The notes under the pieces are model-generated. The model ran no database searches. It was given only the letters and a program-made list of their open reading frames with translations, and was not told the DNA's origin. Positions 1 through 64,000 of a DNA stretch of 64,000 nucleotides are shown here, one piece after another. The first letter of the stretch is position 1. The number at the start of each line of letters is the position of its first letter. Location of the stretch: the NCBI GenBank assembly GCA_965649765.1, contig OZ287756.1:9858001-9922000 (forward strand), in the 5' to 3' direction. The position numbers were made by a program, and so were the translations under genes. The stretch comes from Bispira polyomma (lineage: Eukaryota).

Positions 1-1739
1 AATTAAAGAATATCTTTGTGAATATCAGGTCCTAATCCTTGTTACGTATCCTGTCCTGGTTGGTTCAGTCTCAATATTTTTTATCAAGTGTCAATTATGT
101 GTCAACGTATTATCATGTTTACCAGACTGACCATGACTATATAGCAAAGAATTGTCTGAGTAATGATTGCTGAAAAATAATTGTTGATGTTGGCTTTTGG
201 ACAAAAATAAAGCCACATTGAAATAATGTCTAAAGAATTCTCCATTCTCCCACATAAATGTACAGCTATGACTTGCGAATTAAAGAGATTTTAAGATCAC
301 CACACTCTTATAGTATGCGTAGTGATAAATATTCTTGAAAACAAAACACCAGTTTAAATATAATTACTTACATTTCACCTGCCGTGGGATATTTTCCCTT
401 TTTTCCAAAGAACACTCAGAACACTTGATCCAGTTAGTTATTTAATTCTAAGTAATTATTTAGCCATATTTAACAGATGCATTTGAAATAACTTTTGCTA
501 CTGCTGATTTATGTAGGTTAGTTAAAATAACTGTTGGTACGAGTAGTTTAAATAGGTTAGTTAAAAGGGACCTTTAGGGGTAACACTCTTGCCCCTTACC
601 ACTTCATGGACTCTAATCTAGGCCTTTGAATGTTTTAAATTTTTCAGTCGACTTGCTGAAGGCCAGTTATTTAAAGTGTAGAAACTTGACCAATAACTCT
701 ATACTGGTTTCCTCCAGCAGCGATCTTTCTGCCCCATTACTGTTTTCAAAGTGACTTTAAACCACAAATAAATATATAAGGTAGATTAAGGTTGTCATTA
801 GTGGTGTCATGACCTCGACCAGAGGTCAGTCTAAGATACAGATATGTATGGTTAAGTACAAACCCCAAATAGAAAGAATTTAATCACATTTCTTGGTTTT
901 ATTTTCCACAAAAGTCACAGAAACAAGATACAATGTACATATATCTGTAACGTTTCCCCCTTGCTGCTAACACAAGTATGACTTTAGGGCTGACCAAACC
1001 ATCTTCAAGGTCTCCTTAAATAAAATATTAGGTTTTCTTTAAATTTCCTTCTTTCTTTACTAAAGAGCATTTCTGCAACCTGCCTTTAATAAAGAAGACC
1101 TTAACATTTTAAGGCTTCATTTAATCTTAATATTTCTTAATCAAACCAATTTTTAAGGTGGCTTGACCAAAGGTAGGAAATGACCTTACAATGGAAGGAA
1201 ATGCTCCTTCCTTTATTTTAAGGAGGTTTGGTGAGACCGGTTCGAGTTCTTATCACGAGAGTTGACGGTTCTTGCTCAAACTGGGGTGGCTTTTATATGT
1301 AGAGGTAGTCAAGCCATTAACAAGTACAGGAAGAGCTTACTTATAAATGTAAGGAAAGCTGCTAAGTCATATTTATTTTAAGAGGTGATAAATCTCTCTT
1401 TATCGATTCTAGAGAAAGGCAATATTCTGATTGGCGCTTGGACTGAGGTGTTTGGAATATGGTAGTTATGACAAGAACATGCCTGGCATTTCAGTCCACC
1501 TTACAAATCATTTCTTGTTTAATTTATTCTTGTTTCTCCTAAACCAATTATATTCTAAACTCTCTTTCGTTACGAATAAGACGTTCAATTTCCTTTGTCT
1601 GAAAACGGTAGCCATACTGGTTATTCCTGATTCTTGACAATCGAAAAAATAGTGTAGAGTTGAGTCATTCCACTATGACGAATGAATGACCCATAAACTC
1701 CTTGCCTATACATAGTATACAATTATGAAGTTCACTTAT

Positions 1740-2025
1740 CTTTATAAATAGGGGAAAGAGCCTTTCTGTTTTCTGCATAAAACCTACCAAGAGGGCTGGA
1801 TCTAGAGCTTTCTCAATCGCTGCCTCTATGTTATAGAATAGTTGCCCAGTTGAGCTTAGATCACAAGAAACACTTTCTGTGTTTCGACCATCTCTTTTAA
1901 CTCACTTACTCTCCCTCTTAATTCCCTCACTGTACACTCCCACATCCTTCCTTACAACATTGGCGTTTGTTCTTTTTGACTTAGGAAATGGTGAATTAAA
2001 AAGGTGCATTAAAAATGCAAAATAA
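1740..2025 (+). mobile_element. 3' fragment of an L2/CR1-group LINE
   Basis: Encodes a degenerate RAFSIAA..L.NSLP.ELR terminus; related copies near 3255-3460 (+), 12470-12780 (+), 20965-21330 (-) and 26575-26780 (+). Confidence 0.7.
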
Positions 2026-2218
2026 AAATAAAATATTTTTAGTGGCTTCAAAGTTTTTATAGATTCATTTTCTCTCTCCAAATTATTTATTTCGCTGTTT
2101 TAATTATAAAATGCATTTTATATTTTATGAACCATTCTAGTATCCAAACTACCTTGTGCTCTCTCTGTCAACATGTTCGTATAATGGAAGGTTGTACTGT
2201 ATCTTCATCTACTTTCAG

Positions 2219-2292
2219 GAGCTGCACTGACATCATCTGCTGCCTGTTGTTCCTCATCTGTTTCTTGGCAATGATAGCTATTGGCATCTGGG
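2219..2292 (+). CDS. SLC44A2: SLC44 exon (TM1): (R)[24 protein letters not shown]
   Basis: ttcag|GA...TGGG|gtgagt; 74 nt; phase 2 to phase 1. Confidence 0.95.
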
Positions 2293-5200
2293 GTGAGTTT
2301 AAACATGAACGATATTCTAATTTAAATATTTCTTATTGCTCATTGGAGGAAACCGCAATTTATTCGAGTAATAGATTAAATGCCTCATTTAAAGGGAACA
2401 TGTGTAATATGTGTACATCAGGGCATTAAACCCTCAGGCTTCTAGGGTTTCCCCTTTAGCTCAACATTTAGTGTACTGGACTGTTAATCTCAAGATCCAC
2501 AACAACCCAGGATCAAATCCCAGCAGTAGCAAGTTTCTTTATAAGTTATTTCTGTTGTTAACACCTGTACAAGTAATGTCAGATATACAGTAGACTCTCT
2601 GTAACTAGTTTTAACACCTCAAGTTCTGGGTGAACACACCTTTTATTGTTGTCCCACCCTTTAGTATACACCACCATGATACTGAGGAGAACTCACTCTG
2701 ACTTACAGTGGAATAGGGACACTTTATCTCTAATTGTACACTAATACCTCGCTCTAATTAATGTACACTATTCTCCAATCCTGAGAATCACTTCCACATC
2801 AGTTAGTATATAACTAACCCCGTTACCATCAGGTCAACGCATCTGATGAGCTTCTCCGTCAAAACCATGTACAAAATCCATATAGAGACCACTTGGCTCA
2901 TACAGTATGGCAATACCACTCTAATAAGTCCATCAGCTGTTCAAAACCATCATGACATCACAATACAGTGACATCACAGTCACCTAAGGTACAACTGGTT
3001 TCCAATAAAATAATTTAAACATATTGGAGATGGGATACTTCACCAAGGTTACTGGAAGAACATGACTCAAACCAAGTCATTCAAGCATGGTCAAGCAACC
3101 GTTACAAGACATATTGGAGTCCCGTGTTATATTTTTGTCACGTTTAATAATAAAAAAACCCAAAACCAGTACAAATCGAAATTTGTCGGTAATTGTAATA
3201 AATTTTCTGATCCCAATATTTAAAAATACTAGTTTTATATTAGATAAATGCAGTTACTTAAAGAGAGGAAAGAGACTTTCTATTACCTCTGTTAAACCCA
3301 GTAAGAGGACTGCTTCTAGTGCTTTCTCAATTGCTTCCCCTAAGTTATGGTATGGTCTCCCAGTTGAGCCGAGAACACTAGAAACTGTTTCTGGGTATGG
3401 GAGAAAATTTAAACCATATATCTTTAAAATCCCTTACGTTACGCATGTTAAAGATGCAAAATCCAAACACAATACAATGTTTTATGTTTATAAAATATTA
3501 AACTGATCTGCTTTGGTAATGTATCTGCACTCCATTCTATAACCACATATTGTAACCATAACTGGAATATCATCCAGAACACTGAAGAATTAACCAAAAT
3601 CTTCAATGAAAAACCATTGATTGACTATAGGAGATTACCCAACCTTAGGGATAGGCTCAGCAAATCCAAACACTTGCCTGTCTGCACCAGGCTGAGCAAG
3701 TGCACCTACTGCCCCAAAAATCAAGAAACTAGACACAGTTACAAGTTTCTCAACCAAACATATCTATAAATGTTTTAATCTACCACCTAAACACAAATTA
3801 ACTTGTGAACTGAATAATGTGATCTGCATCATCAATTGTACTAAATGTGGTCTCCAATACATTGGAGAGACCAAACGACCATTCAGACGGAGAATGTATG
3901 AACATTACAGAAGTGTTCATTTTTTTCTGCCACACAAATCAACCCCTGTCTCTAGACACTTTTCACAGGACCAACATTGTGAAAAACATGGTTTCAGTGT
4001 CATGTTAGGAGAGGACACCAACTCAGATTCCACCGCTAGGCATACATGCCAGGAACTATACTTTAATTGGGCCTTCCCCACCATACACCCTGCAGGTATC
4101 AACATATTTGTGTGAATGTATGCCCTCTTACCACACCCCTAACCCAGGTGCACTTATTTATTATCACATATTGTAATTGCTTATTTATTATTTAACCTTT
4201 ATAATAATCATCCAGAATTGTAATTTATTAACAACACAAGCTGTTACAATAATATGAAATACAGTTTTGTTTTTGTATAGTAATCATAAATTGTTGATAT
4301 ATATTGTTTTGGCCTACAGCCTACAGCAAAGGAAATCCAACGTTACTGTTATATCCCACTGATTCTGAGGGAAATGTGTGTGGCGTCGGAGACTTTGAGT
4401 AAGTAAAACAATTTTCTTTGTTCACCATAACTGGTTTCTGCTTCTTTGAACCAGAAAGTGTATTTTGAAGTAAATGAGAATAAAAGTTACAGAATTGAAC
4501 AGACACTTGTAGGAATTTTTTTTTTTAAACTTGAAAGTTGTTATAAAATGAGTTTAGGTGATAACTGCTGTACAGTGTGTGTGGGCAACTCTTCAATATC
4601 TGTCATTATTATCTGGGTTTTCATTAGAGATGTAAAGAGTACTTGAGTACTCATTAAAGAATAGAATGATGAACTATTTAGAGTACAAAATCAGAAAAAG
4701 AGTACTCTTTTCTTGTTTATATCAGCAGGTTTGCAAATATTGTCATGAAATTGACCTTGAATGAGTCATATCTTGTAACTTTTAAAGGAAAGTCATGCAA
4801 ATTCTGGTTATTTTATGCTTAAAGGAGTACTCTTTAAGGAGAAGAATAATGATGAAAGAGTATTCGGGTATAAAAGTTACTACTCAGCCTAGTTTTCATC
4901 CACTTCAGCTGCTAGAACTAGATAAACTAATCCTTTAAAAGTATATCTAAATGTAAATCCAAGTTTCATTTTAACCTTTTCGACCCAAAGAAAAAACTAT
5001 CACCGGGAACTGAAGGACATTTTTTGGGTAACTAAGGCTACAGGTAGCTGAAGTCACTAAAACACAAACCACAGACTACTTCCGGCATTCAATAATGGCC
5101 CTTGCATATAATTTTTAAACAAAGTAGTCTGTTGTACTAACAATTTAGATTGTTTATATTCCGCAGGGACAAATGATTTCTCTGTTTCAGAGATTGACCA

Positions 5201-8200
5201 TTTATTTAGTTATTATTTTGATAACCTGTTTGGGGGTAGATTACTTATTATTTGATATATAGAGAGACGTGTGACCGTTTCAAGGTGGACCATTTATTAT
5301 TTTTTCAGAGACAAGCCGTACCTGTTCTTCTTTGACCTGATTGACTGTGCAAAAGTAGGCGTGGCTGTGGCAGTAACGGGTTGTCCGACACCTCAGGTAC
5401 TGTATCTATTCATTCTGGTATACTGTGACCTAAGGTGGCCCGGTGGCCTGGTGGTTAGAAACCCTTACCTCACAGTCACTGGCCTCTCACCAATGCTTTA
5501 AATCCTTTTCATTCCTTCATGTAGAAACATTTATCAAGTACCAGTAACTGGCATTTTCCTATCTCAGGACATTAGGGCCACAGTGATTCTAGTGGTTAGA
5601 AGTGTGGGCTTCACCATCACTGGCCTCTCACCAATGTGGGTTCGAATCCCATTCGTTCCTTCATTTGGGAAATTTAAATTACATGCCATTAATCTAGGTA
5701 CTTGCCGTAAGTCGGTGGTTTACAGTGGCTTCAGCACTGCTTTCTTACACCCTTAAATCTGGCGGCTATGATATGACCTGAGATGTTGAAAGTGACTTAA
5801 GACCCGACTAAATTCAAACCCTGAATGGCGTAATGGTCTGATGCAAACACAATGTCTTTGTAACTACACTTGTCATAAGAAGTTCACATTTTTGGGCACA
5901 ATTTATTCATCAGTAATTCTAGTTAATAGACTCAAAAATGAACATATATGATAAAACAAAATTGACTTCCTAGTTGTGAGGTTTTTTCTAGCCTTACAGA
6001 GCTTATGCATATCAACTAGTATATATGTATGTTTTGTTATGTCCAAGAATTCAATTTGTAAAAGGTAAAATTAATACATCATTATAAATGAGCATTCTTC
6101 AGTTAACAGAATAAAATTAACTTTGAAGGAATTATGGCCTTGAATTTGACATATTTTATATTCTCTGTTACATTTTAAGTTTTAAGAAATGATAGCCTTA
6201 AATTTGACATGTTATAGATTCCCCAGTTAAATTTTAAGTTAATGGTGTCAACAGAGAAGTTTAGCACATCGTTATTATATTACTTTACTTCAGCTATAGC
6301 CACAGATGTAGTTTGAAATTGTGGTACGTTATATTTCAGTATTTCTACAAAGAATTCATAAATGCCAGTGGTAACAAATGCAGTAAATTTTACTGAAATA
6401 AGGCAAAACTGATCCACTGACAAACTGAGCAATCAATAAAATTACAAATTCAATCAGGAGAAGTAAAACGACAGCCATTTTTCGAAATATACCATCTATA
6501 CAATTTTTAACTGTTTATTGCAGCTTTGGAAAGATCGTGGGGAATTCCCAAATTGTATATGGTGTTATTGATTACTTGCGTGCGGACTGACTAGAAAATG
6601 CTGTGCTAGGCATTTCTATTGTTAATATAGGTAAACTTTTAATCTATGTCTCACCTATCAGGTGTGCGTGGCCCACTGCCCAAATAACAGTTGGCATTAG
6701 TTGCCCCAAGTAACTTTTAATTTATTATTGTCTCACCTGTCAGGTGTGCGTGGCTCAATGTCCCAATAACAGTTGGCACTACCTGCCACAAGTGTCATCA
6801 GAAACGTTCTACCTGGGTGGTTCAGATAAGAGCGGCAGGGAAGATATGATCTGTAAAAGTCATATAAACCCTGTTATCAGTAACAAGGTAGCATTGCTAG
6901 GCTACATTTAAATCTTCCTGGTTTATATTATTTACATTAGAAGAGATCTTGGTGACTTTAATTTTGAAAACGCATCATTATTATTTGAACCCCTGACTTC
7001 GTATATTCACAAACATTCTTAAAATACAATTCTTACCAGAATTTTCTTAACATCATCCAATCGCTTTTCTTTAAACATTATCTTCAGCCAATCTAATTGA
7101 CCAAAAAAAAAAAAAAAATTCCAATCAAATTTTTTTCCAAACACTTTCTTTAGCCAATTAGATTAGTTGTGACAAAATTTAAACAATAAGAATCATTGTG
7201 AATATACCACCAGCTCTAGCTGTGCATATAGAATAAATATCTTCTGGCTTCTACTGAATGTGCTCGATTAATAATTATGTATCAATGGAAATTTGAGCTA
7301 AATAAAATGTCATTATATTTTTTTAAATTTCGAGATCCTTCACTGGAATTATTTTTTTTGTACACTGTAAATCAGTTCAGTAGAGTATTTGTGTAATATC
7401 CCAGTGATAAACAAACAAACCAACAGGCACACAAACACTCCATCTTGGAGGAGGGTAACGATGAGAATATTTCTGTACTCGTTCGTAATCATTGGACCAA
7501 TGTATATTGTTACAGTATACAGGAGTTTAGCAAGAGTCAAATTTCCATATGCACAGAATATTAAAATTTCTTAAAGTTCATTTATTTTTGTTTTGATATA
7601 TAGTTTTTTGTACATAGGTCTGATTATCCTCAGAGAAAACTCAAATATCAATTAAATTTTTCTTACTCTTTATGGTTATTTTTCTATTGGTGAGGAGTTA
7701 AGTTTTAGTTGATGACTTTTTACAATGTTTGGGAAATAATCAAACTATGTGCATTAGTCACAGGCGCTAGGATACGAGTACTTATTGAGTGCATTGTTTA
7801 CTGAAGCTGTTGCATGGTAATTTGCGCTATATATTTATATAGAGGTAAGCCGCTTATACAACAACAGTCGCTTCTGCAAACAATAAGTAGGCACGTGACC
7901 TTAGGCGCCTGTGGTATAAGTCATATAAAATACGAATAGTTTTATAGATTTCTTTAAAAGTTGCATCCCCTGTTAAGTAGAACTTGAAGGAGACTAGAGA
8001 AATACCTCTAGTTTAGGATTTCCACTTGACAGCATAAATTTAAAAAAAAGAGGTCTTTGATGGACTACAGAATTTTTTGTTTTCAATATGAAAGGGAAAT
8101 CCCCTTCACAGAGTTCTACTTCAAGGGCTTTGACTGTATCTATATATATATTTTTTTTTACAAGATTATGGTATAGGAACATTATTATTTTTTATACTTC

Positions 8201-11200
8201 CTTCAATTATGGCATGGAGAGAGCTGGCTCTTAATTATATGTAATGTCTATAGTTATGTCTTGCATGTATTTCAACTTCCCTCTTAAATTACAGTAAAAC
8301 CTCTATTATCCACAAACAACAGCCATCGTTTTATACAAAAAAATACCTCCCATCACCATTTCGTGAACATTCTATTATCCAAATAGAATAAGACTCTCCC
8401 CAGGTATTTGGATACTAGAAGTTTTACTTTATGTAAGTTGTCAGGTAAAAGTTAGCAATTATATACATTGAAATCCATAAGGTGGCACAATGATATGTTT
8501 GCATTAAAGAAGATACCTGGAATCTTATTGGGCAACATCTACATCACCGTGATTACCACCACGATGTATGGTCTCTGTTAATATTTTTTGTACATTTTAT
8601 CTTGAAATAAAATTCTATTCACTTAATTAATCCTCCACATCCTCCTCCTCTGGTGATTAGATCTGCGTAACGGAGTGTCCGAACGAGTACTTTGAATGGT
8701 TCACAACGCATGCCGCCGAGTTAGTCGACAGTTCAGATAAATCTGGCAGGGATAAAATGCTCTGTAAATATGATGTAGACCCGGAAACGTCGTCTAAGGT
8801 AAAATAACAAACACCTGTTGTGTCCGTGTTGTGTTTATATTTTATATATATATATATTAGGGTAAGGAATCTAAAATTTGCCACTGTCTATCTAAAATTT
8901 GTCACCTGGAAAATGTTGTGTTTTTGGTAGAATTGTGGGTAATATTTGCCGAAATTGAGATTATTGGGGACTATTTTGCCTTACTTTACCTAAATTCCAG
9001 TTATTTTTCGCCCAGTTTTTATAGATTTAGTTTAAATTTTAGAGGGGTGATTAAATTTAAGATGAATTGGCGAATTTTTTTATTCCTTTCTCTAGGGTGT
9101 GCTTTTGTAGGTGATGTTCACACCGTAGTCTGCCAGGGCACTGGGTATTAACAAAAACATTCTTTTAAAACTCATTCTTAGACTTAGTGTTTTATCTCAT
9201 GGAGTTTGGAACTGCCTTTTCATGTTATTGTATATATTTAAACCATGTGTATACTAAATACCAACAATTATTTTCAACAAACTCTGTTAATCGCTAAATC
9301 CAGTGAGTTTATGTGTAAACTTAAATTTCAATAAAAGTCCGTCATCAGAGTAATAATGTCATGGCTTTTTTTCTGGATCTTAGAATAGAAATATTCTCCC
9401 TAGAAAAACTTCCCCAAAACAAAGTTCATCAGCTTCTAGTGCCATAATTGACTTTTAATTTCACTGCATGAGTCACCCCCACGTATTTAAACTGAAAGTA
9501 TTTTAAATCAGAATAAGAAGTTTTGATGCAACATTTTTTTTAGGTTTTAACTGTAAACTAAAAAAAAAAAGAGTTTAAGCAGAAAATGAGTTTAAGCATT
9601 AGCTTAAGTCTAAGAATGTTTTTTGTTAATACTATCCCTGGAGTATGTTGTTTTAGTTATATCTAACATTATTATTATATATACATGTGTAGTTGAAGTA
9701 GTTAAGTAGATAATGCTGCAAAGTCAAGTTCTGGTTTTCTGTTATTGTTGTGGAGAAACATCAGTTCAGTGCCACAAAAGGGTACTTCTTCTTTTAAAGT
9801 TTTATGCTATTGAGATTCGACTTAAATGGTTCAACTGTTTATGTGTATATATAAGTGTGCACTACATGTCTATTAACATTTATGGCTGAATTGCTATTAC
9901 TGTAGAATCTGTATATTAAGTCGAAATGTGCAAAATCCACAGGATTTAGTTCTACTTCTGGCTAACTTCCACTTGTACATACAGTCAAACCCCCTTTAAG
10001 TAGAACTCTCTTAAGTCGATTTCCTTTTTATCTGAAGAAACATATTTCCTTTTCAAATTCGCCCTGATGAGTTTAACATTCTGCTTAAGTAGAGGTATTT
10101 GTCCTGGTCCCTTGGGTTCCACTTAAAGGGGTTTAACTGTAGTTTAAAACTGCTATTTTTGAATATTGGGACTAGAAAATTAGTTCTACCCTAAACTCTC
10201 TCTGAATAGCCCATGCTTTCATAATAGCCCACCCCTAGTTTCCTATAAACACTGTTGATATTTTGAATAGAAAAATTACATTCTCTGTAGAGCCCATACC
10301 CTACATTTCCTAAATTGAAGTTTAAAGCCTATGGGCTATTGCGAGAGAGTTTAGGGTAGTTACAGAGACATTGGACTTACTATACTGGTCCTAGTTATAG
10401 AGAGTTTACTGTATATGTCTGTTCATATTGTTTCACATTGTTTTACATTGTTTTACATTGTTTTAAATATACTAACCCATGGTTGCAAGTGATGCTATTT
10501 AACATTTGCTTTTGTTATCGTAAGTTAATAAATGTTTTCTTATTCACTCCTATATTTCTTGTTTAATACACTTTACTTTTAGTTTCTACTTAATTTTGGC
10601 TATAAAGCCTTGTTTCCATGCAGGCGCATACGCATAATCTGTATACGCCATATACATCTATCAATAAAGATAAATAAATATATATGTATGTAAATTTACA
10701 TTTGTACTTCATTTTTCAGTCATAACTTTCTTATTTCTGGTCCGATTTAAAAAATTCTTTCGCAATTTTTGTTGTTTTTTATGCCGCAAAAATGTTGGCC
10801 ATATTTAAAAAGTTTACATAAAAAAGCCAAGTGCTTATTAAATACAATTACCGTGATCCCATATCCATTATAAATGGCTCCTCTGGCAATTTGTAACATA
10901 CCATATTTACGTAGCATATATGGATGCATTGAAACTTTATTAAGCAGCTATTAAATTTTGACGCGTACTTGAAGTGTGATGTGTAGGGATGACAGTTTTG
11001 CATGGCATGGAAACGGGGCTTTAGTATGTCAGTTCTAACACTTAATCGGCTTCTAGTTGTGGTGTATAGTTTGTAGTGCTTATGTTTAACCCTTATCACG
11101 TTTATTAGGTGTGTGTTCACAGTTGTCCCAAAAAATATTTCTCTTGGTTGGAAGTAGAAAGCGGTCTTTATTCAAGGTCTGAATTAGTATGCAGACATAA

Positions 11201-14200
11201 GGTTGACCCCAGTGAGTCTTCAAAGGTAAACTGTCAGTCTGTCGGTTGTAATTTAGAGTAAGGAATCTAAAATTTGCCACTCTATCTAAAATTCGCCACC
11301 CAGAAAATATAGACTTTCTTTAAATCCTTTCCTCTCAAGTATTACATGAGGGCAGTTTGACTTTGTAAATAGATACTGGTGCTGAGAAAAGTATTTGCAT
11401 AGAAAAGACTGGCCCAATACACACAGTAGAATCATAATGGATAAATAAGGCTAAAAATACCAAGACTTGTGAGCCAGTCTTTTTTTGTTAGAATTGTGAA
11501 TTTGTAAGTAAATATTTTCTGATATTGAGACTTTAGTGACAATTTTGCCTTACTTTCCTAAATTTCGGTTATATTTTTGCCCAGTCTTTAAGGATTTGGC
11601 TTAAATTTTATGGGTGGTGAGTTTTAGATACGGTGACACATTTTAGATTCCTTACTCTACTTGTATTCATTTGTTAAACTCTTCTCTTTTAAGAAAGGTT
11701 AAATTTGTCCATTTCCCAATGTCTCTGTGTGGACGCAGTAAATGATCTATTTTGGTAATCCTTTCACAGTTTAAATCTAATAATATATGAAATTTCGTTA
11801 AAAATAGTGGGGGGGGGGGGGGCACAGTGGCCTTGTGGTTAGCTTCACAATCACTGGCCTCTCACCAGTGTGGGTTTGAATCCAATTCGTTTTCCTTCAT
11901 GTAAAAAAGTTTGTCAGGTACTTGCTGTAGGTCGGTGGTCGGTGGTTTACAATGCTTCAGCACTGCGGTTTCTCCAATAAATTTGGCTGTCGTGATAAGA
12001 CATAAGCTGTTAAAAAAGCGAATTCAAACTCAAAAATAGTGACAATTACTGTTGAGTGCCTTCAGTTCAGTCAAACCTCAACAGATCAGGAAGTATACCT
12101 CTACTCAAGCAAAATTTCCACTTAACAATTGTAGATTGTAAAGAAAACTTAGGCCTTAGTTGAACTACAAATTTTTCTCCACATAGAATGTAAAATGCTG
12201 GTAATAAGGCAGGATAAAAGATATGCAATGTTACACTCATCTGTTAAATAAATACAGCTGTTTTCTCTAAGTAATAAAATGACAAAACAATAGTAGACCA
12301 GTTGTGCACTGCAGCTTCAGGTAAATTATTATTTCTTGTTGTTTTTTCATTTAATGATATAGTCAGTGCAAGAGTTGGTAGAAGATGAGGACTGTGCAGC
12401 TTATTACCTCAACAGCAGTGCTTGTAAGTACACATGAAATATTCTTTTTTTGTGCTCCTATTTATACTCAAGTCACCACTTTCACCCCTTTCAAAGCCGT
12501 TATTTCTCAGCCTTTCCTTCAGCAACCTGAAGATGGGAAATAGACTTTCTCTTTCCTCTATTAGACCCACTGGGAGGGCTGAATCTAGAGCTTTCTCTAC
12601 TGCTGCTCCTATGTTTTGGAATGGTCTACCTGCTGAGCTAAGATCGCTTGAAACACTCTCTCTGGGTTTAGAAAAAAGCTTAAAACCCATCTTTTTGAAC
12701 TCGCGTACCTTCCCATAGTTTCCCTCCCTGTACACCCCTACATCCTTCCTTATGACCTTGGCTATGTTTTTGGACTTCTCTATTAATTTACTGATTCTGT
12801 TGTTGCACTTGCCAATTAGCCCATTCCTGACTGTAACAGTCAAGTTACTGTCATTCCCCTAACTAAAGAGAAAGGCTTGAGGATGACACTATTTATTTAT
12901 CAATGTCCGCAAGGATATTTAGTCTGCCACTTTGGATAGGACAGTGACAGAGGACACCGCCATTTCAAGTGGTCATCCGTGCAAGTAGGCAAACGTGTGT
13001 ACACATCTTGCTCCAGGATGTTTTCCCACTAATAAAACTAGCCGCCGGTACCGTGAGTAGAACCCGGTACCTTCTGATCATTAGATCAACTCCCTAACCA
13101 CTAGTCCACGGGGATCTGTGTAGTCTTCCAAGGCCTAGTGGTTAGAGAGTTATTTCGATGATCAAAAGGTTCCCGGTATGACTCCCAGTTGGGGGGAGTT
13201 GGTCTGGTGGTTGTGTGGTTCCTGGTTCAAAACTCCCGCTAAATGCCGCTAGGTTCATTAGTGGGATAAACATTCTTGTGCAACATGTGAATACACCATT
13301 ACCTACCATATGATGATAATGCAAGTGGTTATAAGCGTCTGCTTCAAAATCATAGGCATCTCACCCCTGGGGATCGAATCCCACAGATTCCTTCTTCATA
13401 TGAGAAAGTTTGTCAGATACTTGCCGGTAGGTCGGTGGTTTCTCACATCACTAATCGTGGCCATCGTGATATGACCAATGCTACTGAAAGTGACGTAAAA
13501 CCCAAATAAATTCAAATGGAAGCGTTCATATGGTGCCACATTGCTAAGTGCATCCTCTGAGACACTGATGATACCTCAGAGACTTTCAAGTACAATGCCT
13601 ATATCTTCTGTTTCCAGTGGCTGGGCGATGTGTGCCCACCTTTATCAGTACGATCATTGACGAAGCGGGGGAGTTGGTGGACTCAGGAGGCCAGGTTATC
13701 GTGGACAGACTGAATAACACAGTGAATGGGACGGCTGTAGAGGAGGGCACTAAGTGAGTACAGTCACGTGTGAATTCCTATCAACAATAAGTAAGATTGA
13801 TGTGTTTATCATGTGTGTTAAGACTACCTCCTACTTATGCTTGTTCAAAAAACGATGCTGAGACATCCCTCAAAGTAACCATCAATCCCTGTGGGTTTTT
13901 TTTCTGAAACCCGAGGTAAGCATATATCTCCATGGCCATTGCGAAAATTTAGGATTTTTCCAAATTTCTGCAATGAATGTGGCACGACAGGGGATATCGA
14001 TATACTTTCGTTCATACGTGATATGACCAAAACTGACCTCACCTAAATACAGGAATCACTTGGCGATAAACGGCCATTTTCGATGTGCCAGATACATGCT
14101 GGGTAAGCGGAGATAATTGCAAGGCCAACATGAAAGTGGGAGCCAGCCATTGATCACTGGGGCTTTATTCTTTGATTTAATTTAGTCTTAGGCTTAAGAT

Positions 14201-17200
14201 TTTTGATTTTTGCCGTTAAAATATTGGTCTGAATAAGGCTCTGTTTGACATTAAGCAAAGAGCTCAGTGTTACCTTTGCACTTAACACTAAGACTAACAG
14301 AAGGCAGTCTTACATAGTTTAGACATATTCAATGTTAAGCTGGAGACTAAGTTAAAATTAAGACTTTTGTGAATACAGCCCATAGAGTATAAAAATAGCA
14401 AGAAATTGGTATATACAGTCAAACCAAACAGAAACCACTCCTACTTAAAGAGAACTGTCAATTGTCCAGTGAATTTTCCTCTGTACAAATAGGCTCTGTA
14501 GCAATACCACTCCTACAAGTTATGACCAGAGACCGCCTAAACTATTCCCAACAACAATATTTGACCTGTGTATAAGAGACCGCTTTTAAATATAACGGGC
14601 CAATTTTATAGCCTCATCTAAGGGTCCAGGTTTGATCTTCACTGCAGGCCTGGAGAGTGTACCCTTGGACAAGGTGCCTCACCCAAAGTTATACTTCTCC
14701 AGCCAGGTGTATCAATGGTTACATGGCTACTAACGCATGGTCACCGTGTTAGTTTCTGTGCCGTATGTGGCAGCATGGCTAGTATACTCCTTGAGAGAGC
14801 TGACAGTGAAACAATTGGTTGACAAGTGGGTAGAACCCAGGCTGGGAGCGTAAACTGTGTACAGCGCTTTGAAAGAAAGCACTATATAAATGCATTTTAC
14901 ATTTACAATTAGTTTAGTTTGTCATTCTTTGTATTATTGTATTGTATTATATATTTTTAATGTTTAGGACATGTGCTCAAAACACGCAACATCTAAATCA
15001 ATCCATCAATCCTGTGTCCTAGAACAAGATAACCTCAGGGTTGGCATCAGTAAGCAATGGCTGTGTTCACATCTTGCCCAATGATGTTATCCCACCAATA
15101 TGATAGGGATATGGAAGACTTTAGTGTTGTTATTTTCATATCATACAGCCACCATAACTTCATGACTTTCTCGCATGTCTATTCTGTGCAATCTCTCAGA
15201 TACCTTGCTCTGTTACTGAGTGCCAAGGACTATGGGATGAAGATTTACCAGGACGTCCGCGCCAGCTGGTGGATGATAATCATGTAAGTTCAGAAGCCAT
15301 ATATAGTATTTTCTGAATATTTTGTATCAAGAAATGCGATTGGCTGGTCAAATTGTCTGAAGCATTCTATTTAGTTTAAATGAAGAAAATTCTGAAAATA
15401 GCAGATTTTTTTGTGAAACTCAATATGGTCTGTGGGGGTCAAAAACGTTTCAAGACTTGTTTATTATTTTTTAAGTTTTCTTTATTTTAGTCAATCAAAT
15501 TTGTTGACACAGTTTTGAATAACTTTCTGTCTTTTGGAACAAGAATAATTGTGAATACCAAATATTCTGTTATCCTGTATAGTGTAATTAATGAATTTTT
15601 TTTACATATTCTAGTGTATAATTATTCCGACTGAAATGTATAATTGATACATACCATTTTATCATCTTTGATTGATATATTGTTACATTTTTTGTAATAC
15701 TGTCAGGGGCGAAGCCACAGTTAATGCCAATACGCCCAGGCGTACCAATTTAATAACAAGGAAAAAAAAAGATTTAAAAAAAATTAAAATTATTATTATT
15801 CTGTTTGTTTTAGTAGTCACATAGATTCATGTTTTTAAAAATTTTGTTTTGGTACCCAAATTAAAGCAAAATCCCCCCATGAATTTAATTTTTGGTAGGC
15901 CAAAAACAACGTAATTTTTTGTTTTAATTGGGGAGTACCAAATGAAAAATCCTGGCTACTCCCCTGACTGTATCAGTGGAAAAAAAGAGTTAAAAAGTGT
16001 GTACAATACAATCCTAGTAGGACCAATAGGGCCTATATTTGATAAGATTACAAAGTAGAACTTCTAAAATTGACAGAGATCTTGTTCACAGATCATAGAA
16101 CTTCAAGGTTAATGAATTAGAAGATGTATTTCTGTTTGAAACAATAGAAAACATCAATTTGGGAGAGCTGTAAATAAGTTTTATGAGATTGGATGTTCCA
16201 ATTACAGAAGGTTGGTCAAAAGAGTTTCTACTGTAAAAAACTACACTTTATATCTATCACAATTTTTAACACAAGGCAGGTAGTACAACATATTTTATAT
16301 CCCCCAGTGTATTGCATATAAATCCTGTATTTCATGACCGAGTGGATAATACATAGAAAATAACCACAAACATTCTCAGCCAATCAAATTCTTTGAAATA
16401 ATATTTTAAGCCAATGAAATTTGGTTGAGACCAAATTTTCAAACTAAGAATTTTTGTGTGTACACCTGTACATTCCAGACGCTGACTGTTTGCTCGTTTT
16501 TTCAGTGCCCTGGTTCAGTGTGCCATCTTGACCCTGATATACATGCTCCTAATGCGCTGGCTGGCGACCGCTATGGTCCTCATTACAATCCTTGCTTTTA
16601 TAGGCGGGTTTGGGTTTGGTAAGAACAAGCATGACCAGTAAACCCTATTTCACTTTATGGTCATTCCTTGCGGGAGTGGCTGTCCATGACTTTTGTCGAA
16701 CTCTTTTTGAATGCGTTTCGTTTATTCTTGATTTTATTTTTTCCTTTTCAGCAGTCATAATTGTGTGTTTCACAAGTTTTCACGTGGTTTTACTTTCAGT
16801 GAAGTTTTGTTTTATTTTTTCAGGAATTCCTTGTCGTGACTACTGTACAGTTTATCTTTGTAATTCAGTCTCAAACTTACACCTAATTGGCGATCTGACA
16901 AAGGCTCAAAACTACCATGTTTATCCATATAAATACTGCATTCTTACTTAACACAATGTAATACAGTAGACCACTGTCTTCTGTTTGATTAACCTTCTAT
17001 TATCCAAACCAAATCTTGCTCTCCCAGCATGTCTGGATGATAGAAGGTTGATTTTGAATTTGGGAGAGTGGAAATGTCACCATAAAATCAGAGTATTCGG
17101 ATAACAGAAGTTCGCAGGTGATGCTATTGTATTTATCGTAGATTTGTTTATGAGGTGACGCATAAATTTTCCATCAGCGGTGTACTACTTTTATCTTGGT

Positions 17201-20200
17201 GGCATCTTTGATGTACCCAGCTTGTGGCCATGGCTTAATTGCGGGTGCGGTAATATTTCTGTGGGAAATTTCATATACCTAATATTGTATTTTATTCTGA
17301 AAGCTATAACTTTCTTATTTCTTGTGGGATTTTTAAATTTTTTTTTCACCATTTTAACCAGAAGAATAATTCGATCGCATAGCGGCATTTTTTTTGCACC
17401 ACAATCCTACCTCTTCTATTTTACTAAGGATCAATTTTATTAACGCAATCCACACCAGCAGCAGCCAACAGCCCAATTGAGATAGTTTGGTATATTAGAG
17501 TGTCATCGATTAGAATATCATATATGAGTGCATTATGAAACCCCAGAAATCACCTGTAGTGAGAGTTTTAATGACTTTTGCTATCTGTGAACTTATCACT
17601 GAGAATTTCCTTCGGTATATGATAATACTGCTCCATTAGTGGCGAAGGGCTTAATAGAGTTTTAGGCACTAAATTCAATTATGAAATCAAATTTTAAATA
17701 CGTTTACTGTATCAGGAATGATCTAGATTTGAGTTAAGTATGAGTTTGAGCTGAGTATTATGATGTTTGTTTGGAAAGTTTATTGTTTATTGTATTTTCT
17801 ACTATGTGTACTACAAGGGTGGACAGCTTAGCGGGCGGGACAGCGATAGAGGACAGTAACTTAAAATATAAAATTTGTTGCATTTACAAAGCCTTCTTCA
17901 AAATATAAAGTATTTAACCGACTAATTTTATTGTAAATACAGGCTTTGCATCCAAAACCGGGTCAGATTACTTGTTAAATAGATAAACTGTGTACATTTT
18001 AAGCTACTGTCCGCTAAGCTGTCCAACGTCCGCTAAGCTGTCCACCCCTGTAAAGATATTTACTATCCTGTCTTTTCCCGTTGTGGCCAGTGACCGTATT
18101 CTTGAAATTATCTCAAGCTCATTTCTGACTCAAGCTCAAATTTACAGTGTATTTGTTATTGGCTAGGGTGAAGTGAAGTAAAATGACTAGTCACAAGAGT
18201 ATAGGTTGTGCCTTAATTTACATGTTTGAGTTGAGTCTATTCTTAAGTTTCTTTCAAGAATACTGTCCCTGTGTTAGCCCTATTGTGGCCTTTATTTAAG
18301 ATAGTTTATGGTAATTTCCTCTTTGTGCTAGATATTTCCTCTCCTCTTAAATGTTTCAGACATAAATATTCAGCTAAAGACTTAGTTTAGACTCAGACCG
18401 TGGCTACCTATGGCTTTTATTGAGGCAGTTTATGGTACTTCCCACCCTGTAACTGTATATGTTCCTACCCTGTCTCTTTTGCCTCTCCAGTGGCCTGGTG
18501 ATAACTATATTGTGGCTAGCTATGGCTTTTATTAAGAAAGTTTATGGTACTTTCCACTCTATACAATATATGTCCTACCATCTGTGTCCTCTAGTGGTCT
18601 GGTTTTAGCCATATTGTGGCTACAGCTATGGCCTTTATTGAGGCAGTTAATGGTACTTTCCACTCTGTACTATATATACCCTCCTGTCTCCCCTCTACAA
18701 TGGCCTGGTGTTCGCCATGTGGCCTATGGCATCTATTTAGAAAGTTCATGGTACTTTCCACTCTGTACTATATATTTCCCTACCCTGTTTCTTTTTTCCC
18801 TCTCCAGTGGTCTGGTGATAGCTATGTTGTGGTGCTTTGTTTGGATTGTGCTCATGAGATGGCTGGCTGGTATCATGGTCTGGCTCACGATTGCCATCTT
18901 TATTGGGCTCTTTACCTTCAGTAAGTATTTATCCTTCTCTATTTATTTTCACGCTTAAGCTCTTGTTTCCATGCATGCAAATGTGTCATCCGTGCACATT
19001 ATACAAATATATCAAACATTATTTGACGAGTACATTTAACTGTGTACGTCATCAGTGGTGTACTAACTTATGGGAAGGTCTGGGGGAAATGGTGGCCTAA
19101 TGGTTAGAAATGATTGCTAATAATCACTGGCCTCTCACCAATGTGGCTTTGAATCCAGTCCGTTCCTTCATGTGGGAAAGTTTGTCAGGTACTGACTGTA
19201 GGTAAGTGGTTTACACTTGCTTCACAACTGGTTTCTTCCAACGTGTCAAAATATGTCTAGCAGTGATTTTAATGACTTTTAATGGATTTTCAAAAGGTAG
19301 AAGTTGAATAAAATTTACAGTTTATTGTACTAATAAATATGAAAATGCGGTAAAGAAATTTTGTCACTTTGGACAATGCACAAAAAATGATGTAAGAATT
19401 ACTAAAATCAGCCCACAAATGAGAATGTTGTGCTTTGAAAACTACATGTTATTATACACACTGCATGTGAAATAAATGATCTTGCCTCATTAGCTTCTGT
19501 CAGTGGAAGGTCGGTGGTTTACAGTTATTTAGAACTAGTTTCTTCCGCAATTAAATCTGGCCATCGTGATTTGACCTGAGTTGTTGAAAGTGCTGTAAAA
19601 CCCAACTATATTCGTGTTCAAAATCTTGCATCATTGACCGATAGGTTTGCTGGGAACAGATGACAGAGATATATGCACAGGAACATCACCTGATAAGTCT
19701 ATTGCTATGTCAAAGTCTCCACATTAAAGAAAAATGTGTTGTCATAGTTATCGTAAAGCTTCAGCTATCTTTAGCACAGTCACTTCTATATATGAGAGAG
19801 ATAATCTGACAGTACATATAAAATAATAGACTATAGTCTATAAAGATACCATGTTTAAATTAAATCTTGACCATAAAAGATGCTGACAGTAATAATGTAC
19901 TCGGGATTATTTGGATTAACCAATACCAATCTGTATTTGCTCTTATAATACCGCCAAAGGTACACCACCTGGTACAGTACGGTACCCCAGTACCTCAGGA
20001 TAGGAACTGACTAGCAACATTACCGCTAATGAAACCATACTAAACATACAGTCTAAATACAATTTACGTAGTAAATAGTAATTATTGTATCAAGCTTTAA
20101 CCCTATCTTACACCTGAAGCTTTACTGACATTTTAAAATGCACCTTGGCATATTTTTACCTCCACCAAGGACTTGTATAGAGTTGTCTACTGTATCTAAC

Positions 20201-23200
20201 TGTAGTTTAATGTACATTTCACACACTGTTAACATTTTATGTTGTCATTACAGCCACCTACTACTGCTTCACCAAGTACGTGGAGTTAAAAGATTTACCC
20301 GAGTCGTCGGGAGCCATCATGTTCACCACCAACCTGGACTACTACCTGAATCTCACCTACACTTGGCTCACACTAGGTAAGTGATGTTTTTTTTATTTTT
20401 TTTTTTTTTTTTTTAAAAGGTAAGTGATGTTGTGGTGATGAATTGTTCTCTTATTTATGACAAATAAACTTACCTTATCCTTACAATATGCTGTTTTTGT
20501 TCCTTCATACCTTTTACTATATCATAGGTGGTTTGTAATCGAAAAGGGTTAAATGTGGGGAAACTAGTGATAACTTAAATGCAGAGCCAAGTCGAGTTTC
20601 ACATGAACTTGTCAGGTATGACGCACATTACAACAAGAGCTATCCAGAATTGACATGACTATCACAACCTATATAATTATTACGGATTTTTAACACGCTT
20701 TGGGGGCCGCGGTGGCCTAGTGGTTAGCAAGCATTGCGCTTCACAATAACTGATCTCTCGCCTCTGGGCGGCGTGAGTTTGAATCCCGTCGATGCCTATG
20801 TGGGAAAAGTGGTAGTTCCTTACTGTGGGCCGCTGGTTTCAGTGCAGAACCTTGATCAACTGTATGCAGTGTTTCATCCAGCGTTTCCAACTACCCGTCC
20901 CAATATAACCTAAACAGGTACTAGAGTGGACGTTAAATATCCCAATTAAAAAAAAAAACTAACACGCTTTTTTGATGCTAGGCATTTTCTAAAGTGCAAC
21001 AGCAGAATCAGTGACCCAATTCTAAAGTCCATTAGCATAGCAAAGTCATAAGGAAAAATGTGGAGTGTACTGGAGGGTGGTAGGCAAAGTTAACGAGTAG
21101 AGTGTTTTCCTAAAACCGATGAGTATATCTACTGACAGGAGGTCAACTGGGAGGCTGTTCCATAAGCATGCAGCTGCAATGAAGAAAGCTCTGAATCCAG
21201 CCTTCCTGGTGGGTCTAACCAAAGAAACAGAGAGTCTGTTGCCTCTCTTTAGGTTACTCAAAGAGAGAAGCGAAGCGAGTTAGGAGGGTTGTTAAGTGAC
21301 TACAGCCTTAAAAGTGATAACGTGAATTTTGAAAGGTGCTGTAGTGGTGAAATAGTTTTCTTATTTACGACAAATTAGCTTACCCTTATCCTCACAATAT
21401 GCTATAATTATTTTTTAATTAACCCGCCCGACTAAAAAAGCAATACTAATAGGCACAGAAATGCTATGAGTTTTGTTGGACATCACCCAAGTTTTGATGC
21501 TGTTGTAAAAATGGTCAATTTCCGATAGTGGTTGAGTGAAGTTGCCGGGTTGGCAACCAAAAACAATAGAAAGGTAACACATACCACAAGGAAGTGAGGA
21601 CAATTCCTGCACATGCGCAGTACACTTTGTTGGGAGATGTACCAAGATTAGTCTTTGAAAAAAAAGACAATTATTCTTTTTTTGTCGGGCCGGTTATTCA
21701 AATAGAAATAATGTATATTGTGAGGATAAGGTAAGTATTTATCTTACAAAAAGATAAATTACAAAAAAATATTTACAAATGATATATCGACAATATGGGA
21801 ATTGCACAATAGAACCTTTATTAGCTAAGTATTTAGGGAGAGCAAGATTTTATTTGGATGACATAGAAGTGTTGTTTCTAAAACAATAGGAAAGCATAAA
21901 GTTAGGAGAGTAGGAAAAGTTGATAAAATTGAGTGTTCAAATATTAGAAGTTTAGATAATACAAGTTTTTCTGCATCTGGGGCATGGGCCAAGAAAAAAA
22001 TCTACTAAATTTTGTGGATCCAAGGATTGTTTCTCTTTTTTGCACACTTTTGTGTATTGTGTGACACCTTGGCAGAGTTACGCGTTCTACTGAGTGCCCT
22101 TAAAAGTTGGTTTAATGCTATTATAACTGATATCCATTCTTTGTTTATGTATTTTCTAGGTATCATATCGGCAGTGATTCTCTTCATCATTTTAATTGTG
22201 ATCCTCTTCCTAAGAAGCAGAATATTGATTGCTATCGCCCTCATCAAGGAGGCTAGCAGGTAGGTTTAGTTTAACACAAATATCGGGGCGTGGTGGCCTT
22301 GTGGTTAACAATCACTGGTCTCTCACCTCTGGGCGGTGTGAGTTTCGAATCCTGTCGATGCCTATGTGGGAAAGGTGGTAGTTCCTTACTGTGGGCCGCT
22401 GGTTTCAGTGCAGAACCTTGATCAACTGTATGCAGTGTTTCCTCCAGCGTTTACAACTACCCGTCCCAACTACCCGTCCCAACTACCCGTCCCAATATAA
22501 CCTAAACAGGTACCAGAGTGGACATTAAATATCCAAATTAAAATTAACACAAATATCACGACTAAAGGTTCACATATTGGCGGTATGGTAGGCGGAATCA
22601 GAAGGTAGCAGAATTAACTGTGAAATCACCTGTTCCATCTTGTCACAGATGAAAACAGTAGGCAAAAGACCAGAACAGACAGTTACTGTTATGGTAGACT
22701 TACAGTAGGGTGAAATAGAAATACTTAGGAACACTCAGAAAAAGGGCAAAATTGTGCGGTAACGGGATGAAAAATTGCAGTATTGCAACAGAAAATACCC
22801 GGAAATAGTTGGAAATGGGCGGAAACAGCTGATTACTGGGAAGGTAGGGTTACAGTAGTAATTTGGCAATATTCGGAAATCGTCTGCCTTTTTCCGCTTT
22901 GATTAATGTTTATTAGATAAGTTGAATGTGAAAACGACGAAGTATCGCCACACAAGATTACTGTGGTACAGCACTTTTAAAACAAAACACAACAAAATTT
23001 TATGTACAATAAATTAGCATTGGATTGATACTAAAATCATTTAAAATGGAAAGATCCAAATAAGAAGCCACAGCTAAAACAATATTATAAATGTTTTTGC
23101 TTAACTGTAACAACAAAATGCAGCAGTGTAGAGAATTGTGCTATACATACATTACAAATGGGTTTTTTTCGGATTATACTCAACTTAGGCTTTGCTGTAA

Positions 23201-26200
23201 GGTTATAGATAAACCGGAAGGGGTACCCAAGGAGATGGACCAAAATAAATAAAATTCACAGTGAGTGATTTATTTGTGGCAAGACTTATTTCTTACTCCT
23301 CTGCACATATGCACTGTTAGCCAATTTTGTAGTACATTGTTTTCCATAGGGCTGTAGGCCAGATGATATTCACCCTGTTCTGGCCCCTCATCCCTTGGGT
23401 CTTACAACTTGCTCTGTTTGGTTACTGGGGAGCGTCCGCTCTATACCTCGCCTCCATGGGACAACAGCAGTATGCACAGAGCTTCAAGAATGTTACTAAC
23501 ACCACCAATGATGATGGGAGCTACACGCTAGAAGAGGTGGTCACTACGACAACGGATTACGTACCATGCGACCCAACGGAAAATTCCACTGCTGGCTCTG
23601 TGTGTAACTTTCTAAAGAATGGGGGCGATGAGTAAGTATGAATGGAAAATATCTTGCTGTATATGTATATATATATATGTTCATTGAAAAATAACTTGTT
23701 TTGGGGTTAACCCGTTGTGTAGTCAATGAATATCAGTGCCATAGCAATGATTGTGTGGAAATATGTGAAAACCATTGCACCACTTTCATTTACTAAGCAT
23801 TTAATGTGTTTAAAAGATATATAAAACAGGAGGAATTTCTGTGAAATAACATGAAATAAATTTGTGTCAGACTATAAATATAGTATGAACCCAATTACCT
23901 GGTTTCTTTTTCAATGAAGTATATATGTAGTCAAAGTCCAAAAATGCTGCTGCTACTAAAAATATAAATATTCTTACTCACACAGTTTAGTATATCTATA
24001 TTTTTTAGATTCAAAGCACTGGGTAGTCCTTAATTTTTCTTTTAAATCAATTCTGTAATGCTGCGTAATCTCCGGCTGTACTAACAGATTCTAAGCTGCA
24101 AGGGTCCTCAAGTGTGCAACTTAGTTTAAAGAGATGGAACTTGAAAAATGCTTCATCTGATTCCAGCTCCACTGAATAATGGTTGGTCTTCTGTTTCCTG
24201 TATGTTGCGCAGTTAGTCTTGTGATCGGAAGGTCCCCAGTTTGACTGCAGCTTTATGCCACAGGGTTGATAATGGTGGGATAATATATCTTTAGGCGAGA
24301 TGGATCATGCCATTGTTGTAGGACATCTGATTAGTTTATCAATTGTTAGAATTGTTATTGCATGTTAGAAGACGCCTCGCATCAGTAAACCACGTTAATA
24401 AATATATATTTATTTCAATTGTACAAATAACAGTAATGTACAATAAGGTTTGGTAAATTGAAGGAAAAATAAATGATACAATAGATTAATGTCCTCCTTT
24501 GTTTTTCTGCTTCCAGGTACACCATTTACCTACAGTTTTACATGCTGTTCATGCTGTTCTGGGTGATGAACTTTATCATTGCCCTGGGTCAGATGACGTT
24601 AGCTGGAGCTTTCGCCTCCTATTACTTCGCGTTTAAGAAACCCGATGATATCCCAGCATTCCCTGTTACCGCAGCACTTTGGCGTAGTCTAAGGTATAGT
24701 GATTTATAATTTTTACGTTACTTATTTTTAAACACTGTTTTCAAATGCAATTTATGATCATCAGGGTGTTGTATTTGAGATCAGCTTTATTCAATTTACT
24801 GCCAATAATGGTTTTGGGGATAGTATAATTGTCATATTATAATCTTCCTGATTACACTGTATCTGTATCTGGCCATCATGGTTTTGTATTCGAGATAAGC
24901 TTTATTAGTAATATTATATATATGTACTAGTAAAATTTAAATACTAATGAGTTTCAAAAGTACCCAATGCCTGGCATATATTTTTACTATTCATTCCATC
25001 TGGAGACCCTGGATTTTGAAGCCCTAAAGTTTTTAGCGCTGAATTTGAATTATAATGTAGAGTTGGGGGTCGAGGTGGCGCTTGCTAATAATTACTGGTC
25101 TCTGGCCATAATGTGGGTTTAAATCGTGGTTGTTCCTATGTGTGTGGAAAACTTTGTCAGGTATCTTGCTGTGCAGTAGGTTGGTTGTTTTTTTTTACCA
25201 TTAAATCTGGCTGTTGTGTGATATGACCAAGTCTGGTGACAGCGATAGAGAACCCAACTAAATTCAAATTCAAATATGCGGTCAGCTTTTAAATGCATGT
25301 TTCCCCTCAAAAAATATAAGGTGACCTTATAGAGTTGAGCTTGAGTGTGAGTTGAGCTCCAGGGCCCGTATTCTCGAACGTATACTCAGCTTAAACTCAT
25401 ACTCAACTCAAATCTAGATTCTCTATATCTCTAAATACGGTATATATATTAAAAATCTGACTTGATATTTGAATTCAGGGTCAAAAGCTCTGTTAAAATG
25501 AATGGTCACAAGTCTAGGTTATTTCCATGTATAATGATTTCCACATGGCCTATTTTTGAGTTGAGTATGAGTTTAAGCTGAGTATACGTTCGAGAATACC
25601 GGCCCAGAGATTTTTATGGACCTTTTTATCTGGCAGTGCTAAGTCTGATCCAGTACGTTATAACTGTAATAAATGTGAACAAAGGATGTGTCAAATTTTG
25701 TGTAAAATTATTTCTATGCCCTATGTACTTGTATCTGTGATTGTATGGAACCATGACTTAACTAAAATGTGAACAAAATATGCGTAAAATTATCATAACT
25801 ATAACCACTACTATTAATATTGTATTGTCAAGGTGACCTAAAAGCCCAATACGGCTGGGCAATTTTTATTTACCTGTATTACATATTGTTGTCATTATAT
25901 TGTATTGCATGTCACTATAATAAATAAATATATAATATAGGTACAAAAACAAAGGTTGCATTTCAAACAATGGAGCACAGAGATTCTCCTGTCAAACATT
26001 GAAGGTAGACCAGTTGTTTGTCTAAATTCTTATTGGACCAAGAGGCAGCCTATGAGTGAAAGGGTGTTCCACACCCAGTTCAGGGGACAGCTCCTGAAAC
26101 TGACTCTCCAGCTTTGGCTTAGTTTAGAGAAGTCAGAAAATCCTAAATTAGTGTTACTTCGGGACAGGAGGGAATTAAGTATTACCAAAACTTAGTATCA

Positions 26201-29200
26201 CAGCTTGTCTTTGGATGAGTAATCAGGAAATAAAGCACAGAACTGAATATTGGTCTTCATATTTACCCCTCCCTAACATCAGTTTTTGCCGAGCTACACC
26301 CTCTAATCCCCAGTAGTGATATAACAGCAAGTACCTATTTCTTGTTTCCTTTCAGGTTCCATCTGGGGACTCTTGCCTTTGGAGCACTGATCATTGCCAT
26401 CATCCAGATAATCCGTGTGATGCTGGAGTATGTCGATAGTAAACTTAAGGGAGCAGAGAACAGGGTGGCAAAGTTCTTTATCAAGTAAGTGATGTAAATA
26501 ACCCCTTACAGATTTTTTACGTCCCCGTGGTTAGGGAGTTGGTCTGGTCATCGAAACATATATAAAGCCCGGACAAGGCGCAGAAATCCTGATAAGATTT
26601 CCTTTGCGTTCTAGTCTATTCAACTTCAATTCACAAATTCAAAATTCATTTCAATCACAGTGTCTCCTACAGTGCACTAAAACTTTGGACAGTCTGCCTC
26701 AAGAAATTCGTACTGCTGCTACCTTTCCATCCTTTTGAAGCAAACCTACGACATATTTGTTTGTTAAGGCTGTCTCTCCCTAGTTATGTATTCATTTCAA
26801 TGTCTCCTGGGATATGACCAGCTTCTGTTAAAGGACATTACGAAACTTGAATATGATCATGTAATATAGATTAGCAGGTCCCGTGTTCCACTCCCGGTAC
26901 CGGCCACCAGTTTCCTTTGGTGGGATAACATATCCATTGGCAAGATGTGAACACAAGTTTGCCTAGTGGTTCAAATGACCACTTAAAATGGCGGTCCACT
27001 GTCACGTGAGTTCTATCTCCAGTGGTAGATTAAAGATCCTTGGGGCCATTGATAAATGGTCATCCTTAAGCCTCGGCGCCTCTAATGGCTGCCCATGAGG
27101 AAGCACATTTCAAATGACCTTATGTTGTACAAGTGCGCTACAACAAATATATGTTATGTCGAGTAGAACTCAACAATTAGGGTCATTCCACAGTACCATG
27201 ACTTTTTTTACTTTTCTTCAGTAGCACACATTTGCAGCATCTTAGTAAGTTTATATTTTATTGAAATCACCTTGTCTATGCCCGTAATATTATGGCTGTT
27301 TGCCTAATAGTATGATCAGGATGTTATGGCTTTTTGAGTTCTAGAGACTAGATCAGATTTAGATTACAGCAGAAGTCATTGTGTTTAAAAAATAATACAC
27401 AAGACTGTTAGGAAATGCCGGAAGTCATCTGTGGTGTGTGTTTTAGTGACTCCAGCTGTCTGCAACTTGTAGCCTGGCAATTTCCTTCAGTATATTTAAC
27501 TACTGTTCTATTGGGGGTAAAGGGTTGATAATGGACATTCAGTTACTGTATAATTATTTTTGTGCTTGGAAGTATGAGCTCTGCCATCTTCCGTCCTTGT
27601 GTTCTTTTTTGTGCATTCAAAGGAAAAGTATTGCAGATATATCTTCTATACTGGTTTTAACAACTAATTGTGAAATTGGAATTTATTTCACTAATTAGAC
27701 ATGTTTGTTCAAAGGGTAAATACTTTGAGATGTCACAAGTTTGACTGTAACTCTTTTGTTCTCCTTTCAGATGTCTCAAGTGCTGCTTCTGGTGTCTTGA
27801 AAAAGTCATCAAATTCATTAACAAAAATGCATACATTCTGGTAATTATTTCCAAATAAAATTTTAGTAAATCGGTAAATCTTAGAGTTTGAATTGTTAAA
27901 TATATATTAAAATTTGTGTATATTCAAAGTTTCATTATTTTCTATTTCTTTGTTGTCAAGTAACTCTAATCAGTGATTATTAAAAAAGTTTGAAACTTGT
28001 TCAAGTCAAGAGAGTAATTTGCTTTGTGGTTTAATTAATATATATATATTCTCTTTATTTTAAGACGGCCATATATGGGTACAATTTCTGCAAATCAGCA
28101 TTCACAGCTTTCAACCTGATTCTCAGGAATATCGTCAGGTAATTCTATGTTTACTGTAACTTTTTCAAATTAGTTTTTGCTGTTTAAATTGTGTTTTGCT
28201 TTTGTATTGATTAACTGTAAAGTTTTCTTGTGACTTTAATACAGATGTATGCTTAATAATCAAGTAACTTTATGTTATTTGTCATGACATATTTTTATTT
28301 ATCATTCTGTTCACACTGTTATTGTAACTACATGTAGAAGGAAAGAAAAACCCTAAAAAATAAAATGATGGCCAACAAAAAAAGATTATCTCAAAATAAT
28401 AAGTCAACAAAAAAGATAAGTCAATATCAATTGAGACACTTAACTCACTTTATCGAGATAAATAAGTTTGACAAACAAGACAATAATTTTACTCCTGACA
28501 TATATTTGTATGTGTCTATTTTTAGAGTGGCTGTGGTCGATAAAGTGACAGACTTCATCGTCTTCATAGGCAAACTGGTGGTTGTGGGAGCTGTCTGTAA
28601 GTCTACACATTGTCTTACTATGTGATATACATATATTACCGCCAAACCCCTTTAAGTAGAACTCTGATAAATGGAATTTCTTGTTAAGTAGAAGTTATTA
28701 TAAGGTCCCATGGCTAAAATTTACCCTGTTAAATAGAACAAATTGTTATGGTCCCTTAACATTGACTTAACAGGTATTTAGATGTATATTATTATTATCA
28801 TTTATATGTCAACCAGTAGTTAACACTGTCACTTAGGAATGTGGAGGACCTGGGTTCAATCCCTGAGACTGGTTCAGTAAAATATACATGGCTTCCTTCT
28901 GTCACTGGCTCCTATATGTGGACATGTTGATCAATGGTGTCGTCCCCAACCTTCTGACTCCACAGAAATCTTTTAGTGCTTATATCTGTATGTCTCTTTT
29001 CATTGAGTTAAGTTTTTAAAAAATGTTAAAAAATGGTAACTTCATTTTAAGAATTAGGAAATAAGGCAGATTAAATTTGTCCTTTTAAAATTTTTTTTAT
29101 ACAAATTAATAGATAATGAATTTGAATTTGGATATTTAACGTCCACTCTAGTACCTTTTAGTAGGTTATATTAGGATGGGTAGTTGGAAACGCTGGAGGA

Positions 29201-32200
29201 AACACTGCATACAGTCGGTCAAGGTTCTGCAGAGAAACCAGCGGCCCACAGTGAGGAACTTCCACCTTTCCCTTAATAGATAATGAAGTATTAGTAGATA
29301 CTTTATGACAGTGAGAAAGCAATTGTTTATAATAGTTTAGCAAAACATGGAGGCTCCTCCCCTCAAATCTCTTCTTAAGATTTTGAAGTGGTGTTAGTGA
29401 CGTCATATTGGTACCGGCAAACTGCATGCTAGCCGGGAAATACAGTAGAACCTCCCCGTTATCTAAAGCTTTATTTATCGAAATGTTTAATTTTTTTGAA
29501 TGTTTTTTTAAACTATTTAATACTAAAATGGGGCCCTGAGTGGTAAATTTACCTTTTGTTTGACTTAAACATTAGCTCCAGTAGCTGTCATTTCCCTATA
29601 ACTGTAGTAATACTTTATAGTTACCTTCCTCTTTCCAGTATTCCCTAAAGCCCACATTATTTTTATTCAAACCTCAGTACCTAAATTCCAGGACATAATA
29701 TCCTTGTGAGTGAATAGTCTTCCTTATGTTACCCTAACCTGGCTGTTGTAGTCTGATGGAGTTGGTCTGGTGATCAGTAGGTCCCTTCCCCATGACCTAG
29801 TGGTTATAGGGAGTCGGTCTGGTGATCAGTTGGTCCTTTCCCCCGACCCAGTGGTTTAGGGGAGTTGGTCTGGTGATCAATAAGTTCCTTCCCCATGATC
29901 TAGTTGTTATAGGGAGTTGGTATGATGATCAGTAAGTCCCTTCCCCATTACCTAGTGGTTATAGGGAGTCGGTCTGATGATCAGTAAGTCCCTTCCTCAT
30001 TACCTAGTGCTTTAGGGCAGTTGGTCTGGTTATCAGACGGTTCCTTCCCTATGATCTAGTGGTGACAGGGGAGTTGGTCTGGTGATCAGTAGGTCCTTTT
30101 CCCCCTGACCTAGTGGTTAAAGGGAGTTTGTCTGGTGATCAGTAAGTCCCTTCCCTATGACCTAGTGGTTTAGGGGAGTTGGTCTGGTGATCAGTAAGTC
30201 CCTTCCTTATCACCTAGTGATTCAGGGGAGTTGGTCTGGTGATCAGTAAGTCCCTTCCTCATCACCTAGTAGTTTAGGGGAGTTGGTCTGGTGATTAGTA
30301 AGTCTGGTGATCAGTAAGTCCCTTCCCTATTACCTAGTGGTAACAGGGGGTTGGTCTGGTGATCAGACAGTCCCCAGTTTAATGCCTGGTTTGAGAGGTG
30401 GTCTGGTGATCAGTTACTAAGGTCCCTTGTTCATTATCTAGTGGTTTATATGGAGTTGGTTCTGGTGATCAGTTACTAAGGCCCCTTGTCCATGATCCAG
30501 TGGTTTATATGGAGTTGGTTCTGGTGATCAGTAGGTCTCTTCCCCATTATCTAGTGGTTACTGAGTTGGTCTGGTAATGAGTAGGTCCCTTCCCTATGAC
30601 CTAGTGGTTATAGGGAGTTGGTCTGGTGATCAGTAGGTCTCTTTCCTATTATCTAGTGGTTACTGAGTTGGTCTAGTCATGAGTAGGTCCCTTCCCTATG
30701 ACCTAGTGGTTTAGGGGAGTTGGTCTGGTGATCAGACAGTCTGGTTCTGGTGATCAGTAGGTCTCTTCCCCATAATCTAGTGGTTACTGAGTTGGTCTGG
30801 TCATGAGTAGGTCCCTTCCCTATGACCTAGTGGTTAGGGAGTTGGTCTGGTGATCAGAAAGTCCCCGGCTTAATGCCCGTTTGGGAGAGTTGGTCTTGTG
30901 TTCAGAAGCTCCCAGGTTTTACTCTTGGTTGGGTAGTTTTTCTGATAAGGAAGCCCCTGGCTTGATTCCTGGTTGCAGAGTTTGGCTGGTGATCAAAAGG
31001 TCGCTGGTTCGCCTCCCGTTATGACTTGTGGTAACACCATATAATGGTCATTATTGTTGGTGGAATAACATTCTTGGGCAAGATGTGAACATGCCATTGT
31101 CTACTGGTGACAACCAGGTGGCTATGTATTAGGATAATGGGTAATGCTTTTAATCGATTCTGGTGTTACACTTTTAAAAATACCTGGTATCAGTAAGGTA
31201 TATTAGAAAATCAACAGTAGAGTCACAATAGATTGGTTGGGGACATATGATTCTTGAAACCGTCATAGTTTTAAAATTTATTAGAGCTTTCTGTCCACAA
31301 TAATATACAGATGGGATATATCTATAGGGCATGCATTTAGCTTAATATTTAATTAGAAAAATTATGCACTTTTCCTGAAATGATGACTTAATATTTCGAC
31401 TGATCATTTCTGTTTCTTCTATTTTTCCTGTGTACATATAAATCTTGTCGTATTTCTGTGCATTTCAAGGTTGTTTCAACAAAGTTTGTCCATTTATCGT
31501 TTTAAACTATGCCTGCTTTTGTAGATAATGTTACTTATTTGGACAAGGAGGCTTTTTTGGTGTTGTAGAGGCACCATGTACACTGTCACTTCAGCAAGTC
31601 ATGGGTTTATATCTTGACCCTGACTTGTGTTTTTAGTAAAGTTGGCACTCAGGACTTGCTGCAGGCTGGTGGTTTGCGGTTCAGAGATCTTGATCAGCTA
31701 TCTCGTTCTGCTTTCCTTCACCAATATAAGTTGGGCAATAAACCTGCTTCTCTTGATTTAACACACAGTCATTTGAAAAACCCAAAATAAAATATTAAAC
31801 TAACAACATACAGAACAAACCTTTTGATATTGAGCATTAGCTTCCTAATCACTGGCACCTCCCCCAAGAATGTGGGTTCGAATCTTGTTCGTTCCTTTTT
31901 GTTGAAACATTTGTCAGGTACTTGCCATAGACTAGTGGTTTACATTGCCTTAGCACTTGTTTTCTTTCACTGTTTAATCTGGTTGTCCTGTTTTTTTACC
32001 TTAGCAGTTAAAAGCGATTTAAAATATAAAATATTGAAATTTTACAAACTGCCATGCATTTTCTCCCTTTTTCCAGGTATTGTGTCTACGTTTTTACTCA
32101 ATGGTGACTTGGAAGAGTACATTCCTATCTATAATGCCACCCGTATTGGTTATGTGGGCCACGAAATTACTAGTCGAAATTACTTGATAACTCTTATTGT

Positions 32201-35200
32201 AAGTCTTTTTCCACAAGCGGTAAATATGGTATTTGGGTGTCATTTCCGTTTTGTATTTTGGTGGTTACGTACACAAACGCTACGCATGTGTCGCCTGTTA
32301 TAGGATACAGTATTTTTGCTGCAGGGTTAATTTTCTATTTACATGGCTGGGACTTTAAATATTATTTACTTTGTCTTCCTTTGTTGGCTATGGTTGCTTT
32401 CTGTTATCTCTATAATTTTTAATTATGTTATGTGCATGACAGGTGCCAATTGCATTTGATGCTTATGTTTATTTTTGGGGATTTTTCATTTCGCCATTTG
32501 GTTAATTTAATTTGATTATTATTTTTTTGGGAAGGAGGGAAGGGGGGCATGAAAGAGATATTTAGCATGCATTTCAGCATGGAGTTTTATATATTACATT
32601 GTATTATATATCTGACATTTAACTATATATTGCCCTCCCTGCTATGCATACATTTTCATTTATATTGTCCCCAAGAGTTTTTCATTTGCAATATTTTAAA
32701 GAAAGGGTATTTTAAGAGTTCCTCCACAGATTTTAATTACGTATCAGCTTTCTCTGAATTGCATTTATCTCCATTTCAAAAACGAAAAAAATAAGATCTG
32801 CCAAACAAAATAACTTGCAGAGCCTGTACATATGTCACTCACCCCAGGTCACTCACCCCAGGCGTAGTGAACTACCCATTGTGACATAACACACAATATT
32901 TGAAAGCCATGAACATTTTAAATTATGATAATTTTCATCAAACTGTACACTGCAAAGCCATCAATTTTAATATTCATATGTTGATCCAGCTCCATCCTTA
33001 GATTTTAAAGTTGAGTCAAAAGAGGAGTCCAGTTGATGCTTGTTCTCCTGCACCTATCTGATCATTTGCTGCTGATTTGTCCAATTAAGGATTTTTAGGC
33101 CTTGGCATACCTGAATATTGACAGAAGTAACACTTAACTCCACTACGGCATATGTATTTGTGATGAGCAATCTTTGTTTTCATTAAAAAAAGTATGACAT
33201 ATATTACTATGTGTTAACCACAATCATTGATCCTTCACCGATGCAGGTTTAGATCCTGTTCGTTCCTTCATGTGGAAAAGTTTTGTCAGGTACTTGCCAT
33301 AGGTCGGTTTCTTCCATCATTGAATCTGGTCGTCCTGAAGTGACCTAAGCTGTTAAAGATATTGACGTTAAAAACACAAACTAAATTCAAATACAATGTG
33401 TTGAACCTTTTTTTCCATTTCAGCCGTGCTAGCATTTTACTTCTTTAGCGGAGACCTGGCATCTGCCATCCCAGTCAGTAGTATTACTGACTATATAGAA
33501 GAATACACGCCTGAACTCAACTATTACCTCACCCCTGTCATAGTAAGTATATGGCTCGGCCAAACTGATTGGCTGAAACGATAGCCTGTCACAAGGAATC
33601 TGATTGGCTGAGACCTAAAAGGGATGAAAAATGCTTGTAAATATGAACTCAAAGTGTCTTTTATAAAGACATGGCATCTGAGTAAAGTGTGTCTGTATCT
33701 CGTGCATGCTAGAATTTCCTATGGACAGAACTTACCTGTGTTCATCTAACTCTGGAAACTTTATATTTACAATAACTTCTGGGGTGTTGTGTTTATCGAA
33801 GGCCTTGAACTTATACTTGAACAAAAACTAGATTAATACACAACATATAAATTATTTCCTTAATTAATGTATTGGAAAAAACCTACTTCTGTAACCCTGC
33901 GCATTATGGGCATAGGGGCGCATTATGGGCATAGGGGCGCAATATGGGCATACTCAAAATGTATGTCTAATTTGGTATATTTTTCCAGATGAATGTTTGT
34001 ATTATTTAATTATATTATTTACAGCAAATGTTTACAATATTAAGCCACTGAACACCAACCCATTACTGACCAAATTAGGAAGTTATTTAAAAAAAATCTT
34101 GGTATGCCCATATTGTGCCCCTATGCCCATAATGAGCAGGGTAGCAGTGAACATGTTACCATTTTTGTGAGTGGTTTAAATCAGTAACACAACATACATG
34201 ATTACATGAAAATTATCGCCGGGAACTTAAGATCTTTTTCATGTAATAGGTCATCCAATAACGAAGTCATGTATCATTTTTAAAATTTAAACTCTCCTGT
34301 ACTAACAATTTCCTATTGCAAGGAACTAAAGGAAAATAATATTTGTGGGGTGTTGAGTGCTTGCTAACAAAATAGGAGTTTAAACGGTTAAACGTTATAA
34401 CCCTAAATTAGTTAACTTAATTGACCGTGCAGTAGTTCAGCTATCTTTAATTGTTTAGTAACCCAACATCAAAGGCACTCAACGTAGCGCATATCTCTGT
34501 GGAGGCCAACAATACCAAGAAGGGGAAAAACAAAATTCTTTGATTCATTTCTTCTATCTGAATCCACTGACAAAAAAAAAACTTAACATTGACCATCCCT
34601 CAATCAAATTTTAAATAAATCTGTTGATAGTGTTTGTGTAATCATGGTGATACCATCAAATCAAACAATGAACATAATAAAATAATAATTGTCATTTTTC
34701 TCTCAATTAAATTGTTATTGCCTAAAAGCTAATTATAAGTACCCAGTACTTCTTGGTGTACACATTGCAATGATGGGCTAAATTTTACAGTGCATAATAA
34801 CAGTCATATAACAATTATATGTTGGAATATAAATTCTATAACCTAGAAAGGCATTCAGTAGAGTGAAGAGTTCGGCCAACATGACACAAATCCTCGATTC
34901 AACCTTGTTTGTTGAATCTGCTTAAAATGTTTAAAATGTTAATTTGCAATATTTGATCAATATACTGGTCCATTTGGTGTGTCATTTTGTTTTCAGTACC
35001 ACAAATATTTGTGTTAAAATATCAATGCTTCTCAGAAATATTTCAAACATATAAATTCAGGGTGGACCTTTAACCTTATAACTGTTAGTGGGGATTTAAC
35101 TATTACAGTACCTGAGTATCATAGATAACTTGCATAATATTATATTATATATTCCTTCTAGCATCTGAATGCTTCCACATTATTTCAATATGTACAATTT

Positions 35201-38035
35201 ACAACTTGTTTTTATCAATAATCACTTTTAATTGACCTTTTAATAGATTGTTTGTACATATCATTTGTACGTATTGGTTTCTGTTCAGTTTCATAGTGGT
35301 GTCAGTTTTATTATTGTTTTACTGGTGGAGAAATTAATTACAATTTTCCACCTTAGCCGTCACAACCATCTACGGTAGTCTCCCTGGTTACGACTTCCAT
35401 CCGCCCACTATTTTTTGATTTGCGATTAACGTTTTGGGTTTGTTGCGCCTTAGAATTTGTTGTACAAAGATTAAGCGCTATAAAAGTACGACTAGATTAG
35501 ATTAGATTACAATTGTAATATAATTTTAGCCTTTTAACAAAACCCAGATAAATTGTCTATTCACACAGTCGTGTCTTTGCTGGTAATGTTGCATTGAGAG
35601 TCATTTAGCAGGACATTTTCATCTATTAATTAGATATGATGTATATGTTAAGTTGTACATATGATATTGAAGTTAATCAATAAATTAGTAATGTGTTGAA
35701 GTTACGTGATAAATGATTGGCCTTTTTAAACTGTTATAGCTTCTACATATAATTGTGCATAGAATTGTAAACGTGTTATTACCCTTTTTATACAATAAAG
35801 GGACATTGTGGCACCAAAGTTTAAACCTGATTAGCTTCTCAGTTTTATTAAAAAAAATGTTTTACAACTATTTTACCTCAGATATTAGGTATTTTATGGT
35901 TGTAGAAGTTATGCAGCCTATATTTACCAAACAGATTTGTACCAAATTTTCAAAAATATTTTTTACTATAAATCTGGAATATGTTTCTATCTTAATTGAA
36001 TTACAGTTTTTCTTTTCAGAGCTCGTAGTTATAAAGAAATATTTACCACTAAAACAGGTTAACAAATTTGTATCATAATCTTAGGAAGTACTTTCTGACA
36101 ATGAAACCTGGAGCTGATTTGATTTTCTACCTTAATTGACGGAAAATTAACCCCTTCAGCACAAATGTTATGTACAGATTTTAGGAAATAATTGTAGTGT
36201 TTAAAAATAGAACACAATACAATAATTAGAATAGAAGTGTAGCTATTTAAAAGTAATCTTAAACCAGTAAAACAATGCTGAAAATATCAAACAATAAATC
36301 CTATACAATGTCTGTGCTAGGTGTTTCAGTTTAGTGTTTCAGTGTCTAACAGAGGTTTAATATATGTATATATAGCTATTTATAAGTACACAAAATACTT
36401 AGTTTCAGCCAGTAGTTGCCAAATTCAGCCAGTAGTTTTCTGTCTCTCTTTAAAATATTAAGAAATAATAGGTTCATCAAATAGAAGACAGCATTTTGGT
36501 ACAAAACAAATAGGAAATTGAAATGGAATTTTTTAAGTTATAAACATTTGGATAATAGATGATTTACTGGGGTCGTGGTGGCCTAGTGATTAGCAAGCAT
36601 TGCACTTCACAATCACAATGGTCTCTCACCTCTGGGCGGCGTGAGTTCGAATCCCGTCGATGCCTATGTGGGAAAAGCGGTAGTTCCTTACTGTGGGCCG
36701 CTGGTTTCTCTGCAGAACCTTGATCAACTGTATGCAGTGTTTCCTCCAGCGTTTCCAACTACCCGTCTCAATATAACCTAAACAGGTACAAGAGTGGACG
36801 TTAAATATCCCAATTCAAATTCAAATAGACGATTTACTGTATATCTTGTGTAGTTAAAAATACATGTACACAAAGTACTTAGGGTCAACCAGTCGTTAAA
36901 TAACGTTTTCTGTCTCTCTGTAAAAGATATAAGAGATTCTGAACTAAATCCCAGTGTGTGTTATATTCCAGATTATTGGTGTTGGTTCCTTTGTGATAGC
37001 TTCAGGCTTCTTTTCAGTCTACAGTATGGGAGTGGACACTCTCTTCCTCTGCTTCTGTGAGTACTTTTATTCCTCATCAATATAAAAATAAAAAATGCAA
37101 ACGAGGGTTTGATTGTATTGTTTTGTATTATGGATTTTTTAACGAGCCTTATTAATGCGAGGCATCTTCTAAAGTGCAACAACAGAATTAGTCAACCAAT
37201 GGAGAAATCTGAAAACATAGCAAAGTCGTAAGGAAGAATGTGGGGGTCATTGATGTCATGAAACCTGAACCGCTGAGTCCATTAATTCAACCCCAGAGAT
37301 TGTTTAAGATGTGCATGTTACACTTTGTTAAAGTATTTAATTTTATTCTAATAACAGACAATTCTCACCTGAAATGTATTGATACAATATCACAACCCGT
37401 TGTTATGGCTGTTCCATCATATAAACATACATAAGTTTGCAAAACAAACGCTATTCCAAATTTTCTGAAAAAACTTTTTATTTCTTTGTTAGTCAATAGA
37501 TTATTTAATACAAGAAGGTATGCCTTTTGGTAAGGGAGTTGGTCTGGTTATCAGAAGTTTCCCGATTCTCACAAAATAGTCTGGGTCAACATCAGTAGGC
37601 AATCGTATGTTCACATCTTGCCCAATGATATTATCTCACCGATGAACTTAACAGCATCAGGACGAGTCGAACTGGGAACCTTCCATTTAGAAGCCTAACT
37701 GGCCCAACCTGGAATTGAACCAAGGAAATTTTGATCTCCAAACCAAGTCCCCCAGCCTGGAATTGCACTGAGAACCTTCTGATCACTATTATACCAACTC
37801 CTGCTACCTGAAATTGAACCGTGGACTTTCTGATCACCAAACCAACTCCCTAACCATTAGGCCACATGGGAAGCCACTAATCTAATCTAACCTGTTCCTT
37901 TTACATGTATTTTCAGTGGAAGATCTTGAGAGAAATGATGGTTCTGCAGAGAAACCTTACTACATGAGTAAAGAACTCATGAAGATTCTGGGCAAGAAGA
38001 ACGATCCCGAAGTGGCGAAAGCTAAAAAGGAATAA
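2219..38035 (+). CDS. SLC44A2: Choline transporter-like protein gene (SLC44/CTL family, SLC44A2/A4/A5 clade), 5'-partial, multi-exon, with three clusters of alternative exons
   Basis: Spliced translation gives family hallmarks in the correct order: [128 protein letters not shown] and a stop at 38033-38035. All introns are GT-AG with matching phases. The symbol is the nearest vertebrate name; an invertebrate gene would be co-orthologous to A2/A4/A5. Confidence 0.95.
3530..4115 (+). mobile_element. Penelope-like retroelement relic (GIY-YIG endonuclease end)
   Basis: [30 protein letters not shown]...PVSRHF is the PLE-type GIY-YIG signature. It is preceded by a decayed linker ([17 protein letters not shown]) with frameshifts. 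Confidence 0.85.
4320..4398 (+). CDS. SLC44A2: SLC44 exon: (A)[25 protein letters not shown](E)
   Basis: ctacag|CC...TTTGA|gtaagt; conserved YPTDS.G..CG motif. Confidence 0.95.
5309..5396 (+). CDS. SLC44A2: SLC44 exon: [29 protein letters not shown]
   Basis: ttcag|A...CCTCAG|gtactg; ends in phase 0. Confidence 0.95.
5575..5820 (+). mobile_element. tRNA-derived SINE, family 2
   Basis: tRNA head (tagtggttaga...gggttcgaatccc), body gtttgtcaggtacttgc..ggtcggtggttt, tail gctgttgaaagtgac..aaattcaaa. Other copies lie near 11815-12030, 13325-13520, 19082-19240, 19500-19620, 25065-25275, 31830-32040, 33215-33395, 42795-42940, 45560-45790 and 57725-57935 (-). Confidence 0.8.
6662..6709 (+). pseudogene. 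Decayed partial duplicate of alternative exon A1 ([15 protein letters not shown])
   Basis: An approximately 82 bp tandem duplication of the A1 acceptor and exon start. The cag acceptor is intact, with an in-frame TAG at 6698-6700. Confidence 0.85.
6744..6887 (+). CDS. SLC44A2: SLC44 alternative exon A1: [48 protein letters not shown]
   Basis: ctgtcag|GTG...AACAAG|gtagca; 144 nt, phase 0-0, open; CV..CP...C pattern. Confidence 0.9.
8661..8798 (+). CDS. SLC44A2: SLC44 alternative exon A2: [46 protein letters not shown]
   Basis: gattag|ATC...TCTAAG|gtaaaa; 138 nt, phase 0-0, open; shares SDKSGR..M.CK with A1. Confidence 0.9.
8858..9094. mobile_element. Fold-back MITE (internally deleted copy)
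   Basis: Starts TAGGGTAAGGAATCTAAAAT and ends with a degenerate ATTCCTTTCTCTA; same family as 11254-11659. Confidence 0.75.
9982..10139. mobile_element. Tc1/mariner-type MITE (TA TSD)
   Basis: ta|CAGTCAAACCCCCTTTAAGT...ACTTAAAGGGGTTTAACTG|ta; relatives near 28640, 41155-41300 and 44180. Confidence 0.8.
10187..10358. mobile_element. MITE
   Basis: TACCCTAAACTCTCTC...GAGAGAGTTTAGGGTA inverted termini. Confidence 0.8.
10606..11020. mobile_element. Harbinger-like MITE
   Basis: taa|AGCCTTGTTTCCATGC...GCATGGAAACGGGGCT|tta; a related terminal fragment lies near 18955-19000. Confidence 0.65.
11109..11225 (+). CDS. SLC44A2: SLC44 alternative exon A3: [39 protein letters not shown]
   Basis: tattag|GTG...TCAAAG|gtaaac; 117 nt, phase 0-0, open; three Cys, YF.W and VDP..SSK are shared with A2. 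Confidence 0.87.
11254..11659. mobile_element. Fold-back MITE
   Basis: TIRs TAGAGTAAGGAATCTAAAAT / ATTTTAGATTCCTTACTCTA. Confidence 0.85.
11815..12030 (+). mobile_element. tRNA-derived SINE, family 2
   Basis: Same head, body and tail as the 5575 copy. Confidence 0.8.
12363..12423 (+). CDS. SLC44A2: SLC44 exon: [20 protein letters not shown](L)
   Basis: atatag|TCA...GCTT|gtaagt; phase 0 to phase 1. Confidence 0.92.
12470..12780 (+). mobile_element. 3' fragment of an L2/CR1-group LINE
   Basis: ORF 12434..12718 contains [20 protein letters not shown], typical of the L2 ORF2 C-terminus. Confidence 0.75.
12870..13115 (-). mobile_element. tRNA-derived SINE, family 3
   Basis: Reverse strand reads GACTAGTGGTTAGGGAGTTGATCTAATGATCAGAAGGTACCGGGTTCTACTC...GAGCAAGATGTG. 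Relatives lie at 13135-13310, 26525-27075 (split by an L2 fragment), 30825-31110 and 37575-37865 (-). Confidence 0.72.
13618..13753 (+). CDS. SLC44A2: SLC44 exon: (L)[44 protein letters not shown](K)
   Basis: ttccag|TG...ACTAA|gtgagt; GRC.P motif. Confidence 0.92.
14620..14900 (+). mobile_element. Old CORE-like SINE with an L2-type tail
   Basis: gtgtacccttggacaagg...ctccagccaggtgtatcaatggttac resembles the CORE domain; ends in aagcactatataaatgca. Confidence 0.55.
15200..15283 (+). CDS. SLC44A2: SLC44 exon: [27 protein letters not shown](I)
   Basis: tctcag|A...ATCAT|gtaagt; phase 2-2. Confidence 0.93.
15704..15966. mobile_element. Non-autonomous DNA element with hAT-like termini
   Basis: CAGGGGCGAAGCCA...TGGCTACTCCCCTG; ACTGT on both flanks. 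Confidence 0.6.
16506..16618 (+). CDS. SLC44A2: SLC44 alternative exon B1 (TM2-TM3): [37 protein letters not shown]
   Basis: ttttcag|T...TTTG|gtaaga; 113 nt, phase 2-1, open; LMRWLA motif; branch-like gctgac upstream. Confidence 0.88.
17812..18052. mobile_element. MITE (TA-flanked)
   Basis: TACAAGGGTGGACAGCTTAGCGG...CCGCTAAGCTGTCCACCCCTGTA; second copy at about 40115-40345. Confidence 0.8.
18395..18835 (+). repeat. Tandem repeat of about 105 bp containing copies of the B2 splice acceptor
   Basis: ctccag|tggcctggtg (18490), ctctag|tggtctggtt (18594), ctacaa|tggcctggtg (18700), and the true site ctccag|tggtctggtg (18807). Confidence 0.88.
18808..18920 (+). CDS. SLC44A2: SLC44 alternative exon B2 (TM2-TM3): [37 protein letters not shown]
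   Basis: ctccag|T...TTCA|gtaagt; 113 nt, same length and phases as B1; closer to the family consensus ([10 protein letters not shown]). Confidence 0.93.
20254..20376 (+). CDS. SLC44A2: SLC44 exon: [40 protein letters not shown](G)
   Basis: ttacag|CC...CTAG|gtaagt; F.TNL..YL....TWL motif. Confidence 0.94.
20702..20950 (+). mobile_element. tRNA-derived SINE, family 1 (young, about 250 bp)
   Basis: A box GGTGGCCTAGTGGTTAG, B box GTTTGAATCC, shared tail GAGTGGACGTTAAATATCC; closely similar copies at 22285, 36568, 44981 and a partial reverse copy at 29118-29272. Confidence 0.85.
20965..21330 (-). mobile_element. 3' fragment of an L2/CR1-group LINE
   Basis: ORF 21046..21261 (-) contains [15 protein letters not shown]; same family as the 12470 copy. 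Confidence 0.72.
22160..22259 (+). CDS. SLC44A2: SLC44 exon: [33 protein letters not shown](R)
   Basis: ttctag|GT...AGCAG|gtaggt. Confidence 0.95.
22285..22540 (+). mobile_element. tRNA-derived SINE, family 1
   Basis: Closely matches the 20702 copy; internal caactacccgtcc present three times. Confidence 0.85.
23350..23631 (+). CDS. SLC44A2: SLC44 exon: [37 protein letters not shown]...[21 protein letters not shown](E)
   Basis: ccatag|G...GATGA|gtaagt; overlaps ORF 23363..23635. Confidence 0.95.
24517..24693 (+). CDS. SLC44A2: SLC44 exon: [58 protein letters not shown](R)
   Basis: ttccag|G...CTAAG|gtatag; highly conserved family segment. Confidence 0.96.
25363..25604. mobile_element. Young MITE with near-perfect TIRs of about 50 bp and a CAG TSD (PIF/Harbinger-like)
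   Basis: cag|GGCCCGTATTCTCGAACGTATACTCAGCTTAAACTCATACTCAACTCAAA ... reverse complement ...GAATACCGGCC|cag. Confidence 0.85.
26356..26484 (+). CDS. SLC44A2: SLC44 exon: [42 protein letters not shown](K)
   Basis: tttcag|G...ATCAA|gtaagt. Confidence 0.96.
27771..27840 (+). CDS. SLC44A2: SLC44 exon: [23 protein letters not shown]
   Basis: tttcag|A...CTG|gtaatt. Confidence 0.96.
28065..28138 (+). CDS. SLC44A2: SLC44 exon: [24 protein letters not shown](R)
   Basis: tttaag|ACG...GTCAG|gtaatt. Confidence 0.95.
28526..28596 (+). CDS. SLC44A2: SLC44 exon: [23 protein letters not shown]
   Basis: ttttag|A...GTCT|gtaagt; ends in phase 1. Confidence 0.95.
29755..30860 (+). repeat. Minisatellite of about 50-52 bp, roughly 20 units, derived from the tRNA head of SINE family 3
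   Basis: Unit is approximately GACCTAGTGGTTATAGGGAGTTGGTCTGGTGATCAGTAGGTCCCTTCCCCAT; the array runs directly into a SINE body at about 30860-31110. Confidence 0.9.
32077..32198 (+). CDS. SLC44A2: SLC44 alternative exon C1: (C)[40 protein letters not shown]
   Basis: ttccag|GT...ATT|gtaagt; 122 nt, phase 1-0, open; GDL...IP aligns with C2. Confidence 0.83.
33424..33542 (+). CDS. SLC44A2: SLC44 alternative exon C2: (S)[39 protein letters not shown]
   Basis: tttcag|CC...ATA|gtaagt; 119 nt, phase 1-0; canonical P.LNYY..P motif. Confidence 0.93.
33894..34143. mobile_element. MITE
   Basis: ACCCTGCGCATTATGGGCATAGGGGC...GCCCCTATGCCCATAATGAGCAGGGT inverted termini. Confidence 0.8.
36568..36825 (+). 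mobile_element. tRNA-derived SINE, family 1
   Basis: Full-length copy with A/B boxes and (aattca)n tail. Confidence 0.85.
36972..37056 (+). CDS. SLC44A2: SLC44 exon: [28 protein letters not shown](L)
   Basis: ttccag|ATT...TTCT|gtgagt. Confidence 0.96.
37917..38035 (+). CDS. SLC44A2: SLC44 last coding exon: (L)[38 protein letters not shown]
   Basis: tttcag|TG...GAA TAA; [14 protein letters not shown] hallmark. Confidence 0.96.
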
Positions 38036-52685: not shown

Positions 52686-52890
52686 TGCACATATTCAAAC
52701 AAGAAGTATGGGTGGATATGATTTTTATTCATATGTCTTTATTCATATTTTTATCAGTATCTATCTTTATTAGAAACATTAAACAGTCTGAGAAAACAAA
52801 GTCTTAAGTACATGTACAAAAAATGACCAAAAAGAGTTATACTACGAAGTTAGTCACTTCAAGAAACCAGACAGGTTGTCTGTGGTTACA

Positions 52891-55635
52891 TTAGACGTGG
52901 TCACAATGGGGGGTCACTGATGTAATGGTCTCTAGTGCAACATCAAATGGGGCTTGGGACGTTAGAAGGTCCGTGTAAGTCCCTCCGGATATAACCTGTG
53001 TCTCTAACACAGTAACAGGAATCAATGGCTGTATAGTGGTGTCCATAAGTGCAGTGGCACTCCGGGGGGTGTTGGCTGCATATGGAAGACTAAAATCCAG
53101 GTTCCAGCTGTCCATTGATGAGGTTACTGTTGCTGACCTGGTTGCTGTAGTGGTGCGTGCAGCTGCTACTGGCTTTGAAGATTTTTTGCTGCAAAACAAA
53201 ATCAATACGTTGTTACTTTTGATTTCACTATTTCTTGACGTAGCTTGCAAGACATAAGTTTAAACTTAAAACCAAAAACTTAAAACAACAGATTTATACC
53301 ACAGATAAAACTAAAATTAGTGAAAACTGGAGAAACAAATATGGATTACAGCAAGTATGTATGCAGAGTCAATTTCATTATCCCCTACTTATTTTTGACT
53401 ATTTCTTAACAATAAAATGTCGATTTGAAGGACATTTTATTATCCAAACAAATTGCCACTCTTCCAATATGGTCGGATAATAGAGTTTCTACTGTATAAG
53501 GTAATATTGGATATGGTATATATTAACGTTTATCACATGCTGTCAGGTTATAGGTTAATTATATTTTAAGTGCCACAACTTAACAGAACATAAATTACAC
53601 ACAACAGACCATAGGTCATAACATATGTTATACCAGAACATAACCTGCAACCCCCAATAAACTTATAACATAAGGCACATTCTTACAAAAAATTACTTAC
53701 ATATATCTATGAAGGAGCTGCAATGCCTCTACACTGAACTGTGCAAAGGTCCTATCGTCTAGTTGTCGGCAGGTGTTGCCAACCATAGCCCCAAACTGCA
53801 GCCTTAGGTCCGCTGACAGTCCCTGTTGCTGGGACAATGTGTCATATATCATCCAGTGCAGTCTAGAGGTCTGGTTGGCCTGCTCCAGGATCTTTTCCAT
53901 GATGTTTCTGTCCTCTTTGTGCAGTGTGGTGTGGGGCACAGTGGTGTTTGTTTCACAGTCGCAGTAGTCTCTACTTCATCTTCTGCTGGTATTCCTGCAT
54001 CCTGGCTTTCGGGCAGATCTGATGTTGATTTACCCGGATGGTTTTCCAAGTCCACTTGCTGCTTAATAACATGCTCTTGGTTGTAGTTGAGCTGAAAGTG
54101 CAAAAATAATTCAAGACATATTACTAAACATATTCATTCATGGTGAAAGGCATTTCTCTTCCAGGCTTCCAGCATTATAGGGTGACTTTATTAATTGCCA
54201 TGCTGAAATTTTGAAAAATATATTCAAGAGATATAAAGACAAATTGAAATTTTGGAAATTAAAACTTACTAATACTACAGTAGAAACTCAATTTTACAGA
54301 CATCTTGGGAGAGTATGGAGTTGTTCGAATAACAGAAGGTCTGTAAAATTTAAGTTGCATTTTAGTTTAAACCTGTAGCAAAAATTTTCTCCAGCAGACT
54401 GAAATTATGTCTGCAAAATCAAATATTCGGATAATAAATGGTCAGCTATTAGAACTTCCACTGAAACACTACACAATACTGCACACTACCACATTTACTA
54501 ATGGGCATTTGCTACTACTACACACTACCAGTTTTATTTTAATTATAATTATAAAGTCAAACTTACGGTTATGTTTTTACGGTTTTCCAACCGAGATATC
54601 TGGCCAAACAGAAAACTGCACTTCGAGACAATCCATTCTACCCTTTTAGTAGGCTTACGGTAACCAGATCCAGAGGGTGGCAGTTCAGTATGGCGTGCGT
54701 ATGTATTGCGCATATACATATACAGTGGAACCTCTACTGTCCGACTATATTGGGATTGTGAGAATTTGTTGGATAATAAGTCAAATGGAAGTGGCATTTT
54801 AGCAAAAGAAAATAGCCCAAAAAAGTATGGCATAATGCAATGGAGTCCATGAAATCGAACAGTCGGATAACAGAGGCTCGGATAGTAGAATTTGTACTAT
54901 ATAACTATAATAGATATATAACTGTAATACATACAATAACTACAGCTCAGCAATATTAATTACATACATTCACAGATATCACTGTAAGTATGTGGCCTCA
55001 CATTGTACAGATAACCACCAATTATGAAAAGAGAGGGCCTGGGTTTGACTCCAATCTAGAGAAAACAGTTACATAGTGTCCTGGATAAGCTACTAGGCTA
55101 TACAAAATTCGAGTTTTTCTGATATTTTATCTAATTAAATGAAAGTAAATTTTTAATTTACATAAAGTGTTTAATTTCTGAAATACATATCATTACATTG
55201 AAGAAATATTTCACTAAATAAATGAAACATCGCAATACCTGTAAGATCAAATTCCTCTGCCTTTCTTCCCCAGACAACTAGTTTCTCGGCACTAGCCACG
55301 CTGTATTCTCTGCTCTCCTTATCCCACAACAGCTTCTGAGTTTTGATCCACTCAACGGCATCGTCCTCTGGTTCCCGATCCAGTTTAACAGTGGGCTTCT
55401 TGTCACGTTTGATTTTCTTAACAGATGGCCTCTGTGTGGCATCACTATCAGTTGAACGGCCCTCATGGTCAGAAGACTGCTGACCTTCAGTGTTGGTCAG
55501 TGCAGTAACATTCTGCTGGTCTGACTGTGGCACTAATTCCGGCTGTACCACCACATCAGACTGTGACTGCAGCTCTGGCTGGAACTGAACACTTGCAACC
55601 ACTCTGCCGCTAGTGGCATTTCTTCTCCTCACCAT
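52891..55635 (-). pseudogene. Harbinger ORF2: spliced MADF/Myb-SANT-like DNA-binding protein, disrupted
   Basis: Exons 55635-55239, 54921-54567 (MITE inside), 54091-53701 and 53188-52891 are GT-AG and phase-consistent. The MADF-like segment reads VEWIKTQKLLWDKESREY...W.RKAEEF / MRNTY...SGSG...RVEWIV...SFL. One TAG in exon 2 and a frameshift in exon 3. Confidence 0.78.
54723..54899. mobile_element. Tc1/mariner-type MITE inserted in Harbinger ORF2 exon 2
   Basis: ta|CAGTGGAACCTCTACTGTCCGA...TCGGATAGTAGAATTTGTACTA|ta; relatives near 8290-8430, 38332-38523, 43237-43435 and 54277-54465. Confidence 0.8.
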
Positions 55636-56923
55636 ATTTATTGCAATGCAATTCAACAATAACAGTTATCCAATAATACAATCAAATAATAATTACACAC
55701 TTAACGAATCACTGATAGAATTTAATAAATATCCAGTACAAATATAATCCAACACTTTTCACATGAAAATCACATATAATTAATTAATAAGAAAATTCCT
55801 AATCCAAAGTTTCTAATCCAACAAAAAGTACAAATCCTTGCATTAAAATTCATAGATGACTGAACGACTGTAAATGTGTGCCTGCGAGCCTGTATATATA
55901 CCCATACAAGATTTCTTGCGTCATAATGCGAGACCTTATAACAGCCAATGGGGGAGTACGTACATAGCCTTCTGTATTTAAACTTTTCTGCGAAAACTCG
56001 GGTGTCTGTACATGAACTTTATCGTGCTCTTACAAGATTGAACCTGCCCTTGCGTGTTTAGCGTATGTCTGCGTGAACCAACATAAAATTGCGACTGATG
56101 ACGTGGGAAAATGCGACACGATGCGACAGTTGACGTGTATTTGCGAGTTCAAGCGTACTTCAATGGCCGTTTCAACGTGAGATTCTTGCGTTAATGCTTT
56201 ACATGGAAGAAATGGCTTCAACGAGGCAGTACGTCTGTTAACATTTCATACGTCACCTTGCAGGGTAATGACGAACATTCACCCATTGTGACGTATATAG
56301 CTGTTAAAGTACACGAAATGTCGCAATGCTCATGTGAAAATACCCATTTCAGTACGTCAACTTTAGTTAGCTTTTGCGTGTCCAAATTTCAAATGGTTTG
56401 AAATTATTAATTTCTTGCGTGTCATCTCTCACGTCAGGTTATGCTTGCTTAAGTAATGTACGTCAGCTCCCGCAAATACCACGCAAAAAACCTACGCAAA
56501 TTAATTTTCTAGCGACAGCAAATGTGACGGCCGGGTGGGACCAGGGCATTATAGCTGGATACAAACTCTATATTGATCTTGTCGATCTTGTCAAACGCCC
56601 TCTTCGAAACTCTCATTTCCCTGCCTCCAAACTCGAAACAGTTATTGGCCCTCCCTGCTGCATGTTGCTCTTTTGGTGCACTTTGCAGGCTGTAATATTG
56701 GTGTTGTGTGCCCCCAGGATGTTGTCGTCTGCTTTCAGTAAATGGAAAGAGGGAATAGGATTTACAATTAATGTTTTTTATTTCATGATGGAGCTCTTAG
56801 GTTAGACTGGGCAACTCAGTTTAAATATATTGTCAGCTTCAGCTCCAGACTAAAAAAAAAAAAAAATGTTGAAATTGTTCAGTTCTTTTCTTGCAGTGAT
56901 ATAACTTCTTCAGTATGGATTTA

Positions 56924-57211
56924 AGGCCCAGCATCATGCTGAACCCAGTAGAGGTTAAGACAAGCTTGTCAAGGACTCCAACAAAGTTTATCCAGGGTTG
57001 ACACAAGTTCGACAAGAATTGCTCTACCCAGAGTTAGTCTGAGTTAGTCAGAACCTTACACAGCACGTATCAAAGTGGAAGTGGAGTTAACCAAGAGTTA
57101 AAACTCAGGCTAACTCCGGCTAATTTAGTATGAAAGTCAGTTAAGATCGGCTTCATCTGTGACAATATTTTTACCGGTTTGACCAGGGTACATACCAGAA
57201 TAATTGGGCCT
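56924..57211. mobile_element. Degenerate Harbinger-like MITE
   Basis: tta|AGGCCCA...TGGGCCT|tta termini; internal degenerate short repeats. Confidence 0.45.
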
Positions 57212-58307
57212 TTAAATCGTTAGTTGCTGTAGCTATTATTTGTTTATAAAAGATAAGTTAAACTAAAACACCTTAAAATTTTATAGGTCAACTGGACACT
57301 TTTGTATGTGTTTGGGTTAACAGAATCCCATTTTAGTTACATATTACTCAATAAAAATCAATCCCATTGTTGACCAATACTTTTTATTCATGTACATAAA
57401 ATACTACTGAATGGATAATTAAAAATAGCCTTAAATTCATTTGTATTTGTTTTATAAATTTGTTCCTGGTTTGTCTTTATTTTATTCATTTATTCGGATC
57501 TAACCCTATTAACATAATAGATCTTCTTTCAGCGATTAATCATTACTTAATTGAGTCAAATATTTGTGTCCTATTGACACAAGCACAAGTCATATCAAGT
57601 TACATGATATACCAATCAATGCTATTTACTAAGACGCAATAAAGTCGGCTGAGAATTTGAATCAATGAAGCAAGCATCTCTCATAAAACCTGAATGGGTG
57701 ACTTTAGATTTGGTAAATATAGTTCAATTTAGTTGTGTTTTAGGTTGTATTAAAAATAATAGGTAATATCACAGTGGCCAGATTTAAGGGTGGGGGAAAC
57801 CAGTGCTAAATCAATGTGTAAATCAACGGCTTATGGAAAGTACTAAACCTACTTTCACACATGAAGGAAGAAGTGGAATTGAAAGCCAAATTTGTGAGAA
57901 ACAAATAATTCGAACTACTAGGCCACCGTTGCCCCTATGATGGTAAAATGTATTGAGTTATTGTCTATGAATAACCAAATCATCCTATTAAATATAACTG
58001 ATAAACCAAGGAATAAAAAAATATGAGGAGTTAAATTGTTAGCTGAAGGATATTCATCTGTAAAATGAAAATGCTAGTAATTTTCAGCAATTAATAGTGC
58101 CTCTTTAATTTATTTGGAAATAATATTGGTAAAATAAAGAAAGTTTTGTGTGATCATTGAATCTGTGTCTTTACGTGGTTTATAAATCACCAGAAATATC
58201 CGCACCTCCCAGAATGAGAACACAAAAGGAATTTACAATGGACAACATAAGACACAATCATTTTTGAAAAAGAGAAACAAACAAGATTTTTTTTTACATT
58301 TTTCTAG

Positions 58308-58558
58308 AAACCTATGAATTCGAGGTGATTAGGGATGAAAAGGAAAATGAAGCTGAGAATATATACAGTTATTGTCCACACCTAGAGAAAGGCTATGGTC
58401 TCTCATTGCAACAGTGTGAGTACCTTGCATGTAAGACTGGTGGGAACTTGGTAAACTATCGGGCTAGAAGTAATGTCTGTTTTGTGAGGACCTGTCCAGT
58501 GGGCAATTGGATGATATATCCTGTTTCGCATAGATACATAATTTCCGTGAGGATATAG
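58308..58558 (+). CDS. Terminal exon of a Cys-rich PAN/apple-like protein (paralogue of 59634-59881); upstream exon appears decayed
   Basis: tttctag|AAACC; (E)TYEFEVI...CPH...LSLQQCEYLACKTGGNLVNY....VCFVRTCP...*. Confidence 0.6.
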
Positions 58559-59633
58559 GGACATTGGTACATATTTATATAATCAAAGTCACCAATATTC
58601 TCTAGAAGACATTCAAAACTCAAATTCGTATTCAACCCATTTGAAGGCTATGTGTAACTCATGGGTATGAGAAATAGTCTACTCTTGTGACCATTCATTT
58701 TAATTTTTTGGGGGAAAATTAAAGCTACCCAGGTAATATCTGTAATGTAATGATATCTGTAATGTAATATCTGTAATGTTGATATAAACGTGATTGCTAG
58801 TTACACAATTGTTTTTGTTAAAATAGTGTTTGATAAAAACATTCACAGAATGGGTTAAGGTACAACCAGGAAGAAAGCCTTAAAACCTTTACCTTTTAAA
58901 CAACTTTGATTAAAAAAAACATTCACAAGATGGTTTATGGTACAAAAAGGAAGTTTTTACCTGTAGGATACTAAACGGATTTTGATTTTGTATGTCATAA
59001 TAGTTAATCCCTCAAAACTTACTTTGATCTGGGTTGTAAAGCACTATTTATCTTAATAGATGATTTTTTAATTTTTTTAAAATTTTTGTTTCTCGTATTA
59101 GTTATTCACATGTGCAATAATTTTTCCACTTTCACTTTCAACTTGGATGTAAATGCTTTTACATATGATATATTTAAATGTTACAATGGATAAAAATCAG
59201 CCCAAAAAGCTCTAATCAGTTGTAATTTAATTTCACCTTTCACTAATAATAACATGTTTCTCAAAGACATTTTTTTACTAAATATTATATCTTAGTTGAG
59301 TCCTGGGTTTAAATATGATAATTTTTTGTATTTTATATCATAATAAAAAAAAAAAAAACAAACGAAAACAGACAATCTCACTTGATGTAATAAGTAAATG
59401 TATATTATCTTTTGATTTTATATTGATATTCATAGCAGATAAATCGCTTTGATAAATTTTATTGTTCCATACTTTTTTCTTTAATTTTGCCCAAATTGAT
59501 AATAAAAAATATATCCTTAATAAATTCCAAAAATACTTTTACTCAATATTTAACAGGCACCAGTATACATACGATAAATAACCCCGGCCTTAATTGTCGT
59601 CTTTTTGTGGTATACACAGTGTTGATAATAAAA

Positions 59634-61378
59634 TCACTTTCTGACAACCACTGTGTGTCTCTCCCCACCATAAGAGCCAATCATTGCATCATTCAGTGGA
59701 CACTGTTTAATGTGACAGACCCCTACTTCTGTGTGGTAGTTGGCCGCATTGCCACCCTGTTCACAGATTCCCTGATAACATTGCTCCATTGTGACACTGG
59801 ACAGTGAAAATATATGTGGACAGTGGGTGATTTTGCTTTCTGCTTGCTGTTGATCCCACACTATGTCAAAAGAACAGGTTTCTGCAACACAAAATAGGTA
59901 TCCACAGTTATATGGCTGTATTTCACTTTTTACTCTGTGTTGAAAAAATTTATGTCCCATTGCGTGCTGCATTGATTTTACTGATGGAACGCATCACGAG
60001 GTACGGAGTTGTTTACTAGGCGAAATCATTGTAAAAGTGTAACTGCACATTTAGCTGTACAGATATATATTATCAGAAAAAATACTGCCTTCAAACGTTT
60101 ATATAAATAGATATAATTTGTGATATTTATAACTAATGAGGTGTGTCTGTAAGTATGTGCTTGACACATGTACAATGATTTGTTGCAGAAACGACTCTGT
60201 CGCCAACGGCTGATCTATTCTCTGAGCAGTATATCCACGAAAGCAGCAATTTATCTTTTGATTGTAAAGGCACAGACAACCAACACCAGTATTACCTTAG
60301 ATATCTGCCGATATTTTTTTACCCAAATACTTACAGTGTAGCGACTTGCATGTGTCAGATGAGATCAGATTTTGTTTATTCAAGAGGGCAAAAAATAGGC
60401 AGATTTGTACCGATGTTTAAGGTACACATATTTTCATAAAACGGGCGATCTGTGACAAACAAACTATAAAATCAGTGAACACCGGGATATATGATATAAA
60501 AGTGTAGGCTAAGTGTGATTCCATTAAATGGTAAAAAAGGCTTTGAGGATGACACTAATTATCTATGTAACTAAAGACTCTTTAGCACAGGCCAGATCCT
60601 CAGACAAAGATTGCCAATACTGCTGCCGGTCTTTTATATACCAAAGCATGTTTTAGTCACTAAGCCGCAGTAGCTAAACATCTTCCATTTTGTGTAACAC
60701 AACAAAATAAGGAATGCTGGAATAAGAAAATTGACGAGGTGTCAGCAAAAGTATGATGGCTTTATCACTTGCTAGTCTTTTGACAATATTGTTCAGTTAA
60801 CACATCCAAAGTCATATGGTCTTTGTTGGTGTAGTAGTAACATACTTGCCTCCCACCTTTATTGTTGTGGCTTCGAATCTCAGCCCTGGCATGTATGTCG
60901 GAGAGTTGGCAGCAGACTTGCTGAATGCAGCTCGTTTGCAGAGGAGAAAACCTGAACAAACCACTTTTCTCACATTTTCGCCACCAATTATATTTGTTGG
61001 CATGCTAAGACCCAAGAAATAAAACAAAAATATAAACATATAATACATTTTCTTACCTTCAAAAAAAGTTGTATTATCATCTTCAGTAAGGCCTTGAGCA
61101 AATGAAAATCCGCTGAACAACTGACACAAATATTTGTCATCACCGGCTGTATTGGTGATATAAGTAACACTGAAGGAATAACAGTTTGTATGCTGACGAC
61201 ACATCCGGTAGCACTCAAGTACATGTCTCACTGAAAGTGCTCCTAAAAGCACTTGTGAAGCTGGATAATTTAAGTTGACATTACTGAAGCTCCTATACAA
61301 GTTTCTTTGGTAAATCAAATCAGATGTTACCAGATGTAGGAAGAGCACAAGAGAATATAAAGCTTGTTTATTTTTCAT
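59634..61378 (-). CDS. Small secreted protein with a PAN/apple domain plus a second Cys-rich PAN-like domain (exons 61378-61057 and 59881-59634)
   Basis: Signal-peptide-like MKNKQALYSLVLFLHLVTS. The PAN-type C-x3-C-x5-C-xSF...CQL pattern reads ECYRMCRQHTNCYSFSV...CQLFS. Donor GAAG|GTAAGA (phase 1) joins acceptor TGCAG|AAACC in frame. Confidence 0.72.
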
Positions 61379-64000
61379 TTTCTTTTGGTATTGTTATTAA
61401 ATGTAGACTGGTATGCGTTATACTCTGAAATAGATAAACTATATTCCATTAACAGCTATCCCTGCATAATAATGAGAATAATTTGTAGAAAATCTTGGAG
61501 GGAATAAATGTTGTCATTTGTTATCATGTTTGCTCAATACCGTGTAGATATCAATTTATTTCATCTTATGTTAATTGAGTAAAAGCAACCCCCCATTCTT
61601 TACCTGTTTATATTACAAAAATAGGAGATATTTCTTGAAGAAAAAACTAAATGTGAATGTACTAAGCACCAAATCAATACAAATACTTTTCTTTCTAGTG
61701 TGTTTGATAAATTAATACTTACATGAAACCATATAATTGTATTTTAGTTTACAATATACCTAAGAAAAAAAAACTTAATCAGGGAAAAATTGAGAAATAG
61801 TGGCTTGTATTAAATCTCAAGCAATTATATTGAAATCTTGAAATACAGACAAAGAGAGAGCAAGCCTACGCTTCCATGTTTCTGATCCCAATGTTGGCAG
61901 ATCGGATACGTTTTTGGGTTAGATGTTGGCTGATTTTAATATGTTTGTGTCTGTTACATTTCATTGGAATCACATAAGGAAATGGAGAAGTACATCTAAG
62001 AGGCAAAAATCTGTCGCTTCCTGACCAAAAAAATCTGAAACTTCTGGCAACATCTGATTTTAGCCATCACGACCACAGAAACACCACTCTGTCCATCCAA
62101 ACCACACACTTCACCATTCCCTTTGTTAATCTGGACAAGAGTTTTTTCCTCCATACACACGCCATATTGAAACTGGACACTGATTAGCAAGCTAAATTAT
62201 TCATTATTTTTTATTATTACGTATTTTTAACGCGTTTTATTGATGCTAGCTATCTTCTAAAGCACAACAACAGAATTAGTAATCTAAACCTAAAGAAAAT
62301 TTCACCACCACCTTCCCTTTAACACAGCTGTAATTAAGGCATACTACGATTAGGTTGATAACTATGGGTGGCTGGGTTTGACCCTCGGGCCATGTAGGAG
62401 AGGCTAGACCTCACCCAGCTAGGCGGTAGGTGTCGTAGGCCTATGGTTCTAGGCCCCCAAGTTAATCATCTGTACTTCTTCACAGTCTAGGATAAAATTG
62501 TTGCTTATATGTCTGCTTATAAACTCTTCTCAGTACTGTTGGTTTTGACCTCTTACAGTGTTGTACCTAAATTATGTTATTTGTTTGCTAGTCCATTGCT
62601 ATAAAAGGGTTGTCCTTTTTATATGGTGTAGATACTATGGGTTGATCATATATGCTGTGTAATACCTGAATATTTGCTATATTATACACGGGTGTTTTGA
62701 ACAATATAGTAGAATTTAGAAAAAAATGATTTCAACCCCGATTACCCTGTATATTAATGTGCTAACTTGTACACAATAAATGCTAAAAACTCTAGTTTTA
62801 CCACATCTTTCACACATCATGTCATTACATGACCTTAGCTGACCTTATCTTTCAAACTCTCAGGTGAACTGCATCTGTTGTATTTCTGAGTCATTTAAGT
62901 GAGTACACAGTAAGTACTCAGATCGCCCTGTATATATCGGACACATGGAGTTGTAGGGTAAGAATGACAAAAAGTACAAATCCAATGAATTGCACACATC
63001 TACAGATACCTGGCCAATTATTAGTTTATGGTATTTTAGTTTCTCTCAGGGGTAGGCAAAATAACAATTTTATGTCAGTGACGTGGAGTATCGATATAAC
63101 CCCCATCATAAAACGGTTGATTTGGCAAGTTGTTTAAGGCTTTAGTGACGTAAACACAAAAGACGATCGCGGATAACCACGTGATGTGTGCTTGAGCTTC
63201 TCAGAAACTGCACCACTTTTTCTTTGTGGCCTTAAACTCGATTTATGGAAAACATATTTACATTTTCATGGGTAGAAATAATAAAGCATGACATCTATTT
63301 TAATTATATACTAATTCATATATTTTATGTGTCATTTTAATACATATTTTGAGACATACAATGCATATAGTAGTGTGTAAAATTGTAACTAAGATGGGTA
63401 ATATTTTCAAAGTACATGCATCACAAACGTGACACAATTCATATACCAAGAAGGGATCGATACTGAAGTATTGTACATGACTAGAAAAAGGAAAACATCA
63501 GCATTATTTTGAATGAATTCGTTTTTCAATTAAAACACAAAAACTGGCTTATTTTAGAAAAACATTAAAATTACACTCTTCTTAACAGAAAGATGTTTTA
63601 TATTCTTTGTTTTTATAAAATAAGGAAACATATTGAAAAATGTAAATCACTAGAAATAATATACATGTTTTATAAAGTTGTGTAACATATATCTTGTGCT
63701 GATATATGCTGGATCAATACTCGTATTATGTCACAATAGAAAGGACTCTCTCCGAGACTTGTTTACAAATATGACGTTCTACATAGATTTTCAAATTGTG
63801 TGACGTCACAACACAAGGATGGTTATATGGGTGTTTTTATAGTTTTGTAGCATATTATTATCCTTTTGAATTGTCTGCACACATAAAAATGGTTAAAATC
63901 CTTACTAAAGTGTGCTTTTAAAGTCCTCATAGTTGATATACAGAGTAGAAATGGCTCTCGTAAAAATAGCATGCTTTATTCCCGGCCCGTTTATGTGTTT

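What the first reader, a model, noticed from the sequence alone, without database searches (positions are those of the whole stretch)
6744..11225. Cluster A: three interchangeable versions of the Cys-rich first extracellular loop, with exclusivity not enforceable by frame
A1, A2 and A3 (48, 46 and 39 aa) all keep [VI]CV..CP, a third Cys, a P and a final K, but differ in length and charge. Only A1 has an N-glycosylation sequon (NNS). All three are phase 0-0 and multiples of 3, so double inclusion or skipping would stay in frame. The introns between them (about 1.8 and 2.3 kb) are too long for simple steric exclusion unless branch points are distal. An active selection mechanism is therefore implied (inference). 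Established: the equivalent first loop of human SLC44A2 carries the HNA-3 alloantigen, so this is an exposed interaction surface.
Basis: partly seen in the sequence, partly recalled or inferred. Interest (0 to 1): 0.8.

Follow-up and report, generated by a model that had tools for sequence, protein, structure and literature searches.

The report
Three alternative loop exons in a choline-transporter-like gene
A worm-like invertebrate's SLC44/CTL-type membrane transporter gene carries three old, intact, interchangeable copies of the exon for a cysteine-rich piece of its outer loop. They probably give three surface variants of one transporter, but no RNA data could be found to show how the copies are used.

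Summary
A1 (6744-6887), A2 (8661-8798) and A3 (11109-11225) are homologous exons of 48, 46 and 39 codons. All are AG/GT-flanked and phase 0-0. They lie between constitutive exons 5309-5396 and 12363-12423 of a CTL2/4/5-like gene.

A related species (L001) has the same three exons in the same order, while its introns are saturated, so all three are under purifying selection. They change 2 to 15 times faster in protein than the flanking exons. Two further species carry three and at least two copies. Seven other loci, including this genome's neighbouring paralog, carry one.

Every homolog seen in spliced context has one such module. One copy gives the loop 8 cysteines, so one-at-a-time use is likely. 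It is not shown, because no RNA run or transcript was reachable.

Frame/NMD, steric hindrance and U12 incompatibility can be ruled out as enforcers. I found no conserved docking or selector element. All inter-intron pairings lie in high-copy repeats, including the MITE behind A2 and A3.

The human HNA-3 residue aligns with the constitutive exon just after the cluster, not with the A module.

The scan had already noted this stretch (s1-680866) and the gene (s1-680827). Verdict: a new member of a known kind, of moderate interest.

The parts
5309..5396 (+). Constitutive upstream exon (88 nt). It ends on a full codon and encodes ...[29 protein letters not shown].
   Evidence: It is 97% identical in protein to the L001 ortholog.
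6647..6711 (+). A0: an 82-nt-offset tandem partial duplicate of A1's polypyrimidine tract, AG and first 50 nt. The exon-like part is 6662-6711. It reads [12 protein letters not shown] then TAG and has no GT donor. Splicing to this acceptor would give a 226-nt, frame-shifting, stop-containing exon.
   Evidence: (family D2, 86% identical). No separate A0 copy was detected in L001.
6744..6887 (+). A1: alternative exon of 144 nt / 48 aa, net charge 0. It carries sequon NNS plus a junction sequon NKS.
   Evidence: The L001 ortholog is 70% identical and keeps a sequon (NDS) at the same place.
8661..8798 (+). A2: alternative exon of 138 nt / 46 aa, net charge -5.
   Evidence: The L001 ortholog is 74% identical, with dN 0.136.
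11109..11225 (+). A3: alternative exon of 117 nt / 39 aa, net charge +1. It is the most divergent copy.
   Evidence: The syntenic L001 exon is 105 nt, 44-49% identical depending on the alignment, with dN 0.349.
12363..12423 (+). Constitutive downstream exon (61 nt), [20 protein letters not shown]. The human HNA-3 position (R154) aligns here.
8858..9094 (.). MITE-family copy 60 nt downstream of A2.
   Evidence: depth about 127,000 against about 20 for unique sequence.
11254..11659 (.). Fold-back MITE copy 29 nt downstream of A3, with 58-nt terminal inverted repeats.
   Evidence: (at least 2755 candidate copies in the genome).
8088..8142 (.). Arm of an inverted repeat with 9976-10031. The pair brackets A2 and lies in a high-copy repeat.
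10045..10126 (.). Arm of an inverted repeat with 12066-12147. The pair brackets A3 and lies in a high-copy repeat.

Best explanation
What it is. A1, A2 and A3 are tandem duplicates of one ancestral exon of a CTL2/4/5-type (SLC44A2-like) transporter gene. Each encodes the same three-cysteine module ([VI]CVxxCP...C...P...K) that follows the conserved GCPTPQ motif at the start of the large first extracellular loop.

How it is probably used. Each mature mRNA most likely carries one of the three. That would give transporters with the same membrane core but a different length, charge (about 0, -5, +1) and glycosylation at one exposed patch.

Shown here: the exon anatomy, the homology, conservation of all three exons in a second species, and purifying but relaxed selection.

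Inferred: one-at-a-time use, and the way it is enforced. My best guess is that choice is made by cell-type-specific splicing factors acting on the diverged exons and their close flanks. Products with zero or two modules (5 or 11 loop cysteines) would be removed as misfolded protein rather than at the RNA level. A docking/selector RNA device is possible, but nothing found here supports it.
For: Anatomy and homology.

Family: PF04515 matches exons further down the gene. The N-terminal exons align to CTL2/4/5 proteins.

Conservation: L001 has orthologs of 5309-5396, A1, A2 and A3 in the same order. All are AG/GT-flanked and phase 0-0. Each is closer to its counterpart (70, 74, 46%) than to its paralogs (29-43%).

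Selection: synonymous sites are saturated, and 100-nt intron flanks are no more alike than shuffles. Even so, dN is only 0.14-0.35.

One module per protein: homologs seen in spliced context (P0011, P0009, P0024, P0039 and the full-length set) have one module between CPTPQ and xVxxLVxDxDC. In the 1.8-billion-protein search every CTL-like hit matched in a single stretch.

Cysteine count: the loop has 8 cysteines with one A exon.

Recurrence: other lineages carry 3 (L006) or at least 2 (L009) copies at the same intron position.
Against: There is no RNA evidence of any kind. The one run search returned only DNA-like holders, and no transcript or annotated isoform of a cluster-bearing species turned up.

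All exon lengths are multiples of 3, so multi-inclusion or skipping would stay in frame and cannot be excluded.

Three modules would again give an even cysteine count (14).

A3 is weakly conserved (dN/dS about 0.5 on 35 codons) and could be decaying.

No selection mechanism was identified.
Confidence: 0.6

Rival explanations
1. The exons are independent cassette exons rather than mutually exclusive ones. Any combination, including none, two or three, is spliced in frame, and the loop simply varies in the number of modules.
For: All three are phase 0-0 and multiples of 3. No RNA-level enforcing device was found. Three modules give an even cysteine count.
Against: No homolog in any species shows a tandem repeat of the module. 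Zero or two modules give an odd number of loop cysteines.
Confidence: 0.17
2. The exons are mutually exclusive, and choice is made by competing RNA base-pairing. One version uses a docking site with selectors, as in Dscam1, 14-3-3zeta or srp. Another uses repeat-derived inverted repeats that loop out A2 or A3.
For: Inverted repeats bracket A2 (8088-8142 with 9976-10031) and A3 (10045-10126 with 12066-12147; 8858-8914 with 11605-11659). Tandem exon duplication tends to create competing structures (PMC6071210).
Against: All of these arms lie in high-copy repeats, and the MITE has at least 2755 candidate copies. In L001 the same MITE family sits at non-orthologous places inside the A1-A2 intron. 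No intronic block is conserved between the window and L001. No splice-site-proximal window pairs with any intron better than shuffled controls (best z = -2.0). These tests have limited power: only two species, Watson-Crick seeds, and the last intron of L001 missing.
Confidence: 0.15
3. Only one A exon is really used, and the others are unused duplicates on their way to decay.
For: A3 evolves fast, and there is no expression evidence. The truncated copy A0 shows that abortive duplicates do arise here.
Against: A1, A2 and A3 all keep open frames, all three cysteines, AG/GT sites and phase in two species whose introns and synonymous sites are saturated. A1 and A2 have dN far below the saturated dS.
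Confidence: 0.08

Closest known systems
Tandem-duplicated mutually exclusive exon clusters of invertebrates (Dscam1 exons 4/6/9, 14-3-3zeta, srp, Mhc)
   Same: An array of homologous, same-phase exons made by tandem duplication. It swaps part of an extracellular or functional module, and the cluster persists across species.
   Different: There are only three members, and the host is a transporter. No docking or selector sequences were detected. One-of-N inclusion is not shown.
Mutually exclusive homologous exons of vertebrate SLC44A2/SLC44A5
   Same: Same gene family, and the alternatives are homologous exons (PMC4494069).
   Different: The vertebrate pair encodes the cytoplasmic C-terminal tail at the 3' end of the gene, not the first extracellular loop.
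Alternative loop-1 segment in crab CTL (Eriocheir sinensis isoform X7 against X1-X6)
   Same: In automated RefSeq models, an invertebrate CTL2/4-like gene swaps a stretch of the same first extracellular loop.
   Different: The swapped stretch is a later part of the loop, after the RC[IV]P motif. The [VI]CVxxCP module is constant in the crab and tick isoforms.
Human SLC44A2 loop 1 as an interaction and antigen surface (HNA-3, R154Q; integrin alphaIIb-beta3 binding)
   Same: The same large first extracellular loop. One residue change there alters antibody and integrin binding (PMC9994479; PMC7253179).
   Different: R154 lies in VAEVL[R/Q]DGDCP, which aligns with the constitutive exon 12363-12423 next to the A module. 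Nothing is known about ligands in this animal.

Membership tests
SLC44 / choline transporter-like (CTL) family | Choline_transpo domain (PF04515) in the C-terminal half of the protein | tested here: met
   Exon-wise matches above the cut-off at window 24503-24700, 26339-26491, 27685-28002 and 36945-37061.
SLC44 / choline transporter-like (CTL) family | N-terminal TM1 (RSCTDIICC...) followed by a large Cys-rich first loop with GCPTPQ-[VI]CVxxCP | tested here: met
   tblastn of P0011, P0009, P0024 and P0039 against the window. Alignment A3.
Mutually exclusive exon (MXE) cluster | Neighbouring exons that are homologous, of similar length and of the same phase, with their own splice sites | tested here: met
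Mutually exclusive exon (MXE) cluster | All members kept by selection | tested here: met
   All three have orthologs in L001 with intact frames and splice sites, while the introns are saturated. The case is weaker for A3.
Mutually exclusive exon (MXE) cluster | Exactly one member included in each mRNA | not testable with these tools
   No RNA run was found. No transcript-derived protein of a cluster-bearing species was found. Searches needing joined exons were left out.
MXE enforced by frame / NMD | Exon lengths are not multiples of 3, so double inclusion or skipping gives a premature stop | tested here: not met
   The lengths are 144, 138 and 117 nt. The same holds in L001, L006 and L009.
MXE enforced by steric hindrance | The intron between alternatives is too short, or the branch point lies within about 60 nt of the upstream donor | tested here: not met
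   The introns are 1773 and 2310 nt. In the other species they are 923 to 6353 nt. Branch points were not mapped.
MXE enforced by U2/U12 incompatibility | One intron has U12-type splice sites ([AG]TATCCTT donor) | tested here: not met
   The donors are GTACTG, GTAGCA, GTAAAA and GTAAAC, and all acceptors end in AG.
MXE by docking-site / selector RNA pairing | A conserved intronic docking site that is complementary to a selector next to each variable exon | tested here: inconclusive
   No conserved intronic block between the window and L001. No above-shuffle duplex at any splice-site window. The only inter-intron complementarities are repeat-derived. Power is low, with two species and L001's last intron missing.

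The most novel reading that the evidence does not exclude
The first-loop module of this CTL lineage may be a fast-evolving recognition surface that several lophotrochozoan lineages have multiplied independently. The window species and L001 share three copies, L006 has three, and L009 has a younger pair. On this reading the animals deploy it one copy at a time without any known RNA-level enforcing device, since the exons are in frame, the introns are long and the splice sites are U2-type. That would point to a still undescribed way of ensuring single inclusion, and to a ligand-binding or adhesion role for CTL ectodomains outside vertebrates.
Probability: 0.25. Interest if true: 0.65.

Novelty: new member of a known kind. 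Interest (0 to 1): 0.45.

Why it matters
The outer loop 1 of CTL2-type transporters is the part that antibodies and an integrin recognise in humans. Here one gene appears to offer three versions of the neighbouring module, differing in charge, length and glycosylation. They have been kept for a long time and evolve several times faster than the rest of the loop.

If the exons are used one at a time, the ectodomain has a job of its own, such as adhesion, recognition or regulation, that is tuned by splicing.

The cluster would also be a clean case for asking how single inclusion is achieved when frame, intron length and spliceosome type cannot do it.

The papers I searched did not describe alternative exons at this position of an SLC44 gene.

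Tried and rejected
1. RNA evidence. The single run search used a 5951-nt, mostly intronic stretch and returned only DNA-like holders. Laying those runs confirmed the assembly and showed which intron parts are high-copy repeats, and said nothing about splicing.

2. Annotated isoforms.
- A word search with the three exons found one genomic ORF, P0001.
- The profile search of 1.8 billion proteins found 41 hits, mostly genomic exon ORFs.
- Two further word searches with alignments of homologs plus separate exon rows found no protein of this species or a close relative.

3. PDB. Exon A1 finds no CTL chain, only a weak unrelated match (E 0.65). A homolog's N-terminus matches CTL1 (7wwb, 9qu3) only over TM1, so the loop could not be mapped on a solved structure.

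4. Conserved docking or selector elements. Sensitive blastn of the window against L001 found only exons and repeat copies. A full sliding duplex scan timed out. A reduced scan of splice-site windows gave nothing beyond shuffles.

5. The MITE as a selector. I give it little weight. It is very abundant, and in L001 it sits at non-orthologous places.

6. Exon phylogeny. Only the A1 and A2 ortholog pairs are resolved. The sequences are too short to date the L006 and L009 duplications.

7. Rfam. Nothing relevant in 4000-13500.
Full report
**Observation**

Each follows an AG and is followed by GTA.

The exon before the cluster is 5309-5396. It ends on a full codon...TGCPTPQ. The exon after it is 12363-12423 and begins on a full codon, [11 protein letters not shown].... 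The A exons are therefore phase 0-0 and multiples of three. The introns between them are 1773 and 2310 nt.

The copies are homologous well beyond chance. BLASTP gives E = 1e-12, 3e-10 and 8e-6 for the three pairs. Invariant columns are C2, V3, C6, P7, S27, R32, C37, P43, S46 and K48.

Net charges are 0, -5 and +1. Only A1 has an internal sequon (NNS), and it creates a second one (N-K-S) across its junction with the next exon.

Unitigs of three DNA runs from two samples match the assembly without a difference over A0/A1, A2 and A3.

**Gene and organism**

The window is G000:C9:9858001-9922000 of a 1.04-Gb genome.
- Exons further down the gene match PF04515 (Choline_transpo) above the cut-off.
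- The N-terminal exons align to CTL2/4/5-type proteins: TM1 at 2217-2294, then 4319-4399, 5309-5396, one A exon, 12363-12423, 13614-13751 and 15201-15284.
- The A module therefore lies at the start of the large loop between TM1 and TM2.
- The closest named N-terminal fragment is from the annelid Lamellibrachia satsuma.
- Earlier notes of this scan call the genome a fan worm. I did not verify that.
- A profile of the A exons finds only A1, A2, A3, the partial copy A0 and one exon of a tandem paralog about 110 kb upstream. That paralog has a single A-type exon.

**Conservation**

A 51-aa genomic ORF (P0001) led to locus L001, from a long contig of an ENA assembly.

L001 holds orthologs of 5309-5396 (97% protein identity), A1 (70%), A2 (74%) and A3 (44-49% depending on the alignment). 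They are in the same order, all AG/GT-flanked, phase 0-0, and 141, 138 and 105 nt long. Each exon is closer to its counterpart than to its paralogs, which are 29-43% identical.

Between the two species:
- synonymous sites are saturated;
- 100-nt intron flanks are no more alike than shuffles;
- blastn finds no conserved intron block.

The exons are thus islands of constraint. dN is 0.023 and 0.059 for the flanking constitutive exons, against 0.136 (A2), 0.228 (A1) and 0.349 (A3). All three are under purifying selection, but the module changes about 2 to 15 times faster than its neighbours.

The charge pattern is kept in L001: A2 is acidic and A3 basic (-3/-4/+3). A1's sequon is also kept, as NDS.

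**Other lineages**

I scanned loci fetched through exon-sized ORFs from the large protein search with a profile of the A exons.

| Locus | A-type exons | Notes |
|---|---|---|
| L006 | 3 | Each 117 nt, between orthologs of both constitutive exons |
| L009 | at least 2 | 120 and 123 nt, 62% identical to each other; the contig ends after them |
| L003, L004, L007, L011, L012 | 1 each | Seen between orthologs of both constitutive exons. L012 has lost the intron before the A exon |
| L002 | 1 seen | The contig ends soon after the exon |
| L010 (upstream paralog in this genome) | 1 | Only the upstream constitutive ortholog was seen in the 10 kb fetched |

All of these exons have AG/GT sites and lengths that are multiples of 3.

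A tree resolves only the A1 pair (99/99) and the A2 pair (93/92). It hints at a within-lineage duplication in L006 (84/76). So duplication of this exon has happened more than once. The three-copy state is shared at least by the window species and L001.

**Is it one at a time?**

I could not obtain RNA evidence.
- The single run search returned only DNA-like holders.
- No transcript-derived or annotated protein of a cluster-bearing species appeared in three word searches or the large profile search.

The indirect evidence is this.
- Every homolog seen in spliced context has one module between CPTPQ and xVxxLVxDxDC.
- Every CTL-like hit of the large search matched in a single stretch.
- Each A exon brings three cysteines to a loop that has five constitutive ones. 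One module gives 8, none gives 5 and two give 11.

Three modules would give 14, so the parity argument is suggestive only.

**How might exclusivity be enforced?**

- Frame/NMD is excluded, because all lengths are multiples of three in all four cluster-bearing species.
- Steric hindrance is excluded for practical purposes, because the introns are 0.9 to 6.4 kb.
- U12 incompatibility is excluded, because all donors are U2-type GT and all acceptors AG.

For RNA pairing I found the following inverted repeats:
- 8088-8142 with 9976-10031, bracketing A2;
- 10045-10126 with 12066-12147, bracketing A3;
- 8858-8914 with 11605-11659, also bracketing A3.

All of these arms lie in segments whose DNA depth is hundreds to thousands of times that of unique sequence. 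The MITE behind A2 and A3 has at least 2755 candidate copies in the genome. In L001 the same family lies at two non-orthologous places inside the A1-A2 intron.

Windows of 60-75 nt around every acceptor and donor pair with no intron better than shuffled versions (best z = -2.0).

A conserved docking/selector system is therefore not supported. The test is weak, though: two saturated species, L001's last intron missing, and a full duplex scan that timed out.

My working model is inference only. Trans-acting factors choose among the diverged exons, and products with the wrong number of modules are lost as misfolded protein.

An 82-nt tandem duplication, 6647-6711 against 6729-6793 (86% identical), copies A1's pyrimidine tract, AG and first 50 nt. 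The upstream copy reads [12 protein letters not shown] followed by TAG and has no donor. Splicing to that acceptor would add 82 nt, shift the frame and bring in a stop.

It is present in both DNA samples. L001 shows no separate copy of it. It may act as a decoy acceptor that lowers productive A1 use. That is untested.

**Comparison with what is known**

- Vertebrate SLC44A2 and SLC44A5 have mutually exclusive homologous exons, but for the cytoplasmic C-terminal tail (PMC4494069).
- RefSeq models of a crab CTL swap a later part of loop 1, while the [VI]CVxxCP module is constant in the crab and tick isoforms.
- The general kind, a tandem-duplicated same-phase exon cluster, is well known from Dscam1, 14-3-3zeta, srp and Mhc. 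Duplication is thought to create competing RNA structures as a by-product (PMC6071210).
- Human HNA-3 (R154Q) is in loop 1 (PMC9994479) and affects integrin binding (PMC7253179).
- The mutagenesis primer printed in PMC7253179 translates to VAEVLQDGDCP. This aligns with [11 protein letters not shown] of the constitutive exon 12363-12423. The human residue therefore maps next to the A module, not inside it.

**Verdict**

The reading as a mutually exclusive cluster is likely (about 0.6) but unproven. The claim that an active selection mechanism must exist is an inference for which I found no physical candidate that is conserved.

This is a new member of a known kind. Earlier notes of this scan list several similar clusters in other genes of this genome. 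Interest is moderate.

Noticed in passing
window 6647-6711: An 82-nt tandem partial duplicate (A0) of A1's acceptor and first 50 nt, with an in-frame TAG and no donor. It could be a decoy 3' splice site giving an unproductive 226-nt exon. It is present in both DNA samples, and L001 shows no separate copy of it.
   Followed up: partly
L011 15535-15564 (NCBI GCA_021962125.1): In a species with a single A-type exon, a short partial copy of that exon's 3' end (MLCKYNLDPLSATVS) lies about 80 nt downstream. Small abortive duplications of this exon therefore seem to recur.
   Followed up: no
G000:C9:9749907-9785800 (L010 covers 9742000-9751999): A tandem paralogous CTL gene lies roughly 70-110 kb upstream of the window. 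It has a single A-type exon (L010 7908-8030). Two more CTL-like loci lie on contig C3, and neither has a detectable A-type exon.
   Followed up: partly
L012 4626-4853: In this species the intron between the GCPTPQ exon and the A-type exon is missing, and the two are fused in the genome.
   Followed up: no
window 5608-5657 and 11842-11891 (also 5470-5495): Copies of a repeat with a tRNA-like GGTTCGAATCC box, probably a tRNA-derived SINE. DNA depth there is thousands of times that of unique sequence.
   Followed up: no
P0139 against P0092 (Eriocheir sinensis isoforms X7 and X4), residues about 165-235: The RefSeq isoforms differ by a swapped stretch in the later part of loop 1. This suggests a separate pair of alternative exons in a crustacean CTL gene.
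   Followed up: no
window 6885-6887 with 12363-12365: Joining A1 to the next exon creates an extra N-K-S sequon. The A1 isoform alone would then carry two potential N-glycans in this stretch.
   Followed up: partly
L006 7744-7838 and 8990-9137: Complementary simple repeats, seen as hits that shift in 2-nt steps, flank the third A-type exon of this species. They are low-complexity, and their significance is unknown.
   Followed up: no

Follow-up and report, generated by a model that had tools for sequence, protein, structure and literature searches.

The locus analysed here raises the question of whether two 113-nt exons of a putative choline transporter-like gene, B1 and B2, are spliced as alternatives, and of what such a swap would change in the protein. 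The gene lies in a 64,000-nt stretch of Bispira polyomma DNA (the window), which contains its exons e2–e20; the first coding exon falls outside it, about 300 nt upstream, at about G000:C9:9857685. PF04515 scores above its cut-off in e13 and e14, and the protein is 58–73% identical to its nearest CTL2-like proteins, with best matches among CTL2/4/5. We consider it highly probable from the sequence that B1 and B2 arose long ago as copies of a single 113-nt exon, are intact in both of two tandem SLC44 genes and are spliced one or the other, which would yield two full-length proteins that differ in M2/M3.

Table 1. Features of the host gene and of its tandem paralog. Plain positions refer to the window.
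Feature	Position	Strand	Description
Host gene, exons e2–e20	2219..38035	+	SLC44A2/4/5-like (CTL2-like); PF04515; open 706-codon frame
Cluster A	6744..8798	+	A1 6744-6887, A2 8661-8798; extracellular domain
e8	15200..15283	+	constitutive, upstream of the B pair; extracellular domain end, M2 start; donor gtaagt, phase 2
B1	16506..16618	+	alternative exon, 113 nt; acceptor ...ttttcag, donor gtaaga; derived form: M2, M2-M3 turn and most of M3, with Thr for Gly at 21 and a new Gly at 34
Tandem repeat	18400..18807	+	unit of ~106 nt, 3.7 copies; degenerate copies of the B2 acceptor and its first ~25 nt
B2	18808..18920	+	alternative exon, 113 nt; acceptor ...ctctccag, donor gtaagt; family-typical
e10	20254..20376	+	constitutive, downstream of the B pair; M3 end, loop, M4 start; phase 1 start
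Cluster C (candidate)	32077..33542	+	C1 32077-32198, C2 33424-33542
Paralog B1'	G000:C9:9770085-9770197		counterpart of B1; 113 nt, AG..GT
Paralog B2'	G000:C9:9774846-9774958		counterpart of B2; 113 nt, AG..GT

Layout and authenticity of the exon pair

Both exons sit between e8 and e10, and each starts in phase 2 and ends in phase 1. The frame from e2 to the stop is open over 706 codons with B1 alone or with B2 alone. Joining both brings in a stop at 18816, which is 1335 nt ahead of the last junction and has 11 junctions downstream, and omitting both brings in a stop at 22254, 1013 nt ahead of the last junction. The first-pass annotation had thus correctly described equal lengths and phases (2-1) and a frameshift upon inclusion of both exons or neither. 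Its statement that the two share LMRWLA and differ at most other positions also holds, as 20 of the 31 residues outside this motif differ; identity over the full length is 17/37 at the amino acid level and, ungapped, 55/113 at the nucleotide level. When the 36 open AG..113 nt..GT windows found on either strand of the 64-kb window were compared with B2, B1 scored 78; the runner-up, a decoy that copies the start of B2 itself, scored 25, and the rest were negative. No third B-like exon emerged from a search of both genes, which returned only four matches at E<1e-12 (the next had an E of 0.045).

DNA contigs of three public runs, which represent at most two samples of one study and are possibly the source of the assembly itself, match B1 and B2 with 0 differences, and the depth over B1 is flat, which rules out an assembly artefact. 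No B1 variants occur across the three runs. The repeat immediately upstream of B2 is also found in DNA contigs with 0 differences. It carries two decoy acceptors (18491 and 18595), the AG of its third copy is mutated to AA, and it has no match in the searched 50 kb of the paralog. Such B2 acceptor repeats, together with an A0 fragment that contains a stop, are dead partial duplicates within the host gene.

Residue signature, selection and history

The tandem paralog, located about 100 kb upstream, has 72.5% amino acid identity to the host gene at a dS of about 1.4, the same exon-intron layout and both B exons intact; A1 and A2 are present as well. All four A/B combinations are open in the paralog, and B1'+B2' or neither leads to an early stop. 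Exon identity amounts to 20/27 amino acids for e8 and 33/40 for e10, and the pooled constitutive exons give a dS of 1.38 and a dN of 0.15.

Comparison with 115 homologue segments supports the earlier description of B2 as family-typical: it matches the family consensus, and its profile score exceeds those of 81 of the 104 distinct segments (B1 exceeds none and B1' two). The features by which the first-pass annotation had set B1 apart require revision. The GGFGF end is mostly family consensus (G33 in 61, F35 in 58, G36 in 58 and F37 in 69 of the 115), with only G34 rare. The Q-C in M2 is no B1 signature, since B1' has I-A there; the Gln at position 4 is found in 0/115 homologues. B1 does lack several Trp residues (one against four in B2), but this is not a signature either, as B1' keeps W12 and W25 and W8 is peculiar to B2 (2/115 homologues). 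The signature common to B1 and B1' is the loss of the turn glycine and the gain of a glycine at the M3 end: position 21 is Thr/Cys in B1/B1' and Gly in 100/115 homologues, and position 34 is Gly in both exons and in only 2/114 homologues (one misaligned row was dropped). None of the 115 homologues carries both marks, and none of the segments is a B1-type protein. A weak search of longer proteins with a B1+B1' profile produced 459 word-sharing candidates, none at E<=10. A HMMER search of 1.84 billion representatives returned 12 matches, none B1-type: all 12 are nearer B2+B2' than B1+B1' by summed BLOSUM score, with G or A at position 21 in 12/12 and G at position 34 in 0/12.

The conservation of B1 was assessed in one genome, against the tandem paralog. 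B1 and B1' show a pS of 0.88 and a pN of 0.35 (Fisher p=5e-7), which indicates purifying selection; the corresponding value for B2 is p=9e-5. Identity between B1 and B1' at codon positions 1, 2 and 3 is 22, 26 and 9 of 37, the third positions being saturated. In a neutral simulation without indels, 0.33% of 20,000 runs at a dS of 1.0 and 0.05% of 20,000 runs at 1.5 ended with both copies intact. The first-pass annotation had pointed to disruption or absence of B1 in relatives as evidence against the pair; in the tandem paralog the exon is intact and under purifying selection. Because it is intact in both genes, is under purifying selection and would survive neutrally in at most 0.33% of cases, B1 is very likely a coding alternative.

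These data bear directly on the possibility that B1 is a dead duplicate, a pseudo-exon that is never spliced in, with B2 constitutive. Such a reading would fit the lack of a B1 protein among the homologue segments, word-sharing candidates and HMMER matches, the score of B1 below all 104 distinct segments, and the presence of other dead partial duplicates in the same gene. Nevertheless, it is scarcely credible, given that length, frame and both splice sites of B1 are intact in two genes at a dS of about 1.4, that the neutral expectation is at most 0.33%, that pN is far below pS, and that the exon is variant-free in the three DNA runs.

B1 changes at roughly double the rate of B2 (dN of 0.47 vs 0.21). 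The window B1 lacks the family-conserved M6, W12, I13 and W25, all of which B1' keeps, and the loss of W12, I13 and W25 may mean relaxed constraint. We consider it quite improbable that B1 was long functional and is now relaxing in the host gene while B1' carries the role. The lost residues, the gain of Gln4 and the M2-half profile score (11.6, where B1' reaches 26.5 and the median homologue 43.8) are in line with relaxation; however, B1 has suffered no stop, indel or splice-site loss, both helices retain their hydropathy (best 19-residue windows of 2.64 and 2.22), and adaptation could explain the fast change equally well.

The exon duplication probably predates the gene duplication. Informative nucleotide sites favour (B1,B1')(B2,B2') by 8:2:2, which is the best topology under 4/4 models, and B1 and B1' group together in the presence of 12 outgroups (SH-aLRT 80.6 / UFBoot 92). 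The AU test does not reject independent duplications (p 0.06–0.17). The B1+B1' grouping may reflect long-branch attraction.

Proposed choice between the two exons

In the scheme that we propose, B2 would be used by default, and B1 would be a minor form, probably restricted to certain tissues or stages. The B2 acceptor is the stronger of the two (17/17 pyrimidines vs 14/17 for B1). Regulated choice of splice sites would make the two exons exclusive, and nonsense-mediated decay (NMD) would clear double-inclusion and skipped transcripts; the stops created by either event are compatible with NMD. Two other mechanisms of exclusivity are ruled out: steric blocking by the 2189-nt spacing, and a U2/U12 mismatch by the ordinary GT-AG sites of both exons. 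Docking/selector RNA pairing received no support, as the best duplexes (−30 to −38) resemble those of shuffled sequences (−30 to −37, three shuffles per gene). The 25 longest of 80 inverted repeats were rejected as pairing elements, since they look like transposon-type or AT-rich matches. No conserved intronic element was found between the paralogs, whose introns align at repeats only, and the positions of TGCATG sites do not match between them. One intronic match to the paralog (score 69, null maximum 34) was rejected as a dispersed repeat, which has 8 matches in the window vs 0.27 expected and is placed differently in the two introns.

As both exons have good splice sites and are spaced by 2189 nt, double inclusion is physically possible, and the resulting stop precedes 11 junctions. 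B1 might then act mainly as a poison cassette that, joined with B2, shifts the frame, triggers NMD and lowers gene output. This role needs no amino acid conservation, yet codon positions 1 and 2 of B1 are conserved against saturated third positions and two hydrophobic helices are kept, which makes it very improbable. Under the preferred reading of B1 as a coding alternative, and with clusters A and C, up to eight isoforms are possible from each of the two genes.

Position in the CTL fold and relation to known exon pairs

The B segment aligns to CTL1 residues about 218–255, that is, M2 and most of M3, which supports the TM2-TM3 location originally assigned to the swap. The CTL fold (10 TM, with an extracellular domain between M1 and M2) was tested on a 73%-identical homologue rather than on the window protein. 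The model of this homologue matches 9qu3, 7wwb and 9f63 (Foldseek E of 6e-14 to 9qu3), and the B segment is helical in it with a pLDDT of 90–95. The host gene resembles the SLC44A2/4/5 family, CTL1 (7wwb/9qu3) and PNS1 (9f63) in PF04515, exon boundaries, fold and the M2-M3 motif.

The suggestion that the swap could alter substrate preference fares less well. The nine proposed pocket residues, five of which are unlike CTL1, are all located in e13, e15, e17 and e19, and since the B exon lies outside them, a substrate switch is unlikely. Choline and ethanolamine transport is itself disputed for the SLC44 family, and uptake of neither was observed for CTL1 in oocytes (PMC13160678). The same study describes M3/M4 of CTL1 (248–305) as a mobile, unmodelled part. 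The swap would leave the proposed pocket untouched and repack peripheral M2; it would also shift a glycine out of the M2-M3 turn into the outer end of M3, part of the M3/M4 wall that is mobile in the CTL bowl. Judged from this placement by homology, the swap would likely tune opening, lipid contacts or partner binding, not substrate identity.

Mutually exclusive homologous exons are a well-known class of events, of which the internal M2-M3 pair would be a moderately surprising member. In humans, 21 paralog clusters of the duplicated-exon type include SLC44A2/SLC44A5 (PMC4494069; Abascal 2015), and tandem duplicated exon events are enriched in membrane and ion-transport genes (PMC9741552). Such substitutions are, like B1/B2, homologous, equal in phase and retained in both paralogs after gene duplication (PMC4494069, PMC9741552, PMC8373072). 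The human SLC44 events listed in the PMC8373072 supplement, however, are only N-terminal (SLC44A2) or C-terminal (SLC44A2, SLC44A5), whereas B1/B2 is internal, in M2-M3, and from an invertebrate. Literature listings outside subscription journals and bioRxiv supplements showed no publication that describes an internal exon pair in SLC44. Unlike the host gene, sampled SLC44A2/4/5 members have no two versions of the B exon (0/40 isoform sets, all from other, non-annelid taxa); some of these sets alternate at three other exons.

Another parallel is provided by coq-2 exons 6a/6e, which are mutually exclusive in nematodes, flatworms, molluscs and annelids and likewise form an internal pair with one universal-like and one lineage-specific member (PMC7434440). 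The coq-2e form remodels the enzyme core and switches the substrate, whereas B1 lies outside the proposed pocket; coq-2e also spans several phyla and is backed by RNA-seq and knockouts (PMC7434440), whereas B1 has been seen only as sequence in one genome.

A broader and rather doubtful proposal is that exons of SLC44A2/4/5-like genes have been duplicated again and again across animals, with internal events at four positions (in this annelid, a brachiopod, a nemertean and amphioxus) on top of the known vertebrate terminal events. Only this lineage would then have placed a splice switch in the mobile wall that M2-M3 forms in the CTL bowl, with B1 as a natural gating or lipid-contact variant and the pocket unchanged. 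On this proposal, the two forms would offer a natural comparison for probing the role of CTL proteins, should choline transport not be it.

What SLC44/CTL proteins do at the molecular level is contested: their fold is unusual, and choline transport by CTL1 was not reproduced in oocytes (PMC13160678). An old, selected pair of putative isoforms that differs only in M2-M3 adjoins the sole helix pair that moves between structures. As a matched pair for comparison, B1 and B2 point at the M3/M4-side wall as functionally tunable.

The B1/B2 exon pair and its host gene

The downstream exons of the window gene match Pfam PF04515. Among named proteins, the best matches are CTL2-like sequences of annelids (Lamellibrachia, 68%; Ridgeia, 64%; Owenia, 63%; Capitella, 62%); a transcript comes closest overall, at 73%. 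An annelid host is therefore likely, as is membership of the gene in the SLC44A2/4/5-like group. Another contig carries two further, more distant SLC44 genes. Arrays of 48-52-nt minisatellites occupy introns of the window gene (29758-30938 and 37703-37850). Elsewhere in the window, ORFs at 50980-52210 (+) resemble a broken DDE transposase, apparently of the Harbinger/PIF type; around 53700-55665 on the minus strand there may be a Myb/SANT-like partner. Short Cys-containing ORF pieces at 58268-58555 (+) and 60815-61393 (−) resemble, we assume, PAN/apple-type secreted protein exons.

B1 and B2, two putative alternative exons between the constitutive e8 and e10, align without gaps, with 55/113 nucleotides and 17/37 residues identical. 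The 64 kb contain 36 open windows of the form AG..113 nt..GT; scored against B2, B1 reaches 78, the next 25, and the rest are negative. A 19-exon model (2219-38035) gives a 706-codon open frame with either exon. Inclusion of both creates a stop at 18816 (11 junctions remaining 3′) and omission of both a stop at 22254 (nine remaining), which bears out the frameshift proposed in the first-pass annotation. DNA contigs from three public runs show no differences to B1 or B2; as these runs are possibly the source of the assembly, they exclude an assembly error and nothing more.

Features of the window gene and its tandem paralog (W, window positions; C, contig positions, G000:C9)
Feature	Numbering	Coordinates	Strand	Remarks
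e8	W	15200-15283	+	upstream flank of B1/B2
B1	W	16506-16618	+	113 nt; AG before, GTAAG after
B2	W	18808-18920	+	113 nt; AG before, GTAAG after
e10	W	20254-20376	+	downstream flank of B1/B2
B2 acceptor + first ~25 nt, tandem repeat	W	18400-18807		~106 nt, 3.7 copies
A0, partial duplicate of A1 acceptor + exon start	W	6662-6743		in-frame stop
Cluster A	W	6744-6887; 8661-8798		extracellular domain, phase 0-0
Cluster C candidates	W	32077-32198; 33424-33542		
Intact tandem paralog	C	9735845-9811712		
B1′	C	9770085-9770197		113 nt; both splice sites intact
B2′	C	9774846-9774958		113 nt; both splice sites intact
Cluster A, paralog	C	9749907-9750035; 9752095-9752259		
Cluster C candidates, paralog	C	9800375-9800493; 9809769-9809863		

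The tandem paralog and selection on B1

Both genes lie on one contig, the tandem paralog ~100 kb upstream; it has the exon layout of the window gene and carries counterparts of both exons, B1′ and B2′. The two proteins are 72.5% identical, compared with 72.0% between the window gene and a transcript from another source; 14 constitutive exons of equal length, taken together, give dS 1.38 and dN 0.15. The paralog's frame is open in all four A/B combinations (A being a further alternative-exon cluster) and again stops early with both or neither of B1′ and B2′. At the DNA level e13 and e15 are 93% and 92% identical between the genes, against ~77% elsewhere, which may reflect local gene conversion or strong constraint.

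B1 and B1′ differ with pS 0.88 and pN 0.35 (Fisher p=5e-7), and 22, 26 and 9 of 37 sites are identical at the three codon positions; for B2 and B2′ the values are 0.60 (pS) and 0.18 (pN). Neutral evolution of an unused exon was simulated in 20,000 runs per setting without indels; both genes retained an intact copy in 0.33% of runs at dS 1.0 and in 0.05% at dS 1.5. Because pN is far below pS and neutral survival in both genes is rare, B1 is constrained as protein, which argues against its being either a dead copy or a pure poison exon. Informative sites favor (B1,B1′)(B2,B2′) by 8:2:2, the best tree under all four models, and B1 and B1′ cluster with support 80.6/92 in a tree with 12 outgroup segments; the alternative topologies survive the AU test (p 0.06-0.17). 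The exon duplication likely, if not provably, preceded the gene duplication. B1 and B2 are thus a genuine exon pair, old and maintained by selection, and their use is very likely mutually exclusive; the expression and function of the alternatives are predictions from sequence.

Position in the protein and distinctive marks of B1

Through a 73%-identical homologue, the B segment aligns to residues ~218-255 of human CTL1, comprising the greater part of helices M2 and M3 and the turn between them, in agreement with the TM2-TM3 location assigned initially. The predicted model of this homologue (mean pLDDT 83.7) is helical in the segment and matches CTL1 and PNS1. As described in PMC13160678, M1 and M2 of CTL1 sit at the periphery, residues 248-305 (M3/M4) are mobile and were left unmodelled, the pocket is made from M6, M8, M9 and M10, and CTL1 in oocytes took up neither choline nor ethanolamine. 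The nine proposed pocket positions fall in e13, e15, e17 and e19 of the window gene, outside the B exon, so that a direct change of substrate, as suggested initially, is unlikely. An effect on M3/M4 opening, lipid contacts or partners would be a better guess, with the chances of its being right about evenly balanced.

Of 121 homologues fetched, 115 contained the segment, and removal of one misaligned row left 104 distinct sequences. B2 outscores 81 of these 104 segments, B1′ two and B1 none; it is M2 and the turn, rather than the tail, that lower the score of B1. The GGFGF end, listed earlier as an oddity of B1, is near the family consensus GxFGF. Nor do the Q-C and Trp peculiarities make a signature, since several occur in B1 of the window gene and not in B1′: Q4 (0/115 homologues), M13 (0), L25 (1) and loss of W12. 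B1′ retains family residues there and has lost W18 instead. Common to B1 and B1′ are replacement of the turn Gly at position 21 (Gly in 100/115) by Thr/Cys, a Gly at position 34 (2/114) and the run TILAF-GGFGF; no homologue in the set carries both the position 21 loss and the position 34 Gly.

Proposed exon choice and recurrence of exon pairs

Steric and spliceosome-type exclusivity are ruled out by the introns between B1 and B2 (2189 nt) and B1′ and B2′ (4648 nt) and by GT-AG sites throughout the cluster. A search of the B introns for a conserved non-repeat element or competing pairing found none, a weak test on only two, saturated introns. We propose that exclusivity would arise from regulated exon choice, with NMD as backup. 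The major form is likely B2, given its stronger acceptor (17/17 pyrimidines; B1, 14/17) and the B2-like sequence of all database proteins examined. Upstream of B2, splicing at a decoy AG (18491) would cause a frameshift; another decoy AG at 18595, 213 nt upstream, is in open frame with B2 (ORF 18536-18955), and its use would lengthen the protein by 71 residues with no stop. The 50 kb of paralog searched contain nothing that matches the acceptor repeat; this repeat and A0 are the same "acceptor plus exon start" type of duplication.

Protein database searches found no B1-type proteins. Eleven of the 12 matches from one of these searches look like read-through gene calls that depart from the family sequence at the 3′ edge of B, which suggests that this boundary is old. 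In other taxa, 40 sets of isoforms or clusters were compared (18 + 22; brachiopod, nemerteans, molluscs, ticks, echinoderms, amphioxus, a fish and further transcripts; none annelid), and none alternates at B. Alternating blocks occur at exon A in Lingula (three annotated forms) and Branchiostoma (two), at C in Lingula and Tubulanus, and at e17 in Branchiostoma; cluster A may be ancient or convergent. Each paralog has a second frame-keeping C candidate, which precedes C2 in the window gene and follows it in the paralog; the two are not clearly alike. In amphioxus, the alternating e17-equivalent exon includes pocket positions of M9 (CTL1 N533/D537 region; Branchiostoma P0022/P0027, P0033, P0147-P0158) and is a better candidate than cluster B for a pocket-changing switch.

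PMC4494069 describes, as a class, homologous exon pairs that both paralogs retain, and an excerpt of PMC9741552 reports enrichment of such pairs among membrane proteins. For human SLC44, the accessible part of PMC8373072 gives terminal events only, whereas the B pair is internal; coq-2 offers an annelid precedent for an internal function-switching pair (PMC7434440, as excerpted). The literature searched held no description of an internal SLC44 exon pair. The B pair matters mainly because the function of the SLC44 family is open and because this gene recurrently gains exon pairs.
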